From: an uncultured Candidatus Saccharibacteria bacterium
GTDB taxonomy: Bacteria > Patescibacteriota > Minisyncoccia > Phycocordibacterales > UBA918
Assembly: GCA_964350985.1 (NCBI GenBank)
Contig: CAYGLK010000001.1
Location: 292,528 to 356,527, forward strand
DNA length: 64,000 bases
Reading direction: 5' to 3'
Part shown: one piece after another, positions 1-64,000 of the stretch
Layout: each line of letters starts with the position of its first letter
How positions within the stretch are numbered: the first letter of the stretch is position 1
Position numbers and translations under genes: made by a program
The notes under the pieces: model-generated
What the model was told of the DNA's origin: nothing
The model's input: the letters and a program-made list of their open reading frames with translations, nothing else
Database searches by the model: none

Positions 1-556
1 TATCTTCGTCGTATTTACTAGCTAAGTCTTGTAGTTCAATTTTGAAACGATTTAGAATTTCTTGTTCAGAAACCAATTCGTCAGCTTTTAAAGTTCCGTG
101 AACTTGCTTTAAAGCTTTTTCGATGCTGTCAGCAAGTTTTCTTTCAGTAAACCATCTGTGTGTATAAGTAGGGTTTTCCTTACCTCGATAGAAAGGATCG
201 CCAACTATAAGTAGAAAATATAGATGATTTCGGGTAACTGGATCACTTGTTAGTTCATCTAAGAAAACGTGCTCAGCTACCACTCCTCCACCAAGCTGAT
301 CAATTAGCTTTTGGACTTCAATAAAAAGGTCATAATGTTTCTTGTATTCCTCAGATTTTTGAATTGATTGAATACCATAGTTTTCAATTTGACGAACTCG
401 CTCACGAGTGATCCCGTAAGATTGTCCAATAGACTCAAGAGTTGAAGTCTCACCGTCAGTACCTAAACCATAACGCTTACTCAAGACATCTCGAGCTCGT
501 TCAGGTAAAACACTTAGAAGTGACTTTGTGATCTGCTTTGGTTTAAATGAAATCAT
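1..556 (-). CDS. sigma-70 region-4-type HTH protein (partial, 3' end beyond window edge)
   Basis: Open frame from the ATG at 554-556 to the window edge. Translation MISFKPKQITKSLLSVLPERARDVLSKRYGLGTDGETSTLESIGQSYGITRERVRQIENYGIQSIQK resembles sigma-70 region 4.2 (LxxRYGL...TLEEIG..FGVTRERIRQIE). Not in the ORF track because it is truncated. Confidence 0.45.
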   Translation of the reverse strand, partial: MISFKPKQITKSLLSVLPERARDVLSKRYGLGTDGETSTLESIGQSYGITRERVRQIENYGIQSIQKSEEYKKHYDLFIEVQKLIDQLGGGVVAEHVFLDELTSDPVTRNHLYFLLIVGDPFYRGKENPTYTHRWFTERKLADSIEKALKQVHGTLKADELVSEQEILNRFKIELQDLASKYDED

Positions 557-687
557 AAAATTTTTAAGTTTGCCAATTAGTTTCCTCAATGCGTGGCTAT
601 ATTTATAACATGACTAGCTGAATAGGTCAACAAGTAAATGTGGGTTTAAATATCTAGTACAAATCCGATGATTTTAGCGCGCATACA

Positions 688-3564
688 TTACGCTTCTTTA
701 ACGATCATATTTAAGATTCTACCCGGAACATAAACAGTCTTAATTTTTGCTGTACCGGCTATTCTAGCCTTTAAATCATGGTTATTATCAACTTCTGCCA
801 AGGCCTCTTCTTCAGTTGCTGTTGGGGAGATTGTGATTGATCCCCGGAGTTTTCCGTTGATCTGAACGCCAATAGTAACACTCTCGTCCACAATCAAATC
901 TGGGTTAACAACTGGAAAAGTCTCAAGGTGAATTGAGACATTCTGTCCATTTTGATGCCAAAGTTCTTCTGTGAGGTGTGGTGCAAAGGGTGCCAATAGT
1001 TTTAAAAACTGACGGTAACCGCCTTCACTGACACCCTCCTTTTCTGCCTTATTAATAAAGATCATCATCGTACTGACGGCAGTATTAAATTTAAATCCTT
1101 CGATATCCTCAGTCACTTTTTTGATTGATTTGTGTAAAAGTGTGGTTACAGACTGATTTTCCTGCTCAGTTATATGAGAATCTAGGCCATAAACTCTCTC
1201 TAAGAAGCGTCTAGCACCAACTAAACCGTCCTGACTCCAGGCGATGGTGTTTTCAAACGGACCCATAAACATCTCGTAGACTCTAAGTGTATCTGCTCCA
1301 ACAAGTTTTACAATATCGTCAGGATTGATCACATTCCCCCACCTCTTACTCATTTTGCGACCATCCTCCGCTAAGATAAACCCTAAAAATTCCAACCTCT
1401 GGAATGGTTCGATAGTACTGACTACTCCAATATCATATAGGAATTTATGCCAAAAACGAGCATATATTAGGTGTCTAACAGCATGGTCTCCGCCAACATA
1501 CACATCAACCGGAGCCCAAGCTTTTTCTATTTCTTTAGACACAAGTTCACTTGTATTTCTTGGATCCATGTATCTAAGGTAATACCAAGAAGAACCAGCC
1601 CACTGAGGCATGGTGTTTGTCTCGCGTTTAGCTTCAATTAAAGTTACTCCTTCTGGAGCTGTGTCTGAAACAATAAAGTCTCCTTGCTCAGTTACATAGC
1701 CGGTGACATTAACCCAATTTTCAATTGTAGCTAAGGGCGATTGTCCATCTCCAGCCGGTTCATAGTGTTCAACTTCAGGCAGCGTTACTGGTAGCTGATT
1801 TTGGGCAATAGGATATACCGCACCTTCTTTAGTGTGTACGACAGGAATTGGTTCACCCCAGTATCTTTGTCTACTAAATACCCAGTCTTTTATTTTGTAA
1901 GTTTTTGCTATTCTTCCATCAACTTTTTTAACTATTGCTTCTCCAGCCTCTTCTGAGTTCATTCCGTCAAATTCTCCTGAGTTTATTAATTTTCCTTCCG
2001 CAGTATAGACTCTATTTTTTAGGTGTAGTTTAAAAAATTCTAAATGATGATTAAAGAAACTTTTATTTGAAAGTATTTCTTCTGCAGAACACCAGGTTCC
2101 TTTCTTTGTTTCTTCATCAATTATTTCTCTTCTAGTATCACCACTTAGTTCAATTAAGTAACATGTATCTGAACATAATTCTTCTCTACTCTTTCTTGAC
2201 TTATATCCACGACTGTACTGGGAGGATATGTACTTAATATTTTTAATCTCCGTGTAGCCAGATTCTTCAGTTAGTTCACGTATGGCAGTTTCTTCGCCAG
2301 TCTCATTCTCTTCTCTACTCCCTCCAACAAATCCACATAAATTATCTGTAAAAGTTACCACATAGTATTTATCTTCAGACCAATGTTTAGCAATAACCGT
2401 AGACGCTTTAAATTGATGGATATCTTTGTCTGTTTGTGGAGCATCCTTTCCCGTTAAAACTACGTAAGGAGCAACAACATCAATAATGTTTAATCCAAAT
2501 TTTTTAGCAAAAGCATGATCGCGCTCATCATGCGCTGGTACAGCCATAATAGCTCCAGTTCCATAACTAGCGAGTACATAGTCAGCTAGATAAACAGGAA
2601 TAACTTCCCCATTTACGGGGTTAGTTGCAGTTACGCCTTCAAGCAACACTCCAGTTTTTTCCTTGGTGTCGTCTAGTCTGTCCATCTCCTTTTTTTCAGC
2701 TGTCTTTTTAATATAGGCTTCTACTTCATTCCAATTTTTAATTAACCCTTTGTTCTTTGAAACTAAATTATGTTCAGGCGCTAACACTAAATAAGTAACG
2801 CCAAAAAGCGTATCTGGCCTAGTTGTAAATACTGTAACTTTGTCAGAGGTAGAAAGTGTGAAATCTATTTCAGCGCCCTCGCTTCTGCCAATCCAGTTTC
2901 TCTGTGCTTCTTTGATATGTTCTGGCCAAGTTAGGGTGTTTAGATCTTCTAACATACGATCAGCGTAAGCTTTGATATCTAAGATCCACTGCCGCATTGG
3001 TTTTTTTTCCACTACTGAACCGCAACGCTCGCAACTACCATCACTCTCCAGGTCTTCGTTTGCTAGACCGGTCTGACAACCAGGACACCAGTTAATCGGT
3101 TCATAACTTTGAGTTGCTAAACCTTTTTTGAAAAGCTGGATAAATATCCACTGTGTCCATTTATAAAATTCTGGATCGGTGGTATTTATTTCACGATCCC
3201 AGTCATAATCAAAACCAAGTATTTCAAGCTGTTTTTTAAAGCGGGCTACGTTTGTTGCTACTGCTGCACTAGGGTGAACTTTATTTTTGATAGCATAATT
3301 CTCAGCCGGTAGACCAAAAGCATCCCAACCCATGGGGTGCAAGACTTCATGTCCGGTCATTCTTTTGAATCTGGAGTAAATGTCAGTAGCGATATAACCT
3401 TTTGGGTGGCCAACATGCAATCCTTCTCCAGAGGGATAAGGGAACATATCCAGCACATAAGTCTTCGGTTTATTAGACACTTCGTCTACTTTATAGATAT
3501 TTTTCTCACGCCAAGTATTTTGCCACTTCTTTTCAATTTCAGCTGAGTCGAATTTTTTATGCAT
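688..3564 (-). CDS. leuS: leucyl-tRNA synthetase, carrying an inserted Nudix hydrolase domain
   Basis: 958 aa. Class I HIGH motif (HVGH near aa 50) and KMSKR are present. Editing-domain motifs TTRPDT and AHDERDHAFA are present, and the C-terminal anticodon-binding region is typical of bacterial LeuRS. About 135 extra aa follow the editing domain and contain a perfect Nudix box. Confidence 0.95.
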   Translation of the reverse strand: MHKKFDSAEIEKKWQNTWREKNIYKVDEVSNKPKTYVLDMFPYPSGEGLHVGHPKGYIATDIYSRFKRMTGHEVLHPMGWDAFGLPAENYAIKNKVHPSAAVATNVARFKKQLEILGFDYDWDREINTTDPEFYKWTQWIFIQLFKKGLATQSYEPINWCPGCQTGLANEDLESDGSCERCGSVVEKKPMRQWILDIKAYADRMLEDLNTLTWPEHIKEAQRNWIGRSEGAEIDFTLSTSDKVTVFTTRPDTLFGVTYLVLAPEHNLVSKNKGLIKNWNEVEAYIKKTAEKKEMDRLDDTKEKTGVLLEGVTATNPVNGEVIPVYLADYVLASYGTGAIMAVPAHDERDHAFAKKFGLNIIDVVAPYVVLTGKDAPQTDKDIHQFKASTVIAKHWSEDKYYVVTFTDNLCGFVGGSREENETGEETAIRELTEESGYTEIKNIKYISSQYSRGYKSRKSREELCSDTCYLIELSGDTRREIIDEETKKGTWCSAEEILSNKSFFNHHLEFFKLHLKNRVYTAEGKLINSGEFDGMNSEEAGEAIVKKVDGRIAKTYKIKDWVFSRQRYWGEPIPVVHTKEGAVYPIAQNQLPVTLPEVEHYEPAGDGQSPLATIENWVNVTGYVTEQGDFIVSDTAPEGVTLIEAKRETNTMPQWAGSSWYYLRYMDPRNTSELVSKEIEKAWAPVDVYVGGDHAVRHLIYARFWHKFLYDIGVVSTIEPFQRLEFLGFILAEDGRKMSKRWGNVINPDDIVKLVGADTLRVYEMFMGPFENTIAWSQDGLVGARRFLERVYGLDSHITEQENQSVTTLLHKSIKKVTEDIEGFKFNTAVSTMMIFINKAEKEGVSEGGYRQFLKLLAPFAPHLTEELWHQNGQNVSIHLETFPVVNPDLIVDESVTIGVQINGKLRGSITISPTATEEEALAEVDNNHDLKARIAGTAKIKTVYVPGRILNMIVKEA

Positions 3565-3644
3565 AACAAGAAATTATCACTAACGAACTAACAGTATGCC
3601 ACGATACTGTCGCTATGTAAAAACGAAATATAATTAACTACAAA

Positions 3645-4547
3645 CTACTCAGTGACCCGATCGAAACAATAATTTCCTTGCTTGTAGTTCCAGTTTTCTG
3701 CATTTTTAATCAGAGCGTCTTTATCCATCACTGGTCGATAGTAGAAGTCTTCTTGTGTGTCGTTTGAATTACTTGAGAAATAAGCGCAAAGTTTAAAACC
3801 GGTCTCAGTTACTTCGTAAATATAGTCTGGACGGTCTTCTGGAGCCGCTGGTACAGGAAATTCACCATATAGTTCTTCAAGTGTTCTCGGCAACTCACTA
3901 CTATCAATACTCACCTTCTCCTCTATTCGCCATTGAATTTGTCTCAAATCTTTAATTTGTGTCTGATCTAATCTTCTTTCTCGTGTTTCTGTTGGGTTTT
4001 CTGTCTGCATAAAACCAAAAACAAGGGATGCTAGTACTACAACAATTGCTCCTAGGGCATACATTTTTGATTCCTTTTCTCTAGTTAACCAATAGCCACG
4101 AGTATCCTGGAGGTAATAGTAGAAAGCAGCACCGATAACTACAAGTAAGACAGCTGCCTTTAGGATAAACCTAGTAGTGATTTCACCGTTTAGAAAAGCT
4201 AGGATGATACTAACCAAATCACCAAGAAGTACTCCTCCACCAATAAGTAGCGACAGATAGATTAGCCACTTTGTTAGTCCCAGGTATACATGATTAGTTT
4301 CTTGTCGGTGAATCTTATTTACTTTACGTGTCAAAGCCAAGTATGTAGGAAAAAAGACAACTAACATAGCAATGGCTATTTTTAGGCTCTCTCTAGAACT
4401 TTCTACTTGCCAATAACTATCAATAGCATCAGGGTAAAGTAAATTGATGATACTAAAAAGTAAAACAATTAAAAATGTGATTGATAAATATAAAGTTACT
4501 AATGATCCTAGTTGTAGGACAAAGTTTTTTGCTGTGTTATTTTCCAT
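3645..4547 (-). CDS. hypothetical integral membrane protein (multi-TM N-terminal half, soluble C-terminal half)
   Basis: 300-aa ORF. Several hydrophobic helices in aa 10-190, then a charged soluble tail. No recognisable catalytic motif. Confidence 0.5.
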   Translation of the reverse strand: MENNTAKNFVLQLGSLVTLYLSITFLIVLLFSIINLLYPDAIDSYWQVESSRESLKIAIAMLVVFFPTYLALTRKVNKIHRQETNHVYLGLTKWLIYLSLLIGGGVLLGDLVSIILAFLNGEITTRFILKAAVLLVVIGAAFYYYLQDTRGYWLTREKESKMYALGAIVVVLASLVFGFMQTENPTETRERRLDQTQIKDLRQIQWRIEEKVSIDSSELPRTLEELYGEFPVPAAPEDRPDYIYEVTETGFKLCAYFSSNSNDTQEDFYYRPVMDKDALIKNAENWNYKQGNYCFDRVTE

Positions 4548-4588
4548 ATGACTATAAGTATGCTCTCTTTTGGAAAGGACGTAAAGCT

Positions 4589-4876
4589 ATGCCATACTGT
4601 ATAAATATGAAATCAGATGATCTTAAAAAAGCGCCAAAATTGTTTTGTGAAAGTGTTAGCGTTGGCTTTACTCCAGAGTATTTTGTTATTGGTCTTAGTT
4701 CAGGTACTCAAGGAACTCTTTATACCTTCACACCACAACACGCTAAGCGCTTGCAACAGTATCTAACTCACCAAATCGAAGAATTTGAGAAAGATAACGG
4801 GAAAATTGACGCCAAGTGGAATCCAAATGTAGTCAGTCCAGTTCAAAGGATGAATCCTCCAACAAATCTAAGCTAA
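4589..4876 (+). CDS. small hypothetical protein (DUF3467-like)
   Basis: ATG at 4589 preceded by GGAAAGGA (RBS). The track's earlier start at 4481 would overlap the convergent gene. Sequence FCESVSVGFTPEYFVIGLSSGT resembles DUF3467 proteins. Followed by a strong intrinsic terminator. Confidence 0.45.
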   Translation: MPYCINMKSDDLKKAPKLFCESVSVGFTPEYFVIGLSSGTQGTLYTFTPQHAKRLQQYLTHQIEEFEKDNGKIDAKWNPNVVSPVQRMNPPTNLS

Positions 4877-4892
4877 TTCTGATAACAAATTG

Positions 4893-4929
4893 CCGCCCGA
4901 TAAATATCGGGCGGCTTTGTCATTCTTTC
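4893..4929. terminator. rho-independent terminator (bidirectional hairpin)
   Basis: GCCGCCCGATAAATATCGGGCGGC is a perfect 9-bp GC-rich stem, followed by TTTGTCATTCTTTC. It sits between convergent genes. Confidence 0.75.
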
Positions 4930-5203
4930 ATGTCTGAAGGTCGCTTTTGTAATAGATGGCTATTGTTCCATCAGAGTGCTTCACTGATAAATAATAGCCA
5001 TTATCTTCGACAGGGTCCTTGATAAATGGGTAGTAGTTTACAACTACACCAAGTTCTTCGACCCTGGGAGCGACTAGCGAGCGCGGCCAGGGGTTTTTGA
5101 AAGCTGCTAGGGTTTTTGTGCTCAAATCAGGCCCAGTGACAATCCTCATCTCTGGCTTAAGTTGCTGCGTATAGCTTCGCGGTAGTTGCGTTTGGCCGTC
5201 CAT
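4928..5203 (-). CDS. hypothetical protein
   Basis: 91-aa ORF with no recognisable motifs. Slightly higher GC than its neighbours. Confidence 0.35.
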   Translation of the reverse strand: MDGQTQLPRSYTQQLKPEMRIVTGPDLSTKTLAAFKNPWPRSLVAPRVEELGVVVNYYPFIKDPVEDNGYYLSVKHSDGTIAIYYKSDLQT

Positions 5204-5349
5204 GAGGATGTCCTTGCTGGAGAAAAGAGCAGTTCATTAACAGAACTAATCTAAAAATAAATTGTAGTCTAAATGTCTGAAAATTGCAAATGATAGCACT
5301 CCATACATCAATTTCTTAACCTCGGATTAGTAAGGAAATATCTCTTTGG

Positions 5350-6447
5350 CTAAATCATGAACTCAATCACGTCGCCGTCTTTTACTATATAATCCTTGCC
5401 TTCTGTACGCAGCTTCCCTTCCTCACGAGCAGTTTTAAGTGAACCACACTCTACTAAGTCGTCAAAAGTAACAACTTGAGCTCGGATATACTTCTTTTCA
5501 AAATCTGTATGTATTGCAGCTGCAGCTTTTGGTCCTGGTGAACCAATTGGAACTGTCCAAGCGCGGGTTTCTTTTTCGCCAGTCGTAAAATAACTCATTA
5601 ATCCTAGACGGTTGTAACAAGCACGGATCAAACTCTCAACACCGCTTCCTTGAGCTCCATATTCCCTTCTAAAATCGTTTTTTTCATCATCACTCATGTC
5701 ACGTAAGTCATGTTCCATTCCAGCGTCAACCACAACATATTCAGCTCCAGTTCTCTCAAAATATTCAACTAGATTTTGCCACCTTTCATCATTTTGTTCA
5801 TCAAGATTAAAGGCGTCTGTTTTTTTGTTGCAGACATACAAGAACGGCTTCATTGTCAGTAAGTGAAGTCCCTTGATTATCTTAGCTTCTTCTTCAGTAA
5901 CTTCGAGCATATTAGCTAGGTTTCCACCGTCTAGGTGTGGCTTGAGGCGAGCTAATACTCCTTGTTCAATAACAGCTGTCTTATCACCGCGCTTTGCGTC
6001 ACGCTCAACGTTCATTAACCTTTTTTCTACAGTTTCAGCGTCAGCCAGAATAAGTTCTAAGTTAATCACTTCAATGTCAGAAAGTGGATTAATCCCCCCA
6101 GAGACATGGTGGATATCACTATCTTCAAAAATACGGACCACCTCTGCAATCATGTCCGTCTCACGAATATTTGCTAGAAATTTGTTCCCCAATCCTTCTC
6201 CTGAAGCAGCACCAGCTACTAACCCTGCAATATCAACAAATTCTACAATGGCCGGAATGATTTCCTGTGAACCAGATATCTTTGATAAGGCAGCTAAACG
6301 ACCATCTGGAACAGCCACGACTCCAACTGATGGATCGATAGTTGCAAAAGGATAGTTGGCAATTAATACTTCATTTTTAGTAAGGGCAGTAAAAAGCGTA
6401 GACTTCCCTACGTTTGGTAAACCAACTATTCCAACAGATAATGACAT
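5350..6447 (-). CDS. ychF: ribosome-binding ATPase YchF (Obg-like GTPase family)
   Basis: N-terminus GIVGLPNVGKSTLF (G1 motif). DxxG and NKxD-like motifs are present. The C-terminal TGS domain ends ...GKDYIVKDGDVIEF. Collinear with E. coli YchF over the full length. Confidence 0.95.
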   Translation of the reverse strand: MSLSVGIVGLPNVGKSTLFTALTKNEVLIANYPFATIDPSVGVVAVPDGRLAALSKISGSQEIIPAIVEFVDIAGLVAGAASGEGLGNKFLANIRETDMIAEVVRIFEDSDIHHVSGGINPLSDIEVINLELILADAETVEKRLMNVERDAKRGDKTAVIEQGVLARLKPHLDGGNLANMLEVTEEEAKIIKGLHLLTMKPFLYVCNKKTDAFNLDEQNDERWQNLVEYFERTGAEYVVVDAGMEHDLRDMSDDEKNDFRREYGAQGSGVESLIRACYNRLGLMSYFTTGEKETRAWTVPIGSPGPKAAAAIHTDFEKKYIRAQVVTFDDLVECGSLKTAREEGKLRTEGKDYIVKDGDVIEFMI

Positions 6448-6516
6448 ATAGACGCAAGAGTATCAGATAAATAAACAAAAACAATATAGATAAATTTATA
6501 TTAAGTTTCTTGTAGA

Positions 6517-7371
6517 CTATTGCTTCCTTCCCTTTTCCCAGAAATTTAATTTTGCATACTCATCTGCAAAGTTACCTAAAACGTCTCTCCAGTCAGATTT
6601 AACCGGCTTAACATGTTGGCGGATTGTGTGGAGATCAGTAAAGCCGTGGAAAAAGTCATCCTCGATTGTTGTTTGGGCAACATTTGTAAAGTCGTGAGGG
6701 TATTTTTTTTCACCGAGAAAAGCATAAATCTGATCCAGTACTTTTGTAGGGTTGGTAGTTAGTTCATCAAAAAAAACAAAGTGCATTCTATCTCCATACC
6801 CACGCTGTAAGGCGTCTTTGACGCGATTGTAAGCACTTCCGATAGGTTGGTTGGTTTTTAACCAGACCTTACAACGCTCTTCAACTGTTTGAAATTCATT
6901 TGGGTGTTGTTTTTCTTGAGATATCTGCCCTGTTCTAGATTCTTTGCGCCATAATTTTTCAAAACTAGAAAGTACGTCGCGAATATCTCTAACACAAACC
7001 AGTACTTTGGCCTTATGACCTAGTATCTCTTCCCCCATTTCCAAAAAGCCTGGCCAACCGCGTGATTTATCAAAAATAACAGGTGCTTTTATGTCAGAGT
7101 AGAAAGAAAACAGCATTGCCCGTAAAACTCTCAGTTTAGCGGGGTTATTTCGTACTGCTTTAAAGGCAGCGATAGCGTTCCAGTTGTTTCTGATAGCCAG
7201 AAGCATATCAAGTACTCCAGAGGTTGCAGTAGCATGGAAACGAGGGTTTTGGTTAAGGATATTACACAAAAGAGTGGACCCGCTTCTTGGTAGACCTGAT
7301 ATAAAATGAAACTTTCTTTGTGAGTCTAGAACTTCACTTGGCATTATTGAAGGTTTTTCCGTGTTTTGCAT
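6517..7371 (-). CDS. sulfotransferase family protein
   Basis: PRSGSTLL matches the PAPS 5'-phosphosulfate-binding loop, and RDxRDVxxS lies downstream as in the 3'-phosphate-binding region. 284 aa. Confidence 0.55.
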   Translation of the reverse strand: MQNTEKPSIMPSEVLDSQRKFHFISGLPRSGSTLLCNILNQNPRFHATATSGVLDMLLAIRNNWNAIAAFKAVRNNPAKLRVLRAMLFSFYSDIKAPVIFDKSRGWPGFLEMGEEILGHKAKVLVCVRDIRDVLSSFEKLWRKESRTGQISQEKQHPNEFQTVEERCKVWLKTNQPIGSAYNRVKDALQRGYGDRMHFVFFDELTTNPTKVLDQIYAFLGEKKYPHDFTNVAQTTIEDDFFHGFTDLHTIRQHVKPVKSDWRDVLGNFADEYAKLNFWEKGRKQ

Positions 7372-7428
7372 GGCTCTATTATAGCTTGAGTAGGTTCAAA
7401 TACAACTTAAGCACATATTTTAATAAAA

Positions 7429-7899
7429 ATGGCTAAATCCAGGAACAAAAATGATAGTATTGAGTGTATGGAAAAGCTAAGTCAATTACTAATCGAAAAT
7501 CAATCATTTTTGAGTAAATGTCAGGCTCGGGCTGTTTATTGTAGAAAATCCATCAGCTCAGTCGAATCAGATTTTCACAAACAATACGGATCCTTTTCAT
7601 CCTACTGGGATGACTGGCTAGAAGAAGTTGAAGAGATTAAATTTGATCTTGAAGACAGTATTTCAAATACTACGTTGTTTCTAAGTGAACTAAAAGATTA
7701 TATAAATAACTATACTGACAAAAAACGCCACACCAAGTCTGATAAAGAGTATCACTTAGAAGTTATTGCTCTAACTCAAGGTAAGTTAATAGAGCAGCAG
7801 GCATTAGTAAAGGATGTAGATTTTAGAATAAACCTTCACAAACAGATGACTGAAAAACTAACTCAGGTTGAACGAATTGAAGAACTAAATGACGATTAG
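7429..7899 (+). CDS. hypothetical coiled-coil protein
   Basis: 156-aa charged, helical ORF, divergent from the sulfotransferase gene. Confidence 0.4.
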   Translation: MAKSRNKNDSIECMEKLSQLLIENQSFLSKCQARAVYCRKSISSVESDFHKQYGSFSSYWDDWLEEVEEIKFDLEDSISNTTLFLSELKDYINNYTDKKRHTKSDKEYHLEVIALTQGKLIEQQALVKDVDFRINLHKQMTEKLTQVERIEELNDD

Positions 7900-7958
7900 T
7901 TTCTTTTAAATAAGATTCTGAAATAACACTTATTGGTGTACAATATTGAGTAATACTT

Positions 7959-8990
7959 ATGGCTTTTTATAGTCCGCGGAAAATAATAATCAAGTTAACT
8001 ATCGCAGTTGTACTGATTGTTTTTGTGTTTATTGCAGCAGTATATTTTTTAACCAGAGAGCTTGTCATTAAACCAGCTCTTTTAACTGAGGAAAAAATAT
8101 CACAGTCAGAAGAATTGGATCTGCCACCACCATTCCCAACTGGAGTTGATTTAAAAGCAGAATCAATAACTGAGTATCCTGACCTTGATATTTACATTGA
8201 GAGTAATCTATCTTTTGATCAAAATAATTCTAGAAAAGATCAATTTTTTGATCGTCTTCTGGCTAAGTTAGTACAGTGGGACTGGTATCAAAACTTAGCT
8301 TCATCAGTTAGCCGTATCTTAGTTATATATTCTGGAGAAAGACAAGAAGAAATTGTCAAAAACTTTACTGATATTTTAAAATGGAATGAAGAAGAGAGTG
8401 AGTTATTTTATCTTTATATAAGCGAAGCTGAACCTACCTTGTCTGAAGGAAAATTTTATCCTGGTCGTTATGTTGTTCCTTATGATGCAACTCCTGAAAT
8501 GGTGGCTGATCTTTTATATGAGCGATTTGAAAAAGAGGTCTTGGAACGATATACAATTGAAGTTATTGAAAAGGTTCCACTTAATACAGCTTTAACAGTT
8601 GCCTCGTTACTTGAAAGAGAAGCTTATGACTTTGTTGATATGCGTTATATCTCGGGTATCATTTGGAATCGACTATTTATAGATATGCCTCTTCAGTTGG
8701 ACGCTACTCTTCAATACGCTAGAGGTAGTCAAAGTTATGAAGCAAAATGGTGGCCTAAAGTTGTACCAAAAGATAAGTTTATTGAGTCTCCTTACAATAC
8801 ATATGAAAACACTGGTCTACCACCAGGACCGATAGCAAACCCATCTGTTGAATCAATCATTGCGGCTCTAAATCCCAGGCAGACAAACTGCATGTTTTAT
8901 TTCCATGACGCAAAAGGAAAATTTTACTGCACTGAAACTTATGCAGAACACGTAGCCAAACTTAAAGAAGTTTACGGAAGAGGAAGCTAG
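7959..8990 (+). CDS. mltG: endolytic murein transglycosylase MltG (YceG-like)
   Basis: N-terminal TM helix. The C-terminal block NTYENTGLPPGPIANPSVESIIAALNP...YFHDAKGKFYCTETYAEH matches the MltG/YceG signature. Confidence 0.75.
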   Translation: MAFYSPRKIIIKLTIAVVLIVFVFIAAVYFLTRELVIKPALLTEEKISQSEELDLPPPFPTGVDLKAESITEYPDLDIYIESNLSFDQNNSRKDQFFDRLLAKLVQWDWYQNLASSVSRILVIYSGERQEEIVKNFTDILKWNEEESELFYLYISEAEPTLSEGKFYPGRYVVPYDATPEMVADLLYERFEKEVLERYTIEVIEKVPLNTALTVASLLEREAYDFVDMRYISGIIWNRLFIDMPLQLDATLQYARGSQSYEAKWWPKVVPKDKFIESPYNTYENTGLPPGPIANPSVESIIAALNPRQTNCMFYFHDAKGKFYCTETYAEHVAKLKEVYGRGS

Positions 8991-9055
8991 ATTATGTAAA
9001 AGAAATCGCTGTCAGAGACAACGATTTCTTTTCTTTTAACTAAAGATTAAATTCT

Positions 9056-9670
9056 CTAACAAGACTTCTTTCCTAGATTTTCAACTTCTTTTAGCCACTT
9101 ACCTCTGACTGTATCAGTCACCTTCTCACATGGACCAAATGAGCTTACTTCGGTACGAATACCTGCAAACTCCATGATGCCGTATTGGATTTCGTTTGTG
9201 TAGTCACCAAACTGCCACCAAGTCTTGAACGGACTGTGAGAGCCGGAAAGAATAATTACTCTAGCTGTCTTCCCTTTTAAGTGTTGCTCAATTTTCTTAG
9301 TTTGTTTGTTAAAGTTAAAAGCAAAACCAGGCAACCAGAATCGATCAAATAGTCCTTTGAGTAAAGCTGGCATTGAACACCACCAGTTTGGGTAAACAAT
9401 AACAATATGATCAGCTGCTCTAAACTTTTCTTGGAGGGCTATTAAATCTGGTTCAAGATGTTGAATTTCTTTGTATCCTTTGTGAAGAATTGGGTCAAAC
9501 TGTAGGTCACCTAGATTTGCTCTTTCTACATTGTGTCCGGCATCTTCTGCTCCCACCTGATAATGATCTGCCACTGTACCAGTGAAAGAATCTTTATCGG
9601 GATGTCCGCAAAGGACCAGAATATTTTTTGGGTTTTGCATATCGTCTAAGTATAACGGAACAAGTCGCAA
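9056..9670 (-). CDS. flavodoxin-like NAD(P)H-dependent oxidoreductase (Flavodoxin_2 / quinone reductase family)
   Basis: ILVLCGHPDKDSFTG near the N-terminus and WWCSMPALLKGLFDR are typical of FMN-dependent NAD(P)H dehydrogenases. The true start may be the internal Met at ~9640. Confidence 0.6.
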   Translation of the reverse strand: MRLVPLYLDDMQNPKNILVLCGHPDKDSFTGTVADHYQVGAEDAGHNVERANLGDLQFDPILHKGYKEIQHLEPDLIALQEKFRAADHIVIVYPNWWCSMPALLKGLFDRFWLPGFAFNFNKQTKKIEQHLKGKTARVIILSGSHSPFKTWWQFGDYTNEIQYGIMEFAGIRTEVSSFGPCEKVTDTVRGKWLKEVENLGKKSC

Positions 9671-9691
9671 GCGTAGCTTGCGACTTGTTGA
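9657..9691. terminator. hairpin, probable terminator for the upstream minus-strand gene
   Basis: AACAAGTCGCAAGC-GTA-GCTTGCGACTTGTT is a 14-bp perfect inverted repeat just downstream of the stop of gene 9717-10031. The T-tract is weak. Confidence 0.45.
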
Positions 9692-9716
9692 TTACTCAAA
9701 CTTGCGTCAATTAAAT

Positions 9717-10031
9717 CTAGCGACGAATCGAACCGTTTGGATTAAATTTTCCTTGAGAACCGGCTTGCATTTTCATTAATTGATCTTTCATTTCCGGACT
9801 CATTGCAGTCATTATTTCCTTTTGAAACTTTGGCAATACCTTCATAGCTGCTGCCATTTGATTGTTTCCATTACTTTTTAGTTCAGCTTGCATCTCTTTA
9901 GCTATTTTTTCAAATAGAGCCGGATCTTTTTCCACCATCTCCAGGATCATTTTTTGTTGCTCTGGTGGAGCGTCTTTCATTTGTGACTGCAAAACCTTCT
10001 TCAGGGCAAATTGTTTTATTTTTCCAAACAT
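9717..10031 (-). CDS. small Met/Lys-rich helical hypothetical protein
   Basis: 104 aa. Repeated M/K/E/Q-rich helical segments and no known motif. Confidence 0.4.
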   Translation of the reverse strand: MFGKIKQFALKKVLQSQMKDAPPEQQKMILEMVEKDPALFEKIAKEMQAELKSNGNNQMAAAMKVLPKFQKEIMTAMSPEMKDQLMKMQAGSQGKFNPNGSIRR

Positions 10032-10197
10032 AGTGATGAGATTTTAACATACGATATAGACGTGGTCTATGAAATATCTACTTATGTATTACGTATTAGT
10101 AACTATGAGTAAATTAAAATACATACATAGACAAAAAGCTTTTTTTGTGTTATCTTTGTTTTTTATAAAAGTTTGAATAATCTAAATATCACTGGCT

Positions 10198-11727
10198 ATG
10201 TTAAGAAAAGTATGGAGTTACAAATATACTAAAGCTATCTTGAGTGTTTTGGCAGTGTTTATTTTAGCGCTAATTATTAGGGGCGGAAATGGTTCTGATA
10301 CTACTACAGCCAAAGACGAAAAATTCCCTCTGGTGACTGTAACAACACCGCTGGCCTATACAGATGCTGGTACCTTGTCTCTTATAGGCTCAGTCCGCGC
10401 TTTTACTGAAGCAGAGATCACTGCAGAAGTTGGTGGTCGGGTGACAAGTGTCAATGCAAAACTTGGTCAGCAAGTACAAGCTGGTCAAATTTTGGTTACC
10501 ATCGAAAATGCCAGTGAGCGCGCTCAATTACTTCAAGCTGAAGGAGTATACGAGGCTGCACAAGCCGCAGCCGCATCAAGTGTTGTTGGTACCAAGGAGG
10601 CAGAGATAAGACTATCTGACGCTAAAAACACATTGTCTGTGTCTATTAGCACTGCATATACCACCGCTCAGAGTGTTGTAATAAATACTCTTGATAGTAA
10701 CTTTTACGCCGGACCAAACAGTACTTACCCTTCACTAAGAATAAATACTTTAGGAAATAGTGAATTTTTAAGAAGTGAGAGATTAGATTTTCAAACTGTA
10801 CTTCCAAAACTACAAAGTAATTCCCTCCTTGCTTCTTCTGAAGCCAATCTAAAAGAAACTGCAGAGTATGCAACTGTTCAACTTAAGCGAATTTTAACTG
10901 TTACTGATATCTTTTTAGATGTTGTAAATGATTTAAAAAACAACGACCAATTTACTGAACCACAAAAAACTCAACTCAATAGTGATTTAAATACAGCTCG
11001 AAGTTCTCTAGTTTCTACTATCAGCAACTTAGAAAGAAATCTCCTTGCACTTAAGTCAGCAGAAGAAGGTTTGGAGAAAGCTCAAATCAGTGCCACTGGC
11101 GGTATTGCTTCGGCGTCTGAAGCTCAACTTAAGCAAGCTTTAGGTTCTCTTAGAGCAGCTCAAGCTAATTATGCTAAAACAATCCTCCGAACTCCAATTA
11201 GTGGCACTGTCAACTCTATATCAATACAAAGTGGCGATTTTATTTCAGCGTTTACAAATGTAGCAGTTGTAGCTAACAACTCAGCTCTAGAAGTGGTTAC
11301 TTTTGTCGGTGATCTGGAAAGGAGTGTTTTGAACATCGGTGATAAAGTACTTATTGAAAATAACTACGAAGGTACCATCACTCAAATTGCCCCAGGGGTT
11401 GATAGTGCAACACGAAAGACAGAGGTACGTATTGCTACTGAGGATGCCAATATTAAAAATGGAGACACAGTAAAGATAACTAACTATAGTGAAGAAGCTA
11501 CCACTACCCTTAAAGAGATCAGGGTACCTCTAACAGCCGTTAAGTTTGAGATTGAAGACGGCTCTATCTTTACAGTTCGTGAAGGTAAGTTGGTAAACCT
11601 GCCAGTAAAACTAGGGAGCATTAGCGGCAACTCAGTTGTTGTTTTAGAAGGACTTAGTGCCAATGATGAGTTTGTAGTTGATGCGCGTGGCTTGTTAGCA
11701 GGGACTCAAGTTGAAGTAAAAAATTAG
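10198..11727 (+). CDS. efflux RND transporter periplasmic adaptor subunit (membrane fusion protein, HlyD family)
   Basis: N-terminal TM. The lipoyl/beta-barrel signature ...ITAEVGGRVTSVNAKLGQQVQAGQILVTIE... is present, along with a long coiled-coil hairpin and RTPISGTVNSISIQSGDFIS. Lies immediately upstream of an RND permease, with a 2-nt gap. Confidence 0.85.
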   Translation: MLRKVWSYKYTKAILSVLAVFILALIIRGGNGSDTTTAKDEKFPLVTVTTPLAYTDAGTLSLIGSVRAFTEAEITAEVGGRVTSVNAKLGQQVQAGQILVTIENASERAQLLQAEGVYEAAQAAAASSVVGTKEAEIRLSDAKNTLSVSISTAYTTAQSVVINTLDSNFYAGPNSTYPSLRINTLGNSEFLRSERLDFQTVLPKLQSNSLLASSEANLKETAEYATVQLKRILTVTDIFLDVVNDLKNNDQFTEPQKTQLNSDLNTARSSLVSTISNLERNLLALKSAEEGLEKAQISATGGIASASEAQLKQALGSLRAAQANYAKTILRTPISGTVNSISIQSGDFISAFTNVAVVANNSALEVVTFVGDLERSVLNIGDKVLIENNYEGTITQIAPGVDSATRKTEVRIATEDANIKNGDTVKITNYSEEATTTLKEIRVPLTAVKFEIEDGSIFTVREGKLVNLPVKLGSISGNSVVVLEGLSANDEFVVDARGLLAGTQVEVKN

Positions 11728-11729
11728 TT

Positions 11730-14700
11730 ATGTGGGAATTTTTTATTAAGAACAATCGCTTCACGTATTTGATTTTATTAGCCTTAATGGGTATTGGTAC
11801 TTACTCATTAGTTGCAATACCAAAAGAATCTTCACCTGAGGTGGTGATTCCTGTTGGAATAGTGACTACTACTCTACTTGGGGCACCAGCTGCTGATATA
11901 GAATCATTAGTGACTAATGAGGTTGAAAGAGGTCTAACAAATCTTGAAAATGTTTCCAAAATAACTTCCACTTCTAGAGAAGGATTGTCTTCTGTCGTGG
12001 TTGAATTTGAAGCCTCAGCTGATTTGGACGAATCTATTGCCGATCTTAAAGACGCTGTTGATCGTATAAAGCAAGATTTACCTTCTGATGCTAACGACCC
12101 TTTCGTGTCTGAAGTTAATTTTGTTGACCAACCGATTTTAACCATTGCTGTCGCTTTAGATATTAGCGACACTGACTTCACTGCTTTATCAAAAAAAGTG
12201 GAAACAGCTATTGAGTCAGTTAGTGGTGTTTCCCGAGTAGAAGTAAGTGGGGTTAGAGACCGGGAGGTTGCGATTATTGTTGATCAAGCGTCTTTAGCTA
12301 GATTCGACCTATCTCTTAGTGAGATTATTAATGCAGTGAGAAACTCCAATCTTACTTTACCAATCGGACAGATTGTAAATGACGGAGTATCGTACAACGT
12401 TGCTTTTGAGGGAGATATTAATGACACTTCAGAGATTAGAAACATTGCTATCACAACCCGTGGTGGCCAACCGGTATTTTTAAAAGACGTTGCTGTTATT
12501 GAAGACGGCTTAGCTCCGGCTACTAGAATTTCTAGACTAAGTGTAGAGCAAAAACCATCAGTTCACTCAATTGCATTTGATGTATATAAGAGATCTGGTG
12601 GTGATATCACAGTGATTGCCAATGAAGTGAACCGACTGATAGAAGATCTCAAGCAGCCAGAAGGTATTTTGGCTGGAGCAACCACAAAAACTATTCTTGA
12701 TGCCGGTAATCAAATTAAAAAAGATCTAATTAGACTCTCCAGTTCTGGTGTACAAACTGTCATTCTAGTAGTCCTTCTCTTGATAGTTACTATTGGCTGG
12801 CGCGAAGGGTTTTTGGCTGGTCTAGCTATTCCTCTCTCTTTCCTGTTTGGTTTTATTGGACTTTATTTTTCAGGTAATACTATCAATTTTCTCAGTCTTT
12901 TTTCTCTCATTTTGGGTATTGGTATTTTAGTTGACTCAGCGATTGTGGTGGTAGAGGGAATAAACAAAAAAATGAAAGACAATCCCCTGATTGACAAACT
13001 AGAGGCAGCAACCCAAGTTACCAAGGAATTTTCTAGTCCAATTATTTCAGGCACACTGACGACAGTATCTATGTTTGTTGGGCTCTTTATTGTCTCTGGT
13101 GTGATTGGTCAGTTTATCTCGAGTATTCCCTTCACTCTAATCTTCTTACTTTTTGCTTCATTATTTGTTGCTCTGGCAATGTTGCCTTTATTTGCAGCTA
13201 CTTTTCTTAAACGACGCAGTGCTACTAAATTTGAGCAGAAACAAGTTGAGTATGCTCATGCGGCCGAGAGTAAATATAGAAAGTTTTTAGAATCATATCT
13301 AGATGATTCTAAAAAACAAGATAAGTTCTTAGCCCTGATATTTGCACTTCTGGTACTCGCTCTCTTCTTACCGGTAAACTTATTCGGCGGTATTATTGCA
13401 GCTCCAATTACTTATATAGTATTAGTCAGGTTAGCTACCTATCAACGTCAAAAGGGTTTTGGTAGTTTGAAACGCTCACTTATCTTTATACCTACACTAT
13501 TTGTCACTGTAGCTGTTTCTTTTATGGTGGCTAATACTCTAGTCCCAGCACTTAATTTAGTAAAAGTGACCTTTTTCTCACAAAGTGATGTCGACTTTAT
13601 TATTGTTGAAGTTGAAAAACCAGAAGGAACAACTAAAGAAATCACTGATGTAGTAGTACGGAGAGTTGAGGAAGTTTTGTATCAAGAAAATGAAATTGAG
13701 TCATTTACTGTAACTGTTGGCAGCGGTAGTCAGTTTGTTGGTGGTGGCACTGGAGAAAAGTTTGCTAACATCTTCATAAATTTAAAGCTTGATCGAGAAA
13801 GAACCAGTACAGAAATTGTAGAAGACTTAAGAGATAAGTTTTCTCCCTTTAATGACGCTAGAGTGACTGTTAACCAACCGAGTGATGGACCACCAACGGG
13901 AGCAGCGATTATTGTGAAGTTTCTTGGTGATGATTTAGCGGAAATTACTAGACTAGCTAATCAATCGTCTCAAATATTTAGTTCTCTAGATAATGTGGTT
14001 AACGTTGAAACTAGTACCAATAACAATAGTACGGAGTTTGTCCTCGATTTGGACCGTGAAAAAGCAGCTTCACTTGGACTTAATCCCTTCGCTATCTCAC
14101 AGATTGCTAGAACCGCTGTATTTGGTACTGAAGCCACTTCTCTGACAACCTTAGACGAAGACATAAAGGTGATGGTTAAACTCAATGTAAATAATTCAAC
14201 TACCGTTCAAAATGATACAGCCAGTACCATGTCTATTGCTGATCTTTCTAATATCAGTATTCCAACCCAAAATGGGGGTGTTGCTTTGTCTGAGCTAGTG
14301 ACAATTAGTTTAAGAGAATCGAGTTCAGTGATAAATCACGAAGATAGAAAACGGGTGGTGACAGTAACAGCTGACGTTACTGGAGATGGTAATGCACGTG
14401 AAATTCAAGCGATGGCTCTCGAGCGCATCAATAATGAACTAGATGTGCCAGATACGGTGATTATTAGTACTGGCGGGGGTGAGTCTGATGAATCAAACCA
14501 AGCTTTTGCCGAAATGCTTTTCGCCTTGATTGTCGGTATAGTTTTAATGGTTGGAGTATTAACTCTGCAATTTAATTCATACCTCCACATGCGCTACGTT
14601 CTATCAATTTTGCCATATTCGCTTATTGGTATTATGTTTGGTCTAGCTATCACTCAGAACCCTCTCTCCTTCCCTTCTATCATGGGCTTTATTGCACTGT

Positions 14701-14996
14701 CTGGTATTGTAGTAAATAACTCTATCCTACTGATTGATAGTATGAACCAAGCTAGGCGCAAGTATCCGGAAATGCCAATCAAGGATGTTGTCTTGGACTC
14801 AGCTAGCAGTAGACTAAGGCCGATTCTCTTGACTACGCTAACAACAGTCATCGGTATGATACCGCTAACTTATGCGGGTGATCTTTGGGCACCACTTGCT
14901 TATGCGGTGATGTTTGGACTGGCCTTTTCTGTGGTCATTACATTGATTCTAATCCCTATTATCTACAGTAAGCGACCAGGAACTCTGACAAAGTAA
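11730..14996 (+). CDS. efflux RND transporter permease subunit (AcrB/HAE family)
   Basis: 1088 aa. Two blocks of about six TM helices alternate with large periplasmic loops, which is the typical AcrB architecture. Confidence 0.9.
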   Translation: MWEFFIKNNRFTYLILLALMGIGTYSLVAIPKESSPEVVIPVGIVTTTLLGAPAADIESLVTNEVERGLTNLENVSKITSTSREGLSSVVVEFEASADLDESIADLKDAVDRIKQDLPSDANDPFVSEVNFVDQPILTIAVALDISDTDFTALSKKVETAIESVSGVSRVEVSGVRDREVAIIVDQASLARFDLSLSEIINAVRNSNLTLPIGQIVNDGVSYNVAFEGDINDTSEIRNIAITTRGGQPVFLKDVAVIEDGLAPATRISRLSVEQKPSVHSIAFDVYKRSGGDITVIANEVNRLIEDLKQPEGILAGATTKTILDAGNQIKKDLIRLSSSGVQTVILVVLLLIVTIGWREGFLAGLAIPLSFLFGFIGLYFSGNTINFLSLFSLILGIGILVDSAIVVVEGINKKMKDNPLIDKLEAATQVTKEFSSPIISGTLTTVSMFVGLFIVSGVIGQFISSIPFTLIFLLFASLFVALAMLPLFAATFLKRRSATKFEQKQVEYAHAAESKYRKFLESYLDDSKKQDKFLALIFALLVLALFLPVNLFGGIIAAPITYIVLVRLATYQRQKGFGSLKRSLIFIPTLFVTVAVSFMVANTLVPALNLVKVTFFSQSDVDFIIVEVEKPEGTTKEITDVVVRRVEEVLYQENEIESFTVTVGSGSQFVGGGTGEKFANIFINLKLDRERTSTEIVEDLRDKFSPFNDARVTVNQPSDGPPTGAAIIVKFLGDDLAEITRLANQSSQIFSSLDNVVNVETSTNNNSTEFVLDLDREKAASLGLNPFAISQIARTAVFGTEATSLTTLDEDIKVMVKLNVNNSTTVQNDTASTMSIADLSNISIPTQNGGVALSELVTISLRESSSVINHEDRKRVVTVTADVTGDGNAREIQAMALERINNELDVPDTVIISTGGGESDESNQAFAEMLFALIVGIVLMVGVLTLQFNSYLHMRYVLSILPYSLIGIMFGLAITQNPLSFPSIMGFIALSGIVVNNSILLIDSMNQARRKYPEMPIKDVVLDSASSRLRPILLTTLTTVIGMIPLTYAGDLWAPLAYAVMFGLAFSVVITLILIPIIYSKRPGTLTK

Positions 14997-15010
14997 TCTG
15001 GTAATGATTT

Positions 15011-15544
15011 TTAAGCTGAAGGGCTAGAATCTTGTTCTAGTCTTTTTGCTTTTAGATAAGCCATTACACCATTTATCAAACTGATAGCAAAGAAGATTAG
15101 AGCTGCGTAAGCAAACAAAAAGACCCAGATGCTGATGTTAGTTATTCCTTGAGCCATAAAAGCAGCTAAAAAGCCGAGAGAATACCAACTAGAGGCTTGA
15201 ATCGCTGGGCCAAAGGTACTTGGCATTACTCTCTTGGTCATTAGAAACGCATTAAAAAATAACATAAAGACCAAAATTGCTTGGGCAATTATATAGTTTC
15301 CAAAAAATTCTGTTCCTATAGCACTGTACCCGATTGCAGCTACTGCTAATGCAGTGAATAAAATCACTCCCATCGCCACTCTTAAAACCGTATAAGTAAT
15401 ACCCATAAAGTTTCGTTCCGTCTCGTCAATCTTCCCGTCAGAAATAGCATAGAAGAAATTTAAGATGGCTAAAGTAGAACCTCCAACTCCTAAAGAAATA
15501 CCCATTGATTGCAGCACACCAACTAGAATTGTTATTGTTTCCAT
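15011..15544 (-). CDS. hypothetical integral membrane protein
   Basis: 177 aa, about 5 TM helices. Confidence 0.45.
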   Translation of the reverse strand: METITILVGVLQSMGISLGVGGSTLAILNFFYAISDGKIDETERNFMGITYTVLRVAMGVILFTALAVAAIGYSAIGTEFFGNYIIAQAILVFMLFFNAFLMTKRVMPSTFGPAIQASSWYSLGFLAAFMAQGITNISIWVFLFAYAALIFFAISLINGVMAYLKAKRLEQDSSPSA

Positions 15545-15652
15545 GTCTATATAATAGCAAGTAAGTGAACTTTTTCTAACTGGCCTTGTTTACTACTGAA
15601 ATTGGCTAACCTACAAGTAACGTGTAAAATGTTATTACTAATATAAATTATT

Positions 15653-17002
15653 GTGTCATTTGATCATCAAAAAACAATTTATCGAGATTTTGATATTCGC
15701 GGAAAATATCCTGAGGAAATAACAGATGCTGAGGTCTATAAAATAGCTAAAGCGTTAAAAAAGCATTATGCAATTAAAAATGTTGCAATTGGATACGATA
15801 TCAGACCCTCGGCTGATAATTTATTTAATGCTTTAAGTAAAGGTTTTGTCGAAGATGGAGTTGATGTAATAGATCTTGGTCTATGCACAACACCAATGAC
15901 TTACTACATTGGGGGCACTTTAGATGTTGACATGACGGTAATGATCACCGCTTCTCATATGCCGTCAAACTATAATGGTCTCAAAATCACTGTTGAAGAC
16001 GCTAAACCGGTTACCAGCGACGTCTTGCAAATAATCCGAGATATTGTTGGAACACACACTTTCTCTGAAGCAGTGACTCATGGGGAGATTTCTAAGCATT
16101 CATTGCAAAAGGACTGGATAAATAAATTTAAAACCGATCACGATCTAACAGGATCAAAACTTAAAGTAGTTATAGACCCAGCTAACATGATCGGGGTGCT
16201 TGAAATTGACACTTTCAAAGCTTTCGAGCCGGACATTGAAGTTCACACTATTTTTGATAACTTTGATCACACCTGTCCAAATCACGAAGCCAATCCTATT
16301 AAACTCGAAGCACTTGAACCTTTAGGTAAAGAAGTTGTTTGCCTTGTGGCTGACTTAGGAGTCGCTTTTGACGGTGATGCTGACAGAGTAGGATTTGTCG
16401 ACGAAAAAGGAAATCCTGTACCAAGCGATTTAATCGGGACTCTTCTAGCTCGCTATATCCTCAAGAAATACCCGGGTTCAAAAATAGTCTGTGATATTAG
16501 ATCCTCAAACTCATTAGTTAAAGAAATTGAAAGACTAGGTGGTACTGCCATTCGTGAAAAAGTCGGTCATACAAATATTCGCACTAGAATGCGCAAAGAA
16601 AATGCCGCCCTAGGAGTTGAGCTATCTGGACACTTCTTCTTTAGAGACACTTTTTTCTCAGAAGGCGGTCCACTGCCGGCTTTTATAATAATGGAATTAC
16701 TTAAAAGTGAACAAAAAACTTTAAGTACTCTAATTAGTGAGATCAATCAATTTCACCACTCAGGTGAAATTAATAGCTCTATTACAAGACCTTCTGCACT
16801 TATTTATTCAGATATTGCCAAAGCTTTTCCTGAGTCAGTTGTTTCAAAATTAGACGGTCTTTCGCTTGAAAACAAAACCTGGTGGTGTAACGTTAGACCT
16901 TCCGCTAATGATCCCGTAATGCGCCTAAATGTTGAAGCAAATAATAAAGCAGAGATGGAGGCAACTAGGGACACTCTCCTGGAAATTATTAGAAGAAACT
17001 AG
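15653..17002 (+). CDS. phosphomannomutase/phosphoglucomutase (alpha-D-phosphohexomutase family)
   Basis: Active-site serine loop TASHMPSNYNGLK (consensus T[AG]SHNP). Metal-binding DGDADR and sugar-binding GELSGH-like motifs are present. Confidence 0.85.
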   Translation: MSFDHQKTIYRDFDIRGKYPEEITDAEVYKIAKALKKHYAIKNVAIGYDIRPSADNLFNALSKGFVEDGVDVIDLGLCTTPMTYYIGGTLDVDMTVMITASHMPSNYNGLKITVEDAKPVTSDVLQIIRDIVGTHTFSEAVTHGEISKHSLQKDWINKFKTDHDLTGSKLKVVIDPANMIGVLEIDTFKAFEPDIEVHTIFDNFDHTCPNHEANPIKLEALEPLGKEVVCLVADLGVAFDGDADRVGFVDEKGNPVPSDLIGTLLARYILKKYPGSKIVCDIRSSNSLVKEIERLGGTAIREKVGHTNIRTRMRKENAALGVELSGHFFFRDTFFSEGGPLPAFIIMELLKSEQKTLSTLISEINQFHHSGEINSSITRPSALIYSDIAKAFPESVVSKLDGLSLENKTWWCNVRPSANDPVMRLNVEANNKAEMEATRDTLLEIIRRN

Positions 17003-17493
17003 ATGATTTGGTAAGAAGTTGCAGAGCTCTCAGTCGCCCCTTGGGCTCCAAGTAAGCAACTGTTTAGTTCCTCTGTTTTAGTCCAGCCGCACGTTCCACT
17101 TACTTGTCTTTCACAGGTTGTATTAGGTTCTCGATAGCAGGCATATTCTTCCTTCCACTCACAGGTAGTAGCGATATCTTTTATCGAAGCATCTCCACAT
17201 AGCTGACTACTACAACCACCTACATAGCATTTATTATCAACTACAGGTTCTACAGGCTTAGGTTTAATTGGTTCTGGTGTAGTTGTGGCTGTGTTAATAG
17301 GCGCAGAGATGACTTCTGGTGTCTTTGGTAGCTCTGTATTAGGGTCAATAACAACTTCTGTTTCCAAACTATGAACTGTAGATTCCTCATACATGAACTT
17401 TATTGTGTTTAGAGACTGAAAGTATAAAAAAGTCGATACAAAAAAAGCGACCGCAAACACTAAGATTAAAATCTGGTCTTTGTTTAGTTTCAT
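16999..17493 (-). CDS. hypothetical secreted/membrane-anchored Cys-rich protein
   Basis: N-terminal TM or signal sequence, a Pro/Thr linker, and a C-terminal domain with about 10 Cys. Confidence 0.4.
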   Translation of the reverse strand: MKLNKDQILILVFAVAFFVSTFLYFQSLNTIKFMYEESTVHSLETEVVIDPNTELPKTPEVISAPINTATTTPEPIKPKPVEPVVDNKCYVGGCSSQLCGDASIKDIATTCEWKEEYACYREPNTTCERQVSGTCGWTKTEELNSCLLGAQGATESSATSYQII

Positions 17494-17526
17494 ATTTTTA
17501 TGAGGTTATTATACTAGAACTAATAT

Positions 17527-17568
17527 AAAACAGCACCTGCTATTGTGCAGATGCTGTTTTATATACTT
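17527..17568. terminator. rho-independent terminator (bidirectional)
   Basis: AAAACAGCACCTGC-TATTGT-GCAGATGCTGTTTT is flanked by A/T runs. It lies downstream of the CxxC gene on the minus strand. Confidence 0.7.
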
Positions 17569-17589
17569 TTAGTTATTACTTCTTCTTTA

Positions 17590-18210
17590 CTATTTCTTCA
17601 CTGCCTTTTTGACAACCTTCTTTGGTTTTACTTCTTTTACCTTCGCAACCGGCTTTTCTTTTGGTTTTTCAGCTTTCTTTTCAGTCTTTTTTTCAGCAAC
17701 TTTAACAACTTCTTTCTTCGGCGCAGCTGTTTGTAACTTCCCTTCCAAACCTCTAATCATTTGAACAACTTCATTAAGCTTAGCGTCTAGAGAAGACATT
17801 TGTCTTTGTAGTCCAGCGATATCAAGCTGTTTACCCGGTGAGTTTTGTGGTCGTGTAAAGTCTGTTCTTGGTGTACTAGGTCGATCAAACTTTTGTCGAT
17901 CACCTTTTCCAAAAGTGGCTTCTGGTGATGCGTTTTTATTTGCAAAACATTCTTTACATAAAACAGGCTTTTCACCATTTGGTCTAAATGGTACTGAGCA
18001 ACTCTTTCCACAAGTAGTACAAGTTGCATCAAAAAGCTCTACATCTCGCTTTGGACGATCATCAAACCGGCCTCCACCATGACCACCTCTGTCATCATGT
18101 CGTGGCTTACTATCAAAACGTCTCTTTGGTCCATAATTAGCATCAGATTTCGGTCGGCCACCAAATTCAGTCTCTCGATTCCCTCGACCTCCCATGTTAA
18201 ATTTATTCAT
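17590..18210 (-). CDS. CxxC-x17-CxxC zinc-ribbon protein with RGG-rich N-terminus and Lys-rich C-terminus
   Basis: CTTCGKSCSVPFRPNGEKPVLCKECF gives CxxC, 17 residues, CxxC. Gly/Arg-rich N-terminus and KKxEK-repeat tail. Confidence 0.7.
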   Translation of the reverse strand: MNKFNMGGRGNRETEFGGRPKSDANYGPKRRFDSKPRHDDRGGHGGGRFDDRPKRDVELFDATCTTCGKSCSVPFRPNGEKPVLCKECFANKNASPEATFGKGDRQKFDRPSTPRTDFTRPQNSPGKQLDIAGLQRQMSSLDAKLNEVVQMIRGLEGKLQTAAPKKEVVKVAEKKTEKKAEKPKEKPVAKVKEVKPKKVVKKAVKK

Positions 18211-18259
18211 GCAGAAGATTATAGCACAGTTTTTCTATATTTCAAGTTAAAAATATAGC

Positions 18260-18820
18260 CTAGGAAAGTTTCACTTTGTCTGAAACTATTGGTTTTATGT
18301 ATTGTTGATACCTAGTGTCGGTTAATCCTAGCTTGTAGTTAATTCGATTAATCACAATGTTATAGATTTTGGCCGACTTCCCTTTTATCTCTATCTGAAT
18401 CCTGAAAGAAGCAGTCTTCCCTGCTAGGATTTTAGTATATTGCAATGTCCCTACAGTAACTTGGGTGACACCTTCACCTCGACTCGAGACACTAGCCCTT
18501 GATACTGAACCTTCTGCAGTTCCCTCTATGTGGTACATAAAACCAGTTGGTTTTCTACTTGAAGAGATACTAGTAGGTACAAAGACGGTTTCTTTCTTAG
18601 CTTTGATATCAATTAAAAGAAAAAATTTACCTTCAAATCTATCTGGTTTATCTTTTGTTTTAATTCTGTCAAAGCGGGCTTGATTCTTTTTTACTTTAAT
18701 TTGCACATATTCATCTAAGCCTGCTTTTTTATTTGCTTCAGCTAGCTGTTCTTGTAATCCATCCAACTTAGTAGTTAATTCTTTTAAAAGTTTCTTCTTC
18801 TCAGTTGATGTTTTTGCCAT
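18260..18820 (-). CDS. hypothetical protein
   Basis: 186 aa. N-terminal coiled coil, no known motif. Confidence 0.4.
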   Translation of the reverse strand: MAKTSTEKKKLLKELTTKLDGLQEQLAEANKKAGLDEYVQIKVKKNQARFDRIKTKDKPDRFEGKFFLLIDIKAKKETVFVPTSISSSRKPTGFMYHIEGTAEGSVSRASVSSRGEGVTQVTVGTLQYTKILAGKTASFRIQIEIKGKSAKIYNIVINRINYKLGLTDTRYQQYIKPIVSDKVKLS

Positions 18821-18879
18821 AGTTTTATTATAGAACTTTAAAAATAGAGAAATGGACTTTTAGCACATTTAAAGAGTTA

Positions 18880-19270
18880 CTGGCTATGAACGAGAAGATT
18901 CGGTTACTCTCATTGATTTTAGTGGTCACGAGTTACTAAGTATAATTTTGCACTTTGTGCAAATTCTACTAAGTACTCTCGACCCCGGCTCGGCCGTTTT
19001 AGCTTAATGAAAAGCTGAAACATGTCTCCGACTTCCACATCGAGAAGATTCGGTCACTGGTTACTAAGTATAATTGTTCGCTTCACTCCAATTCTACTAA
19101 GTACCATCGACCCCGACTCGCCGGCCCAATGGGTCCCCGGCTCATTACACAAGCAACATGAGTGGTTATTTATGTGGTCACGAATCACTAAGTATATTTT
19201 TTCGCTACGCTCTAAATCTACTAAGTGTTCTCGACCCCGACGCACTCGTGGCAAAGCCACATCGTTTACG
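18880..19270. repeat. tandem array of three ~115-bp imperfect direct repeats containing copies of the tRNA-Ala T-arm sequence
   Basis: Core: GGTCAC(N3)TTACTAAGTATAAT(N~14)AATTCTACTAAGTAC(N2)TCGACCCCGRC. Units begin at about 18915, 19053 and 19168. Two units carry CGAGAAGATTCGG, identical to the T-arm 3' segment of the adjacent tRNA-Ala. Confidence 0.7.
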
Positions 19271-19285
19271 TCTTCCATTTCGATA

Positions 19286-19352
19286 CGGAAGCAATGCCTA
19301 TTGCTTCCTAAACAAAAGAACCATCACTTTTAAAGTGATGGTTCTTTTGTTT
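19286..19352. terminator. two consecutive hairpins forming a bidirectional intrinsic terminator
   Basis: GGAAGCAATGCCTATTGCTTCC, then GAACCATCACTTTTAAAGTGATGGTTC followed by TTTTGTTT. On the minus strand this lies just 3' of tRNA-Ala. Confidence 0.7.
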
Positions 19353-19358
19353 ATCGAA

Positions 19359-19431
19359 GTGGACCCGAGAAGATTCGAACTCCCTGCCTCCTCAGTGCAA
19401 ATGAGGCGCTCTACCAAGTGAGCTACGGGCC
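19359..19431 (-). tRNA. tRNA-Ala (anticodon UGC)
   Basis: The reverse complement folds as a cloverleaf with a 7-bp acceptor stem (GGGCCCG/CGGGTCC) containing the G3:U70 Ala identity pair. D-stem GCTC/GAGC. Anticodon stem CCTCA/TGAGG with loop TTTGCAC. T-loop TTCGAAT. CCA is not encoded. Confidence 0.9.
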
Positions 19432-19470
19432 CAGTTAAAACATGTGAACCCGCCTATAATACGAGGTCTG

Positions 19471-20085
19471 CTATTGTAAGTCAAGCTTAGAATCCGCATC
19501 AATCAACACCCAAGGAGCACTAGGGTTAGCTGAGTAATTTGAGCCAATCTTTATACCTACAGCAGTCCAGATTGCTTGTACAGCGCTCTTTGGAGAAATG
19601 AATACTGGAGAGCCGTCTTTGATGATTGGGTAGATTCTGTCAGCTCCAACATCATAGATAAATCCATGACAGTTTTCATTACTGACTTCATGTACTTCAC
19701 AGAAGAAGACAAAAGATTTATCCTGGCTTACTTTATAAGTAAGGTCACCATAGTGATAACCTTGAAGCATTCCGTCAACTTCAAAATCACCATTGTTTAG
19801 GGCTGGGTTGAAAGAAAGTAGGTTCTCTTCCCCGTTCACGCTTATTTTTAGTTCGCCACTGACATACTCTACTGAAGTGCCAAGTTCTATAGCTTCTTCT
19901 ACAACAGCTTCATTTACTTCCGGCAAAGTCGCTTCTACAACACTGGCTGTGTTTGCTTGTGGTAGGTAGACGACATTAGTCTCTTTAACTGGAAGTTGGC
20001 TACCAAAAAGAATAAAGGCTGTCACAAAACCGATTACATAGGATGCGATAACTACGATAGCTTTTTCATGTCTAGTTCCTTCCAT
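19471..20085 (-). CDS. hypothetical membrane-anchored secreted protein
   Basis: 204 aa with an N-terminal TM anchor (IVVIASYVIGFVTAFILFG). Confidence 0.4.
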   Translation of the reverse strand: MEGTRHEKAIVVIASYVIGFVTAFILFGSQLPVKETNVVYLPQANTASVVEATLPEVNEAVVEEAIELGTSVEYVSGELKISVNGEENLLSFNPALNNGDFEVDGMLQGYHYGDLTYKVSQDKSFVFFCEVHEVSNENCHGFIYDVGADRIYPIIKDGSPVFISPKSAVQAIWTAVGIKIGSNYSANPSAPWVLIDADSKLDLQ

Positions 20086-20110
20086 AAAAGATAACTTAAA
20101 TATTTAATAA

Positions 20111-21079
20111 TTAGCGTGTGGCCGTTTGAATTAAGTGTACTACAAGATCATCGAACTTTAAACCGACAGCGGCTGCTGTTTTGGGATAAAGTGATTCACT
20201 TCCTAAGCTTGGTAGTGTGTTTACTTCTAGAAAGTAAACACCATTTTTATTAATTATAAAGTCACTCCGAGAGTATTGAGATAGGTGTAGGGCTTGGTGA
20301 GCTAATGCAGTTATTTCAGCAATTTTAGCCCTTTCTCCATAAGAAAAAGTAGCTGGACAGATCTCTAGTGAACTACTGTCAGTTTTGGCGGTTGTGTTAT
20401 AGAACTGATGATCTCTACTTACTATGACTTCAATACTTGGAAATACATAAATTAAGTCGTTTCTAAAGTTTTCCAATGTCGCACAAGAAGCTTCCCTTCC
20501 GCGAATAAATTCTTCAACTAAAATATCATCGTAGGTTTCGAGCGATCCTTCTATAGCTTTTGTTAGATTTTCTCCAGCTCGCACTAATTTTATGCCCAGT
20601 GAAGAGCCGTTCTTTGCTGGTTTAATAATATATTCAGGACCAAACGAATCAGTAATTTCTTTAGCGATACTATCTAAGCTCGACTCATCATCTTTTGTTA
20701 TAAGTTTAGACTCTGGCATTAAAACACCATAAGGTGATAAAGTTTTCTTTGTTAAATCTTTATTAAAAGCAATAGCGGAAGAAAATGAATTACTCCCAGT
20801 GAAAGGAATGTTATGTCGTTGAAGAATTTTTTGTACCTGGCCATCTTCTGCATATTCTCCATGTAGAGCAATAAAAGCTAAGTCTACGGACTTTAGAACT
20901 AGCTCAGGATTCTTAACTACTCCATCTTCAAGCCATTCTCCTTGCTTAGTGACAATAATATCTTTTACTCGATAATTGCTTTTCAGTAAAGATTCAATAA
21001 CAGCGGCTCCACTTTTCATGGAAATAGAATAGGCTTCATTTGGTCCACCTCTTAATACTGCTACCTGGAGATGATTCAT
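20111..21079 (-). CDS. ddl: D-alanine--D-alanine ligase (ATP-grasp)
   Basis: N-terminus VAVLRGGPNEAYSISMKSGAAV matches Ddl (GGxSxEhxVSxxS). ATP-grasp motifs EYIIKPAKNGSSLGI and FLEVNTLPS are present. 322 aa. Confidence 0.85.
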   Translation of the reverse strand: MNHLQVAVLRGGPNEAYSISMKSGAAVIESLLKSNYRVKDIIVTKQGEWLEDGVVKNPELVLKSVDLAFIALHGEYAEDGQVQKILQRHNIPFTGSNSFSSAIAFNKDLTKKTLSPYGVLMPESKLITKDDESSLDSIAKEITDSFGPEYIIKPAKNGSSLGIKLVRAGENLTKAIEGSLETYDDILVEEFIRGREASCATLENFRNDLIYVFPSIEVIVSRDHQFYNTTAKTDSSSLEICPATFSYGERAKIAEITALAHQALHLSQYSRSDFIINKNGVYFLEVNTLPSLGSESLYPKTAAAVGLKFDDLVVHLIQTATR

Positions 21080-21126
21080 AAGTAAATTTTAGCACACAAA
21101 CTAAAATGGAGTAGATTAAATTATTG

Positions 21127-22362
21127 TTAATTTCGGATTCTTTTTTGGGCTAGTTTGCGGTAGAAAGTTATGGCAAAACGGTGCGATTCTGAGTTAGCTA
21201 ACAAAATATCGAACTTAAACTTACTAGCGAAGTTACTATTTACTAAAATCTTTGAAGCTTTATGTCTCTCGTCTTTTACAACAGCTGCAACTGGTATCTG
21301 CAAACCCTGGGCACTTAGTACTGCCTCAGCTACTTTCTTTTGTACTTCGTTACCATCAACCACAATTAAGTCTGGCAGGGGCCATTCTGTGTGGTTTAGA
21401 CGCCTTTCAAGGATCTCTCGTAAGGCAGCCGGATCATTAGCTTGTTTGACAGTCTTTAGTTTAAAACGCCTATATTCACTTTTTTGGGGTTCAGAACCAG
21501 AGACTACTACCATCACCCCAACCATATCCTGACCAGCATGATGGGCGACATCATATGCTTCAACTCGAGAGGATAAAGTACCAATGTCAGGTGTTCTGTC
21601 ATTCTTTATTAACGCGATGTCTTCTATGTGTTGCAAGGCAAAAATCTGTCGCTTGATTTGATTTGCCTCTTCAAACAATTCTTGTTTAGCTAATAGATGC
21701 ATCTTTTTCTCTAACTCAGAGATAATCTTTTGCTTCTTTCCTTGGAAAAATAACCGCAGGTGTCTGATAGTCGTTTGGTATTCTTTTTTCTTATCTGGAT
21801 CCGGGTATAAATTAATCTGTCGATTGAAGTTTATTATTCCTTTTGAAAATTTTGATTTTTCAGTTCCAACTGAAACTTTAGTATCATAAAAACGGAATAG
21901 CTTTCTAACTATCTTCAGTGCGTCTCTAAGCATTGTCGGACTAGTAAAAGGTCCAAAATTATCTTTGATGTCTTCTTTTAAGAATTTTTCGGTGATGTCA
22001 CGTCCACGTACTACTAATACCCTAGGCCACTCTTCGTTGGTAATTATGAGGTGGTTGTAGCTTTTATCATCCTTGCTTTTTGTATTGTAAACAGGCTTAT
22101 GTGAACGAATTAAATTAGTCTCTAGAATAAGAGCCTCGAGCACGCTGTCAGTCTCTGTAAATTCAATTGAGAGAGTCTCGTCTACCATTTTTTTGATCAA
22201 GAGTGATCTTTTTTCAACAATATCATTAGAAAAATAGCTCCTGACTCTGTTTTTAAGTGAGGTAGCTTTCCCGATATAGAGAATTTTTTTATTTTTACCC
22301 AAAAAGTAATAAACCCCTGGATTATTAGGAAGTTTATATTTAGTTAAATCACTAGCTTTCAT
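21127..22362 (-). CDS. uvrC: excinuclease ABC subunit C, short form lacking the C-terminal (HhH)2 domain
   Basis: GIY-YIG motif (PGVYYFLGKNKKILYIGKATSLKNRVRSYF). RNase-H-like endonuclease domain (EAYDVAHHAGQDMVGVMVVV...YRRFKLKT...LPDLIVVDGNEVQ). The track starts 13 codons upstream at a TTG. The ATG at 22362 (MKASDLTKYKLPNNPGVYYF) matches UvrC N-termini better. Confidence 0.85.
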   Translation of the reverse strand: MKASDLTKYKLPNNPGVYYFLGKNKKILYIGKATSLKNRVRSYFSNDIVEKRSLLIKKMVDETLSIEFTETDSVLEALILETNLIRSHKPVYNTKSKDDKSYNHLIITNEEWPRVLVVRGRDITEKFLKEDIKDNFGPFTSPTMLRDALKIVRKLFRFYDTKVSVGTEKSKFSKGIINFNRQINLYPDPDKKKEYQTTIRHLRLFFQGKKQKIISELEKKMHLLAKQELFEEANQIKRQIFALQHIEDIALIKNDRTPDIGTLSSRVEAYDVAHHAGQDMVGVMVVVSGSEPQKSEYRRFKLKTVKQANDPAALREILERRLNHTEWPLPDLIVVDGNEVQKKVAEAVLSAQGLQIPVAAVVKDERHKASKILVNSNFASKFKFDILLANSESHRFAITFYRKLAQKRIRN

Positions 22363-22419
22363 TTCTTTTATTATTAACTTAAATACACTCTTCTGCAACA
22401 ACTAGCTCCAGGTAACAAA

Positions 22420-22460
22420 AAATCCTAGGGTGACCCTAGGATTTTTTGCTTTTAGTTTTA
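22420..22460. terminator. GC-rich hairpin followed by a T-tract
   Basis: AAAAATCCTAGGGTGACCCTAGGATTTTTTGCTTTT is a 13-bp stem with a CCTAGG core. It reads as an intrinsic terminator on the plus strand and sits upstream of the uvrC start on the minus strand. Confidence 0.6.
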
Positions 22461-22503
22461 AACTACGCTCTCCTAAAATATCCTCTTAGTATAAATAAGT
22501 CGT

Positions 22504-22620
22504 CATATCATACATGATATGACCTTCGTATCATGTATGATACGATCCTGTCATTCTCAATAGAAATCCATGAGCGGGTCTATGTAAATTTTGATTTATC
22601 TATCCTCAATGATAGATAAA
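22504..22620. promoter_or_regulatory. cluster of palindromes (operator-like) between uvrA and uvrC
   Basis: TCATATCAT-AC-ATGATATGA (22504-22523). TCGTATCATGTATGATACGA, a perfect 20-bp palindrome (22527-22546). TTTATCTATCCTCAATGATAGATAAA (22596-22620). The same 20-bp palindrome and the TATCTATC...GATAGATA element recur at 54468-54595. Confidence 0.6.
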
Positions 22621-22632
22621 CAAGTTATCAAA

Positions 22633-22660
22633 ATTCCAAGGTCGGGCCTTGGAATTAAGA
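22633..22660. terminator. hairpin immediately 3' of uvrA
   Basis: AATTCCAAGG-TCGGG-CCTTGGAATT, 28 nt downstream of the uvrA stop on the minus strand. Confidence 0.5.
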
Positions 22661-22687
22661 AAGTAAATCAAATTTTATAATACTTTT

Positions 22688-25327
22688 TTACAACACTTTC
22701 TTCAGGTATTGTCCGGTATAGGAGTCTTTATTAGCAGCTACTTGTTCTGGGGTTCCTTTGGCAACTATATTTCCGCCACCTAAACCTCCTTCAGGTCCGA
22801 CATCTATGATGTAGTCAGCACACTTTACCAAGTCTAGATTGTGTTCAATGACCATTACTGAATTACCTTGGTTTACTAATTTTTGGAGGATTTCAATTAA
22901 TTTTTTAACATCATCGTAATGAAGCCCAATAGTTGGTTCATCGAGCATATAAAGTGTCTTTTGAGTATGTGGCTTATAGAGCTCAGAAGCGATCTTAACT
23001 CGCTGTGCTTCACCGCCAGAAAGAGTGGTAGCACTTTGCCCTAGCTCTAAGTACCCCAGTCCTACTTCAATTAATGAACCAAGGCGTTCTTCAATTGAAG
23101 GTACATCTTGAAAGAATCTATGTGCTTCTTCAATAGTCATATGTAACACCTCCCAGATATTTTTCTTTCGGTAAGTTACCTCTAAAGTCTCTTTAGTAAA
23201 ACGCTTTCCATCACAGACATCACAAGTAACGTAAACTGTAGGCAAGAAGTGCATCTCTACCGCGATCTCTCCGTTACCCTGACAAGCTTCACAACGGCCA
23301 CCTTTAACATTGAAACTAAAGCGCCCTGGCTTCCAACCTCTGGCTCTAGCTTCGCCTGAGGCTGCGAACATATCACGGATGTGAGTGAAAGCACCTGTGT
23401 AAGTAGCTGGGTTACTACGTGGAGTTCTTCCAATTGGTGACTGGTCGATCAAGCAAGAACGCCCGATGTATTCTGTACCAGTAAAAGTTGAACAATTATA
23501 TGTATGCGGAGTACGATGTTTTTTATCTAATCGAGACTTGAGGTTCCGATCGACTATCTCATACATGAAGGTAGACTTACCCGATCCAGAGACTCCAGTA
23601 ACGCAAACTAATTTTCCTAAAGGAATATCAACATTAAGGTTTTTAATATTAAATATTTTTCCACCTCTAATCTTAATCGAACCTTTTTCACTCTCGCGTC
23701 TATCTGGTACAGCAATTTTTTTATCACCACGAAGATAATCTAAGGTCACTGACTTGGTATTATTTTTCGGTGCTGCTAAGAGTTTATCCAAATAATCAGC
23801 CACCATAACTTCCCCGCCATGAACTCCGGCTCCAGGTCCAATGTCGATCAGATAGTCAGCAGCATAGATTGTGTCCTCATCATGCTCAACTACAATAATT
23901 GTATTACCTAGATCCCGAAGTTCAGTCAAAGTCTTGATCAAACGATCGTTATCGCGTTGATGCAGACCAATAGTCGGCTCATCAAGAACATATAGTGCTC
24001 CTACAAGCCCTGAACCAAGCTGTGAAGCCAGTCTAATACGTTGTGCTTCTCCACCCGAGAGCGTGTTAGCGCGACGTTCTAGGGTTAGATACTGAATACC
24101 AACATTATTCATAAACTGAAGCCGTTCAATAATTTCACGAAGAGCTGGCCAAGCTATATCTTGTTGTTTTTTAGAAAGTTTTAGTCCGTCAATAAACTTA
24201 GTCGCTTCAGCGACGGTCATGTGAGTAAAAGCAACGATATTGATACCAAGATCTTTTTTACCGTCACCTCCAAGATAAACTCGAAGAGCTTCAGGACGAA
24301 GCCGCGCTCCCTTACAAACAGGACATTCGTCACTTTGAAAGATACCGACAACTCCAAGTCCGTTACATTCAGGACAGGCTCCGTAGGGTGAGTTAAATGA
24401 AAATAGTCTGGGTTCTACTTCAGGAAAAGAAGAACCATCTATTGGACAAATAAACTTTGCTGACATCGTTCGAGATGTACCATCAGGACTTTCAATTTTT
24501 ACCAGGCCACCAGATTCTTCTAAGGCTCTTTCAACTGCTTCAGAAAGTCTTTCTCGAGAGTTTCGTGAATCATCAGTAAATTCACTAACGTATATTTCGT
24601 CAACTAAAACATCAATATCGTGCCTTTTTGTCTTAGTTAACTCAATTTTCTCTCGTAGCTGTTTTACTACGCCGTCAATTTTAACGACTTCATATCCTTT
24701 TCCAAGTAGATCATAAAGTAATTGGTAGTATTCTCCCTTACGTCCTACTACTACAGGTGAGAAAATAGACACTCGCCCCTTTGAAAGCTCTATACCCATC
24801 ACTTTTTGTGAACTTTTTTTCTCGGCTGCTTTTACTTCTTTATCTTCAATAGATTGAAGAATAATACTTAAAATTTCATCTTGAGAAAGACGCATGATTG
24901 GAACATCTACATCTAGGCAGTAAGGTTGTCCGACTCGAGCATAAAGAATACGAAGATAGTCGTAGATCTCGGTTATAGTGGCTACAGTTGAACGCGGGTT
25001 TCTAGAGGCTGACTTTTGATCAATTGAAATAGCTGGCGAGAGACCACTAATTTCATCAACGTCTGGTTTTTGTAGCTTATTTAAAAATTGTCTCGCATAA
25101 GGAGATAATGATTCAACATAACGTCTCTGACCTTCAGCAAAGATAGTATCGAAAGCCAACGATGACTTACCTGAACCAGAAGGTCCAGTGATAGCAATCA
25201 TCTTTCCACGCGGCATCTCAACATCAATATTCTTTAAGTTGTGAGTACGGGCACCGCGAATAACTATCTTGTTTCCAGGTGTATCTGACTCCAGTGCTTG
25301 TTTTTTAGTATTTTTTTTATCAGCCAT
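22688..25327 (-). CDS. uvrA: excinuclease ABC subunit A
   Basis: Two ABC ATPase modules ([10 protein letters not shown] and [10 protein letters not shown] Walker A; LSGGEAQR signatures twice). Zinc-finger Cys clusters are present. N-terminus [20 protein letters not shown] is typical UvrA. Confidence 0.95.
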
Positions 25328-25401
25328 AACCTACTTCAGCAAACAGCTGAATTTAAAGTTTTCTCATTATAACGGTTATTCCTTTAGTCTGCAAAATAAG
25401 C

Positions 25402-27723
25402 TTATTTTACTCCCTCAACTAGCAGTGGGGATTTACGACGAGCTTTGATCATTTGTGCCAATAGCAATAAGATAAAACCAAGAGCAACCAAACCGACTGA
25501 TCCAATAATAATACTACTTGATACAATCTTTTCTCTTTCTCTAGATATTTCTGATTCTAATCCATTTAATGCAGCTGCGCTTAGGTTAGTGTTTTTAGCA
25601 GAATAAGTAAATTCATTTGAACTAACAACTAGTTTTCCTTCATTATTTGGCAAGGCAGCAACGACGGTAACTGGTAAATTTGCTGGCTGGTTTTCCAGTG
25701 AGTAAGAGAAATTACCAACATCATTTGATTTTGTAATTCCAATAATTCCACTATTCTTGGAAATTATATGGGTATGAGCATTTGGTAAAGTTTTACCTTG
25801 AACATTATAAATAAACTTCTCATTCTTGTTTTGATCTTTTATAATTTGCTGCTCAATAGAAAGAAGGTCAATGACACTAGTTTGAGTCACTTGTGTTTTT
25901 AAACTGTTCGCTGGATCAGGATTCTGTGATACGTCTGAATTTTGTGGATCAAACAAATTTATCACCTCTACTCCGTCTATGATCCCGTCTTGATCAGTGT
26001 CAGCGACACTTGGATTAGTTTTAAAGTTTATTAGTTCATCATAATCAGAGATTCCGTCATAGTCTGTATCTCTTGCAATTAAATTATTTGAAGATTGTTT
26101 TAGTTGTAATTCTTTTTGTTCAATCTGACTTAACAAAATATCCAGACGATTTAAAAATACTGTCTCTAAAGCAGAATTCAAGTACCTACCATTTTTTTCA
26201 TTTATTGAAGCGTAGAGCTGATTTTTATAATATTTTACTAAGTTATCCTTAGCTAATACAGTAAGAAAACTACTATCTGTTTGTAGAGAAGCAGCGTATG
26301 TCAGAGTTAGGTAGTCTAGTTCTTCTGACCTTTCATTTAAGGCTTGTTCTATAATATTAGTCTGAGTACTGTCGATAAGCTGATCCTCTGTTGAGGAGTC
26401 AATAATTGAGTTATTACTTGAAAAATAACTTAATCTAGCTTCGTTTGAAGATGAGATATCTTCTAATGCTAGGTTAACTTTTTTAACTAAAATTGCTAAG
26501 TCTTCGTCACGGAGACTATTTTGCGACACGGTTAAATTTGGTCTGTAATTAATACCGGTTGATTGTATTTCGGTGTTTCCTTCTGAAAAAGCAGCATAAA
26601 TAAACATTTGTCTGCTTGGTAACTCTAGAGCCGACATGCTTAGATACCAAATACTTTGAACTAAAGTAGCTTCTCCTAAATAAAGTCTGTTTTGAGATCC
26701 AGGAACTACTCCATAGACCTGAACTGTGTCTGGGGCAAAATTTCCAGTTGAAATCTCAAGAAACTCTGCTCCGTTATTCTTTTCAAGTCGAACTGAGAAT
26801 ATATCTTTATTTAGATCTGGCAGTGGTACTTCAGTTACTTCTTCTCCGTCTTCTGGTTCCACTTCAGCTTCAACTTCAACCCCTTCGTCAGTACTAGTTG
26901 AAGAATCTAAGTCTGTAGTCGTTGAGATGTTTTCAGCTTGAACTAATTCCAAACTTAGTTGTGTCAAAGCAGTTACTTCAACCTCTTTATCTACTACTTG
27001 AAATTCGGGACCTTTAAAAAAGTACTCTATTCCATTCTCTGCCCGAGTTGCAGCTGAAACTATATAGGTTCCAGAAGACAAACTACTTCCAGGTATCAAG
27101 TAACGGTATTTTCCAAGTTCAATTTCTTCAACTGGTTTTAATGATGTTTGACTACCATCTGTAACTGAATTTAAATAAACATCAACATTATTACTATTTG
27201 ATACCTGAACTAAAATGTCATTGTTTGATTCTAGTGTTCTTGGTAGTGAATTAAGAAAATCAACTTCCGGTGCTTGTGGTGTTAGTTGTGTATCTACAAC
27301 TTCATCACATAAACTGGTGCTACACAAAAGTGCTGCTGCATTTAACCCGAGATCTTTGTCTGCTAAATAACCGAAACTTGCAAAGGCGATACCGACAAAA
27401 ACAAAAGCATATCCAGCCACCTTTGTGGCTCTGGTTACATATCTTGGTAAGGTTTCGTCATACCACATTTTGTATAACTCAACTTTTTCTAAAAGACGTA
27501 AGCTGGCCGAAGAAGGCACTTTGATTTCCTCAGTGACATTTTCCGTTGTGATCTTTTTAACGTTAGAGCTAGTTTTAGGTTTTTTAAGATTAACTTTTTT
27601 AAGGTTTTTTACTTTCTCGGTGACTTTTTTTTGAGATTTTTTAGGCTTCAGACTAACAGCCGTTTTTGGTGAAACTTTTTTACCTAAGTTCTTTTCTAGC
27701 TTATTTTCTGCCTTGCTACCCAT
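25402..27723 (-). CDS. hypothetical membrane protein with Lys-rich N-terminus and thrombospondin-type-3-like Ca-binding Asp repeats
   Basis: 773 aa. KK-rich N-terminal tail, a TM helix near aa 100 and a C-terminal TM. DTDYDGISDYDE and DTDQDGIIDGVE are DxDxDGxxD calcium-binding repeats. Confidence 0.5.
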   Translation of the reverse strand: MGSKAENKLEKNLGKKVSPKTAVSLKPKKSQKKVTEKVKNLKKVNLKKPKTSSNVKKITTENVTEEIKVPSSASLRLLEKVELYKMWYDETLPRYVTRATKVAGYAFVFVGIAFASFGYLADKDLGLNAAALLCSTSLCDEVVDTQLTPQAPEVDFLNSLPRTLESNNDILVQVSNSNNVDVYLNSVTDGSQTSLKPVEEIELGKYRYLIPGSSLSSGTYIVSAATRAENGIEYFFKGPEFQVVDKEVEVTALTQLSLELVQAENISTTTDLDSSTSTDEGVEVEAEVEPEDGEEVTEVPLPDLNKDIFSVRLEKNNGAEFLEISTGNFAPDTVQVYGVVPGSQNRLYLGEATLVQSIWYLSMSALELPSRQMFIYAAFSEGNTEIQSTGINYRPNLTVSQNSLRDEDLAILVKKVNLALEDISSSNEARLSYFSSNNSIIDSSTEDQLIDSTQTNIIEQALNERSEELDYLTLTYAASLQTDSSFLTVLAKDNLVKYYKNQLYASINEKNGRYLNSALETVFLNRLDILLSQIEQKELQLKQSSNNLIARDTDYDGISDYDELINFKTNPSVADTDQDGIIDGVEVINLFDPQNSDVSQNPDPANSLKTQVTQTSVIDLLSIEQQIIKDQNKNEKFIYNVQGKTLPNAHTHIISKNSGIIGITKSNDVGNFSYSLENQPANLPVTVVAALPNNEGKLVVSSNEFTYSAKNTNLSAAALNGLESEISREREKIVSSSIIIGSVGLVALGFILLLLAQMIKARRKSPLLVEGVK

Positions 27724-27759
27724 TTGTTTAAATTATACACTCTTCTTTACCTTTTTTGG

Positions 27760-29835
27760 TTATTTATTAACGTTTTTTGTCTTCTTTTCCGCCTTTGCTT
27801 TAGCTTTTATATTCTTTTGCTGTTGGTCCAAAAGTGTCTTTATTTCATCTCGCAAAATAGCTGCTGTCTCAAAATCTAAAATTGACACGGCTTCGTCCAT
27901 CAATCGCTTCTTTTCTTTCAAAAATGATTTTGGATTTTTTAGGAAAAGGTCCATATCAACCTTAAGCAGACTATCTACAGTCTCGTCATGATTAGTGCGC
28001 ATTTGGTCAGTAATTGACTTAATTTCTTTTGCAATTGATTTTGGGGTGATGTTGTTTTTTTTATTATACTCCAACTGTAAATCACGTCGGCGGTTTGTCT
28101 CTCCTATTGCTTTATCAAGAGCTGGCGTCATTTCGTCAGCATATAAGACTACTCTACCCTTTATGTTTCTGGCAGCACGACCAATAGTCTGAATTAGAGC
28201 TGTTTCACTGCGGAGGAAACCTTGCTTATCAGCGTCAAGAATAGCTACAAGTTCAACTTCAGGTAAATCTAAGCCTTCTCGAAGTAAGTTTACCCCTACT
28301 AGACAATCGAATTTACCTCGTCTGAAGTCAGTTAGTATCTCAATTCTCTCAATCGTATCGACATCACTGTGAATATACTTAGTGTTAATTCCCTTTTCCG
28401 TTAAGAACTCTGATAGATCTTCAGCCATTTTTTTGGTTAAGGTTGTAGTCAAGACTCTGGCACCAGTACTTATTACTTTGACAGCTTCATCAATAAAATC
28501 TTTTACCTGACCTTTATAGTCACCTTCTTCAGTTATCTTGCGAATATCAATAACAGGATCCACTAATCCAGTTGGTCTAATCACTTGTTCTACCATTGGT
28601 AACTTACTCAAAGATGCTTGTTCATATTCATACTTTCCTGGTGTGGCTGAAGTATAAATTCTTTGGCCAACCCGCTCCTCAAATTCTGAAAACTTAAGTG
28701 GTCGGTTATCGACAGCACTTGGTAGTCTAAAACCAAACTCTACTAAAGTGTCTTTTCGAGAACGGTCACCAGCGTACATACCGTTTATTTGTGGTACAGC
28801 AACGTGTGACTCATCAATGATAGTCAAGAAGTCAGGCTTTCCATCTTTTGTCTGAGGAAAATATGACAGTAGCGTATAAGGAGCTTCGCCTGACTTACGT
28901 CTATCAAAGTGTCGTGAATAATTTTCAATACCATTACAATAACCAACTTCACGCATTAAAGCTAAGTCATGCTGTGTCCGTCGTCGCAATCTTTCGGCTT
29001 CAAGTAACTTCCCTTCTTTTTTAAATTTTTTGAGCTGTTCGTCTAATTCCATCTGAATATCCATAATAGCTACTTTTCGTTCAGCTTCTGGGGTAACAAA
29101 GTGTTTGGCTGGAAATAAGAAAAAACTTTCTGGTTCTTCAATAATTTCTCGAGTAATGGCATCAATTTTTGTAATGTGACTGACTGTGTTACCGCTAAAA
29201 TTAAGTCGATAGATTACTCTTTCATTGGTTGGCATTACTTCCACAGCATTTCCTAGCGCGCGAAAATTTCCTGGAGTAAGGTCAGCATTAGTCCGTTCAA
29301 AATACATTCCGATTAGAGTTCGAAGTAACTCCATTCGCGAAGTCTCATAGCCTCTCTCTAGCTTTAAATGTCGCTTTAGATATTCGGCTGGTGCACCAAG
29401 TCCATAAATACAAGAAACTGAAGCCACGATGATAACGTCTTTTCTGGTTAAAAGAGCTTGGGTAGAAGCATGACGAAGTCGGTCAATTTCTTCATTGATT
29501 TGAGCTTCTTTTTCAATATAAGTATCTGAGGTAGGCATATAGGCCTCAGGTTGGTAGTAATCGTAGTATGAAACGAAATAATGGACAGCGTTGTCAGGGA
29601 AAAAGTCTCGGTATTCTTGAGCAAGTTGAGCCGCCAATGTCTTATTGTGAGCAATAACAAGAGTGGGCTTCTGAATTTGTTGGATAACGTTGGCAGCTGT
29701 GTATGTCTTACCTGATCCAGTAACACCAAAAAGAGTCTGGTGCTTGTGTCCAGCTTTTATTCCCTTTACCAAACTAGCAATCGCTTTAGGCTGATCTCCT
29801 GCTGGTGTTTTGTCTGTTGCGAGCTTGAATTCCAT
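27760..29835 (-). CDS. uvrB: excinuclease ABC subunit B
   Basis: N-terminus FKL...PAGDQPKAI..L..G...G...QTLFGVTGSGKT (helicase motif I), DEAD-like motifs, a beta-hairpin region and a C-terminal UVR domain. 691 aa. Confidence 0.95.
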   Translation of the reverse strand: MEFKLATDKTPAGDQPKAIASLVKGIKAGHKHQTLFGVTGSGKTYTAANVIQQIQKPTLVIAHNKTLAAQLAQEYRDFFPDNAVHYFVSYYDYYQPEAYMPTSDTYIEKEAQINEEIDRLRHASTQALLTRKDVIIVASVSCIYGLGAPAEYLKRHLKLERGYETSRMELLRTLIGMYFERTNADLTPGNFRALGNAVEVMPTNERVIYRLNFSGNTVSHITKIDAITREIIEEPESFFLFPAKHFVTPEAERKVAIMDIQMELDEQLKKFKKEGKLLEAERLRRRTQHDLALMREVGYCNGIENYSRHFDRRKSGEAPYTLLSYFPQTKDGKPDFLTIIDESHVAVPQINGMYAGDRSRKDTLVEFGFRLPSAVDNRPLKFSEFEERVGQRIYTSATPGKYEYEQASLSKLPMVEQVIRPTGLVDPVIDIRKITEEGDYKGQVKDFIDEAVKVISTGARVLTTTLTKKMAEDLSEFLTEKGINTKYIHSDVDTIERIEILTDFRRGKFDCLVGVNLLREGLDLPEVELVAILDADKQGFLRSETALIQTIGRAARNIKGRVVLYADEMTPALDKAIGETNRRRDLQLEYNKKNNITPKSIAKEIKSITDQMRTNHDETVDSLLKVDMDLFLKNPKSFLKEKKRLMDEAVSILDFETAAILRDEIKTLLDQQQKNIKAKAKAEKKTKNVNK

Positions 29836-29984
29836 AGCTAGAGTATAGCGTGATATTAATGATTAAAAAAGCAAGATGAGGCATTTACTGTACCTCAATT
29901 ATTTATGGTATTTAAAAAAACAAACACCACCCCGATGAATTGGAATGGTGTAAAATAAAGCTCAATAACAACCCCCAAAGAAAC

Positions 29985-30707
29985 TTAGGTCTGAGGGCCA
30001 ACTTGCGAAAGAACGAACGCAAAACCGTCACTTTTATGCAAAACTTCGCCAGGTTCGACATATTCCAGACAGAGATCGTTGCCTTTTGCATCTCTGCTCG
30101 TGATCAGCATGTGTGGGTTACCGCGATAATCCTTAAAAGGTTCGTGCATCGTGACGATTCTGCGCAAACCCATCTGCTTCAGCTGTTTGTCTGTGAATGT
30201 GTCGCGAATCAAGCAAGCTATCTCCCAGTGAGGCGTAATCCAGCCATTCTCGTTTGCTTGTGATGAAATTTTCTCCCTGGTACAGTTGCCTTCACCCATC
30301 CTGCTGCCGGGACGCAACAAGACTTCATGTGTTGTTCCTGCTTGGGTTTCAACCGGTACGTCTTTTGCGCTACAAAACAAAGGATTCATCGTCCACCTTT
30401 CCAACACAAAACCTCGGCGTTCAAGGTGTTCTCTCCACTGTTTGCGGGTAAAGCCAGTGCTGACAAGAGTAAAACGAACGTTGCCCTCGTCGTCAATAGT
30501 CCATTTGTCGTCGTTAGTAGGCGTCGTCGGAACGACGCTCCCATCTGCGACCATGACAAGTTTTGCTGCCCCTGTCCGTAACAGCCTGATTGCAGAAAAA
30601 TTTTTGCCGGTTGAGAGGTACTCGATATCCTCTTCTGTTCCGTCGCAACTATCAACTGCGTATTCGAGTCTGATTCTTGTTGAGCGATTAATAAGCAACT
30701 TGCTCAT
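29985..30707 (-). CDS. hypothetical protein on a GC-rich island (probable horizontal acquisition)
   Basis: 240-aa ORF with an AGGAGA RBS 8 nt before the ATG. Local GC is visibly about 50% against about 36% in the flanks. I recognise no conserved motif. Confidence 0.55.
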   Translation of the reverse strand: MSKLLINRSTRIRLEYAVDSCDGTEEDIEYLSTGKNFSAIRLLRTGAAKLVMVADGSVVPTTPTNDDKWTIDDEGNVRFTLVSTGFTRKQWREHLERRGFVLERWTMNPLFCSAKDVPVETQAGTTHEVLLRPGSRMGEGNCTREKISSQANENGWITPHWEIACLIRDTFTDKQLKQMGLRRIVTMHEPFKDYRGNPHMLITSRDAKGNDLCLEYVEPGEVLHKSDGFAFVLSQVGPQT

Positions 30708-30984
30708 ATCCGTTTCTCCTGGTTGTGTAAGACTACCTATTCTGAATATTGAATGGCCATTTTTGATTTACAATCTTTTCGTCGTTGAGAACAACTCCTG
30801 ATGCCCTAATGCTAAGGCATTTCAAAGAACTGGTTTTTAATTATGTAAAATTAATTAGTATTTGTCAATCTTAAAAAATCTACTCATGGCCTACAGTATA
30901 AAATTTCTTTAGTAGTAACTCTACATGGAGAGATGATTTTTTACTGACTGGTATATGTATTATTGTTGCGTTCTTAGCTTAATT

Positions 30985-32187
30985 CTAAGAAAGTAACTTT
31001 TCACGCAGTTTCTTGGTGAAGTTTACAATAAAGTAGAGATTGTGTAGCGACGCCAAGTGTGGGCCAAGCATTTCGTGCGAGCGGAATAAGTGAGCTAGAT
31101 AAGCTTTAGTATAATTTTGGCAGACATAACAATCACAAGTTTCGTCTGGTTTGGAGAAGTCTCTAATATATTTTTGGTTTAAAAGATTTATTCGCTTCAT
31201 TCCTTCATTTGTTCTTTCATAAATAGTTCCAGTTCTAGCAATTCTAGTAGGTGCCACACAGTCAAAAGTATCACATCCAAGACGAACGCCCTCAACAATA
31301 TCTTCTGGTTCACCGATACCAAGTAAGTGTCGCGGCTTATCCTCAGGTAAAACTGTATTTACTACTCTGAGAGCTTCACCAAGATCAGCTTTACTAAAAC
31401 TGCCACCAATACCAAAACCGGCAAAATCCATCGCCGCCAACGTCTCAGCGCTTTCTTTTCTTAGATCTAGATGTCTACCTCCTTGAACTACACCAAAAAG
31501 ACCTTGTTTCTTCACCGCTTGGTAATTCTGCTTATGAGCCATGACGCTCCGTTTAGCCCAGCGGTGGGTTCGGTCCATTGCTGCTTTCTGGTATTTATAG
31601 TCTGCAGTTGGACTAGTACACTCGTCAAAGGCAATGATGATATCTGCCCCGATATCATGCTGAATTTCAATAGAACGCTCAGCAGTAAAACGATGCATAC
31701 TACCATCAATGTGTGAGGTGAAAGTTACTCCTTCTTCATCGATGATACACAAGCGACCATGCCCTGAAGCGAAGTCTTTAGAGTAGACATTTACTCCATG
31801 AGGGTTGATCTCAGTTTTTTCTTCTACTTCACCCTTGGAAAATTTAGTCACTCCTTTTCCAAAAGCAGCACCGAGCGAAAAAACTTGAAAACCACCTGAA
31901 TCAGTAATAGTTGGGAGCTTCCAGTTGGAGAACTTGTGGATCCCCCCAGCTTCTTTTACTACATCAGAACCGGGCTGGAGAAATAAGTGGTAAGTATTTG
32001 CTAAAGCTACCTGATTACCAACATAATCACGCATATCTTCTGGCTTAACACTTTTTACTGTTCCTTTAGTACCCACCACAACAAAAGCCGGAGTTTCAAT
32101 ATCTCCGTTTGGAGTATGAATGATTCCGGCTCGTGCTAAAGTATTTTTTTCTTTTTTTAAGATTTCAAACTTTATTGGGTCTGACAT
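30985..32187 (-). CDS. tgt: queuine tRNA-ribosyltransferase
   Basis: TIM-barrel TGT motifs (TPAFVVVGTKG, catalytic Asp regions). C-terminal zinc site CDCYVCQNYTKAYLAHL. Confidence 0.9.
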   Translation of the reverse strand: MSDPIKFEILKKEKNTLARAGIIHTPNGDIETPAFVVVGTKGTVKSVKPEDMRDYVGNQVALANTYHLFLQPGSDVVKEAGGIHKFSNWKLPTITDSGGFQVFSLGAAFGKGVTKFSKGEVEEKTEINPHGVNVYSKDFASGHGRLCIIDEEGVTFTSHIDGSMHRFTAERSIEIQHDIGADIIIAFDECTSPTADYKYQKAAMDRTHRWAKRSVMAHKQNYQAVKKQGLFGVVQGGRHLDLRKESAETLAAMDFAGFGIGGSFSKADLGEALRVVNTVLPEDKPRHLLGIGEPEDIVEGVRLGCDTFDCVAPTRIARTGTIYERTNEGMKRINLLNQKYIRDFSKPDETCDCYVCQNYTKAYLAHLFRSHEMLGPHLASLHNLYFIVNFTKKLREKLLS

Positions 32188-32214
32188 AGAATGGATTATA
32201 ACCCGACTCCTTCT

Positions 32215-32754
32215 TTATTTTACTTCAAGTAGTTCAATTGAGAATATCAGAGTTGAGTTTGCTGGAATTGGGCCATATCCATTTTCACCATAGGCTTTAT
32301 CTGGTGGAATAACTAAGATTCGTTCTCCGCCAACTTTCATTCCTAAAAGTCCCTCTTCCCAGCCTTTAATCACCTTTCCTTCACCGACTGTAAAGCTAAA
32401 TGGTTCACCTCGTTTGTGTGAGTTATCAAACTCAGTACCGCTTTGTAACTTACCAATATAGTGTACTGAGACAGTGTCTCCAGCCACTACTTCCTTACCT
32501 TCTCCAATCTTAATATCATCAATCACAAGTTTTTTTATGTTACCACGTGAGTCTGCTGCTTCAATTAAAGCTGACGCTCGTGAGCTATTATTACTTTCTC
32601 CAACCACAACAACCCCGGTGTTTTGAGCTCCAGCGAGCTGTGTAGAGCTATTTTCAAGCCCAATTACCGTTGATTCAAGCCTTATTAGGTAAAGAGCCGC
32701 CGCCATAAACAAGACACTTAGCCCAATACCGATAAATTCAAATTTACTTAACAT
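32215..32754 (-). CDS. FKBP-type peptidyl-prolyl cis-trans isomerase
   Basis: N-terminal TM or signal. FKBP core VHYIGKLQSGTEFDNS...FSFTVGEGKVIKGWEEGLLGMKVGGERILVIPPDKAYG. Confidence 0.85.
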   Translation of the reverse strand: MLSKFEFIGIGLSVLFMAAALYLIRLESTVIGLENSSTQLAGAQNTGVVVVGESNNSSRASALIEAADSRGNIKKLVIDDIKIGEGKEVVAGDTVSVHYIGKLQSGTEFDNSHKRGEPFSFTVGEGKVIKGWEEGLLGMKVGGERILVIPPDKAYGENGYGPIPANSTLIFSIELLEVK

Positions 32755-32763
32755 ATTATTTAA

Positions 32764-33855
32764 TTATGGTGTCATAATAACGACTTCTGAGGAAGTTGCA
32801 AGGTTTTTAAGATAGTTGATTTCAGCGGAGATAATTTCATTATAAAGTCCTTCTTGGCTTAGATCAGCCAATTCTCGAAGAAAAACTTTTTGGTTTTCTT
32901 CGTTCATATACTTTGGTTGTACTCGTGAATCGATACTTGTCACCGGTATCAGTTTAATTTTTATATTTTCTTTGAAAGAAAGATCTAACATTAAACCTTC
33001 TTGTACCTGTCTTGAAAAATATTGATCAAAAATAAAATTACCTAAAGAATAAAATACCAAAGTGTTATCCAGCCATTCTATTCCTTGTACTACATGAGGA
33101 TGATGGCCAATAACCAATTCAGCACCAAGATCAGAAAATACTTTGGCTTGATTTCTTTGTGACGCAGATTGTGTTTGATTGTATTCACTCCCCCAGTGAA
33201 CAAAAACAATTTGAATATCGCTATTTTGTGAAGCCTTGGTAAAAACTTCTTTTAAGTCATTCTTAGAAAGAAATTCATCTATTGTCATTAATGCTATTAT
33301 GGCTACTCTATTTTTTTCTAGTTCTAAATAAGTTATTGAGGACGTAGAAATAACAGTAGGGTTTCCAAAAGCAGTAACATTGTTCTTTTCAAGTTGAATT
33401 AAAGTATTTTCGTAACCTAGTTTACCAAAATCAAAAGCGTGATTATTTGCTAAAGAGACATGTGTTATTCCTACTGCCTTAAGATCAAGTAAAGATGCCT
33501 CTGAAACGGAAAATTGAAAGTTAAAATCTGGAGTTGGTTGATGAACAACCGGGACTGCCGCCTCAAAGTTTGCAACCACGTAAGTATTTTGTTCTAGAAA
33601 ATTAAAATTTTTAAAGGCTGATGCTACGCCATTTTTTTGTAGACGTCTTTCAACGTTTCTACCAAGCATTAAATCCCCTAAGAAATAGATGTTAGTTTTT
33701 GGCTTATCTATAATATGATCTGTCCCTTGAGTAAAAGTGCCGTAATTAAAATTTGGTGTGCTGCTTGGCTTATTATTAATAAAAAAATTCCATAAATAAA
33801 TACTGGAAATTATAAGTAGTATGAATAGAAAAAAACTTCTCCTAGATTGATCCAT
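32764..33855 (-). CDS. CapA family protein (metallophosphatase fold, poly-gamma-glutamate capsule-synthesis-like)
   Basis: Motifs LANNHAFDFG, VHWGSEY and IGHHPHVVQGIE, with an N-terminal signal or TM. Start set at the internal Met (MDQSRR...). The track's 33933 start would overlap the upstream gene by 90 nt. Confidence 0.75.
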   Translation of the reverse strand: MDQSRRSFFLFILLIISSIYLWNFFINNKPSSTPNFNYGTFTQGTDHIIDKPKTNIYFLGDLMLGRNVERRLQKNGVASAFKNFNFLEQNTYVVANFEAAVPVVHQPTPDFNFQFSVSEASLLDLKAVGITHVSLANNHAFDFGKLGYENTLIQLEKNNVTAFGNPTVISTSSITYLELEKNRVAIIALMTIDEFLSKNDLKEVFTKASQNSDIQIVFVHWGSEYNQTQSASQRNQAKVFSDLGAELVIGHHPHVVQGIEWLDNTLVFYSLGNFIFDQYFSRQVQEGLMLDLSFKENIKIKLIPVTSIDSRVQPKYMNEENQKVFLRELADLSQEGLYNEIISAEINYLKNLATSSEVVIMTP

Positions 33856-34282
33856 AGGTTTTACTGGCACCAAAGGCAGAGGCTGTTGGATGGAAAAAAC
33901 CAACCTCGTATATATACATAGCGATACCAACACCCAATATAGCGATAATAATTGCTAAAGCAGTAACGATAGCTGTCTGATAGCCAGTTAACTCTCTACT
34001 TCTTGATTGGGTCACTTGAACGTTACCAATCTGAACTTCAATCCCAAGCAAGGCTGAGATTTCAGCCGGTTTGAGTGCGTCAGTAGTAAGAAAGACTTTT
34101 TGTAAATCCGTGAACTTAAGCGGATTTCCACTTGAGTTTTCTTTTAAGAGCATTATGGCAGATTCTATTTCTTCATTATTATAAGAAGCCCTGAGTAAAA
34201 TCTCACGTATTTCATCAGGAGAAGCATTTATGCTTACGCCATTTATTTTAAGAATAGTTTCTAGTTGATTTCTTTGAAACAT
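33842..34282 (-). CDS. hypothetical protein with C-terminal TM helix
   Basis: 146 aa. Soluble N-terminal domain, then a TM (IVTALAIIIAILGVGIAMYIY). Confidence 0.4.
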   Translation of the reverse strand: MFQRNQLETILKINGVSINASPDEIREILLRASYNNEEIESAIMLLKENSSGNPLKFTDLQKVFLTTDALKPAEISALLGIEVQIGNVQVTQSRSRELTGYQTAIVTALAIIIAILGVGIAMYIYEVGFFHPTASAFGASKTYGSI

Positions 34283-34285
34283 GAT

Positions 34286-35344
34286 TTACTTTTTTATGCC
34301 GACTTGGATGTATTGATTGTAAACCTCTAGCAAGACAATGAAAAGCGTAACTATCACCGGTCCGATAATAAATCCAATCGGACCAAAAGTTGTGATTCCT
34401 CCTAAAACTGAAGTAAGCATGATAAAAGGATGCAAATTATTACCTCGACTCATCAAGTAAGGCGCCAGCATATTGTCTATCACAACGATAGTAACTAGAG
34501 ACCAGACAATCAAACCAACCGCCGCACCAGTTGAACCGGTTAGGAACAAAAAGATAATACCAGGGATCATAATCGCTGTTGTACCGATTCCTGGGATGAC
34601 AGAAAGAATTGCTCCCACCGCTCCCCAAAGTACCGCTTTTTCAATACCAAAAATAGTGAAACCAAGAGCTGCTAAAACTCCTTGAATAATGGACACCAAT
34701 AGCACTCCTGTTGCCACTGAGCGAACAGCTAAGCTTAATCGAGAAATAATGATTTCATCGTCCCTGTCTGGTAAGGGGCTGATTTTAATAGCCAACTTGA
34801 TAAATTCCTGTCCATCCCTAAAGAAATAAAACGAACCGATAAGAGAGATCAGTACCACAAATATGGTAGAAACCGTACTGGCAAAGATGGCTCCAATATT
34901 ACCTACTAACCATTCAGCTCCTTGGCGTAACTCACCGGTTATATCAAGCTTAAAGTCTGGTAGATATACCTGTACTACTGACTCAAAATTAGCTATATAG
35001 ACTTCAATTGTCATCTCCTGGCCAGCTCCAAGGGCATTATAAAAACTAGCTAATTCTCTAACAAATATTGTAGAGATGAAGATTAAAGGCAGGATAATAA
35101 GCACTACTACGATCAATGTTGTCAAAGCAGCTGCTAAACTTTTGTGTTGTTTATAGACTCGCTTTTTTACTTGCTCATACATTGGGTAGCAGATAGTAAC
35201 GATCACAATCGCTAGAGCCAGAGCAGTAACAAAAGGTGACATCACCTGCCAGACCAAATACCCTGAACCAGCTAGTACAAGGAAAAAGAAAACATACTCA
35301 ACAACACGATTGATTGACATAATTGTTATAACTATAGCAGGCAC
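34286..35344 (-). CDS. AI-2E family transporter (PerM/YhhT-like permease)
   Basis: 352 aa, about 8 TM helices, with the characteristic spacing and a Gly-rich TM near the C-terminus. Confidence 0.75.
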   Translation of the reverse strand: MPAIVITIMSINRVVEYVFFFLVLAGSGYLVWQVMSPFVTALALAIVIVTICYPMYEQVKKRVYKQHKSLAAALTTLIVVVLIILPLIFISTIFVRELASFYNALGAGQEMTIEVYIANFESVVQVYLPDFKLDITGELRQGAEWLVGNIGAIFASTVSTIFVVLISLIGSFYFFRDGQEFIKLAIKISPLPDRDDEIIISRLSLAVRSVATGVLLVSIIQGVLAALGFTIFGIEKAVLWGAVGAILSVIPGIGTTAIMIPGIIFLFLTGSTGAAVGLIVWSLVTIVVIDNMLAPYLMSRGNNLHPFIMLTSVLGGITTFGPIGFIIGPVIVTLFIVLLEVYNQYIQVGIKK

Positions 35345-35351
35345 ACGAATA

Positions 35352-35384
35352 AAGGGCCAGGTGTAAACACTGGCCCTTTCTTCA
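35352..35384. terminator. hairpin terminator
   Basis: AAAGGGCCAG-GTGTAAACA-CTGGCCCTTT, followed on the minus strand by a TTTATT tract. Lies 3' of the small minus-strand gene. Confidence 0.55.
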
Positions 35385-35544
35385 TTGTTTGATCAAGCGT
35401 TCTTCGGCGACAACAGCTGCAGTTTGCAAAGTTTGGAAACCTTGCGAAGCGGCGTCATCAAGCGCGGTGAATGCTTGGTCAAAGAAATGGGATAAAGCTG
35501 TAAGAACGATCAGAAAACCAATTGCTTTTCTCATAAATTTCATG
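35383..35544 (-). CDS. small (53 aa) single-TM hypothetical protein, GC-rich
   Basis: Translation MKFMRKAIGFLIVLTALSHFFDQAFTALDDAASQGFQTLQTAAVVAEERLIKQ. Not in the ORF track, which lists only longer ORFs. Followed by a hairpin terminator. Confidence 0.35.
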
Positions 35545-35665
35545 AAAATTAAGCGACCCGGAAACTCATTTATTAGATGAGTTCAAATAAAAATTTTGGG
35601 ACGCTAGCAATTGAGTCAATGAACTGACCCGCTTATACTATGTCACATTATTCAACTCTCTGCAA

Positions 35666-36928
35666 TTATTTATCAAAACCACCCCGGAGCGAAATAGCTT
35701 TGGCCATTCTTTCAATTCCTAGTAAATAAGCCGCTTCACGGTAGGTTGTGGTTTCGGTTTTCTTATCACTGACTTCGTGGAAAGCTTTTACTATCTTTTC
35801 ATGTAAGCGTTCACAAACAGTTTCAGCAGTCCAATACCAGTGTTGTCTATTTTGAACCCATTCAAAATACGAAACCATTACTCCACCAGCGTTGACTAAT
35901 ACATCTGGTAGTATATCAACCGATTTTTTTGACAAAAATTCTTCTGCTTCTGGAGTTACAGGATTATTGGCTAGCTCCAAGATAACTTTTGTTTTTACTT
36001 TTTCAACATTGGACTTTGTGATGACGTTATCTAGTGCAGCTGGTACCAGTAAATCACAGTCAACAAAAAGTACTTCTTCAGACTCAGATATTGTTAGTTC
36101 AGTTTCGCATTTAAAATCAATTACTGAACTCTTTGGGTTTTCATTTTTAAATTTTTCTAAGGCTACTGGATCAATACCTGAAGTTGAAGATATTGTCCCT
36201 CGACTATCTGAGATAGAGACAATCAAGCTTCCTTTTGCGTGTAGAAGTTTTGCAATTGTCGCACCAGCGTTCCCAAAGCCCTGAATCGCGACTCTAAGTT
36301 TATCGAGTTTTAAATCATACTTTTCAGCATAAGCTATAAATACATAGACTGCTCCTTGAGCAGTAGCTGTATCACGACCCAAACTTCCACCGAGTGGTAC
36401 AGGTTTACCTGTAATAAAAGCTGGATTACTTCTACCAGTAGTTTGTTCTGCTTCATCAAGCATCCAAGCCATTATTTGTGGAGTTGTATAAACATCAGGA
36501 GCGGGAATATCAACGTCAGATCCTAAATATGGTAAGAAAGCTTGTACATAAGCTCGTGCTACTACCTCTAAATCGCTCTGGGTGTATTTTTTAGGGTCAC
36601 ATACCACTCCTCCTTTAGCTCCACCAAATGGCACGTCGACAACAGCACACTTAACAGCCATAGCTGCAGCTAGTGCAGACACTTCAGACTCGTCTGCTAG
36701 TGGATGAAAACGAATACCGCCTTTGTATGGTCCACGGGAATTATTGTACTGAACTCTGTACGCTTCAAGACTTTCATTTCCTTGAGATGTTTTTACTTTA
36801 AGGGTGTCGTTACGAATAAATTGAGGCTTCAACATTTTTTCAAGAACAGCTGACTCTACCTTGAGTGTTGCTGCCGCTTTCTTAATATGTGAGCTGATTT
36901 GTTGGAAAGGGTCGTTTTTGTTGCTCAT
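35666..36928 (-). CDS. Glu/Leu/Phe/Val dehydrogenase (glutamate dehydrogenase-like)
   Basis: Catalytic Lys motif GPYKGGIRFHP, VDVPFGGAKGG, and the Rossmann GFGNAG dinucleotide-binding motif. Confidence 0.9.
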   Translation of the reverse strand: MSNKNDPFQQISSHIKKAAATLKVESAVLEKMLKPQFIRNDTLKVKTSQGNESLEAYRVQYNNSRGPYKGGIRFHPLADESEVSALAAAMAVKCAVVDVPFGGAKGGVVCDPKKYTQSDLEVVARAYVQAFLPYLGSDVDIPAPDVYTTPQIMAWMLDEAEQTTGRSNPAFITGKPVPLGGSLGRDTATAQGAVYVFIAYAEKYDLKLDKLRVAIQGFGNAGATIAKLLHAKGSLIVSISDSRGTISSTSGIDPVALEKFKNENPKSSVIDFKCETELTISESEEVLFVDCDLLVPAALDNVITKSNVEKVKTKVILELANNPVTPEAEEFLSKKSVDILPDVLVNAGGVMVSYFEWVQNRQHWYWTAETVCERLHEKIVKAFHEVSDKKTETTTYREAAYLLGIERMAKAISLRGGFDK

Positions 36929-36941
36929 AAAAGTTTATATA

Positions 36942-37487
36942 TTACTCAGCTGTTAATAAAGAAATGGCTTCTTTTAGTTCTTCTTTTTCTACCACACCTC
37001 TATAGTGATTTATAACTTCAGCATTTTGGTTGTAGATAACAACTTCAGGCATTGCATAGCCTCCTACAGCTTTATAGAAATTATCTCTTGGATCAAGAAC
37101 AAAAACTAATTTATTTAAGTCTGGTAATGTTGCCATAAAACGAGCCGCTTGCTCCTTTGTTTCCTTACGATTGATTGCCAAAAAAACAATTTCATCGCTG
37201 GAATAGTCTTGAGCTATCTCGTTTAGATTTTGTAAATCAGAAGTTGAGAACGGTGACCAGCTTGCCCAAGAAGTTACAACAAGATACTTTCCTAAATAAG
37301 CATCAAGACTAACTGGGTTACCATTTAAATCTGTGTAGGGATCTTCACCTTCTTGATTAGAAAAGGTGTTTATCGCCTCCTCAGAAATTTGGTTTGACGT
37401 CTTTGTGGAAATCAGAAAAGTAACCACAATTCCAATTATGAGTATGGCTATAAGAACTCCAATAATAATTTTATGTTCGCGTTGCAT
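36942..37487 (-). CDS. thioredoxin-fold (TlpA/redoxin-like) membrane-anchored protein lacking the CxxC active site
   Basis: N-terminal TM. The fold signature YLVVTSWASWSPFS occupies the position where WCxxC normally sits, and both Cys are replaced by Ser. Confidence 0.55.
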   Translation of the reverse strand: MQREHKIIIGVLIAILIIGIVVTFLISTKTSNQISEEAINTFSNQEGEDPYTDLNGNPVSLDAYLGKYLVVTSWASWSPFSTSDLQNLNEIAQDYSSDEIVFLAINRKETKEQAARFMATLPDLNKLVFVLDPRDNFYKAVGGYAMPEVVIYNQNAEVINHYRGVVEKEELKEAISLLTAE

Positions 37488-37492
37488 GCAAT

Positions 37493-37969
37493 CTAACCTT
37501 TAATGAATAATTCAAATTCTTCTGGCAACTCACCTTCTGCTGCTGGGATTAAGTTTAGTTCTACCGGACGTCCCATAAACAACGCCTCAACACTAGCCTC
37601 ACTAGAAGCTACTGCACTAACACTAAACCTCTGAACAGTTTCAATTTTCGGACAGTCGCTTGAATTATTGATGACAGTGAAGTCTAGTTGTATTTTTTCT
37701 GGAAGTGATTTCATAACTGAGCTTTTAGTATCTAGGAGATCACAAGGAGTTGGAAGAATAATCTCACCCACAAATGTATGTTCACCATCTATGTAATATT
37801 GCTTTGCGTCAATTCTGGTAACGTCTGGATACAAGACTTCTTCAGGTTCCTGATCTACAGGTTGAGTTTCGGTTTCGATCTCTGTTTTTTTTAAATAAGC
37901 ATAACCAAACATACCTGCTACTAAAAGTGTAAAAATTGTAACCACTAATATTATTGTTTTTTTGTCCAT
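37493..37969 (-). CDS. hypothetical membrane-anchored protein
   Basis: 158 aa with an N-terminal TM. Confidence 0.4.
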   Translation of the reverse strand: MDKKTIILVVTIFTLLVAGMFGYAYLKKTEIETETQPVDQEPEEVLYPDVTRIDAKQYYIDGEHTFVGEIILPTPCDLLDTKSSVMKSLPEKIQLDFTVINNSSDCPKIETVQRFSVSAVASSEASVEALFMGRPVELNLIPAAEGELPEEFELFIKG

Positions 37970-37990
37970 ATATTTTAATTAAGTAATTTA

Positions 37991-39631
37991 TTATTCTGGT
38001 TCAAGGTCGTCGCCGACAAAGATAGTCATAAAGTTCTCTTGATCACTCTCCTGGTAGACTGATATAGGAGCATTATTGAGTCTCGAGCTAAGTTTTAATG
38101 CTTGTTTTTCTGTACCAGACTGGTAAACGATAACTGATCTCTTTTGTGAAGAAGTGAAATCAGCTGAAAGTGAAATTACTTCGTAACCAATAGATTCTAG
38201 TCTAAGTCTGATTTCAGCTCCCATTCCGGGTATTCCACTTCTGTTTACAATAGCGAGTTTTGGCAGACTTTGATTGACCTCAATCTCTTTTACTGGACGT
38301 TCTTTTTTAAGCTGATTAAATATTATTTCTTCTGAGGTTAAGGTAACATTTGCATCTGAATTTACGTAAACTACCTCAAAACCTCTATGTGAAGTGTTGG
38401 CACTTCCGATATACCAAACTATTATAACAAATGATACTAAAACAAAAATTAACGCAGCTAAAATTAACTTGTATTTAATTAGCGAATTATATAAAACTTT
38501 AATTTTTTCAGTCTTTGTATAGCTTAGTCTAAGTTGATTTTGAATATCTGCTAGAGCTGATTTTATTGAAGCAATAAATATAGTCTTGTGTTTGATTTCC
38601 TTTTTCCTAAGATTTAGTTGCTCAATATTTCTTTGTTGATCGAATTTGTTTACATCAATACCAGCTAGTCTAAGAGTGTATCTGACGTAAATTCTCACTA
38701 GCCAAATAAGGACGGAAATAAATATTGCTACAAATAATAATACTGAGAATAATAGCTTAAATGGTATCACCCAAAAATTAGTCTCTGCGGTTGTAAACTG
38801 TCTGGCCTCAGTGCCGTAAGCGAGACTTGCAACTGCTGTGTATCTTCCAATATCTGCGATAGACCACTCCCCTTTCCAAGAGAAGGTAAAGTTTCTAATA
38901 CTTTCTGGTAGCACATTTCCAAACTGTGAAGCTTGGTTAATTGGAATAACACCCCTCTCTTGACCCCAGAGATTGTAGATTTTAATGTCTCCTTGAGGCT
39001 GTAAGTGTACATTTCCTTTGTTTTCAAAGCGTAAGTCAAGCGTAACTTCGGGTCTCTCTAGATAATAATCTCTAGCGACAAATTCTCGTATTGATCCATT
39101 CTCTATAATATCACCGGAGACTCTTGCGAAAAAAAGCGAGGTAACAACTTGAGCTGTTTGGACTTTAGCTTGTCCTGCTTCAGGATCTGGTGGTCTAGTA
39201 CCAACCAGTATTGCAGCGAAGTGACCTCCCGGACTTGCGTCTTCAGGAACAAAAACAGAGAACGGTACTTCGACTGATTGTTCTCGTGGTATGACAACGG
39301 CTTCTTTGGTAATTTTAAACCACTCAGCTAGGGTTGAACCGGCTCCATCTTCAGAAATAGGGACAAAACGTCCATCACCACTTTCTCCTTGAGGCAAAAA
39401 ATTTACCACATCAATATATACAGTCAGATCGTAATCATTAACGTTTATTACTCTCAAAGTACTGCGCCATTCCTGACTAGGATTGACAGACATGTCAAAA
39501 AGAGAAGGAGAGATACTAAGGGTTAAAGATTCTTGAGCTACTACACTAGTGAAAAAACCAAAAAAAAGTATTAGGCAGAGTAAAAAAGTATTTTTAAGAG
39601 TCTTTCTTTTTGAGATCAATGTCATGTTCAT
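37991..39631 (-). CDS. membrane protein: signal peptide + tandem beta-sandwich (DUF916/CscA-like) region + TM segments + C-terminal LytR_C domain
   Basis: Signal peptide ...FFTSVVAQE. The extracytoplasmic region is paralogous to genes 39594-40619 and 56166-57122. The C-terminal 90 aa (VNRSGIPGMGAEIRLRLESIGYEVISLSADFTSSQKRSVIVYQSG...FVGDDL) match the LytR_C domain. Start moved to an internal Met to avoid a 119-nt overlap. Confidence 0.6.
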   Translation of the reverse strand: MNMTLISKRKTLKNTFLLCLILFFGFFTSVVAQESLTLSISPSLFDMSVNPSQEWRSTLRVINVNDYDLTVYIDVVNFLPQGESGDGRFVPISEDGAGSTLAEWFKITKEAVVIPREQSVEVPFSVFVPEDASPGGHFAAILVGTRPPDPEAGQAKVQTAQVVTSLFFARVSGDIIENGSIREFVARDYYLERPEVTLDLRFENKGNVHLQPQGDIKIYNLWGQERGVIPINQASQFGNVLPESIRNFTFSWKGEWSIADIGRYTAVASLAYGTEARQFTTAETNFWVIPFKLLFSVLLFVAIFISVLIWLVRIYVRYTLRLAGIDVNKFDQQRNIEQLNLRKKEIKHKTIFIASIKSALADIQNQLRLSYTKTEKIKVLYNSLIKYKLILAALIFVLVSFVIIVWYIGSANTSHRGFEVVYVNSDANVTLTSEEIIFNQLKKERPVKEIEVNQSLPKLAIVNRSGIPGMGAEIRLRLESIGYEVISLSADFTSSQKRSVIVYQSGTEKQALKLSSRLNNAPISVYQESDQENFMTIFVGDDLEPE

Positions 39632-40619
39632 ATTCACTGTGGTCTTTCGATTTTCCAACAAAGAACGGTAAATCATGAGCCTCGTGTGGATCATAATCAT
39701 TTGTTTTTTCACCTCTCCTCAATATCAAAACTAAAGCAGCGAAAACTACCGTTAATAATATCATAATTATTAACAAGTAAGTCCAAGGAATGGAGAAGTA
39801 AAAATTTGTATCATAGACAGCAGCTCGGTTTGTTTCACCGTACTCAATAGTCAAAAAAGCCTTATTTCTTCCTAATCTGTCTGTAAAAGGCAGTTTTTCA
39901 GTATAGGTTCTTTGTGTCCCTGGTTCTATTGGACCAAGTGTTGAATCACTTTCAATAGTTAGGTTTGTGAGTTCTTTACCTTTTCCATCGTAAATGACAA
40001 TGTCTCCAACTGGAGTTAGGGGTACATCCCCTGTATTTTCAATAACATAGGTCATTAAACCTTTATCTGGTCCAAAGCTAAAACGGTCAGTTGTAAAAGA
40101 AACTAACCGTAAAAATTCTTCTTGTTTTGATCCGACTTGAATTCTCAGAATAACTCCGCTGCCTTGTCCGTCAATCACACTTTGTTGTGCTATATCTCTA
40201 TTTGATCCTGAAGAAAATCCAACAAAAGCATGATAGAGACCTGGCTTGGCATTTTGATTGATTCGAACAGTCAGCGGTATTTCTTTTTCTTCATTATCAA
40301 CTAGTTCAATCCTGCCTCTAGTAATTTCAAGCCAGCTTGTAACTGTAGAAGTTCTATCAGACATTGAAGGGGTAATGAACTCCTTAATTTCATTTGTATC
40401 TCCTAGTTCTATTTCGTTAACTGACGCATATAAACGTAAATAACGACTTTCATTGTTTTTAAGTTTAATGTCATAGGTAAAAGTGTCTCTCGGTTCAGCT
40501 TCAATATCTATAATAAGTGGTGAGACACTAAAATTTATTGCGAAAGTAAGTTGCGGTAGAGCAACTAATAAACAAAACGTTAGAAAAGTTATGCTTTTGA
40601 ATAATTTTGTTAGTTTCAT
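39594..40619 (-). CDS. membrane-anchored surface protein (signal peptide, two beta-sandwich-like domains, C-terminal TM + basic tail; DUF916/DUF3324-like)
   Basis: 341 aa. Signal peptide ...LTFAINF. C-terminal TM (LLIIMILLTVVFAALVLIL) followed by RRGEK. This architecture resembles CscA-type WxL-locus proteins. Confidence 0.5.
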   Translation of the reverse strand: MKLTKLFKSITFLTFCLLVALPQLTFAINFSVSPLIIDIEAEPRDTFTYDIKLKNNESRYLRLYASVNEIELGDTNEIKEFITPSMSDRTSTVTSWLEITRGRIELVDNEEKEIPLTVRINQNAKPGLYHAFVGFSSGSNRDIAQQSVIDGQGSGVILRIQVGSKQEEFLRLVSFTTDRFSFGPDKGLMTYVIENTGDVPLTPVGDIVIYDGKGKELTNLTIESDSTLGPIEPGTQRTYTEKLPFTDRLGRNKAFLTIEYGETNRAAVYDTNFYFSIPWTYLLIIMILLTVVFAALVLILRRGEKTNDYDPHEAHDLPFFVGKSKDHSEYEHDIDLKKKDS

Positions 40620-40621
40620 AA

Positions 40622-43600
40622 TTAGTATGAAGGAATAGCTAAATAAACAATCTCAGTCTCATAATCACCGGCTGGCTGTAACTGATTTACCCTAATTCTA
40701 TAGACTATATCATATGTATCATTTCCAGGAATTGAGCTGTACATAACCTCAGTTGGGTCTGTCTCCAGTCCAGCATAAGTGTCACTGGCTGCAAACCTGG
40801 TGGAGCCGTCTTTCAGAGTTGGATCAGTCGAATGGTAACCAAAACAACCTGTAGAAGATGCGTTGCAAGCAGCTGACCAACTACTTGGTAATACGTTTGT
40901 GGCAGAGATGGATTGGATGGAATTTCCGTTTGAACTTAATAATTCTTGTCTAGCAAACTTTAATATTTGGTAGCCTTCAGAAGCATTAGTAAGGACATTC
41001 AGTCGATGAGCGGCAATGGACTCACTGTTTATTGTTAGTCTACCAAAATCTATACCTGAAGGACTAGTAGAGACATTGGTCACTACCCCAGCTGTAGTTG
41101 TCCCGGAAGGTAGGCCAGCAAGAGAAAACTCTAGAGAAGGACCTTCCGTTAACAAAGAAGGATATGATGAATCGTTGGCAAAATAAACAGGTGAATCGTT
41201 AGTTGTATCATAAAGTCTAAAGTAATAGACGGCATTAACCCTAGCGGCTACGTGCCTTAGGTAAAAACTATATTCCTGAGTTACTCCAGCAAAATGTGTA
41301 TGAGTTGTTACAGAGTTAGCAATGGTGTTATGGGTACCACAACCAACTCCGACACTAGAAACACAAGTATCTGCATCAGACAATAGTGTCGTTGTTATTA
41401 GTTCATTATCAACTCCTCCACCTTCTGCATAACACCACAAAGATAAATCGGCACAACTGGTGGTGGCTACTACGTCTATTGGATTGGTAAAAGTTACATC
41501 TTCAGAAAATTGTAATTTAAATTTAATGTTATCTCCTTGAGCATTTTTTCTTTCATCCACACTAACTCTTAAGGCTAGCGTATCGTTATTGGCAATATTA
41601 ATTGGTGTTACTTCCTCTGCTCCAAGTGGACTCGACGGAGTCTCATTTTCTAGATCACTATACCAGCGCCAATTTGTAATTAATGGCGTATATCCAGCAG
41701 TTCTAATTTGCGGATAATTGCTATATCCATCAAGTAAAGCTCCATCACTTTTAACAGCCCTGAAACAATAAGTACTTTGTGGATTAGCACCATTTTGCTC
41801 TAGGTACCAATCGTACTCAATAATATCCCCCTCATCTGCAGCGTATGGGTTAATAGCTGATGGATTCTCATGAACTAGTGCTCCTGATCTATTGGCAATA
41901 GAGATTAGTAAATCTCCGCCTGTTGGGGGGTCTAAAGAAAGACTTGTACCGTCCGTTGTTCCAGTTGCGGCAAAACCTCTCCAAATTGAGCCACTACCGG
42001 CCGCGCCCACATCATTCCAGTTTTCAAGACTTACTGCCGAACATGTACCAGGACGAAGAGCGTATTGCAATTTAAAATTTACAAACCCAGCTGGCATGTT
42101 GGCATTATTTATTCTCATAGTCATTCGAACCCGTAAGCGTTCACCAATTCCAAGCGGTTCGTCAGCTGTAGTGATTGGGGAATTTTCTCCAACATCACTT
42201 ATTCCAACTGGCCAAGGATCTGTTGGAGTCAAATCATTATTATCAACATAAAAACGATAATAGTTTTGTCTGATAGCTAAGTCCGCCACAGGCCATTCAA
42301 CTAGTTCAACCCTGTAAGTAAGAACTGACCCAGTGTTACTACGCCATATTTGGTATGTAGAAGTACTGGTTATTGTAAATCCCGCCATTGCTCTTGGATG
42401 AGTATTGTTAGCTCCAGCAGCGTAAACATTAGCTGAAATAGAAGTATTATTTAAAGCATCAAGCGAAGTTGGCAAAACTACAGATAAAGCAAGTGGGCCT
42501 GTACCACCGCTTGTAATTCCATTTGATCGTTGCACATTCATGCCAGATATTCCAGTTTGTATGTTTTCTACTACCCAAGCGACAGATGTTTGCTCAACAG
42601 CAACCGAAGCCCCAGCTGCTAACTCAAAAGAGACAGCGCCGATACTTGAAAGCCAGACCTGGTGTCCAAAGTGAACAACGTTTGTGGTTGCTCCCATTCT
42701 TTTTTGAGCATGAATAAATGTCCGGGCTAGACTATTTACTGGTGTAATTGACTCTGTCTCTGTAACACCTGAAGCAGTATATGAATGCTCTACTCTTTGC
42801 ACATTCCAATTAACACCGACAAATTCGACCACTGCGTAACTTACTTCAATAATACTACCGCCTGCGTTCCCTCTTCTAAAGACTGGACTTTTCGTTACTG
42901 GATCCCAAGTTGCTGTTACTTGTCCGGCGTAGTAGTTTCTTGATGCATTACGATTTAAAACACCAGTTACAAATACCACTACCTTACTGTCATCAACGAC
43001 ATTGTTGGCAACCGTTCCAGTTGCGACCACACTTGAGTTAGACACAGTTAAAGTACCGACATCTCTAACCTGCATCTCATTGTCGGTATTTATCTTTCCA
43101 ATAAACTCAATTATCTCCCAGTCTACTCTAGTGTTATTGATAGAAACTCCTGTCCGACCAATAGTGAAGCTAGTACCGATATTTTCTGGATCTTCTATAT
43201 AGGCAGTGACGTCATCAACGTTTTGGGCCGAGGTAACACCAGTATTATGTCCCGCCCCAGTATAGTGAGCATTGGTAATCCTGACGAAAGCCAAACTTGT
43301 ACTAGCTACTGGCGTATACCCAACTCCTGAAACAACCGTTGTCGCTGTACCAGAAACCTGCACTGAACCTCTTTGAATTTTAAAGTCACGTTTAACAGCT
43401 GTACTGATTTCTGCATAATTATTGTAACTATTGAAACTTGTTCCTAATGCTGAAACTCGAAAACAATAACTTGTTCCATACGATGTAAGGTTGGTTGAAG
43501 TGATGCTAAATTCTAGATCGACATAGTCATCAGCTGGTATTGTCGTAGTGGCAGTAAGTGACTCAGTATCTCGTACGCCGCCATTGGCAGTAATAAAACT

Positions 43601-46600
43601 TCCAACTCCATCGGAAACTCCTCCATTAGCTACTATTATATCGGTTGTTGTTTCACCATTTGTTAAAAAAGTTGAATCGGACATGTCCCATCCGTCCGCC
43701 GCAGCATCCACATCGGTCCAAACAGTCGCCATATCACAAGTTGTAATCTTAGGTGAATATTCAAGTCGATATCGTCTTGGTGCGCTTGATATTGCAGCCG
43801 TATTTGTAACACCAATTCTAAGACGAATTTTACTGTTTGGGGTGAAGTCAGTTATAGGTGTGTTTTCAGAACCGCCGGTTGCAGAAGTTGCTGCTGTCTC
43901 AGATCCGTTATCATTGCGCCAATGATAATTAGTTTGTGTTAAGTTGGCTCCAGCAATTGTAGTTGTATCATTAATACTTATTTGCGCAGAAGGTCCGACT
44001 GTCGCCACCCCATCAACAAGAACGTCAGCTGTTGGAGAATTAATAATAATGTCTATGGTTTCATTATTTTGCGCAAATGAAGTAACGTCATAAACGACAT
44101 AAATACAAGCTGTACTGGTTGTAGAAATAGCAACAGTGTCGCTAAATGTGGCACTCTCTCCTGCTCCTGAAAATCCACTAAGCGAAGTGACTCCAAACTG
44201 TGCCTCACCACCTCCATATGATTCACTAGCACAATTGTAAGGAGCTGTGGTATCTAGGTCATAGAATAGTCTTAGGTTTTCTAGACCTACGGCTCCATCA
44301 ACAGTACCTGTTTCGTATATTGTAATATCAGTAATATTTCTTGAGCTAGTATTTTCCAGCACACTAAATCCTCCACCTGAATATACATTTGTGTCAAAAA
44401 CAGATGTAGAGGCAATTTGATTACCAAATGCCTGCACTAGAACATCAGCAGAAATTGTGACGCGTGGTAGTTCGGTATAACTACTAAGCGCAACTCCATT
44501 TTTAACTAATCTAAAACAATATGTTTCTCCTTCAACCGAAGTTGTCGAAGCAACAACAGAAAACTCCGCTTCAAAAAAATCATCGATATCGAGACTCATT
44601 GATCCTGAAGTATTGTTGACGTCTCTAAAAGCAGCATTGGAACTGACAAAATTTGTACCAAAAATATCTGTCACTCCTCCACTACTAGGATTTATATTTG
44701 TCGTATTATTTCCATCCGTAATATTTACTGAATCGCTCAGACTCCAAACAGACGCTGGGTCGCCAACTAGTTCCCAACTTGAAGTATCAGCACAAGTAGG
44801 TGCTGCCACTCCATATTGAAGTGAGAAATTTGTTGGTGGAGTTGTTGTTGAACCCTGGTTTGCCACTCCAATTCTAAGTCTCCTTGGTACATTTTTTTGC
44901 AGCGCTGGGATAGGTGTATTTTCGATGCCAGCAGTAGCAGATGAGGCAGTTATTTCAGTGCCGTTATCTAAGCGCCAATGATAAGCAAACTGGGTTAGGT
45001 TAGGATCAACAATAGTAGTTGTCCCGTCTATAGCTATTTCTGTATCTGGGAAAACATCTGGTCCTCCAGATGTTAGGACATCAAGTTTTGGATTGGCGAC
45101 TGATATTTCTATCGTACTACCATCAAGTGCATTCGGTTCAACATCAAAGACAACATAAACACACATGGATTGAGTACTTGATACTGAAACTGGTGAAGTA
45201 CTAAATGAAGCAACACCGTCACCTCCAGAAAAACCTGACGCTACGACTGTACCGAACTGGGCCTCGCCACCACTATATGATTCACTTGTACAGTCATACG
45301 GGGCTGAGGTATCGAGATCATAAAATAATTTTACATTTTTAATATTATTTTGCGCATCGATGGTGCCTGTTTCGCTAACAACTATTGTTCCAATGCTTTG
45401 ATTACTTCGAGCTTTAACCAGAAAAGATCCGCCAATATATAAATCACTTGATGAAGCCAAAACTTCAGTAACCTGGGTCCCTAGTGAACTTAATTCTACA
45501 TCCGGACCAATATCTGCTAAGGTGTTTCCAAAAATATCACGCACTCCAGCTGTATTATCAAACCAGGTAATATATAGACGTTCTTGGTCCATTAGGTTCA
45601 TATCAATTCCATACATATCACCTGAAACTGAATTTAAAGGTCCTTGTTCACTACCCCAAGTACTCATACTAGTTGTAGACCTAACCCAAAATACATCAGC
45701 TGAACCAACAGTACCTATAACCGCTCTGGCGGTATAACCGACATAGATGTCGCCATTATTTAAATCTCGTCCGATAGCAACTTGTAAAAGTCCTCTGGCA
45801 GGATCATCAGTAATAATGTCAGCTTGAGATGACCAAGAACCTGAACTATATAGACGCGAACGAATATCATGATCAGTTACGGTAAAATTATTATTATCAG
45901 CTACATAAACCAAATAAATATCTCCGTTTGTAATATCAACTGTTGCAGCCATACTGACATCGTAAGTTGTATTACGTGGAGCTGATGCATCTACTGTAGT
46001 AAATGATGACCAGGTTGCTCCACCCCAAATACTAGATCTAATTTGATTTGTTGAACTACGATTTATAAGCATCACATTTCCACTTAGTAGAGGTACAAGT
46101 AGACTCCAGGTATTAACGTTACCTTGTGGTGGAGTGCCAACGTCACTCCAGCTCGTAGACAGATCACAACTTGATGAACATGATCGTATATAGGTTCCAT
46201 TACTATCGTCGATGGTCATATAAATTGCACCATCTGTTGCTTTAGTAACGCTGATCACATTTGCGCCTACAGAATAAGCAGTAACTAACCCAGGCATAGT
46301 ACTTGTTGAAGTAGTCAATAAGAGTGAGTCATCTGTTGTGTCCATCCGGTTGTAAAACATTTCGTCTGCGCCAGTATCAAAAGTTGCAATATGAATCATG
46401 CTTCCTGTGTCACCAGGAGTCCATTGATCGTACCAAACAGAGACATCTGCACAGTCGGTTTGACTATCTACCGCAACCTGACTACCCCAAGTGTCTCCAC
46501 CGTCTGTAGTTTTCCGGTAGACACAACGACCGTTGTCAGGAGATGCTCCATAGCGATGAAATTTATAGCCTACCTGATCACTTACAAAGACAACACTAGA

Positions 46601-46792
46601 CCCAGCTTTGTTGTGCGTAACTGCTGTTGTATTTGGAGATGGCTCAAGGGTAACTACTGCCGCTTCAGCTTTTTCAATAAATAAATTTGATAATCCAATA
46701 AAAATAATACTGGTATCAGACAAAAACAACGCCAATATAACTAGTGACACTAAAAACTTTTTGATACCAAAAAATAAGCCTCGGAATTTCAT
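40622..46792 (-). CDS. giant (2056 aa) secreted surface protein: N-terminal BNR/Asp-box propeller-like region, two ~350-aa tandem repeats, divergent WxL-like C-terminal domain
   Basis: N-terminal signal or TM. Asp-box TTDGGDTWG. Duplicated blocks (LFYDLDT[ST]APY[DN]C[TA]SESY[SG]GGEAQFG and YHWR[LN]DNG[TS]E, each twice). Recurring YCFR motifs. C-terminal ...LNVLTNASEGYQIL...AGDYETEIVYLAIPSY. Confidence 0.7.
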   Translation of the reverse strand: MKFRGLFFGIKKFLVSLVILALFLSDTSIIFIGLSNLFIEKAEAAVVTLEPSPNTTAVTHNKAGSSVVFVSDQVGYKFHRYGASPDNGRCVYRKTTDGGDTWGSQVAVDSQTDCADVSVWYDQWTPGDTGSMIHIATFDTGADEMFYNRMDTTDDSLLLTTSTSTMPGLVTAYSVGANVISVTKATDGAIYMTIDDSNGTYIRSCSSSCDLSTSWSDVGTPPQGNVNTWSLLVPLLSGNVMLINRSSTNQIRSSIWGGATWSSFTTVDASAPRNTTYDVSMAATVDITNGDIYLVYVADNNNFTVTDHDIRSRLYSSGSWSSQADIITDDPARGLLQVAIGRDLNNGDIYVGYTARAVIGTVGSADVFWVRSTTSMSTWGSEQGPLNSVSGDMYGIDMNLMDQERLYITWFDNTAGVRDIFGNTLADIGPDVELSSLGTQVTEVLASSSDLYIGGSFLVKARSNQSIGTIVVSETGTIDAQNNIKNVKLFYDLDTSAPYDCTSESYSGGEAQFGTVVASGFSGGDGVASFSTSPVSVSSTQSMCVYVVFDVEPNALDGSTIEISVANPKLDVLTSGGPDVFPDTEIAIDGTTTIVDPNLTQFAYHWRLDNGTEITASSATAGIENTPIPALQKNVPRRLRIGVANQGSTTTPPTNFSLQYGVAAPTCADTSSWELVGDPASVWSLSDSVNITDGNNTTNINPSSGGVTDIFGTNFVSSNAAFRDVNNTSGSMSLDIDDFFEAEFSVVASTTSVEGETYCFRLVKNGVALSSYTELPRVTISADVLVQAFGNQIASTSVFDTNVYSGGGFSVLENTSSRNITDITIYETGTVDGAVGLENLRLFYDLDTTAPYNCASESYGGGEAQFGVTSLSGFSGAGESATFSDTVAISTTSTACIYVVYDVTSFAQNNETIDIIINSPTADVLVDGVATVGPSAQISINDTTTIAGANLTQTNYHWRNDNGSETAATSATGGSENTPITDFTPNSKIRLRIGVTNTAAISSAPRRYRLEYSPKITTCDMATVWTDVDAAADGWDMSDSTFLTNGETTTDIIVANGGVSDGVGSFITANGGVRDTESLTATTTIPADDYVDLEFSITSTNLTSYGTSYCFRVSALGTSFNSYNNYAEISTAVKRDFKIQRGSVQVSGTATTVVSGVGYTPVASTSLAFVRITNAHYTGAGHNTGVTSAQNVDDVTAYIEDPENIGTSFTIGRTGVSINNTRVDWEIIEFIGKINTDNEMQVRDVGTLTVSNSSVVATGTVANNVVDDSKVVVFVTGVLNRNASRNYYAGQVTATWDPVTKSPVFRRGNAGGSIIEVSYAVVEFVGVNWNVQRVEHSYTASGVTETESITPVNSLARTFIHAQKRMGATTNVVHFGHQVWLSSIGAVSFELAAGASVAVEQTSVAWVVENIQTGISGMNVQRSNGITSGGTGPLALSVVLPTSLDALNNTSISANVYAAGANNTHPRAMAGFTITSTSTYQIWRSNTGSVLTYRVELVEWPVADLAIRQNYYRFYVDNNDLTPTDPWPVGISDVGENSPITTADEPLGIGERLRVRMTMRINNANMPAGFVNFKLQYALRPGTCSAVSLENWNDVGAAGSGSIWRGFAATGTTDGTSLSLDPPTGGDLLISIANRSGALVHENPSAINPYAADEGDIIEYDWYLEQNGANPQSTYCFRAVKSDGALLDGYSNYPQIRTAGYTPLITNWRWYSDLENETPSSPLGAEEVTPINIANNDTLALRVSVDERKNAQGDNIKFKLQFSEDVTFTNPIDVVATTSCADLSLWCYAEGGGVDNELITTTLLSDADTCVSSVGVGCGTHNTIANSVTTHTHFAGVTQEYSFYLRHVAARVNAVYYFRLYDTTNDSPVYFANDSSYPSLLTEGPSLEFSLAGLPSGTTTAGVVTNVSTSPSGIDFGRLTINSESIAAHRLNVLTNASEGYQILKFARQELLSSNGNSIQSISATNVLPSSWSAACNASSTGCFGYHSTDPTLKDGSTRFAASDTYAGLETDPTEVMYSSIPGNDTYDIVYRIRVNQLQPAGDYETEIVYLAIPSY

Positions 46793-46834
46793 AACCGTTC
46801 CTATTATTGTACACGACTATTTTCTAAAAGTGCC

Positions 46835-48526
46835 TTATTCTTGCACAGATTCGGGGGTTTGTTCAACTGGATCGATCTCAATCTGCGGATCAAGCTTTTC
46901 AATAACAAGATCAAACTCCGCCAGAGTTGTCTCACTCTCCTCAATCGGTGGGTTTTCAAGTAAATCTCCTATTTCTAAAGTTGATGTAGACAGGTCTAAT
47001 GTCAGTGTAGGTGTAGTAGTAGACACAACTAAATTTTCAACAACATTAGGTTCGGGATCACTAATTGATGGAGTGGTTGTGGCTCCGGTTAATTCTTCAA
47101 CTTCTGACTTTAAGCTAGGCTTACTTTGTATCAGTGCTCTAGTTTCGCCAGTAGAATCACTGGTTGGAATATCTTTTGGTAACTCCCGAGGAAGTGTATC
47201 AAGCTCAATAAACCTTTTAGCCAGAACGTCATAACCTTTAGTGACAATATCACCATTAGGAGAAAGTGAATCGTAAACAAAAACCATCCGTGGATTAGAT
47301 ACAGATAAACCATCTGGATCATCGACAGATACGTATGTCTTACTGTCCATATTGTAGATCTCAATTGTCTTATTACCATTCTTATCGTGGCGATTCCAAA
47401 CTACAAGTGAACCGTGTAAATAAGGTGCGACATTATTACCTGTTGTCGTTGTTATTTGATTTTCTTTCTTCCCATCGTAGAGAATGATATTCCAGCCTCC
47501 ATCAACCCAGCGCTGCCAAACAATATAATCACCCTGCTTAGTAGGCTCCATATTATTTGAACTTGTGTTTGTCAGGATTGTTTCTGTCTTTGTATCAATG
47601 TCATAGAGGATAACTTGATAACGATCGTTAATTAGTCTATGCCAGACAATTGTATCGGTATTTTGGTCATAATATGGCGCTGAGTCATCTTCTTTGTTTT
47701 TTGTTATCTGAACTTGAACCCCGTCTCGAACAAAGAATATCTCCAAATCGCCATCTGCATCTGGAGCTGAGAATAGAGCGTCTTCAAGAGCATTGTCTGG
47801 CGACTTAAGACAATAGAATGAACCTGTAGCTAATTGAGTACATTCATCTCTCGTAAATGAAAATGCACTATCACTTTGGGTAATAGAAACAGCTTCGTGC
47901 GTAACCTCAACTGATTCAGCTTCATCAACTACTTCTTCAACAATTTCGTCGACCTCCTCTATCGCCTCCTCATCAACAAGCTCTTGTTCTTCTATTTCTT
48001 CTTCAGAAGTAGTTCCATTAGACTGATCAGCTTCGCTATCTATCTCAATTACATCCTCTAAGGTAGAGGATGAATTATCAAATACAACAGTTGTTGTCGC
48101 ATTTAGATCATTAAATCCATCAGCCTCATCAATAAGTTCATCGGTATCTTCTTGGGACTCCTCTACAATCTCTTCTTCCTCTTCAGCAATAGTGTTTTCA
48201 GTCTCTATAGCTGGCACAACATCAACAATTACATCTTCAGGTGCAATTTCAACAACTGTATTTGAGGTATCGTTACTTACTTCATAATCTGCATAAGCAG
48301 ATTCAACTCCTTGAAGTAAGAAAGATATTAGTATTAAAAAACTAGCACAGAACGAAAAAGTGCTTGAATATACAAATCGGTACAAGAAAACTCCTTGGCT
48401 ACCTTGACTGTTTTGCTCCTCTGCGCAAACAGAAAAACTGTCCAAAGTTCTTTTTTGGTATCTTGTTTTAGTTTTTGTTTGGATTTTCTTACTCATCAGA
48501 CAACAGCCATTTGTAGCGGAGAGCAA
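46835..48526 (-). CDS. secreted protein with acidic linker and TolB-like (PD40) beta-propeller repeats
   Basis: N-terminal TM. Long E/D-rich region. Repeats of the W..DG..I.LYD...K....IT type (IVWHRLINDRYQVILYD, YIVWQRWVDGGWNIILYD, LVVWNRHDKNGNKTIEIYNMD). Confidence 0.5.
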   Translation of the reverse strand: MLSATNGCCLMSKKIQTKTKTRYQKRTLDSFSVCAEEQNSQGSQGVFLYRFVYSSTFSFCASFLILISFLLQGVESAYADYEVSNDTSNTVVEIAPEDVIVDVVPAIETENTIAEEEEEIVEESQEDTDELIDEADGFNDLNATTTVVFDNSSSTLEDVIEIDSEADQSNGTTSEEEIEEQELVDEEAIEEVDEIVEEVVDEAESVEVTHEAVSITQSDSAFSFTRDECTQLATGSFYCLKSPDNALEDALFSAPDADGDLEIFFVRDGVQVQITKNKEDDSAPYYDQNTDTIVWHRLINDRYQVILYDIDTKTETILTNTSSNNMEPTKQGDYIVWQRWVDGGWNIILYDGKKENQITTTTGNNVAPYLHGSLVVWNRHDKNGNKTIEIYNMDSKTYVSVDDPDGLSVSNPRMVFVYDSLSPNGDIVTKGYDVLAKRFIELDTLPRELPKDIPTSDSTGETRALIQSKPSLKSEVEELTGATTTPSISDPEPNVVENLVVSTTTPTLTLDLSTSTLEIGDLLENPPIEESETTLAEFDLVIEKLDPQIEIDPVEQTPESVQE

Positions 48527-48611
48527 TATATCCCATCACTATATAATAATAGCAGTAATTTATAAGAGTTTTTTACTGGTTATCAACACTTAATAGTAGT
48601 ATTTCGAATCT

Positions 48612-49364
48612 CTAATTTAAAAAAGATTTTGCCAAAATTATTGAAAAATCCACAAAATTCATTCGCCCGTCATTATTAAAATCGTAAGTAGTTTCCTGAG
48701 TTCTCCAAGAGGCCATAAAAGCGCTAATATCACTCAAAGTTACCTTTCCGTCACCGTTTATATCAGCGTTAATGACAACTCCTAAACGAGCTTTTAATTC
48801 ACCGGGAGCAGTACTCTGGTCATAGATATAAAAACTTGTCTTTGATTCTGCACCGGTATTTTTTACTGCTACTGGAGTTCCTCTACCGTCACCAGCTAGC
48901 AGATTGGCATTTTTAACCACAAATTCTGTCTGTCCAGTGCTAATAGCTTTAGCTTTTATGGTTGCAATCAAATGTTCTCCAATAAAACCTTTCTGGAAGG
49001 TGCCACCACTAAACTTAATTGAGTCACTAGAAATCACTGGCTCTTGAGTCCAAATAGTAAGTACAGACTGTGCCTTGTCTACACTTATAATTTCAATTGA
49101 ACCAGGAATAAAATCTATAGTTATATCAAGTGCGTTGACTGGTACGTGCGCTGAAGCGTAAACTTGTATATTAAAACGTTCACCTGCCAGCACATTTACC
49201 TGTGAAGGGACAAGTTTGATGTAAGACTTATCAGTAGATACAACTGACGCACCCAATATAGCCAAAGCGCCAAAAAACAAAGGAAACATATAACGAACAT
49301 TGGCTCGTTTATGTATTGGATACAGGTTTTTAATTTTTCTCCACAAAAGAGAGAAATAAATCAT
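48612..49364 (-). CDS. cohesin-domain + dockerin-domain surface protein
   Basis: N-terminal signal. Cohesin-like module (VLAGERFNIQVYASAHVPVNALDITIDFIPGSIEIISVD). C-terminal dockerin with two Ca-binding loops (DINGDGKVTLSDISAFM and DFNNDGRMNFVDFSIIL). Confidence 0.65.
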   Translation of the reverse strand: MIYFSLLWRKIKNLYPIHKRANVRYMFPLFFGALAILGASVVSTDKSYIKLVPSQVNVLAGERFNIQVYASAHVPVNALDITIDFIPGSIEIISVDKAQSVLTIWTQEPVISSDSIKFSGGTFQKGFIGEHLIATIKAKAISTGQTEFVVKNANLLAGDGRGTPVAVKNTGAESKTSFYIYDQSTAPGELKARLGVVINADINGDGKVTLSDISAFMASWRTQETTYDFNNDGRMNFVDFSIILAKSFLN

Positions 49365-49368
49365 AATC

Positions 49369-50022
49369 TTAGATTAATTCAGAACGCAACCTTGAAGCCT
49401 CTGCAGTGGCATTAGTTAATTGTGTTCTTATTACTTCTGCTTCTACTCTAATTTCTTCGACGCTTCTAACATTACTAGAAACTGTACCGAGAAGAGTACT
49501 AATTATCTCATCTTGTGCTCGAACCAACTGAGTAAATAATAGAGCTATCTCATTTTCTTTTTTAGCTAGATCATTCCATTTTACTAGATCAATTTCAGCA
49601 TATTCCTCGTCAGTGATTTGATTTAGAGATTCAACTTTATTTTCAAGTGAAGCAACCTCGTAACCTAGTTTTAAGGACATCACTGACCGACGACTTGAGG
49701 CCCTGTCGCCACAGCGGTCAAAGAGTGATTTTAGCTCAATAAGATCACTGCGAGATAGACCCTTATCTAATGAGGAGAGTAAGGTGTCATACTTAGTAGA
49801 ATCGCCAGAGCTACAGTCAGGAACAATTTCACTAACATCTTCAGACACTGCTCCGCGACCAAGAATAGTAGCGGTTTCTTTTAGAGTGCTAATTTGATTT
49901 TCAATATTAGTTTCAGTGTATTTTTCTAATTCTTTTGTTTTAGTATCAGCGATAGCGCTTGATAAAAAATAAACACAAATGATTCCTAAGAGTAAGCCTG
50001 CGATTCCGTATTTTGTATTCAT
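49369..50022 (-). CDS. hypothetical membrane-anchored coiled-coil protein
   Basis: 217 aa with an N-terminal TM, then helical and charged. Confidence 0.4.
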   Translation of the reverse strand: MNTKYGIAGLLLGIICVYFLSSAIADTKTKELEKYTETNIENQISTLKETATILGRGAVSEDVSEIVPDCSSGDSTKYDTLLSSLDKGLSRSDLIELKSLFDRCGDRASSRRSVMSLKLGYEVASLENKVESLNQITDEEYAEIDLVKWNDLAKKENEIALLFTQLVRAQDEIISTLLGTVSSNVRSVEEIRVEAEVIRTQLTNATAEASRLRSELI

Positions 50023-50042
50023 ATTTATATTTTAAATTAAAC

Positions 50043-51779
50043 TTAAACTAAATTCTCAACATCTAGCACTTCTTTTTCAATCCTCTTCTCTGAATCTTGC
50101 AGAGCTTGCTTTAATTCTTCAACCAAAGTTTCTTCTGCTTTTGTCAGTTTCTTTGTTTTCCTAGAATTTACTAACTCGTCCTTCTTCACATCAATCAAGC
50201 TCTGTAGTTTTTTAAATTCTCCAAGCATGACTGTCTCAACTTCTTTTGATTCTTTAGAGACACTTCTTCTAAACTTTCTGAAGTAAGCAATTAAGAAGAA
50301 GGTAGCAATGACTAATAAAACTAGCATTGCTAAGAGCGGAATTAAGACAGAGAGTATATTTATGATAAATGACCCTACTTGTATGTACCCTGGCTCTTGG
50401 ACAGCTATCCTAATAGTATCAGAAATTTCTGATTCAGCACCCGAAGCATCTTTTGCTTTGGCTTTTAGTTCATAAACACCGATAGTAAAAGTGCCTGATG
50501 GTATTAAAGTATATATCCCCTCAGTGTCGGCTACCACATCATAGAATACTGCTTCAGAACCAATTTTTTTAACTTCAATGTTTACTTCAGCTCCAGGTTT
50601 TGTTGTACCTTTAATTACCGGTATTACTTCTTCGTTTATTTCAGATGGATAGTCAGTGAAGACTGGTTTAGCAAAAGAATCTACAGTCAGAGAATAACTA
50701 GCTATTAGACCATTACCAGCCTCATCAATCGCCTCGATTATAATGGCGTAATAGCCAGGAGAGAGATCAGTTAAAACAATTTTTCCAGTCGCTTCCGTAT
50801 CTTCGTACTCATAAGCTTCATCGTTATTAATTTTTATCTTAAACCGTCTTACTTCAGATGATTCATCTTCTACTTTATAAAGTATTGTTTGTTCTGGACT
50901 AGATGAGTCAAATTCTTCGGGTTGAGAGAGTTCAAATAGACTTGGACTTATTGTGTCAACCGCTAACCGATAGTGAGCTACCCTTCCCCATCCGTCTTCA
51001 TTTCTAAATTGTAAGTGAAAGTAAGAGACTCCTTCATCTAGATCATTTAAGGTAATTTCAGTTATTGGAGTCTCGTACACTTTGGTTGGAATAGATGATG
51101 CAGAACTATCTAGCAAAGTCCTGACTCCAGTAATTCCTGCAGGTAGAGTCCAGGTCAGACTAGCATCTTTCTTTTTATACCAAAGTAAAGGATCTGCATG
51201 AGTACCCGAAGAGATGCTTGGCTGTCCAGGTGTATTGGCAGGCGCAACATATTCAACTACTTCTGGCGTCGGGCTAGTAGAAGGCGCTTGAACTGTAAAA
51301 GTTCCTCCGTTCATACCAGAAAGTACATTTGTACCCATGCCATCATTAGCCAAAACTGAACCACCAGTTAAAGACAGTCTAGCTGTAGCTGCAGCTTTTG
51401 TTCTAAAAGTTATATTGAAGATACGTCCAGCGCTTCCGGTGTACCCAGACGGAAGTCCTCCACTGAAGTTAATTGTTCCAGCAGAGTTGGAAAAAGCTGG
51501 TTCAGTAACCCATAAGTTAAAAATTGAATTTGATCTATCAACCGAAACCACTGAAAGTTCGTTAGGATTAAACTTAAGGTTTCCTTCCGCAGCGTTAATA
51601 GGTTTCCCTTGAGTGTTCACCACCACTTGAACAGTAAAAGTTGTTCCAGCTGAATAAACTCCCGTACCTGGTGAAACTGATAGAGTAGCTGCGTCAGCGA
51701 GGAAAGGTGAAATAAACAGTACGATCAGTAGAATTAATTGTGTCAGTTGTGTTTTAAATTTCATACTAATTCTATTCAA
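50043..51779 (-). CDS. cohesin-domain surface protein with Ig-like repeats, C-terminal TM anchor and cytoplasmic coiled-coil tail
   Basis: Signal peptide ...FLADAATL. Cohesin-like N-terminal domain (SVSPGTGVYSAGTTFTVQVVVNTQGKPINAAEGNLKFNPNELSVVSV). TM near aa 470-495. Confidence 0.6.
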   Translation of the reverse strand: MNRISMKFKTQLTQLILLIVLFISPFLADAATLSVSPGTGVYSAGTTFTVQVVVNTQGKPINAAEGNLKFNPNELSVVSVDRSNSIFNLWVTEPAFSNSAGTINFSGGLPSGYTGSAGRIFNITFRTKAAATARLSLTGGSVLANDGMGTNVLSGMNGGTFTVQAPSTSPTPEVVEYVAPANTPGQPSISSGTHADPLLWYKKKDASLTWTLPAGITGVRTLLDSSASSIPTKVYETPITEITLNDLDEGVSYFHLQFRNEDGWGRVAHYRLAVDTISPSLFELSQPEEFDSSSPEQTILYKVEDESSEVRRFKIKINNDEAYEYEDTEATGKIVLTDLSPGYYAIIIEAIDEAGNGLIASYSLTVDSFAKPVFTDYPSEINEEVIPVIKGTTKPGAEVNIEVKKIGSEAVFYDVVADTEGIYTLIPSGTFTIGVYELKAKAKDASGAESEISDTIRIAVQEPGYIQVGSFIINILSVLIPLLAMLVLLVIATFFLIAYFRKFRRSVSKESKEVETVMLGEFKKLQSLIDVKKDELVNSRKTKKLTKAEETLVEELKQALQDSEKRIEKEVLDVENLV

Positions 51780-52839
51780 TTATTTCTTCATCATCTTCAG
51801 TTTCGTTTTCTCCTGTATCCTCGTTTTCAAATTCACTTTTTCTTTTTCTTTTCTTTCGCCAATACCAGACTGATAATAGAATTATAAGGACTAGAATAAC
51901 TCCAAGAGCACCGAAGAAGATATAAGTATAAAGCTCATTTTTAGAAAGAGTTTGTTTAGATTCTTCTGGTACATATGTCGCTACGTATTCGTTTCCTGCT
52001 TTATCAATTGCTCTAACTCTAATAATACTGTTCAGAGTTTGATCTTTTAATACATAAGGACTTTCAGCTTTTATCCAAGGTACTCCTACTCCGCCCCAGT
52101 TAAACTGATTGAACTCGAGTACCGGCTCTTCCATCACTTCATAGTGACTAATACCTGTTTGTTTATCACTTGTAGAAAAAACGATAAAACTCTTGCCGCT
52201 AAAATAAATTCCTTCTTCATCTTTGACTAGCTCCAAGCTAAAACTTTCTGGAGGAATATTGTCTTCACTCACAGCTTCTCTCCAATCATCAACAATGCCT
52301 CCTCCAGCGTCTCTATCAAGGGTAAATTTACCACCAAGAGTTCGAAGTGGGGCTTCTGTTCCTTGGCCATCATTAAGCAGGGCCATTGTTTCTGGAGCAA
52401 AATCTACCCTAGCCTCTGTTTCGTTAGAGCCACCAACCTGCATCCCAGGTGATCTAAAAATAATCTCGGCCACAACGTTGGTTAGTCTCGGATCTCCTTC
52501 TACACGACCACAGTAACCGTTTGGAATACCACCCGCAAAGGTAATTGTTCTTTCTTCCTTATTAATAGTTGGCGGTTCAATCCAAACACTAAAAATTGAT
52601 TTACCAATTGACACATCAACCGGTTGAATATTTTCTGTATAGGTAACAGTAGCGTCGATAGTATTAATACATTCACCAGCTTCTTGATCAGGCATTAACC
52701 TAACAGCTGTTGTGATTGCGTCGCCTCTTTTTAAAACGCCAACACCAGGGTCAATATACAAAGTTGCAGCCTGAGTCGTAGATGCAACAAAAAACAAACC
52801 TAAAATAAACAAAGACGAGCTCTTAAACATATTAAACAT
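51772..52839 (-). CDS. cohesin-domain surface protein with C-terminal TM anchor and acidic tail
   Basis: Signal peptide ...TTQAATL. Cohesin-like domain (YIDPGVGVLKRGDAITTAVRLMPDQ...IDATVTYTENIQPVDVSIG). TM (FFGALGVILVLIILLSVWYW). Paralogous to 50043-51779. Confidence 0.6.
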   Translation of the reverse strand: MFNMFKSSSLFILGLFFVASTTQAATLYIDPGVGVLKRGDAITTAVRLMPDQEAGECINTIDATVTYTENIQPVDVSIGKSIFSVWIEPPTINKEERTITFAGGIPNGYCGRVEGDPRLTNVVAEIIFRSPGMQVGGSNETEARVDFAPETMALLNDGQGTEAPLRTLGGKFTLDRDAGGGIVDDWREAVSEDNIPPESFSLELVKDEEGIYFSGKSFIVFSTSDKQTGISHYEVMEEPVLEFNQFNWGGVGVPWIKAESPYVLKDQTLNSIIRVRAIDKAGNEYVATYVPEESKQTLSKNELYTYIFFGALGVILVLIILLSVWYWRKKRKRKSEFENEDTGENETEDDEEIIE

Positions 52840-52952
52840 TGTAACAAGAAAGCCGAACTTAGATCCGCGCTGTACACAGAAAACAAAAAACCCGTCTCGT
52901 GGTGGGAGATAGGGTTTCTTGCGTTAACTCCAAGCTTGGAGCCAATATTACT

Positions 52953-54107
52953 TTAGAATACTGGCGTTGCTACATATGTCAGTGTAGCTGTGTAGTCGTC
53001 ACCGGCTTCTTGCAAAGCGGTTATTTCAATAGTATACCCGACTCGAGTAGTACCAATTCCTTGTGTAGTTCCATCTACTGGACCATTGTGTCTAAATACT
53101 TCAACCGGAGTTGTAGATGCAGACACGTACAAACGTCCTGATCCCAGAACATCATACAAATCTGTAAGAGATGGTGAGATCGTAGCGTCGTTTGTAGTAA
53201 TACCCCAGTGACCGTAAGTATCTTCATCCCCCAATACTACAACTGGTCCGTCCCATAATGTAGGAGTGGTGGTGTAGCTACCTTCGACGAAACCGTCAAT
53301 ATCAGCACCTGTTGCTGAAGTAAGTTGTTGATCAGTGATTACAGTAACCACAAATCCATTTGATGCATTTGTACTTACTTGTAGGTCTTGAGCAGCAGTC
53401 TTAGCGTTTCCGTCTGACAGAATACCGAAAGGTATTTCTGTGGTTGTAGATGTACTAGTAACTGTATCTCCATTTACTGTGAGGTCTGCATCCACACCAA
53501 GAACGGTGAAATCGAACACAGTCTCAACAGAAGCAGAAACAGTAACAACATCTAGAATTACTACTCGAGTGGCACCAGTATCAACTGAAGCCCCTAGTGT
53601 CAAAAGAATCTCGTAAGAGTCAGCTGACGGGTTAGTGATCTGGTTTGTACCTGCTCCACCTGCTGTGGCGTTGGTACCAATCTCGATAGTAACTGTAGCA
53701 CCTGCGCCGATAGTATCTGTACCACTAGTGATGTCGATAACTGTACCGGCGGCAGTTACGTTCCAATCTCCCGCACTGGCAGCGCCATCAATCAAATCTT
53801 CATCAACACCATTAACCGCAAGGTCAAGGTCTTGAGCAACTAGACTGTCGATACCGGCAAAACTAGTTGTTCCGAATTCAATTGATATTGTCTCTCCAGC
53901 GGCTAAGCCTGATGGAGTGACAAATGAAAGAGTGTGGTTAGACTCTTCCAAAGGTTCTGAGGTTGAGAGAGTGTTACTAAAGGAGGTGACATTCGCAGCT
54001 TCCGCATTTGGGAATAAAGGTACTCCTACTGTCCATAAAATGGTAGCGAGAGTAACAACTGCAGCGATTGCTTGGAGCAACTTGAACGTTGTATTCGTTC
54101 TAATCAT
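52953..54107 (-). CDS. secreted surface protein with divergent WxL-like C-terminal domain
   Basis: N-terminal TM or signal. Thr/Gly/Ala-rich. C-terminal ...LQVSTNASNGFVVTV...TYGHWGI...AGDDYTATLTYVATPVF shares its signature with the C-termini of 40622-46792, 57208-59073 and 63515->64000. Confidence 0.55.
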   Translation of the reverse strand: MIRTNTTFKLLQAIAAVVTLATILWTVGVPLFPNAEAANVTSFSNTLSTSEPLEESNHTLSFVTPSGLAAGETISIEFGTTSFAGIDSLVAQDLDLAVNGVDEDLIDGAASAGDWNVTAAGTVIDITSGTDTIGAGATVTIEIGTNATAGGAGTNQITNPSADSYEILLTLGASVDTGATRVVILDVVTVSASVETVFDFTVLGVDADLTVNGDTVTSTSTTTEIPFGILSDGNAKTAAQDLQVSTNASNGFVVTVITDQQLTSATGADIDGFVEGSYTTTPTLWDGPVVVLGDEDTYGHWGITTNDATISPSLTDLYDVLGSGRLYVSASTTPVEVFRHNGPVDGTTQGIGTTRVGYTIEITALQEAGDDYTATLTYVATPVF

Positions 54108-54467
54108 GTTGCTCTACGTTGTATTAGTTTTTCAGCTTAGATATACGTCGCGACCGAAAACTAAATGAGCAGATACTCATGCAGGAACAGGTCTCCACTC
54201 CTGTTTCCCTATATGTGCGCTCAAAAACATACCTACTTTGAAACACTCGGCTGAAGTGATCAAATACAGCTACGCCGTATTTGCAGTAAGACTAATTTCT
54301 TACCCCCAAAATAAGTACCTCTTCATTGTAACTTTAATTATTTTTTAGTCGGTTACTTTATACACATTATTTAGTACTTCTGAGCCAGAAAAGTAGTCGA
54401 TTTCTCAAAATAATAATTGCATTGAGATTTTAAAACTATTAATCACTTTTTGAGAGGTCAATAATAC

Positions 54468-54640
54468 TTTATCTATCCTCAGTGATAGATAAAGTGCTGT
54501 AAAGTTTTGCAGAAGATTAGACATTCTCCACTTCATATTTATAGATGATATAAAAAATTCAGATCGTATCATGTATGATACGATCTGAATTTTTTATCTA
54601 TCTATCATTGAAGATAGATAGATAGATAGATAGATATTTT
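54468..54640. promoter_or_regulatory. palindromic operator-like motifs plus a 44-bp perfect palindrome (bidirectional terminator-like) and a (GATA)6 microsatellite
   Basis: TTTATCTATCCTCAGTGATAGATAAAG (54468-54494). AAAAAATTCAGATCGTATCATGTATGATACGATCTGAATTTTTT (54552-54595), whose core is identical to 22527-22546. ATCTATCTATC...(GATA)6 at 54596-54636. Confidence 0.65.
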
Positions 54641-54700
54641 CTTATCTCTAAGTTCCAAAGAAAACAAAACCTTTCACTCGACTAAAAGGTTTTGTTTAGT

Positions 54701-55078
54701 GTAGCGACTACTACGAATTTAGTTCCGGATTCGACCTACCCCAGGGAGAATCCCTGGAACTCGCAGTATAAAAGCTTCGTAAAAACAGTATTCTCTATCC
54801 GGTCCAGTTTAAATGAGTAAATGTCCGTAAGGTCATATTACGAATTTAGCTCCCGATTTTTTCTCCGCCAGAGAAAATCGCTGGAGCTCAAAGTCCAACG
54901 CTAAACAAAGTCAGACGAAGTTACCCCGTCCAATTTAAATGAGTAGACGAGCGTAGCGACTACTACGAATTTAGTTCCCAATTTGTCCCTCCCTAGGGCA
55001 AATTGCTGGAACTCGAAAACCAAAGCTAAGTAAAATCTTTCAAAATTACCCGGTCCAATTAAAAAGTAAGATAGAAAA
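54701..55078 (+). repeat. three tandem 126-bp units of a structured repeat family (AGTTCC-variable hairpin-GGAACTCG core)
   Basis: Units start at 54701, 54827 and 54953, each beginning GTAGCGACTACTACGAATTTAGTTCC. The inner stems differ between copies but stay complementary (GGATTC/GAATCC, CGATTTTTTCTC/GAGAAAATCG, CAATTTG/CAAATTG). The loop carries CC(C)TAGG(G). Confidence 0.75.
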
Positions 55079-56206
55079 ATCCTCAATCCCCACTCTTGCG
55101 TTTCCATTTATATCAGCTGGAGGATTTGAATTACCACCGTTAGTTCCCCACCAAAAAATCAAAATTGAGAAGTCGACTAAGTTTACTTTTCCGTCCCGGT
55201 TAAGGTCAGAGGGTCTAGTTACTTGCCCATCCACACCCACAAAAAGCTGTAGCGCTGAGCTAAAGCTACTTTGCGTAGTTAAAGGTGGATTGCCAGTTAC
55301 GGAACGAGCTCTTAGTGTATGTTCAGCAACGCGTAGTGATCCTGTATTTAATGAAATAGACCAAGCACCACTACTACTAGAAGTTGCTCTTTCAATTCTT
55401 TCACTGTTATTTACATGGAGTTCAATTCTGGCATTTGGTACAGACTGACCACTTACAGTAACCACGTCACCTGGATTTACATTTTGGTTAGCTACCCTAA
55501 CTGTCGGCGGGAGAATAATTCCAGATATGTTTGTCACTGCTCCTTGAGTAACATCAAAAGTTGTATTTAAAGTAATTGATCTTACATTCTGTGAGTCAGT
55601 TGACCAAAAACCTAAGGATGAAGTTCCTGGCGAAGCATCAGTTGTAAAATCAAAACGACCATCTGTCCCTACTCTTACTGTACCAACAGTTACTGTATCT
55701 CTGAGAATATTTAAAGTTCTTCCAGGATAAGCAAGACCGGTAACATTTATGACGGTGTCTCCAAGCTGGGTATTACTTCCTCCTCCTCCACTACTTCCAC
55801 CACCACTACTTCCACCTCCTCCTGAACCAGCTGGTTCAATCTTACAGATAGCTGAGCAAAAATCTCCATTATTATTATTTCCATCGTCACACTCTTCTGT
55901 AAACTGAGTCTGTAAAATACCATCTCCGCAATACGGACCAAAAAAACATGTCGGACTACATTGTCGACCAGTTATTGTCGTACTATAAACACCAGTCTCT
56001 CCAGGAACATCACATTGTTCTCCGGCGTCTACCAAAGCGTTACCACAGATACTTAAGGTTAGTGTTGTTGTAGCAACACCCTCAGTAGCTGCGCTTCCTA
56101 TATTTACTTGTAAAAAAAGGCTTGGAAGTAATATTGCGATTAACAGTAAGTAATATCGCATAGGCTTACTCTGACTTAGGACGATTTTGTCGTCGATTGT
56201 AAACAA
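55046..56206 (-). CDS. secreted protein with Myxococcus-type Cys-rich repeats, Gly/Ser linker, Ig-like region and C-terminal dockerin domain
   Basis: CGNALVDAGEQCD...CGDGILQTQFTEECDDGNNNNGDFCSAIC matches the CxxC/CDDGN repeat. GGGSSGGGSSGGGGS linker. C-terminal DLNRDGKVNLVDFSILIF...DINGNARVGIEDFSILL gives two dockerin Ca-loops. Confidence 0.65.
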   Translation of the reverse strand: MFTIDDKIVLSQSKPMRYYLLLIAILLPSLFLQVNIGSAATEGVATTTLTLSICGNALVDAGEQCDVPGETGVYSTTITGRQCSPTCFFGPYCGDGILQTQFTEECDDGNNNNGDFCSAICKIEPAGSGGGGSSGGGSSGGGGSNTQLGDTVINVTGLAYPGRTLNILRDTVTVGTVRVGTDGRFDFTTDASPGTSSLGFWSTDSQNVRSITLNTTFDVTQGAVTNISGIILPPTVRVANQNVNPGDVVTVSGQSVPNARIELHVNNSERIERATSSSSGAWSISLNTGSLRVAEHTLRARSVTGNPPLTTQSSFSSALQLFVGVDGQVTRPSDLNRDGKVNLVDFSILIFWWGTNGGNSNPPADINGNARVGIEDFSILLFNWTG

Positions 56207-57095
56207 AGTAAAGAATCAAAATAATAAGTGAGAATATTGGTAACAGTACAGATATCTTATGAGGGATAGACAACCCACTAAAACCAAAACCAGCTGCCTG
56301 CAGTGTGCCGTACGGTAAAATACTCAAGCTAATCTCACCCTCTTGTTTAACTTCATCTGAGTTATAAATTTTATAACGCGCGATATAGTTACCAGTCGGC
56401 AATCTTGTCGGTAAGTAAGCAAAAATTTCTTCGGTTGCGTACGGCTCGATTTTTTCAACAGAACCTTTATTTCTCGTTTCTTCAAGAAGAACGTTGCCAG
56501 CAAAATCGAATATTCTAAACTCAACTTTTGAAGGAGAGATATCTACGTTACCAGTATTTTCAATCAACATTGAAAAATTAATCTTTCCTGGGAAATATAA
56601 CCAACCGAATTTATGACCTTCATTTAAATCTGAGAGACCAATCTTTCTAACTCTAAAGTCTTCAATCTCTCTATCAATAACTGTTAGGTTAATATCAACT
56701 TGAGCTCCCAAAGAGATACTAACAGCTCCAGCTGAAACCTGGTCGTCATCTGGAACAGTCTTAATACGGATCACTCCACCGTAATCTTTAAAATCAACAT
56801 CCTTAGGAACCTTCACTCTTACTGTCATAGGGACCTTCTGCTGGCCTCTAGGCAGCGGTATAGAGGTTCCTTCGACGATCTCTATCCAACTGGCTATCTC
56901 AGGAGCATCGACTGTTACAAGCGCTTTTTGGGGCACGTCAGGGTTTCCACGAACAAGTAGAATTTGTTGTTCGTAAGTAGAATTTTTAGTAAGGCTAGTA
57001 TTACGAACGTATGGCGGTGTTATACCAAAGCCAGCCTGCGCAATTTCTGCAGACAAAACAAACAACAAAAGACAAATGCAAATGACCTTGTTCAT
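56166..57095 (-). CDS. membrane-anchored surface protein (DUF916/DUF3324-like), paralog of 39594-40619
   Basis: Signal peptide ...AEIAQAGF. Two beta-sandwich-like halves. C-terminal TM (LLPIFSLIILILYFVY) followed by NRRQNRPK. Start moved to internal Met MNKVICI... Confidence 0.5.
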   Translation of the reverse strand: MNKVICICLLLFVLSAEIAQAGFGITPPYVRNTSLTKNSTYEQQILLVRGNPDVPQKALVTVDAPEIASWIEIVEGTSIPLPRGQQKVPMTVRVKVPKDVDFKDYGGVIRIKTVPDDDQVSAGAVSISLGAQVDINLTVIDREIEDFRVRKIGLSDLNEGHKFGWLYFPGKINFSMLIENTGNVDISPSKVEFRIFDFAGNVLLEETRNKGSVEKIEPYATEEIFAYLPTRLPTGNYIARYKIYNSDEVKQEGEISLSILPYGTLQAAGFGFSGLSIPHKISVLLPIFSLIILILYFVYNRRQNRPKSE

Positions 57096-57207
57096 ATAAT
57101 AACTACCGCTAGTTTTCGACACTTATCAATTATCGAAAAAAAATCAATAAAAAGCAACAACCACTGTCTGGATAACAGTGGTTGTTGCTTTAAAACTTTT
57201 AGTTATT

Positions 57208-59073
57208 TTAGTACCAAGTACTCGACGCTGCGGTCACTGCGTAGAAAGTGTTCAGTCCTGTGTATGCTCCAGCGAGAGTGATTGCTCCCGGAACTGCAAT
57301 ACCCCAGTAAGTTACTCCTTGAGTGTAAGTCACTGTAGAAGTAGACTTCGGTACTCTTAGTTCCAGAAGTTGCGGAGTTGATGAAGACAGAGCTTGACCA
57401 CTTCCGTAACTAACTGAGCTAGTTGCAAACTGTTGACTAAAGTCAGGGATTGTAGAGGTCGCTGAACTTTCACAATCGTTCCCAACTGAGAAAGTAGGAC
57501 ACATTGCTTCCCCTTCAACGTTTTGGTTTAGTCCAGTGTTACCGACTGATTCAATTGTAGTTGTTGCTGTAAGTGAACCTGAGTCTTGTCCTGGCTCTAG
57601 AGCTCCATAAGGAATCTCTGCTGTTACCAAATCAATGGCTGGGAAACTGAATAGTGTCACTGGGTTTGAACTTGTAGAAATTGTACCAGTTGCATTGTTA
57701 TCGTCTACTCCAGCAATTCCTGCAGTCCATGAATCATTGTTGAAGAAAGCAGTTGCATCTGTAGGGTCAGCAACGAACCATAGTGGGAAGGTACATGACC
57801 ACTCTAGGGTTGGGTCAGTTGTACCAGTACAGCTAGTAGATGATGCTGTACAAACCAGGTTCCAAGTTGTTGTTGCTACTCCACTTGGGTAACAGTTGTT
57901 TGGGTTGTAAGCACCAGCTAAACCATTACATGTAGATGTGCCGACTCCACTTCTAAGTACTGATGCTGAGTATCCTGTAATCTCGCTACCGGCTGAAGCG
58001 TTCTCACAACTGTTCGCGTCTGAAACTGTAAAGTCGAGAGTGAATCCAGTAGTTTCTCCAGCTGGTACTGAAAGTGAAATATCTAATCCTCCATTTATAG
58101 ATATTGATGCCGGACCAACTGTTGGAGCTACGTTATTTACTGTGTAACCAATGTCAGTTCCTTGGAATCCACCAGAAGCTGCGTGATTGTATTCATCTAC
58201 TATAAATACGTAGGCAAAGTAGATATCGTCTGGAATAACTGATGGGAGAGTAAATGTTGCTCCAGCGTTTGACGTGACTGAGCCAGTAGTACTTGCTAGA
58301 ACTCCACTTGGACAATCTCTGGTTGTTGGGTTGAAGTCGTTTCCAACACAAACATAAAGGAAGATATCATCTGGACCTCTAACTGTGTTTGGGTCAGCAG
58401 ATACTGAAGTGAAGTTTAGAACTGCACCTGGGTCCACTGGAGACGTGCTCGTAGCTGACGTTAGAGTTGGTCTAAAGTTAACATGGAAAGGAGATGAGTT
58501 TGTTGCATTTAGTCCCTGAGAAGAAGTGTTGTTACATCGAGGGTTAACAGGGTCATCGTCACAGACCCATCCGTACCACTCTAAAACTTCCCCACTAAAG
58601 TCTCCGACTTCAGTAGTTGTTGTAGAAACAATTGCTTGAGCTAGAGCTGCTGTCGCAGTTGAAACTCCCCATTGCACACCACCAACACAAGAAGGCGGCG
58701 CAGTTCCCAGTACCAAGAGAGACGCTGCAGCAGCTGGGGTTGGAGTTGCACTTCCACTACAGATAATCATAAAGTATGGAGCATCTCCAGAGTTGTCTGC
58801 TCTTCCTACCCAAGAAACGTTTGATCCTGAGTTGGTTGGAGTACCAGACGATGACTCAAATTGCTCAACTGCGAAATCAATCCACTGTGGAGGAGTGTTC
58901 AAAACAGTGATGGTTGTAGTAGCAGTCTGTGCTTCTACTTTAAGTAGTTCGGTTTTACCTACATTAAAAATGAAAGCAAAAACAAACACTAAAACACCTG
59001 ATAAAACTGCAGCGATGGTAATCTTCCCTGCAGTTTGGATATAATTTTTTTTCTCTACTAAATTGTACAACAT
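57208..59073 (-). CDS. secreted Thr/Ser/Cys-rich surface protein with divergent WxL-like C-terminal domain
   Basis: N-terminal TM. C-terminal ...FSFPAIDLVTAEIPYGAL...ESVGNTGLNQNVEGE...VTYWGIAVPGAITLAGAYTGLNTFYAVTAASSTWY. Confidence 0.55.
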   Translation of the reverse strand: MLYNLVEKKNYIQTAGKITIAAVLSGVLVFVFAFIFNVGKTELLKVEAQTATTTITVLNTPPQWIDFAVEQFESSSGTPTNSGSNVSWVGRADNSGDAPYFMIICSGSATPTPAAAASLLVLGTAPPSCVGGVQWGVSTATAALAQAIVSTTTTEVGDFSGEVLEWYGWVCDDDPVNPRCNNTSSQGLNATNSSPFHVNFRPTLTSATSTSPVDPGAVLNFTSVSADPNTVRGPDDIFLYVCVGNDFNPTTRDCPSGVLASTTGSVTSNAGATFTLPSVIPDDIYFAYVFIVDEYNHAASGGFQGTDIGYTVNNVAPTVGPASISINGGLDISLSVPAGETTGFTLDFTVSDANSCENASAGSEITGYSASVLRSGVGTSTCNGLAGAYNPNNCYPSGVATTTWNLVCTASSTSCTGTTDPTLEWSCTFPLWFVADPTDATAFFNNDSWTAGIAGVDDNNATGTISTSSNPVTLFSFPAIDLVTAEIPYGALEPGQDSGSLTATTTIESVGNTGLNQNVEGEAMCPTFSVGNDCESSATSTIPDFSQQFATSSVSYGSGQALSSSTPQLLELRVPKSTSTVTYTQGVTYWGIAVPGAITLAGAYTGLNTFYAVTAASSTWY

Positions 59074-59169
59074 AATAATGAGCTATTTTTAATATTTTTT
59101 ACTTCATCTACTATTGTATCTAATTATGCATCTACTTATGCACCAGTTATACACATTCTTGTTAACAGT

Positions 59170-60378
59170 CTATTCGTAACGAATAGCGTCCAATGGATTA
59201 AGGGTAGCTGCTCTTCTGGCTGGAAAAACTCCAGTCAGGTATCCAACGGCGGCGGAAAAAACTGCAATAAAGAGTAAGAATAATAGAGGGAAAGAAAAGA
59301 GTGTTACAGCCTGTCCGCCAAATTGTCCAGCGACAATGTTCAAAAATATATTGACTGTTACTCCAAAAACCACACCCATAGCAATACCGGTTACTCCTCC
59401 CATAAAACCTACTACTACTGATTCGGAGACGAAGAGATACTTAACGTCATTGGGTGACGCACCAATTGTACGCATAATTCCAATTTCCTTAGTACGCTCA
59501 AGTAGCGTAACTGTCATGGTATTAAACATCCCAATAGCTGATACAAGCAAAGCAATTCCACCAAAGGTCGCTAAAACTGCTTGAATACCCTGGAAGATTT
59601 TTGATGCCTGTTCTACTGTTTTAGAAAGGGCTGTCACTCGATAGCCAGCCTCGATTAGTCGCTCTTCCACGATTGGTAGATTTTGATTACTGTCGACTCG
59701 AACTTGAATTCTTTCATACTCTTCAACTCCAACATGTTCTCTTAGTTCCGGAAGCATCATCAACGCATTTAGAACTCCTTCTTCTTTTGTAATTCCTCTA
59801 ACTGTATATTCTTTATCTATTGGTAACTCTAGAGTTGCTTCAGTTCCATCATCAGCTGGAACCAAGAGTCTGAAAGAAACCTTTTGACCAACAAAAGATT
59901 CTGCATCATCAACACCGAACAACTTCAATACGGCCGGCGAAAGCATAATTGTATTCGTGTCTCCTCCATCTTCGCTTCCGAAGACATCTCCTTCAGTGGC
60001 TGTAATACCAGCATAGCGAAGGTAAGGCGGCTCAACTCCTTGGATGAAGACATTCCCAGTCAATCCTTTATAAGTGACCAAAGCCGGAAAACGAGCTAGT
60101 GGCGAGGCGTCCAACACTTCTTCATATTTTTTAAATGTATCAACTGTTTCAGCCGTCAGTTTTAAATTTTGGGCACCAGTTGAAGATACCCCTAAAGAGA
60201 GTAGGGTTTCTCCGAACACAATTTGTTCTAGGATAATTTGCTGAAGTCCAAAACCAAGACCTACCAAAACCACGACAGCACCCGTACCTACACCCATACC
60301 TAAAATAGTCAGCCAGGTTCGTAGCGGATTTGTTTTAAACATTCTGGTTGAAAGTTGTGCTAAGTCTTGTACTCGCAT
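59170..60378 (-). CDS. ABC transporter permease (FtsX-like / MacB-LolCE family)
   Basis: 402 aa. N-terminal TM, a large periplasmic domain and three C-terminal TMs. MacB-type topology. Confidence 0.8.
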   Translation of the reverse strand: MRVQDLAQLSTRMFKTNPLRTWLTILGMGVGTGAVVVLVGLGFGLQQIILEQIVFGETLLSLGVSSTGAQNLKLTAETVDTFKKYEEVLDASPLARFPALVTYKGLTGNVFIQGVEPPYLRYAGITATEGDVFGSEDGGDTNTIMLSPAVLKLFGVDDAESFVGQKVSFRLLVPADDGTEATLELPIDKEYTVRGITKEEGVLNALMMLPELREHVGVEEYERIQVRVDSNQNLPIVEERLIEAGYRVTALSKTVEQASKIFQGIQAVLATFGGIALLVSAIGMFNTMTVTLLERTKEIGIMRTIGASPNDVKYLFVSESVVVGFMGGVTGIAMGVVFGVTVNIFLNIVAGQFGGQAVTLFSFPLLFLLFIAVFSAAVGYLTGVFPARRAATLNPLDAIRYE

Positions 60379-60395
60379 TAAATGAAATAATGAGC

Positions 60396-60590
60396 GTAGC
60401 GATTATATTGAATTTAGTTCCGAATTTTCTCAATTCCTAGAGAAAATTCCTGGAACGACCAAACGCCCATGTTAAGCATAATTGTAGCATTGAAACAAAA
60501 TTTAAATGAAAGCTATTCACTATTAAGTAGAGTATACTTCTATACTGCGAGTTCCAGGAGTTTGGCCTAGGAAAGGGCCAAACTCGGAAC
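60396..60590. repeat. two further copies of the AGTTCC-hairpin-GGAAC element, in inverted orientation relative to each other
   Basis: Forward copy 60396-60467 (GTAGCGATTATATTGAATTTAGTTCC GAATTTTCTC..GAGAAAATTC CTGGAAC). Reverse copy 60546-60590 (revcomp GTTCC GAGTTTGGCC..GGCCAAACTC CTGGAACTCGCAGTATA, matching the 54701 unit). Confidence 0.7.
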
Positions 60591-60627
60591 AAAATTCACA
60601 ATATGCCCTCTGGGCATTTGTTTATTT

Positions 60628-61950
60628 TTAACTCTTGTAACTTACGTCGACACCTTGAGCAATTATTTTTTCAAAGTACCTGGTTAGTTCGTCGGCTTCT
60701 TTTGGATCTAGTGAAAGTCCACCAGATTTTAATCCCTTGCAAAGTCTTTCGTTAAACTGGTCTTCTTCAATCACTCCAGTCACACGGTCAGCAATCATTT
60801 CAATCAAATTCTCATTTTGGTCTTTGCTTAGTTTGATTCTATTTGCCTGCAATAAATGATCTTTTAGACGTTCAGCTAACTTATGCTGACTAAAGAAAAT
60901 ATCGTCATTATCTTTTTTGGCTCTAAATCTTCTAATGTCATCCGCTTGATGAATTAGTTTTTCTGAAGTGGCAGCCATCTTTCTTGCTTCTGGTTCAGAC
61001 ATCTCTACTCCTCCCCTCTCCATTTTTAGAATCAGTGCTCTAATAAAAGTATCGCGATCAATTTTTCCTTTAATAAATAATTCTACTGCATGTTCCAGTC
61101 TAACTAATTGGTCGTAGGTGTATTGTTGAGTCAAAAAATTGACCATACTTTTTACACGCAAAGTATCTACAGAGTCGTATGGAAAAAGTCGAGCCAGCTG
61201 TTCGAGTTCAGTTACGATTGTTTCCCCTTCTCTAACTGGTTTAATTTGTTTTCGTTGCGGGTTCACAACTTCTCGTACTACAAAACCATCTTTAAGGTAG
61301 TAAACTCTATGAGCATAACTTAAGTGAGCCGCGTTGTGAGACACCATAATAATAGTCCGTCTATCGAAGGTGTTAATCTCATCAATCTTATCCATTACTT
61401 GTTGAGTAGACACTGAGTCCAAGTTTCCAGTTGGTTCATCCGCTAAAAGAATTTTGGGATCATTAACCATCGACCTAGCTACCGACACACGTTGCTGCTG
61501 ACCTCCTGAAAGCATGGCTGGTATCTTGTGTGACACATGTCCCACTCCAAAACGATCTAAAAGTGACTGCGCTCTTCTCTCTCTAGTTGTACGATCCGCG
61601 TCACAAAAAATCATCGGGAGAGCAACGTTGTCGAGCACTGAAAGAGAACCAATTAGGTTAAAAGACTGGAAAATAATTCCCATCACGTATCGTTGGAAAT
61701 AAACTCGCTCACTTGGTGGATAAGAGTAGATGTCGTCCCCACGAATTAAAAGAGTCCCTTCTCCAGGAGGTAGAGATCCTTGAATAGAATACATCAGTGT
61801 CGATTTACCTGAACCTGAGGCACCAAAAAGAATAATATACTCACCTTCATAGATGTCAGTATTTACCCCTTGAAGAGCCTTAAATTCATTTGACTTACCT
61901 TGATTGTAAATGATTGAAAGATCTCTACAGACAATAAGCGGTTTGGCCAT
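60628..61950 (-). CDS. ABC transporter ATP-binding protein (MacB/LolD-like) with ~210-aa C-terminal helical extension
   Basis: Walker A GASGSGKST, signature LSGGQQQRVSVAR, Walker B ILLADEPTGNLD. Residues after about 230 are charged and helical with no known domain. Confidence 0.85.
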   Translation of the reverse strand: MAKPLIVCRDLSIIYNQGKSNEFKALQGVNTDIYEGEYIILFGASGSGKSTLMYSIQGSLPPGEGTLLIRGDDIYSYPPSERVYFQRYVMGIIFQSFNLIGSLSVLDNVALPMIFCDADRTTRERRAQSLLDRFGVGHVSHKIPAMLSGGQQQRVSVARSMVNDPKILLADEPTGNLDSVSTQQVMDKIDEINTFDRRTIIMVSHNAAHLSYAHRVYYLKDGFVVREVVNPQRKQIKPVREGETIVTELEQLARLFPYDSVDTLRVKSMVNFLTQQYTYDQLVRLEHAVELFIKGKIDRDTFIRALILKMERGGVEMSEPEARKMAATSEKLIHQADDIRRFRAKKDNDDIFFSQHKLAERLKDHLLQANRIKLSKDQNENLIEMIADRVTGVIEEDQFNERLCKGLKSGGLSLDPKEADELTRYFEKIIAQGVDVSYKS

Positions 61951-62012
61951 ATTATTTTATATTATGACATTACTTAGAGCTTGAACTAACGTCTCCTATC
62001 CCCACTTCACTT

Positions 62013-63494
62013 CTAGACTCCAATATTCTTCACCCAACCAAATGTACTCTGGAAGTTTTCTAGAATCAGGTCAATAATATTTTTTTCTTGGATTGGAGTA
62101 AAGAGTACAAAGTTTTCTGATTGAATCTTGTTTCCAGCTTCGTCTTCGCAGTTTAACCAAAACTGATAAACAGTAGCAGGAGCAAAATCAATCACCACTT
62201 CCACATGTCTAGTATTGTATTCGACTCTTTCTTTTTCTCTAACAGTTGGTTCTGTTCCACCAGCCACTCCTTCACGGTAAGTCATCAAACAAGCAGCTGG
62301 TTCATCAGTGGCCCATTCAATAATAGTTTGAATACGTGACTCTCCTCCTGGGAACAAAGTTGATTCATTAGTAACGTTAGTAATAATTGGGGCTGCAATA
62401 TCGCGGACTGTAATAAATTGGATCGGCTGACTGCGAACTCTATCTCCACCAGAGTTTTCAGAAATCACGAAAGCGACATATCTAGTTCCTAAAGTTAGAT
62501 CAGCTAACCTCATCTGGTGAGAAGTAGCTAGAGTTGGACGTCCAACTGAGTTTTGTGAACCGGTTGTTTGATCTTGATATTCGATCAAAGCTTTTGCTGG
62601 CACTGTTGTGTCCCAAGCTAGAGTAGCTGCATTCTCTTCAACTTTTAAGACGCGTAAGTTTTTAATTTCAGGCAAAGATGCTTTGGTAACAAAAGTAAAG
62701 TTTCGACTTTCTCCCTCTATCCCATACTCATCTTCAGATTTAACCTTAAAGCTATACTCAGTAAAAGCCTCGAGACCAATCAATCTAATTTCATGTTCAG
62801 TTGTTGCTCCAGCTGTTGAAGACTGAGAAAAGGCATAGTCACTTCCATTGAAACCTCTTGTTGCTGAAAAGACTACTTCGGAAGTCGCTTCACGATCTGT
62901 TGTCCATTTTATTAACGCACTATTTGTTTCTGGAATAACTGTTGGTGGACCAATAATAGTTAGGTCTTCAGTAATACCTTGAATCGCTTTTACAACTTCA
63001 TTTAATATTTCTTTCAGTTGTTGCGGATCTGTAATTTCATTAATTTCCTCCACAATTTCTTCTACAGTAGTTGACTGGACAGACACCGTTGTTGAATCTG
63101 AATCTGATTCCCCGTCTCCAGTCTGAGGTGTCCCGCTTGTCTGTACTTTATAGTCAGCTGAAATACCTTGGTTACCATCCTCGTCAGCAGAAATCACTCG
63201 AAAATAATAAATCCTTCCTGGATCTAAATTCTCCAAAGTAACTGAGTGACTTCTTCTTTCCGGGACCGGAATACGGACGATACCCAAGTTTGGTTGTAGG
63301 CCGTAATTAACAAAAGAGTCTGCGTCTTTGTCAGTGTCCCAAGTAACTGTCATTTCTGTTTCAGTCACTTCAATAACTTGTACGTTTGTAATAATAGGTG
63401 GATCTGTGGACTGAGCTACAACTTCATAGGGCAACAATGAAACAAAAATACTTAAAGCAATACTGGCAGATAATATTTTTTTTAGCGGGAACAT
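62013..63494 (-). CDS. secreted fibronectin type III repeat protein
   Basis: Signal peptide ...VVAQS. Repeated Fn3 signatures (TETEMTVTWDT..., GRIYYFRVISADEDGN; AATLAWDT...RYVAFVISENSGG). Confidence 0.7.
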   Translation of the reverse strand: MFPLKKILSASIALSIFVSLLPYEVVAQSTDPPIITNVQVIEVTETEMTVTWDTDKDADSFVNYGLQPNLGIVRIPVPERRSHSVTLENLDPGRIYYFRVISADEDGNQGISADYKVQTSGTPQTGDGESDSDSTTVSVQSTTVEEIVEEINEITDPQQLKEILNEVVKAIQGITEDLTIIGPPTVIPETNSALIKWTTDREATSEVVFSATRGFNGSDYAFSQSSTAGATTEHEIRLIGLEAFTEYSFKVKSEDEYGIEGESRNFTFVTKASLPEIKNLRVLKVEENAATLAWDTTVPAKALIEYQDQTTGSQNSVGRPTLATSHQMRLADLTLGTRYVAFVISENSGGDRVRSQPIQFITVRDIAAPIITNVTNESTLFPGGESRIQTIIEWATDEPAACLMTYREGVAGGTEPTVREKERVEYNTRHVEVVIDFAPATVYQFWLNCEDEAGNKIQSENFVLFTPIQEKNIIDLILENFQSTFGWVKNIGV

Positions 63495-63514
63495 AACGAT
63501 TTTATAATAACACT

Positions 63515-64000
63515 TTAATCAACTCCAATCGCAGTGAAGATGTTAGTACCGAAGTGAGCTGCGTTACTGGCTGAGAACGGAATCGCAATTCCCCAATAAA
63601 CATCTGTCTCAACGGGCGGTGTTTCAATACTCGGTTTGGTAAGGTTTATATCAAGACTCACCGGTGTTGAAGTAGACAGATCCTGACAAGTAACACATGA
63701 ACTGTATGTGAAAGTTGAAGTAGCCACTTTTTGATTATCAGCAGTAATTACTGAACTTGATCCATCACTTAAATCATTTCCCTCAATATCAACATCAATT
63801 GGAACATTACCGAGATTAGTAATAGTAGTAGCAGGGTTAAATGATCCGGTGTTAGAGTTTGCTTCTATAGCACCGTAGTCGATCAATGAATCAACGTTCA
63901 GGGCTCGAAGTGTAATAAGTTCTACTCCTGGTGCTGAAGCAAAATCATAACCACCACTAAAGTCTGAGGCTTCCGCATAAGCTAGCCACTCTTCTCCTTC
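63515..64000 (-). CDS. surface protein with WxL-like C-terminal domain (partial; N-terminus beyond window edge)
   Basis: The frame stays open upstream of the track's TTG start to the window edge (...EGEEWLAYAEASDFSGGYDFASAPGVELITLRALNVDSLIDYGAIEAN...). The C-terminus VYWGIAIPFSASNAAHFGTNIFTAIGVD resembles that of 57208-59073. Confidence 0.5.
   Translation of the reverse strand, partial: EGEEWLAYAEASDFSGGYDFASAPGVELITLRALNVDSLIDYGAIEANSNTGSFNPATTITNLGNVPIDVDIEGNDLSDGSSSVITADNQKVATSTFTYSSCVTCQDLSTSTPVSLDINLTKPSIETPPVETDVYWGIAIPFSASNAAHFGTNIFTAIGVD

Follow-up and report, generated by a model that had tools for sequence, protein, structure and literature searches.

A predicted Nudix domain carried as an exchangeable cassette in the editing domain of a Candidatus Saccharibacteria leucyl-tRNA synthetase

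Aminoacyl-tRNA synthetases (aaRS) are among the most conserved enzymes, and the accessory domains which they carry are usually appended and best known from eukaryotes. These enzymes make Ap4A/ApnN as a side product, and in-trans pairs of aaRS-made Ap4A and a hydrolase are represented by LysRS/NUDT2 in animals and by RppH/NudH and ApaH in bacteria; leucyl-tRNA synthetase (LeuRS) does not, to our knowledge, count among the major producers of Ap4A. In a different context, the target-recognition domains of hsdS in type I restriction and the central domains of flagellins and pilins are recombining variable cassettes lodged in conserved genes. The locus described here, which comes from an uncultured Candidatus Saccharibacteria bacterium, shares features with each of these systems. 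Its host belongs to the Patescibacteria (CPR), a very large bacterial radiation of which little is understood. The whole stretch of DNA that was analysed, 64,000 nucleotides in length, is referred to as the window.

A synthetase gene with an interrupted editing domain

The leuS gene appears in the ORF listing of the window as an uninterrupted frame (Table 1). Its product matches the equivalog family TIGR00396 (leuS_bact) with 941.6 bits, over a cut-off of 548.4, and is thereby a member of it, the match being split in two by the insert. The AF2 model of the full-length protein has a pLDDT of 85.7 and finds E. coli and T. thermophilus LeuRS in Foldseek with E ~1e-72. All the signatures of a LeuRS (HIGH, KMSKS, the T-rich motif, GTG and the conserved Asp) are present, and the editing residues T247, T248, R249, D251, T252, G335, T336, G337 and D346 show no variation among 55 aligned sequences. 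Judged by its sequence, the gene encodes what appears to be a working bacterial-type LeuRS, with the synthetic and editing motifs untouched by the insert. Neither a second Nudix gene nor another aaRS was found in the 64-kb window. An Rfam scan of the window returned one tRNA and nothing else.

Table 1. Features of the interrupted leuS gene, in positions of the window
Feature	Residues	Positions	Strand	Basis or remark
leuS, bacterial-type leucyl-tRNA synthetase carrying the insert	958 aa	688..3564	(-)	ORF, TIGR00396, AF2 model
HIGH motif (HVGH), synthetic site	50-53	3406..3417	(-)	invariant in 55-sequence alignment
CP1 editing domain, pre-insert part	222-366	2467..2901	(-)	Pfam PF13603, profile positions 1-142 of 185
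T-rich motif TTRPDT	247-252	2809-2826	(-)	inside pre-insert CP1
GTG within YGTGAIM	335-337 (GTG)	2545-2565	(-)	inside pre-insert CP1
AHDERD		2518-2535	(-)	inside pre-insert CP1
Variable cassette, hairpin stalk + Nudix, type N4 (VVAPY...AEGK)	363-525	1990..2478	(-)	loop length, strain DNA divergence, GC3
Nudix alpha/beta/alpha fold (predicted)	382-516	2017..2421	(-)	
Nudix box GSREENETGEETAIRELTEESGY	415-437	2254..2322	(-)	regex match; predicted catalytic E421, R429, E430, E433, E434
Predicted X-loop SRGYKSRKSREELCSD, conserved aromatic + Lys	451-466	2167..2214	(-)	alignments of N4 and 227 inserts
CP1 editing domain, post-insert part (GKLINSGEFDG...RQRYWG)	524-570	1855..1995	(-)	second PF13603/TIGR00396 stretch
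KMSKS motif (KMSKR)	737-741	1342..1356	(-)	K737 M738 S739 K740 R741 invariant in 55-sequence alignment

The first-pass annotation had placed a complete Nudix hydrolase domain at 2005-2415 (residues 384-520 of LeuRS), as about 135 extra residues between the end of the editing domain and the NSGEFDG segment. The size is borne out, as the loop from GLNII to NSGEF measures 166 aa in the window protein vs 18-52 aa in insert-less close relatives, and there are therefore ~115-150 extra residues. The placement had to be revised. About 45 CP1 residues lie C-terminal to the insert and align with the C-terminal portion of solved CP1 constructs; in these (M. tuberculosis 5agr, S. pneumoniae 4k47) ~4 residues connect the flanks, where the window protein has ~150. 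The insert is thus inside CP1, at the tip of a surface beta-hairpin. The same borders are seen at the nucleotide level, where strain pairs lose their similarity over precisely the stretch that runs from the equivalent of GLNII to that of LINSG.

Sharp borders of this kind, together with the lower GC and GC3 of the insert (0.33 and 0.218, vs 0.40 and 0.324 in the rest of leuS), could point to an artefact such as an assembly chimera or a frameshift, or to a selfish, intein-like mobile insertion with no host function. The GC3 dip is, however, general, being found at 70 of 75 loci. The reading frame is continuous, with no frameshift in the insert region; an identical protein, encoded on a 528-kb contig, is on record from two sources (NCBI and Logan), and the architecture recurs in hundreds of independent assemblies. 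Pfam detected neither a Hint nor an endonuclease domain in the insert, Nudix being the sole match there, and the flanking or terminal repeats around 1700-2800 are only short, chance-level ones. Considering also the confident fold, the conserved catalytic residues and the low dN/dS presented below, both a chimeric or frameshifted origin and an intein or other self-mobile insertion were rejected, and this reading is hardly credible.

The Nudix domain and its candidate substrates

When residues 384-520 were searched alone against Pfam NUDIX (PF00293), a check which the first-pass annotation had itself suggested, they scored 46.5 bits (E=4.8e-12), far over the gathering score of 21.1, while the full protein matched at residues 410-508 with 43.0 bits. 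The box, described beforehand as complete and with its catalytic Glu residues intact, does fit the pattern G-x5-E-x7-R-E-U-x-E-E-x-G-U, the final U being a Tyr, which is the commonest residue at that place in relatives. The AF2 models are confident (pLDDT 92.3 for the insert alone and 87-96 within the full model), and the predicted structure is an alpha/beta/alpha sandwich with the box on a loop-helix-loop, matching solved Nudix hydrolases of several substrate classes at similar scores. From sequence and model, the insert is accordingly predicted to be a complete, small Nudix domain of canonical fold whose metal-binding box is intact.

Of 227 Nudix domains embedded in LeuRS, 220 (97%) retain the metal-binding Glu triad (box E16, E19 and E20), type N1 included. 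Within a type, dN/dS of the insert is ~0.03-0.04 as calculated from four fetched genes (insert dN 0.085-0.090 and dS 2-3, core dN 0.117-0.126), values to be read as approximate upper bounds because dS is saturated. Purifying selection on the insert appears to be about as strong as that on the enzyme core, and the retention of the triad in combination with the low dN/dS suggests that the domain is probably catalytic. A neutral, fast-evolving junk loop was rejected in view of the confident fold, the conserved catalytic residues and the same dN/dS. The central proposal of a complete Nudix domain inside a LeuRS is therefore upheld by the Pfam score, the models, the fold matches, the near-invariance of the triad and the purifying selection.

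Part of the family departs from the canonical box. Type N1, which makes up ~18% of inserts, carries changes of E to Q, R to A and G to A and is still under purifying selection, so that a role without full catalysis is indicated in at least some lineages; in N1 and in some N3 inserts, box E7, R15 and G22 are lost at a dN/dS of ~0.04. Such inserts would suit an NrtR-like nucleotide-binding sensor or a structural module, which would tune aminoacylation or editing when a nucleotide ligand binds, or simply stabilise CP1. The close matches by fold include the Nudix domain of NrtR (3gz8), and non-enzymatic Nudix proteins are a recognised class (PMC5389931). On the other hand, the box of the window is perfect, a Glu triad preserved so widely is not readily accounted for unless metal or phosphate chemistry is involved, and the existence of near-identical strains without any Nudix implies that the domain is not needed for the stability of CP1. 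A sensor or structural role is thus considered improbable.

Substrate specificity in Nudix proteins involves the X-loop, and in Ap4A/ApnA hydrolases a conserved X-loop Tyr downstream of the box stacks on the adenine (PMC5389931). Across the 227 inserts the X-loop columns hold Y/F in 174, K in 203, then N in 174 and R in 142, and the resulting motif [YF]x3Kx2N[RQ] is common to most insert types, which suggests a common origin and a common substrate class. The window has E-E where N-R stands in the family motif, type N4 being without the N-R part, and within N4 the X-loop residues R, K, R, K, E, E, C and D are invariant. Y454 is located 17 residues past the box, a position at which an aromatic residue is not exclusive to ApnA hydrolases.

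None of the NCBIfam equivalogs MutT, RppH, YtkD, NudI, NudE and NudC comes near its cut-off for the insert. The best NCBIfam match of the window insert, TIGR02705 (YtkD/BsRppH), reaches 29.5 bits vs a cut-off of 154.4, and MutT 8-oxo-(d)GTPase (TIGR00586 / PRK10776) 17-20 bits vs cut-offs of 98-148, scores which leave the insert outside both families. Compared as a profile with PDB sequences, the insert has NudI, MutT, CTPase and Ap4A hydrolases as top matches, and the structures of RppH and NudC are among its fold neighbours. The modelled fold resembles small NTP/ApnA/RppH-like hydrolases, sequence and predicted fold place the insert in no single Nudix substrate subfamily, and Ap4A is a plausible substrate.

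Several of these observations are also consistent with action on an RNA end, namely an RppH-like trimming of tRNA(Leu) by a Nudix held on the domain that binds the acceptor end; possible targets are a 5'-triphosphate, an Np4N cap, or an adduct (pyrophosphate or ADP-ribose) that a toxin has attached to the CCA end. The CP1 domain of LeuRS binds the 3' end of tRNA, the X-loop conserved within N4 is strongly basic (R/K-rich), and PRK00714 (RppH) and TIGR02705 are each matched by 18 of 32 inserts, the most insert types of any NCBIfam family. These matches are nevertheless weak and far under the curated cut-offs, PRK00714 included, MutT, NudI and Ap4A hydrolases achieve profile and fold scores that are as good or better, and the occurrence of related Nudix domains at two other LeuRS sites and in IleRS argues against a function that depends on the geometry of the tRNA end. 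Trimming of tRNA ends is therefore considered unlikely.

Spread and strain-level exchange of the cassette

Owing to the rapid divergence of the inserts, word-indexed homologue searches recovered next to nothing, whether the query was the insert alone or a profile built from 32 inserts; the informative sets were obtained from a full-length protein search and an exhaustive HMMER search. PF00293 was found in ~75 of the 120 nearest homologues (the best 120 of the full-length search), and a Nudix domain occupies the same site in ~74 of the 80 top-ranking species representatives of GTDB, which are without exception MAGs and mostly bear Patescibacteria/CPR names. Hundreds of database LeuRS from Patescibacteria moreover carry a precomputed PF00293 annotation. 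One further candidate, in which a Nudix ORF runs into RsmH (L097), was left out, as it looks like an assembly or frameshift artefact. The survey of metagenomic homologues that had been recommended beforehand hence revealed a widespread insertion whose carriers are mostly named Patescibacteria (CPR). The first-pass annotation had also remarked that no LeuRS with a Nudix insertion was known to it: a literature search found no paper describing a Nudix inside LeuRS, so that the remark holds for the literature, but the hundreds of database records contradict any rarity. The architecture is common in the Patescibacteria lineage and seems undescribed in the literature.

Inserts fall into at least 13 types, each conserved internally, with <35% identity (~20%) between types. 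Insert identity is hardly related to core identity (r=0.13), median core identity being 0.767 for same-type and 0.763 for different-type pairs, and the types are scattered over an NJ tree of the core. The most direct evidence comes from closely related strains. Two proteins (P0024 and P0048) are 100% identical outside the loop, with DNA flanks of 98.1% and 99.6% identity, and have an unrelated 480-nt segment in place of a 151-nt one; another pair (P0027 and P0035) has a core dS of 0.14 and unrelated Nudix cassettes. In general, strains with 96-99.6% identical flanking DNA can hold unrelated cassettes or none, and of the independent pairs whose cores are >=90% identical, about half carry different cassettes, part of this swap evidence consisting of metagenome contigs, including the short Logan L001 and L085, in which chimeric joins at shared k-mers are possible. 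When the cassette DNA was compared by BLAST with every fetched locus, no near-identical donor cassette turned up, and no recombination intermediate was found among these loci. The insert behaves as an exchangeable cassette, whose distribution is uncoupled from the phylogeny of the LeuRS core.

The restriction of this hypervariability to one loop of an essential enzyme otherwise conserved at 75-100%, with replacement at strain level, raises the question of whether the cassette serves in conflict or immunity. The alternative Nudix, Ham1 and His_Phos inserts would then destroy nucleotide-type toxins, signals or adenylate-mimic antibiotics directed against class Ia synthetases, and the turnover of cassettes would be driven by diversifying or balancing selection; this reading as a whole is quite unlikely. 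Some relatives contain two or three Nudix domains per protein, several insertion sites are in use, and other nucleotide hydrolase folds occur as inserts, Ham1 in one protein (P0203) and His_Phos_1 together with Nudix in an IleRS (P0167). The nucleotide antibiotic agrocin 84 is known to target LeuRS, and PDB 3zgz and 5ah5 are among the structure matches. A weak match to the PADLOC candidate defence family PDC-S07 was recorded for 27 of 32 inserts, although with E=4.6e-4 for the window it reflects only generic Nudix similarity. No defence genes were seen adjoining leuS, alignment of N4 against viral contigs found no phage copy of the cassette, and the inserts are conserved within a type instead of diversifying. 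Short non-Nudix loops at the site also vary between strains, and hence the site may simply tolerate indels and recombine. In its broadest form, this view would make the CP1 hairpin of Patescibacteria LeuRS, and less so of IleRS, a site for hydrolase cassettes that are shuffled by recombination under balancing or diversifying selection and form an intracellular immunity interface; the cassettes would protect translation in cis through the destruction of nucleotide toxins, signals or adenylate-mimic inhibitors, or through the repair of tRNA ends modified by toxins. Taken as a whole, this broad view is regarded as doubtful.

Proposed explanation and comparison with known systems

The explanation preferred here, with moderate confidence, is that of a working LeuRS to which a Nudix pyrophosphohydrolase is tethered at the tip of the CP1 hairpin as an exchangeable cassette, with a small nucleotide pyrophosphate as the probable substrate. 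The Nudix would constitute a second, independent Mg2+-dependent active site, and its substrate would probably be a (d)NTP- or NpnN-type compound. The most economical candidates would be Ap4A/ApnN, which the synthetases themselves generate, and damaged or non-canonical NTPs, in an organism dependent on nucleotide salvage. Exchange of the cassettes may proceed via homologous recombination anchored in the conserved LeuRS motifs on either side.

An apparently catalytic hydrolase site is thus embedded in the proofreading domain of a bacterial LeuRS, seemingly as a common trait of Patescibacteria/CPR. If the domain is active, tRNA charging and proofreading would be physically linked to the hydrolysis of nucleotides or dinucleotide polyphosphates in organisms which scavenge nucleotides. 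The swapping of diverged yet conserved alleles at strain level is unexpected for a housekeeping enzyme, and points either to an unrecognised selective pressure on LeuRS or to an unusually recombinogenic, insertion-tolerant site. The CP1 hairpin could also offer a natural scaffold for domain-insertion engineering.

With solved LeuRS (E. coli 4AQ7/5OMW, T. thermophilus 2BTE/1H3N, N. gonorrhoeae 7NU8) the window protein shares the overall fold (TM to target 0.74-0.81), the position of CP1, and the HIGH, KMSKS and editing motifs; these targets, of 770-880 aa, differ in that none has a domain in the CP1 hairpin. Free-standing Nudix proteins (E. faecalis 2AZW, NudI 3OGA/6DT3, Aquifex Ap4A hydrolase 3I7U, YmfB 3DKU, MutT 3A6S and RppH) are 17-24% identical to the window domain, which unlike them lies within another enzyme, its two ends coming together at the hairpin, and most LeuRS-embedded Nudix domains are further set apart by their own X-loop motif. 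A parallel among synthetases is IleRS with GNAT, known by its family name (NCBIfam NF040702, ileS_w_GNAT), in which a class Ia synthetase is likewise combined with an unrelated small-molecule enzyme; the fold there is GNAT instead of Nudix, whereas the window domain interrupts the editing domain and varies from strain to strain.

Pairs of an aaRS and an Ap4A hydrolase similarly link an ApnN-capable synthetase with the Nudix fold class that degrades ApnN. In those pairs the two partners act in trans, while in the window LeuRS both would be part of one polypeptide, given the predicted activity, and the X-loop Tyr marker is loosely matched (PMC5389931). The hsdS, flagellin and pilin cassettes are comparable in their conserved flanks, in their diverged but internally conserved middles and in a distribution that does not follow the phylogeny of their flanks. 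They determine surface properties or specificity, and the agents that select on them are known, whereas the LeuRS cassette resides in an intracellular, essential synthetase.

Identity and position of the Nudix domain

The leucyl-tRNA synthetase (LeuRS) of the window is of the bacterial type, reaching 941.6 bits against TIGR00396 (curated cut-off 548.4) through a match broken into two stretches, and Pfam recognises in it tRNA-synt_1, the LeuRS editing domain PF13603, Anticodon_1 and NUDIX PF00293. The first-pass annotation had proposed, from the sequence alone, that a Nudix domain lies within this synthetase, and this central interpretation is supported: window positions 2005-2415 (residues 384-520), tested alone, score 46.5 bits against PF00293 (E=4.8e-12), well above the gathering score of 21.1, and the loop from GLNII to NSGEF spans 166 aa, against 18-52 aa in close relatives without Nudix. 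No frameshift interrupts the gene, and both NCBI and Logan have an identical protein on record, located on a 528-kb contig.

The AlphaFold model of the whole LeuRS, based on a 55-sequence alignment, has a mean pLDDT of 85.7; with values of 87-96, the insert ranks among its most confidently predicted parts, and it shows the strand and helix order of the Nudix fold. Modelled by itself, it reached a pLDDT of 92.3 and a pTM of 0.85, and its Foldseek neighbours (E down to 8e-9) were the Aquifex Ap4A hydrolase 3i7u, NudI, YmfB, NUDT15, MutT, RppH and NudC. The whole-protein model matches the LeuRS of E. coli, T. thermophilus and N. gonorrhoeae, which, unlike the window protein, have nothing at the insert position. 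In solved CP1 constructs of M. tuberculosis and S. pneumoniae LeuRS the flanks of the site are connected by about 4 residues; the insert is therefore placed at a beta-hairpin tip within the editing domain, and not after that domain as initially annotated. The stalk strands of the hairpin are residues 367-369 and about 525-526 in the model. Across 55 relatives there is no variation in the HIGH and KMSKS motifs, in the T-rich motif and GTG, or in the universal editing Asp, and both LeuRS active sites appear intact. No repeats, Hint domain or endonuclease were found flanking or within the insert.

Features of the leuS region and of the remainder of the window
Feature	Position	Strand	Remark
leuS ORF	688..3564	-	uninterrupted, 958 aa
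NUDIX PF00293	residues 410-508 of LeuRS	-	Pfam
PF13603, profile positions 1-142	N-terminal of insert	-	Pfam
Nudix box GSREENETGEETAIRELTEESGY	residues 415-437, nt 2254-2322	-	motif match
DUF5671 membrane protein	3645-4547	-	directly upstream of leuS
91-aa ORF	4928-5203	-	no Pfam match; upstream of leuS
YchF GTPase	5350-6447	-	upstream of leuS
AcrB/RND-type transporter, 1093 aa	11715-14993	+	
tRNA-Ala(UGC)	19359-19432	-	sole tRNA and sole Rfam match in 64 kb
UvrA-like and UvrB genes	22691-25330 and 27763-29862	-	flanking the 776-aa ORF
776-aa ORF	25405-27732	-	no Pfam match (E<=1e-4)
2064-aa ORF	40625-46816	-	no Pfam match (E<=1e-4); largest gene in window
566-aa ORF	46838-48535	-	no Pfam match (E<=1e-4)
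624-aa ORF	57211-59082	-	no Pfam match (E<=1e-4)

Occurrence among relatives

A search of homologues for the same insertion, suggested at first pass, was positive. About 75 of the 120 nearest LeuRS homologues, whose sources include Candidatus Kaiserbacteria and Paceibacteria, measure 920-1000 aa and carry a precomputed PF00293, the remainder measuring about 800-840 aa. Among the best 80 loci of a GTDB scan with one genome per species, all of them MAGs, about 74 have a Nudix domain at the same LeuRS site. The majority of the 80 bear Patescibacteria/CPR names (Paceibacterota/Parcubacteria, Moranbacteria, Taylor-, Magasanik-, Falkow-, Vogel- and Berkelbacteria, and the auto-labelled "Saccharibacteria"), and the few auto-labelled otherwise, e.g. 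Clostridia or Gammaproteobacteria, are taken to be mislabels. The arrangement is thus no artefact, and it is not confined to the window. The gene order YchF, small ORF, DUF5671, LeuRS is common to the window and its relatives, and this neighbourhood is conserved (window 3645-6447 on the minus strand; 7046-9521 in the related locus L002), while downstream of leuS relatives carry a sortase or sigma-70-like gene.

When the insert served as query in an exhaustive HMMER search, 100 relatives were found, the best of them nearly all LeuRS. Related Nudix domains were found at two more LeuRS sites, the Rossmann/CP1 junction (query residues ~210-240) and residue ~630, and some LeuRS contain two or three Nudix domains, tandem pairs included. 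The carriers of such extra sites or copies are the related proteins P0122, P0124, P0127, P0130, P0135, P0136 and P0137 and the loci L058, L070, L071 and L073, with a maximum of three per protein in P0124 (search hits) and L071 (locus). Two further LeuRS relatives, P0066 (1147 aa, also annotated with PF06821, Ser_hydrolase) and P0074 (1107 aa), exceed the usual ~950 aa; in P0074 the sequence C-terminal to the cassette diverges from NSGEF (QSSPYHIP...), which suggests yet another insertion.

Exchange and constraint of the cassette

The cassette, comprising the hairpin stalk and the Nudix domain, behaves differently from the core of the synthetase. Relatives' cores are 75-83% identical to that of the window protein, against only 15-28% for their inserts (43% in P0004). 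Clustering of 82 inserts at 35% identity gave 13 types, among which N4 unites the window and six others. Insert and core identity are almost uncorrelated (r=0.13), the median core identity is 0.767 for same-type and 0.763 for different-type pairs, and the types are scattered across the neighbour-joining core tree.

One direct case is that of P0024 (type N3) and P0048/P0051, which have a 51-aa loop and no Nudix: the proteins are 100% identical outside the loop (core dS 0.067), and identity of the DNA flanks is 98.1% across 1422 nt on one side and 99.6% across 2539 nt on the other, but between the KKYDI and LINSGEFDG codons an unrelated 480-nt segment stands in place of a 151-nt one. P0027 (N0) and P0035 (N2) have unrelated Nudix cassettes between flanks 96-98% identical (core dS 0.14), and P0007/P0009, P0068/P0085 and P0085/P0097 are likewise discordant at 93-94% core identity. 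A caveat is that metagenome assemblies are the source of several alleles, and short Logan contigs that of two. Of the independent pairs whose cores are at least 90% identical, about half differ in the loop, short non-Nudix loops included. Since each type is itself conserved, the pattern is one of replacement rather than rapid drift, and the likely mechanism is homologous recombination that uses the conserved motifs on either side as anchors. No donor with near-identical cassette DNA was found among the fetched loci, nor a phage copy when the N4 alignment was compared with viral contigs; a role of the insert as an immunity module is considered improbable. In 70 of 75 loci the insert has a lower GC3 than the remainder of leuS (Wilcoxon p about 1e-12; in the window 0.218 for 1990-2478 against 0.324), which might reflect codon selection or a foreign source pool. 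The CP1 hairpin is hypervariable also without Nudix (P0002, P0028, P0033, P0041, P0048, P0056, P0060, P0063): such loops span 18-52 aa, P0033 has an unrelated 89-aa insert, and the loops of P0060 and P0063 are only 14% identical between cores that are 90% identical.

Despite identities of only ~20% between types, an alignment of 227 distinct LeuRS-embedded Nudix domains revealed that all three metal-binding Glu of REx2EE are kept in 220 (97%), and the full set E7, R15, E16, E19 and E20 in 173 (76%). In a codon-level comparison of two same-type pairs, dN was 0.090 and 0.085 in the insert (dS ~2-3) and 0.117 and 0.126 in the core; the inserts are therefore at least as constrained as the synthetase. 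Type N1, with its degenerate box (E changed to Q, R to A and G to A), shows this constraint too; that the insert is a non-catalytic sensor is nevertheless judged unlikely. Most types share the motif [YF]-x3-K-x2-N-[RQ] downstream of the box (K in 203 of 227), which falls in the X-loop region, known to determine substrate specificity in Nudix hydrolases (PMC5389931). In N4 its Tyr and Lys are kept and N-R is replaced by E-E, and the X-loop is conserved within the type and very basic (R.YK.RK.REE.C.D).

Likely origin and function, and relation to known systems

In metagenome contigs, N4-profile matches stronger than E=1e-8 all lie inside LeuRS, with the exception of L097, and free-standing Nudix proteins (150-230 aa) are confined to the weaker matches. 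The location of the strong matches inside LeuRS and the shared X-loop motif favour an origin by a single ancient capture, or a few, after which the domains diversified and were shuffled; that unrelated Nudix genes were captured repeatedly is less likely. L097 (Ga0075530_1014812) has a 444-aa ORF in which the LeuRS hairpin stalk and Nudix cassette are followed by an RsmH/MraW-like methyltransferase; a faulty assembly or a frameshift is the probable cause, with some chance of a real fusion.

The insert belongs to no curated Nudix equivalog family, scoring far below the cut-offs of the models for RppH/YtkD, MutT, NudI, NudE and NudC, and its profile and fold neighbours are a mixture of (d)NTP pyrophosphohydrolases, ApnA hydrolases and RNA pyrophosphohydrolases; action on an RNA end is conceivable, albeit rather unlikely. 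In the best-supported reading, the insert would provide LeuRS with a tethered Nudix pyrophosphohydrolase site that is active and independent, and whose probable substrate is a small nucleotide of the NTP/NpnN class. The most economical candidates would be Ap4A/ApnN produced by the synthetase itself, and, in an organism that scavenges nucleotides, NTPs that are damaged or non-canonical. A house-cleaning role gains some support from further domain combinations, with other nucleotide-metabolising folds, in synthetases of the same lineage: Ham1/ITPase (PF01725, residues 984-1167) together with Nudix in the 1330-aa LeuRS P0203, Nudix (270-396) and His_Phos_1 (665-809) in the 1345-aa IleRS P0167, and HGTP_anticodon with Nudix in the 251-aa class II fragment P0156.

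Full-text literature searches turned up no description of a LeuRS, or of any other aminoacyl-tRNA synthetase, that contains a Nudix domain, and tRNA synthetases go unmentioned in a 2017 survey of the Nudix clan, although the architecture is abundant in sequence databases. It joins the known aminoacyl-tRNA synthetases that carry an additional domain, and equally places a Nudix hydrolase in a new setting, and the strain-level exchange of the cassette makes the case more than a simple domain fusion.

Follow-up and report, generated by a model that had tools for sequence, protein, structure and literature searches.

A GC-rich gene between tgt and uvrB as a diverged and possibly orphaned member of a Patescibacteria DGR variable-protein family

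The gene described here comes closest to the targets of the cellular diversity-generating retroelements (DGRs) of Patescibacteria (CPR bacteria). Roux et al. 2021 (PMC8144416) place these DGRs in their 'clade 2', and in the CPR set of Wu et al. 2018 (PMC5758913) the targets have ungrouped or UVR-class variable regions (VRs). In general, the published CPR targets are small proteins without recognisable domains, and their VR classes cannot be assigned to a fold (PMC8144416, PMC5758913). In their DGRs, one adjacent target usually comes first, and the template repeat (TR), the bAvd gene and the reverse transcriptase (RT) gene come after it. A second point of reference is given by the classical C-type lectin variable proteins, namely Mtd of a Bordetella phage, TvpA of Treponema and TaqVP of Thermus (PMC2408619, PMC6328139). 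Targets may also be remote, as in Treponema denticola, where a target-family gene is distant from any RT; such targets are defined by a distant TR that differs from them at adenines (PMC5758913). As for base composition, the published comparison is that of whole-DGR GC against host GC only (PMC5758913). The gene considered here stands alone in a 64-kb stretch of DNA (the window, the whole stretch that was analysed) of a 528-kb contig, and its homology assigns it, as a diverged and solitary copy, to a family of such targets in Patescibacteria.

The region was first singled out for its composition, as the original prediction described a GC-rich island of about 750 bp with roughly 50% GC as estimated by eye. 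Computation bears this out: GC is 48.3% over a 723-bp ORF and 38.7% in the whole window, and the ORF is the GC maximum among all 723-bp windows of the stretch (z = 3.3). In 200-nt windows, GC remains at 0.465-0.515 between positions 30000 and 30700, while outside the island it is 0.37-0.41 toward uvrB and 0.285-0.33 toward tgt. The sharp return to background that had been described for both edges is found on the tgt side, whereas toward uvrB, with GC of 0.40-0.43, the drop is more gradual. Codon composition is no more uniform than the sliding GC profile. The GC content of third positions (GC3) is 0.508 in the ORF and 0.23-0.32 in the neighbouring genes, and among the window's 44 ORFs that reach 150 aa or more (median 0.283, second highest value 0.363) this ORF is the strongest GC3 outlier. 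The anomaly of the island resides, in effect, in codon choice. Further GC-rich spots occur in the window at 53.1-53.6 kb and 58.0-58.3 kb; these correspond to Thr/Gly/Ala-rich surface proteins and are unrelated.

The island encodes one 240-aa protein preceded by its own AGGAGA RBS, just as had been read from the sequence (Table 1). The long ORFs that had been noticed on both strands, and regarded as spurious, are present as well: those that overlap the gene are of 65-171 aa on the + strand and, in one case, of 89 aa on the - strand. A sigma-70-like promoter candidate lies upstream, in a region where the number of promoter-like sites found equals the expectation from shuffles, and a terminator-like hairpin lies beyond the stop codon. 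An Rfam search with the ~130-nt 5′ leader and the island gave no match. In all, the island is a single accessory gene, self-contained to the extent of having its own RBS, promoter-like site and terminator-like hairpin.

It might be asked whether such an island is an artefact, due to chimeric assembly, to contamination or to an ORF that is spuriously open in GC-rich DNA, given the MAG origin of the sequence and the several ORFs that overlap on both strands. Nevertheless, the Logan assembly of run ERR3534985, which is independent of this one, contains 7708 bp that are 100% identical to positions 29000-36707 of the window, both junctions included, which makes a chimeric assembly unlikely. The homologues of the gene are full-length proteins, the gene is equipped with a terminator-like hairpin and, upstream, with an RBS and a promoter-like site, and its product yields a confident AF2 model. 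With these observations, an artefact is hardly credible.

Table 1. Features of the island gene and its surroundings (positions in the window)
Feature	Position	Strand	Basis
uvrB, flanking gene 3′ of the island gene	27760..29835	-	Pfam UvrB_inter, UvrB, UVR, Helicase_C
Lineage-specific segment, from the tgt stop codon to the conserved uvrB promoter region, ~1.1 kb	29875..30984	.	Alignment with L014 and slot survey
Terminator-like hairpin, 10-pair stem and T-run, 33 nt past the stop codon	29914..29951	-	
3′ end of VR scaffold and tail (GGTTTTGCGTTCGTTCTTTCGCAAGTTGGCCCTCAGACCTAAG)	29984..30026	-	Comparison with family
CDS, 240 aa, diverged lone member of the Patescibacteria DGR variable-protein family	29985..30707	-	ORF and homology
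VR-equivalent segment, aa 193-235, of family length	30003..30131	-	Codon register
N-terminal small helical module, ~aa 1-57, then low-confidence linker, aa 58-64	30537..30707	-	AF2 model
Shine-Dalgarno AGGAGA, 7 nt 5′ of the ATG	30715..30720	-	Read from sequence
Sigma-70-like promoter TTGACA-17-CATAAT, 11/12 matches, ~130 nt 5′ of the ATG	30840..30868	-	Consensus match
tgt, flanking gene 5′ of the island gene	30985..32187	-	Pfam TGT, E = 1e-127

The position of the island between uvrB and tgt, also part of the original prediction, is confirmed by the Pfam matches of both genes. In Paceibacteria relatives, with tgt identities of 71-85%, the order PGA_cap, FKBP, tgt, a slot, uvrB and a large surface protein is kept. 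In the comparison with the closest of them (L014), homology stops at the tgt stop codon and restarts ~40 nt before uvrB begins. The slot was surveyed in 25 related loci that contain both tgt and uvrB. It is essentially empty (10-67 bp) in seven of these, holds a ~210-aa HD_4 (RelA/SpoT-like HD) gene in 11, L014 among them, and has other content in seven, such as the transposase-like ORF of L017. In none of the 25 does the slot contain a homologue of the island gene, so that the gene is not shared by relatives at this junction. A search for traces of the HD_4 gene in the slot of the window was negative; weak HD_4 matches at 48.6-49.1 kb were discarded as cohesin/dockerin-like surface proteins.

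A slot this variable, whose content turns over, would be compatible with a gene that is ancestral at this position and that every relative sampled has since lost or had replaced. This history is nonetheless very improbable, as none of the 25 relatives carries the gene, its composition is far from that of the host, and the HD_4 gene is spread over close and distant relatives, which suggests that HD_4 is the older occupant. Judged by comparative synteny, the gene is a lineage-specific insertion at the tgt-uvrB slot. Of the features by which horizontal islets are recognised, it shows atypical composition and absence from the same locus in relatives, but not the signatures of mobility: there is no integrase, no tRNA, no terminal repeat and no second gene in the island, and no convincing direct or inverted repeats or target-site duplication flank the segment.

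No motif had been recognised in the protein by eye, and the searches agree with this. It has no usable match in Pfam (FGE-sulfatase and DUF1566 included), in PADLOC (0 hits) or, by sequence, in the PDB, and its single match in PHROGs is a chance one (E = 0.31). Homology searches returned 35 full-length homologues (best E 9e-68), every one labelled hypothetical. Three of them, P0002, P0004 and P0008, have full-length identities of 47-52% to the window protein (E 1e-63 to 1e-68), and no homologue above 52% identity, a figure taken from alignment A1, was found among 5.8 billion proteins. An exhaustive search produced 936 cluster representatives (50% clustering) with a common C-terminal part of ~170 residues. 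This family is specific to Patescibacteria and has no Pfam model. A profile built from 117 diverse members matched no Pfam family either; against the PDB, it recovered only a short Ig-repeat-like motif in the phage tail protein 9ncf_S, which was treated as a coincidence. No members were found on viral contigs, in phage records or in plasmid records.

In protein alignments, family members are ~85-95% alike outside the VR. No member found is more divergent than the window copy, whose identity to the rest is ~50%. This copy is changed at otherwise near-invariant residues (W182R, Y183R, W223L and G227D), VR scaffold positions included, and retains the core motif PHWE[IV]ACLIRDTFTD..L.QMGL..IVTMHEP.

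The AF2 model of the protein (m52771749eb09, from a deep alignment) has a pLDDT of 86.5 overall and above 90 over aa 121-230. Its N-terminal module, with predicted helices at 8-20, 25-32 and 34-44, varies between family members, and the predicted topology of the C-terminal domain is beta-alpha-alpha-beta-beta-beta-beta. In a Foldseek search of the PDB, about half of the top 20 matches are C-type lectin-like domains, all with E of at least 1. As every Foldseek match is non-significant, a C-type lectin fold is plausible but not established. By eye, neither a signal peptide nor a TM segment is seen in the protein.

The link between this family and DGRs comes from the surroundings of its members at eight independent loci. 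In L003, L011, L101, L106, L110, L123 and L126, a family member is immediately upstream of bAvd on the - strand and RVT_1 on the + strand, while in L102 the RT and Avd genes are ~2 kb from the family member and no TR was detected. In L003 and L011, for instance, a spacer of ~500 bp separates the homologue from an oppositely oriented bAvd gene, beyond which comes the RVT_1 reverse transcriptase. The spacer contains a repeat, 86-88% identical, of the homologue's last ~129 nt. The RVT_1 domains of the cassettes are confirmed by Pfam; bAvd has a Pfam score of 34.6 bits, below the curated cut-off of 40 bits. Mismatches between TR and VR are located at TR adenines in 16/16 cases in L003, 14/18 in L011, 14/14 in L101 and 21/22 in L106, and the same holds for L110 (21/24), L123 (21/21) and L126 (16/16). 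For the genes of P0002, P0004 and P0008, the corresponding counts are 14/18, 16/16 and 21/21. The hypervariable columns of the alignment coincide with the AAC codons of the TR. L106 and L110 are DGR-linked even though their family members are only 34% identical to the window protein. The presence of a TR, a VR, Avd and RT together with mismatches at adenines is the signature of a DGR, and the members of the family are thus DGR variable proteins. On the strength of its homology, the window gene belongs to this family of DGR targets.

Lone copies account for roughly one half of those family loci whose flanks are long enough (L002, L005, L007, L104, L107, L108 and L125). They are found between housekeeping genes, such as prfA and rpsB, smc and rnr, or scpB and scpA, and upstream of rpsH; whole DGR cassettes are also located inside the secE-nusG-rplK region. 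As both lone copies and cassettes occur among housekeeping genes, relocation of family genes seems to be common, by whatever route. The RT P0271 was considered as a partner for the lone copy L108 and rejected, because another target is associated with its DGR, whose TR does not match the VR of L108.

The composition by which the island was noticed is not peculiar to this locus. Gene GC exceeds flank GC in 31/31 family loci, by 4 to 25 points. In the eight complete cassettes, where the RT and Avd genes are at most 2 kb from the target, the target has 54-61% GC, the host flanks 33-53%, and RT and Avd 29-43%; in L110, the values are 60.4% for the target, 29.2% for the RT and 35.1% for the flank. 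The TR is GC-rich like the target in every cassette examined, and the same contrast between target and RT is observed in L120, which has a second, unrelated target family. GC-richness is a trait of the family, independent of host composition. No report of a GC contrast between the target and RT/Avd inside cassettes was found in the literature.

At third positions, the family is low in A (A3 0.06-0.16) and high in C (C3 0.34-0.45). Expression-linked codon bias was discarded as the cause of the GC3 excess, since ribosomal-protein genes next to homologues do not show such a bias. When computed on 19 non-independent genes, third-position A is 0.03 in the VR bin and then 0.07, 0.08, 0.10, 0.15 and 0.15 per 25-codon bin going 5′, and it is ~0.2 in the N-terminal bins, a gradient of depletion that fades 5′ over ~500 nt. 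T3 is also lowered and, consequently, adenine mutagenesis alone is insufficient to account for the pattern. Perhaps mutagenic homing by the retroelement leaves the GC-rich, A-poor composition as its footprint over the long term, or else requires it, a proposal that must be regarded as doubtful. If it were true, the window gene would be an orphan relaxing toward host composition, and the degree of relaxation could serve to date the loss of the DGR.

As GC-richness is family-wide, atypical composition alone is no proof of recent foreign origin. Neither can recency of acquisition be demonstrated, because there is no relative above 52% identity and GC3 is halfway to the host value. The original prediction had proposed the recent horizontal acquisition of a stand-alone gene; that it is stand-alone and lineage-specific (0/25 relatives) still holds, but its recency and foreignness cannot be read from a GC content that is a family trait. 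A function in defence, as a toxin or in immunity had been suggested too. Under such an account, the gene would be a generic, recently transferred one, unrelated to retroelements and with the GC content of its donor, which would suit its atypical composition and its absence at this site in relatives; besides, one homologue adjoins a HicA/HicB pair. Against this, PADLOC, Pfam and PHROGs give no meaningful match, the family is absent from viral contigs, phage and plasmid records, and the TR/VR evidence identifies its members as DGR targets. Moreover, the relatives are all GC-rich in whatever host they occur, whereas the RT and Avd genes beside them are not, and no relative above 52% identity is known. 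Present evidence largely refutes this account, which is left with a very small probability.

As a member of the family, the window copy may be an orphan, or it may be a target that is still active and is diversified in trans by a retroelement and a TR that lie over 30 kb from it elsewhere in the 528-kb genome. The VR is informative in this respect. The family TRs align to the VR-equivalent segment only weakly, with mismatches at 15-17 of 32-33 adenine sites and at 40-43 of 96-97 non-adenine sites (~50% versus 42%). By comparison, the VRs of the lone copies L002, L005 and L007 differ from the family TRs at 40-58% of adenine sites and at 11-18% of non-adenine sites; that lone copies differ mainly at adenines favours servicing in trans. 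The window VR also contains AAA, AGA and GAA codons, which are unusual for a VR templated by AAC codons and argue against such servicing.

The 3′ end of the gene gives a different picture from its VR in one respect, as the last 22 nt (CAAGTTGGCCCTCAGACCTAAG), an IMH-like segment that follows the VR, are 21/22 identical to the family. Homology to the family ends right past the stop codon. Synonymous-codon identity in the tail is slightly raised (6/9 to 9/11, versus ~50% elsewhere), a weak enrichment that would nevertheless be in keeping with servicing in trans. The intact ORF of exactly family length and the tail conserved at 21/22 positions fit a still-functional target and count against the orphan reading. 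Beyond the stop codon, a hairpin, CTAAG..GGAC-TTCG-GTCC..CTTAG, is found in the DGR-linked L011 and L126 and in the lone L002, L005, L007 and L107. In the DGR of the Bordetella phage BPP-1, a hairpin in the equivalent position is required for efficient homing (PMC3240598). The window copy lacks the family hairpin and has in its place unrelated AT-rich sequence and the terminator-like hairpin. This loss exactly past the stop codon speaks against diversification in trans, but it is not decisive, because L101, L110 and L123, which have working cassettes, are also devoid of the GGAC-TTCG-GTCC hairpin. In turn, that about half of the family loci are lone, with four of the lone copies retaining the 3′ hairpin, speaks for it.

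Non-adjacent targets are documented in other DGRs (PMC5758913, PMC8144416), whereas the published survey saw no remote targets for CPR DGRs. In the 64-kb window, no TR was found, the best non-self match to the 3′ end of the gene being of 33 nt with 76% identity, and tblastn searches, for which two RT and two Avd sequences of the family cassettes served as queries, yielded nothing above noise (E of at least 0.39). The composition of the window copy (A3 0.24, C3 0.28, GC3 0.51) is intermediate between the family norm and the host, and its third-position A is not depleted as it is in serviced copies. Finally, the lone relative P0032 is identical in four samples and hence not visibly diversifying. 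Taken together, servicing in trans is a rather unlikely explanation, if one that deserves some weight. That the copy is lone, hairpin-less, diverged and of intermediate composition points, as a whole, to an undiversified copy that is ameliorating to its host, none of these features being decisive.

The window gene is therefore, with moderate confidence, considered an orphaned DGR target, now fixed, that encodes a probably cytoplasmic, putative ligand-binding protein. The events behind it may be outlined as follows. In the complete cassettes of the family, RT and Avd would copy the ~129-nt TR, and copying errors would arise opposite its adenines. The mutated copy would then be written into the last ~43 codons of the target gene, where ~15 positions would be randomised on a probable C-type-lectin-like binding surface. 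A DGR-target gene of this family would have been inserted in the variable tgt-uvrB slot of the window lineage, and it is the intrinsic GC-richness of the family, whose third positions are low in A and high in C, that produces the island. There, the copy would no longer be serviced by a retroelement; its sequence would be fixed, and its composition would be drifting toward that of the host.

These findings have several implications. An unannotated 'hypothetical' family, with 936 representatives and no Pfam model, is identified as a DGR variable protein of Patescibacteria, and its targets occur alone about as often as with a retroelement, which matters for DGR censuses that count only RT-adjacent VRs. 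They also call for caution in the calling of islands, as a compositional anomaly can be a property of a gene family and not the result of recent transfer. The GC contrast within cassettes, between the target and RT/Avd, is the one unexplained feature worth pursuing. It is seen in two unrelated target families and, if general, could reveal DGR targets or orphans by composition; it also poses the mechanistic question of what maintains the GC-richness of target genes.

With regard to known systems, the window gene has something in common with several of them. Like horizontally acquired single-gene islets, it has an atypical composition, is absent from the locus of its relatives and occupies a variable slot; unlike them, it is not accompanied by an integrase, a tRNA, a target-site duplication or terminal repeats, and its composition is that of its family and not of a donor. 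Like the remote targets of other DGRs, it is a target-family gene distant from any RT, but those targets have a distant TR that differs at adenines, and none was found in the 64-kb window. It shares with Mtd, TvpA and TaqVP a C-terminal VR, for which the family cassettes have an AAC-rich template, and a VR end that resembles G-F-x-x-V (GGFAFVV in the window protein); the predicted C-terminal topology fits as well, and C-type lectin-like domains are prominent among the non-significant Foldseek matches. In contrast to these proteins, it has no detectable sequence similarity to them and no phage context, and it is probably cytoplasmic. The resemblance to CPR DGR targets extends to the small protein without a recognisable TM segment or conserved domain, to the VR in the last ~45 residues and, in the family cassettes, to the usual CPR layout and to a location wedged among housekeeping or ribosomal genes. 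It differs from these targets in the absence of a cassette in the 64 kb, of the subfamily hairpin and of adenine-poor codon usage. The window gene is, in sum, an atypical addition to the already known class of CPR DGR targets.

Elevated GC content in complete cassettes of diversity-generating retroelements (DGRs) from CPR bacteria is confined to the target gene and its template repeat. In eight such cassettes (L003, L011, L101, L102, L106, L110, L123, and L126), these two elements have 54-61% GC, whereas the RT and Avd genes, which lie no more than 2 kb from the target, have 29-43%, equal to or lower than host GC. The same contrast is found at L120, a DGR locus with another target family, between the target (4450-5163) and positions 6001-6993. 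It is seen in two target families that are mutually unrelated. At this locus, the gene caller overlaid the GC-rich target with a wrong-strand ORF.

Codon composition within the target family of the island gene is graded. Across 19 family genes from loci L002-L116, whose sequences are non-independent, adenine at third codon positions (A3) is lowest in the variable region (VR), at 0.03, and climbs stepwise toward the 5′ end, with successive values of 0.07, 0.08, 0.10, 0.15, and 0.15, before reaching about 0.2. In this same non-independent set, the gradient extends approximately 500 nt past the templated region, and T3 is likewise low. The other GC-rich spots of the window (53.1-53.6 and 58.0-58.3 kb) are explained by surface proteins (see table), several of which are rich in Thr, Gly, and Ala. 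In some proteins of this series, cohesin-like domains and Ca-binding repeats of dockerin-like type (DINGDGKV..., DLNRDGKVNLVDF) are present. The 773-aa protein carries a TM anchor at its C terminus and contains thrombospondin-type-3-like repeats (DTDYDGISDYDE...DTDQDGIIDG); its position is kept in relatives, but with an identity of only 22-33%.

In Paceibacteria, tgt and uvrB are separated by a slot of variable content. Among the relatives compared (L014-L045 and L082; window equivalent 29836-30984), it is empty at 7 loci, holds an HD_4 gene, encoding a RelA/SpoT-like HD domain, at 11, and has other content at the remaining 7.

Features of the slot in relatives and surface proteins of the window
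Feature	Location	Description
Other slot content	L017	transposase-like ORF
Other slot content	L025	AT-rich ORF, 182-aa
Series of large surface proteins, either secreted or anchored	window 46835-59073 (- strand)	
773-aa protein, downstream of uvrB	window 25402-27723 (- strand)	

Another lone family copy, P0032 (L007-L010), lies between scpB and scpA. It has an internal deletion in its N-terminal part and a C-terminal insertion, PPVLVPPG, and does not differ between contigs of four samples; the copy resembles a target in decay that is not undergoing diversification. Downstream of target stop codons, besides the GGAC-TTCG-GTCC hairpin, (G)TCCTTnG or CCTTGG-like motifs recur across subfamilies (L002, L003, L005, L011, L101, L106, L110, and L126), with a single TCTTTGG as their counterpart in the window. 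These repeats may be a recognition element shared across target subfamilies.

The N-terminal module LREFTTGPLNQLIVNLGGQDGDQWEQQLKQFLRKEPCWTNGQ is common to the L120 target (4450-4600) and some members of the island-gene family (P0026 and P0029), although the VR domain of the L120 target is unlike that of this family. This points to exchange of N-terminal modules between targets of CPR DGRs. Adjoining the L120 DGR, genes for AbiEii, an N6_N4 methyltransferase, and a ResIII helicase (8542-12993) form what looks like a small defence island. Finally, entire target-bAvd-RT cassettes lie within or beside the conserved secE-nusG-rplK string (L123:6089-10109 and L003:8001-11991), in agreement with a published remark that CPR DGRs occur interleaved among genes for ribosomal proteins.

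Follow-up and report, generated by a model that had tools for sequence, protein, structure and literature searches.

A previously undescribed family of folded, roughly 100-base repeats in Patescibacteria, best read as probable structure-dependent mobile elements

Like the repeats reported here, ERIC elements (or IRUs, about 127 bases) are reportedly some 100 to 130 bases long, strictly intergenic but located inside transcription units, and present in either orientation in tens of copies per genome, with a fold that is kept by compensatory changes, a sequence that is highly conserved over a wide clade, and positions that differ between species. REP and BIME sequences, like our family, consist of repeated hairpins that occupy spacers or 3′ untranslated regions, with one strand seemingly active; they also form tandem and inverted clusters, as does the pair near 60.4 kb in the window, and have conserved unpaired bases beside the stem. 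A REP consists of a single hairpin or imperfect palindrome of 20 to 40 bases with GTAG (or GTGG) at its 5′ foot, and the REP/BIME transposases are RAYTs of the Y1 HUH type, whose gene resides in the same genome and usually has REPs on its flanks. The ends of IS200/IS605 elements and PATEs also lack terminal inverted repeats and have a strand-specific folded end; in IS200/IS605, and seemingly in our family, a sharp left junction lies immediately 3′ of a short target, which base-pairs with four nucleotides located where the hairpin begins on its 5′ side. Such pairing between a cleavage site and a guide has reportedly been described for IS608. Finally, SINE-like or retroposed elements and the small dispersed repeats reportedly known from Nostoc resemble the family in that they make target duplications of variable length (15 to 35 bases), encode no protein, fold like RNA, with GNRA loops and G-U pairs, and accumulate at one site in nested or tandem fashion.

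The window examined here, a single 64-kb stretch of DNA, had been annotated in a first pass as carrying five repeat copies at two loci, and this observation was borne out. Tandem Repeats Finder reports an array at positions 54701 to 55064 (period 125, 2.9 copies, 68% matches, score 328), and a repeat search recovers the same three array copies plus matches to 60378 to 60427 and inverted matches to 60537 to 60581. With a covariance model of the family, five copies alone (three tandem units and two convergent copies) score 75 to 101 bits across the 64 kb, and the next best match reaches 14.6 bits. Their E-values of 4e-14 to 1e-19, compared with 0.5 or worse for everything else, place the five copies far beyond chance.

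The tandem array spans positions 54701 to 55060 on the plus strand. Unit 1 (54701 to 54794; model match 54681 to 54768, 75.5 bits) is truncated at its 5′ end, begins at GTAGCGACTAC, and lacks the 5′ strands of helices P0 and P1 described below. Its long hairpin P2 occupies 54722 to 54760, and its tail (TCGCAGTATA.., to 54794) resembles the tails of copy 5 and of the L176 and L233 copies and differs from those of units 2 and 3. Unit 2 (54810 to 54920; model match 54807 to 54895, 82.3 bits) is complete at 111 bases, with the 5′ strand of P0 (TAAA) at 54810 to 54813, an arm 1 apex of CC[GTAA]GG, a P2 hairpin at 54849 to 54887 whose outer stem is compensated (GCTCC/GGAGC), and a tail to 54920; its single-sequence RNA fold agrees with the structure derived from covariation (z = −4.6). 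Unit 3 (54936 to 55045; model match 54933 to 55020, 101.4 bits), likewise complete at 110 bases, has the P0 TAAA at 54936 to 54939, an apex of GC[GTA]GC, P2 at 54974 to 55012, and a tail to 55045.

The second locus lies between an ABC ATPase gene and a MacB/FtsX permease gene. Copy 4 (60376 to 60490, plus strand, 3′ end approximate; model match 60376 to 60464, 96.6 bits) has its P0 TAAA at 60379 to 60382, P2 at 60417 to 60456, and a tail (GACCAAACGCCC..) to about 60490. The CAT at 60376 to 60378 is the start codon of the minus-strand permease gene (Pfam MacB_PCD and FtsX), for whose product an exact-protein look-up returned matches from the same organism only. Copy 5 (60520 to 60631, minus strand; model match 60543 to 60631, 93.4 bits) converges with copy 4, and its first positions contain the TAA stop codon (60628 to 60630) of the ATPase gene. 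Its P2 hairpin is at 60551 to 60590, its tail runs down to about 60520, and its RNA fold has a z score of −5.95. A Logan contig from the same organism terminates within copy 5. The pair had been proposed as the terminal inverted repeats of one miniature element, but these are two separate complete copies, each flush with a different gene end; relatives have one alone or neither.

Several details of the first-pass annotation required adjustment. The inner stems it quoted (GGATTC/GAATCC, CAATTTG/CAAATTG, GAATTTTCTC/GAGAAAATTC, and GAGTTTGGCC/GGCCAAACTC) can all be read in the sequence, and unit 2, whose stems it had not quoted, has the inner stem CGATTTTTTCTC/GAGAAAATCG and the compensated outer stem AGCTCC/GGAGCT. 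The perfect self-complementarity ascribed to every copy does not extend to unit 1, which has an internal GA/GA mismatch, or to unit 3, which has a T-G pair. Similarly, the loop sequence CCTAGG is present only in unit 3 and copy 5, and is replaced by CCTAG in copy 4, CCCAGG in unit 1, and GCCAGA in unit 2. The leader GTAGCGA occurs in units 1 and 3 and in copy 4; unit 2 and copy 5 carry another small hairpin in its place (GTCCGTAAGGTC, TGCCCAGAGGGCA). The element itself starts at TAAATGA, about 20 bases 5′ of the quoted leader. A hairpin at 22420 to 22460 that had been suggested as a relative is unrelated, with no covariance-model match.

The 126-base period of the array, previously taken as a common unit, arises because an element of about 110 bases (111 in unit 2) is followed by a 15-base copy of the end of the neighboring dockerin-domain gene (55046 to 56206, minus strand; Pfam DUF4215, Big_6, and Dockerin_1). 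The 3′ end of this gene (55046 to 55060, minus strand; AATTGGACCGGGTAA) encodes N W T G and the stop codon, and is the source of the duplication beside each unit. A diverged copy of these last 15 bases, stop codon included (CTATCCGGTCCAGTT), is located at 54795 to 54809 (plus strand) between units 1 and 2, and a second (TTACCCCGTCCAATT) at 54921 to 54935 (plus strand) between units 2 and 3, giving three copies of the gene end. In aligned relatives the 15-base motif is the gene's own end (..NWTG*), which is conserved in L238, L239, and L240, and the flank-duplication test agrees. An A/T-flanked hairpin that can be read at 54662 to 54697 (AAAACAAAACCTTT..AAAGGTTTTGTTT) is probably the terminator of the dockerin transcript. 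An equivalent hairpin directly follows the dockerin gene in L239, and a consensus scan missed the one in the window because it has too few G-C pairs. Given this putative terminator, the array would lie between the stop codon and the terminator, antisense to the dockerin gene.

A MAFFT alignment of family copies yielded a fold of four helices, wherein a core of about 90 bases is extended to about 110 bases by the tail. At the 5′ end, [U/A]AAA forms the 5′ strand of P0 and is followed by UGA. Arm 1 then comprises the four pairs of P1, a small apex hairpin with a GNA or GNRA loop and tandem G-A on its flanks, and P1′, followed by GAA. The 3′ strand of P0, UUU[A/U], leads without a gap into the 15-pair hairpin P2, whose outer stem (GUUCC/GGAAC) is almost the same in all copies, whereas its inner stem of 9 to 10 pairs varies freely; P2 also has a CU bulge and a loop of 7 to 8 bases with the consensus CCUAG. 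A weakly conserved tail of 20 to 35 bases completes the element. In this fold, 97.7% of alignment cells are paired, compared with 77.8% when shuffled and 33 to 54% when the partner strand is slid, and double changes are seen in 23 of the 24 pairs. P0 covaries with the flank (UA 65, AU 30, GC 9), and G-U outnumbers A-C by 70 to 18 on one strand of the element. The unpaired bases are also highly conserved, including UGA/GAA, the GA..GA on either side of the apex, the bulged CU, and the loop sequence CCUAG. That the compensatory changes reflect selection on the fold, as had been claimed from the window alone, is strongly confirmed on about 160 copies. A kink-turn or box C/D reading of UGA/GAA and GA..GA was rejected because the 3-base bulge is missing and the bases that separate these motifs are paired; the GA..GA motifs are described here simply as tandem G-A. 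Coding potential was rejected as well, since, although the consensus has one open frame, the inner length varies from 25 to 30 bases, not in threes, and the ATG is not conserved.

The repeats are a previously undescribed, approximately 100-base folded family of Patescibacteria (CPR bacteria). Copies outside the window, whose absence had been named beforehand as evidence against a family, were found across this group: about 160 copies came to light through pattern scans and the covariance model, and they belong to MAGs of Patescibacteria or to metagenome contigs, save for a few MAGs labeled otherwise. The genome pattern scan was loose, with about 80% of the matches listed attributable to chance, and was filtered on stem length; an inner stem of 7 to 11 pairs was present in 23 of the 120 matches listed, and the others have 0 to 2 pairs. 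Matches with a real stem come from MAGs labeled Saccharibacteria, Kaiserbacteria, Paceibacteria, Parcubacteria, Nomurabacteria, or Patescibacteria and from one unclassified ‘bacterium’ MAG, and the labels outside Patescibacteria are those of a ‘Patiriisocius’ MAG (two loci) and an ‘Elulimicrobium’ MAG. Metagenomes provided 116 loci, 100 of which gave 133 model hits, often two to five per locus. Collections of viruses, phages, and plasmids yielded no matches, and an origin from these sources was rejected on that basis. Neither the sequence strings of the element nor CPR repeats of this kind were found in the literature searched, and Rfam at gathering thresholds identifies only a tRNA in the window. 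When Rfam matches with E-values up to 10 are admitted for positions 54400 to 55200, those over the units remain far below threshold and are apparently due to chance (RsaF, 16.9 bits with a cut-off of 60; Six3os1_3, 13.5 bits with a cut-off of 40), and all the remaining ones fall on palindromes at 54540 to 54700.

Among the candidates offered by the first-pass annotation, a REP-like family comes nearest. The elements are, however, three to four times larger than a REP, with four helices over about 90 bases, and GTAG occurs only within the arm 1 apex, where it is variable (GTAA, GAAG, CAGA). No transposase, of the RAYT or any other type, was found among approximately 40 ORFs of the window; the analysis covered these 64 kb of the genome and pieces of 8 to 21 kb from others. 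An ERIC element, reportedly from another host clade, forms a single extended palindrome, imperfectly matched, that ends in terminal inverted repeats and generates a TA duplication. Our family has two adjacent arms, no terminal inverted repeats, duplications of 15 to 32 bases where these are seen, and no sequence similarity to ERIC. Assignment to MITEs in general (ERIC, Correia, RUP) was rejected because no inverted relationship exists between the 5′ end (TAAATGAGCAAA) and the 3′ tail (nCGnAAUCnAAA and the variable sequence after it), and because the duplications are not short and fixed (2 to 10 bases).

The left junction may be of the IS200/IS605 type: P0 covaries, its 5′ strand lies at the junction, and its pairing of YAAA with UUUR resembles the pairing of cleavage site and guide in IS608, but at some loci the TAAA appears to be part of the element itself. 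In other respects these systems differ. An IS200/IS605 element inserts without duplicating its target, carries hairpins at both ends and a defined right cleavage site, and is oriented strongly with the direction of replication, the active strand being the lagging-strand template. By contrast, our family shows duplications at five or more independent loci, no conserved 3′ motif, and a weak orientation bias, and its stretch from target to guide is itself a covarying hairpin. The idea that a TAAA at the 3′ end marks a right cleavage site or a short duplication of the target was rejected because this sequence is present in only 21 of 88 copies, and no conserved 3′ cleavage motif was found among the copies. 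Target-primed reverse transcription leaves a sharp 3′ junction, whereas in our family it is the 5′ junction that is sharply defined and the tail on the 3′ side that ends raggedly; the family was not found linked to any reverse transcriptase, and SINE-like elements are not known from Patescibacteria. Integron attC sites are defined by R″/R′ boxes (RYYYAAC/GTTRRRY), gene cassettes, and a nearby integrase. This identity was rejected because the outer stem GTTCC/GGAAC has pyrimidines after GTT and the neighbors are housekeeping genes.

On balance, the best reading of these comparisons is that the element may be a mobile repeat that depends on its own structure, comparable to REP, ERIC, or PATE elements. 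We assign a probability of roughly one-half to the family being a non-autonomous mobile element, active now or formerly, that depends on the fold of one strand. An enzyme whose gene lies elsewhere in the genome would recognize the top strand, folded as single-stranded DNA or RNA. The YAAA tetranucleotide at the insertion point would pair with the UUUR that adjoins P2 inside the element, such that the target would be chosen partly by base pairing, like that at the IS200/IS605 left end. The dockerin array could then be explained by repeated insertion at one YAAA in the last codons of the gene, with 15 bases duplicated each time, and the inverted pair by one insertion next to the stop codon of the ATPase gene and, independently, another next to the start codon of the permease gene.

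Several observations bear on this proposal. The tandem units are 88 to 89% identical to copies in other genomes and at most 74% identical to their neighbors (the unit 3 core, for example, is 89% identical to the L171 and L144 copies). Because the units are nearer to foreign copies than to each other, and because unit 1 differs in tail type, the array probably grew by insertion and not by local copying. Flanking duplications also occur elsewhere, involving 32 bases of the recA end (L200 and L171), of an fn3-gene end (L188), and of a gene start (L131), as well as 17 bases at L140. When flanks were paired, eight loci exceeded the 99th percentile of shuffles, compared with 1.3 expected. The duplications are variable in length (15 to 35 bases) and are seen in a minority of copies, at no fewer than five independent loci. 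Since the interrupted gene end is duplicated (15 to 32 bases), the gene stays intact, and in the unoccupied duplication copy YAAA is kept at the junction in the window, L140, L200, L171, and L131. Both their restriction to a minority of copies and their variable length, which matches no known bacterial transposase, count against mobility. Pfam scans of the ORFs at 49 to 64 kb and of most others in the window (a 2056-aa ORF at 40622 to 46792 and small ORFs excluded) revealed no transposase, reverse transcriptase, or integrase among about 40 ORFs, and no partner enzyme was found for the family, which likewise counts against mobility.

Gain and loss were compared among relatives whose MacB is 87 to 93% identical. 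ATPase-MacB spacers of 25, 40, 146, and 249 bases carry 0, 0, 1, and 2 copies, respectively, one relative has no copies across 21 kb, and decayed copies exist in the family. At about 80% identity, the empty sites in these relatives are too diverged for insertion junctions to be placed at base level. Copy 4 has orthologues with compensatory changes in L122/L205, L239, L233, L176, and L188, and copy 5 has one in L176 with a core that is 98% identical, but is absent at this junction from L238, L239, and L240. Across these orthologous copies the fold has been maintained through at least six compensatory double changes, which points to selection on the copy in place. This runs against the mobile reading, as it is unexpected for a purely selfish, decaying insert.

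A host function is the foremost alternative, although we consider it to have only a minor share of the probability. The family would then be a class of structured RNA, acting either as a small RNA made from many loci or as a cis-acting, protein-bound module through which a conserved Patescibacteria protein may process, stabilize, or translationally couple neighboring cistrons; gain and loss would represent regulatory turnover without transposition. Four covarying helices with conserved unpaired bases are typical of RNAs that bind proteins or ligands, and GNRA-type apex loops are present in some copies. Compensatory changes that preserve the fold at the orthologous locus, where the core is about 89% conserved compared with about 58% for adjacent coding DNA (counted by eye from the sequences), are also consistent with this model. 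The placement of the copies is counted toward the mobile reading: they occupy spacers between housekeeping genes in either orientation, and 40 of the 97 copies scored start flush against coding sequence. In 23 of 60 cases the 5′ end overlaps the stop codon of a gene on the same strand, and in 17 of 37 it abuts, at a fixed offset, the start codon of a gene on the opposite strand, whereas the 3′ end never comes closer to a gene than 10 to 18 bases. On the RNA model, stop codons embedded in P0 would couple translation termination to unfolding, and several sense copies are located between a stop codon and a canonical terminator.

Other features of the same arrangement argue against an RNA function. 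Orientation relative to the flanking genes is approximately random. Copies that are antisense inside operons (dnaB-recR, ATPase-MacB, and upstream of rpsS) retain the G-U signature of the non-transcribed strand (8:0), and the bias has the same direction in sense copies (15:2). Many copies begin directly at a neighbor's start or stop codon, where a promoter could not fit, and P2 is not followed by a terminator, there being no U-tract after this hairpin in family copies. A free-standing small-RNA gene, one of the possibilities raised at first, is thus unlikely. A promoter scan gave background levels, and an internal promoter for leaderless expression of the abutting gene was rejected because no −10/−35 elements lie at a workable distance on either strand. 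Furthermore, the array in the window runs antisense to the transcription unit in which it lies, while a hairpin shields its own 5′ side, and close relatives lack the element at the same gene junctions.

A more specific proposal, which we offer tentatively and consider rather improbable, spans both the mobile and the RNA models: the family could be a new minimal, protein-less mobile nucleic acid of about 100 bases with an internal guide, or else a new phylum-wide class of structured RNA. In its mobile version, the UUUR guide at the P2 foot would pick a YAAA target at gene termini, insertion would leave long duplications of variable length, and a single-strand DNA nuclease or a reverse transcriptase, of a kind so far not linked to known bacterial repeat families, would be candidate machinery. 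The RNA version would include a conserved protein partner.

It is unlikely that the repeats are instead a non-mobile, DNA-level signal. On this model, a protein involved in replication, repair, competence, or nucleoid structure would bind the folded single strand or an extruded cruciform, which could, for instance, provide a site for priming or loading on single-stranded DNA. The fold is strand-specific whatever the direction of transcription, and the apex carries GC[GNA]GC and C[GAA]G, motifs that form very stable DNA mini-hairpins, d(GCGAAGC) reportedly being the classic case. Judged by local GC skew, the folded strand is on the G-rich strand at 33 loci and on the C-rich strand at 19, but this bias is weak, and four of the five copies in the window are on the C-rich strand. 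Copies often adjoin replication and repair genes (dnaB, recR, dnaN, dnaG, recA, SMC). The neighbors, which also include rpsS, are nevertheless merely diverse housekeeping genes, with 115 families among 224 flanks. Presence or absence in close relatives, clusters, arrays, and flanking duplications would not be expected of fixed chromosomal signals.

An array of guide RNAs of the TIGR-Tas or CRISPR kind is very improbable. Tandem stem-loops with variable palindromic stems are a feature of TIGR arrays, which are known from CPR bacteria (PMC12045711), and the units in the window are likewise tandem, with stems that vary yet remain palindromic. Unlike spacers, however, the sequences between the stems are conserved across genomes, most family copies are solitary, and there are neither dual spacers nor a box C/D pattern. 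Because no Tas (Nop-domain) or Cas protein was found in the Pfam-scanned ORFs of the window and the anatomy does not fit, a TIGR-Tas identity is effectively refuted. Purely local tandem duplication with chance similarity, without wider meaning, is suggested by three adjacent units of one period but is already refuted by the copies in other genomes and by the greater similarity of the units to them.

Because Patescibacteria have genomes of about 1 Mb with very little spare DNA, one would not expect them to keep tens of copies of a conserved, roughly 100-base element that encodes nothing. The family provides a strongly covarying four-helix structure, represented by about 160 sequences, that is found neither in Rfam nor in the literature searched. 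Duplicated gene ends recur at recA and other genes as they do at the dockerin gene. If the element is a functional RNA or DNA signal, it points to a phylum-wide protein partner. If it is mobile, it would offer a handle on DNA movement in organisms with few recognized transposons, and possibly a marker for strain typing and assembly breaks.

The repeat represented in the window by three tandem units (54701-55045), by copy 4 (60376-60490, plus strand) and by copy 5 (60520-60631, minus strand) is an apparently undescribed, structured interspersed family that occurs across the Patescibacteria and is larger than the first-pass annotation had recognized. RNAalifold, applied to a MAFFT alignment, yields four helices. 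The P0 helix joins [U/A]AAA at the extreme 5′ end to UUU[A/U] just ahead of the long hairpin P2. Arm 1 consists of P1 (4 pairs) and its apex hairpin P1b (2-6 pairs, with a GNA, GAA, AAA or GNRA loop), and in P2 a GUUCC/GGAAC outer stem, with a CU bulge on its 3′ side, leads into an inner stem of 9-10 pairs capped by a loop of 7-8 bases that carries CCUAG. The unpaired, almost invariant bases between helices, UGA opposite GAA and GA..GA around the apex, probably form tandem G-A pairs.

Among 113 distinct copies, in an alignment that was fitted to the model, 97.7% of cells are paired, versus 77.8% for shuffled and 33-54% for slid partners; the same helices recur in an alignment not so fitted. 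Double changes occur at 23 of the 24 pairs, which upholds the earlier proposal that the stems change in compensatory fashion and that the fold is under selection. The excess of G-U over A-C (70 vs 18) indicates that the strand reading TAAATGA...GGAAC is the one that folds. Single-sequence folding gives the same architecture, with z = −4.6 for unit 2 and −5.9 for copy 5. A protein-coding element is ruled out by an inner length of 25-30 bases that does not vary in threes. Some arrays (L165 at 529-696 and 4442-4684, as well as L175, L105 and L198) are made of short-form units, in which P2 recurs at intervals of 80-100 bases and the 5′ arm is reduced or of another kind. The core module thus appears to be P2, with arm 1 partly dispensable.

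A covariance model built from 27 copies, run on the window with filters off, recovers exactly the five copies at two loci that had been counted previously (75-101 bits; next best 14.6 bits), and gives no score to the hairpin at 22420-22460, once suggested as a possible relative. Further copies are found in Patescibacteria MAGs and metagenome loci. When one genome per species was scanned, the pattern GAATTTWGYTCC-N(20-40)-CTGGARC matched at least 120 loci. The 120 listed split cleanly into 23 with 7-11 consecutive inner-segment pairs (two of these have just 4 pairs, although their flanks are the same) and a remainder with 0-2. Nearly all of the good loci listed derive from MAGs labelled Saccharibacteria, Kaiserbacteria, Paceibacteria, Parcubacteria, Nomurabacteria or ‘Patescibacteria group’; the exceptions, with labels taken as given, are one unclassified ‘bacterium’ MAG, two ‘Patiriisocius’ loci from one MAG, and one ‘Elulimicrobium’ MAG. 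A stricter pattern matches 116 metagenome loci and none of 2.9 million viral contigs. The family was matched neither in phage and plasmid records by blastn nor in Rfam, even at E up to 10, and its sequence strings were not found in the literature searched. In 100 metagenome loci (637 kb) the model locates 133 copies, that is, 33 besides each locus's seeding copy, or very roughly one per 20 kb beyond the seeds. Extrapolation from these figures would give tens of copies per 1-Mb genome.

The window has a G+C content of ∼38-41% and a GC skew that is negative throughout, and its minus strand carries nearly all genes. Tandem Repeats Finder reports 54701-55064 as one array (period 125, 2.9 copies, 68% matches), and a repeat search of the window matches this array to 60378-60427 (direct) and 60537-60581 (inverted). 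The stems quoted in the first-pass annotation are present, and Pfam domains confirm the gene context that it described, comprising minus-strand genes for a DUF4215, Big_6 and Dockerin_1 protein (55046..56206), a MacB/FtsX permease (59170..60378) and an ABC ATPase (60628..61950). The ATPase ORF encodes 440 aa, of which ABC_tran covers residues 26-174 only, and approximately the C-terminal half has no Pfam match. Logan contig ERR3534985_71837, assembled independently from the same organism, is 100% identical to window positions 52888-60580 and stops within the copy 5 hairpin, as expected if such repeats break short-read assemblies.

The 126-bp unit originally described is in fact an element of 110-111 bases plus 15 duplicated bases. 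An alignment of the post-gene spacer reveals that AATTGGACCGGGTAA is, in the window and in all aligned relatives, the terminus of the dockerin gene itself (N W T G stop). The real gene end lies at 55046-55060, and duplicates lie at 54921-54935 (one change) and 54795-54809 (several changes, four by count of the sequences). Because each 15-mer, read on the plus strand, directly adjoins the 5′ end (TAAA) of a unit, the two lengths together account for the period. Other loci carry duplicated flanks of 32 bases, drawn from the last recA codons and stop (L200 and L171), an fn3-type gene end (L188) or the first codons of a downstream gene (L131), or of 17 bases from a dockerin-family gene end (L140). 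Eight loci exceed the 99th percentile of shuffled flank pairings, where 1.3 are expected. In these loci the gene stays intact through its proximal copy, ..YAAA / TGA.. forms the junction, and the second duplicate likewise ends in YAAA or CAAA. The cores of the window units match copies from other samples at 88-89% and one another at no more than 74%, and the tail of unit 1 is shared with copy 5, unlike those of units 2 and 3. Judged by sequence, then, the three units are not recent copies of each other, which suggests that the array arose by repeated insertion at one site rather than by local amplification. Recombination between the 15-mers may add or remove units.

More than 100 protein clusters contain a permease 84-93% identical to that of the window, and three relatives were compared with 10-kb flanks by covariance-model search. 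The ATPase-MacB spacer is 249 bases in the window, with copies 4 and 5, and three tandem units follow the dockerin gene. In L238 (MacB 92%) the spacer is 25 bases, with no copy there or elsewhere in 21 kb. L239 (89%) has a 146-base spacer with the copy 4 orthologue and a fragment past the dockerin gene, and L240 (87%) has a 40-base spacer without a copy and one full copy past the dockerin gene. Copy 4 is also present in L122, where the inverted copy is found only in decayed form, and both copies are present in L176. Copies are therefore gained or lost at the species or genus scale, and the inverted pair, previously considered as the ends of one mobile element, represents two separate elements. 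Where copy 4 persists, its tail drifts and its fold is kept, through a G-C to U-A paired change in L239 and, in L176, through paired changes that affect both the outer and inner stems as well as P1 and P1b. Mobility has its main rival in a host-selected RNA or DNA signal; these compensatory changes at an orthologous site, together with the highly conserved unpaired bases, favor some selection in place.

Orientation relative to flanking ORFs is close to random (sense 28, antisense 28, divergent 31 and convergent 21 in a loose count; 26, 16, 8 and 7 in a stricter one). The G-U:A-C excess is the same in antisense (8:0) and sense (15:2) copies, and thus the direction of transcription at a locus does not set the folded strand. 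The 5′ end is sharply placed: of 60 cases, 23 have a same-strand gene that ends within the first ten positions, its stop codon being supplied by the P0 TAA or by the conserved TGA, and in 17 of 37 the ATG of an opposite-strand gene exactly abuts TAAA. At the 3′ end, the distance to a gene is widely variable and never below 10-18 bases. Neighbors are ordinary housekeeping genes (224 flanks, 115 families), among them dnaN, dnaG, SMC, recA, rplJ-rplL, the start of rpsS-rplV-rpsC, the ABC ATPase-MacB pair, and the dnaB-recR spacer, which holds an antisense copy flush with the recR ATG in four genomes and a sense copy flush with the dnaB TAA in L081.

The window contains other repeated or structured stretches. 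A second three-unit tandem repeat (18916-19239, periods 128 and 124), not found anywhere else in the window, adjoins a tRNA (19360-19432, minus strand). Its unit, on the minus strand, is a single long hairpin (GGUC-GA-stem-apex-GU-GACC) with compensatory stem changes and apexes GAGCGUAGCGA, GAGUGAAGCGA or GCACAAAGUGC, the same motifs as in arm 1. Copies of the tRNA 3′ part (CGAATCTTCTCG) follow two units and echo the duplicated gene ends beside the main family. The spacers at 22480-22640 and 54440-54640 have two kinds of short palindrome in common, perhaps operator sites or a further family of small repeats: TCGTATCATGTATGATACGA, with two occurrences at 22503-22547 and one at 54564-54585 within a perfect inverted repeat with 23-base arms, and TTATCTATCCTCAATGATAGATAA, at 22596-22620, 54469-54493 and 54598-54622, adjoining an (AGAT)6 run. 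Relatives hold more interspersed repeats in the same spacers as the main family (L122 1780-1900, L176 3160-3200, L240 15340-15480; also L139, L162 and L217), one combining ATGTGGTCCGCC with a ..TTTCGACCCCGCAGGGAGAAAAT.. hairpin at nine loci and another carrying GGTATGCGGCCGGAGCAAG. An arm-1-like segment in L122 (AAGGAGCGCATAGCGCGACTATG) is fused to a second arm of another kind, a hint of a wider superfamily. Finally, a non-coding stretch of ∼260 bases (54108-54370, minus strand) upstream of a 384-aa ORF (52953..54107, minus strand) follows a promoter-like TTGTGTATAA..TACAAT and is conserved in L238, L239 and L240 far above the remaining spacer. From only four sequences, RNAalifold predicts a multi-stem fold with 12 of 68 pairs compensated. 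The stretch has no Rfam match at E up to 1 and may represent a structured leader, a riboswitch or a small RNA.

The main family folds in a strand-specific way, has a sharp 5′ junction and variable flanking duplications, is present in some relatives and absent from others, and has neither coding capacity nor terminal inverted repeats. The folded strand would serve as substrate for an enzyme whose gene lies elsewhere, with P0 serving as the target-guide pairing; the ∼40 window ORFs include no transposase, reverse transcriptase, integrase or Nop-domain protein. Retroposition is an alternative for which variable duplications of 15-35 bases are more typical, but the ragged end is on the wrong side if the folded strand is the RNA template. 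The nearest mechanistic model is the IS200/IS605 left end; these elements insert on the 3′ side of a tetranucleotide to which a guide at the hairpin foot pairs. Membership is argued against by the flanking duplications, the missing right-end motif and a weak replication-strand bias (33 vs 19 loci, with four of the five window copies on the C-rich strand).

We see a minor but appreciable chance that the targeting or the partner of the family is something new. REP and ERIC elements are dispersed repeats and mRNA modulators alike, and mobility and a role as a host signal are therefore compatible. We rate the family as another variant among REP, ERIC and PATE-like repeats.
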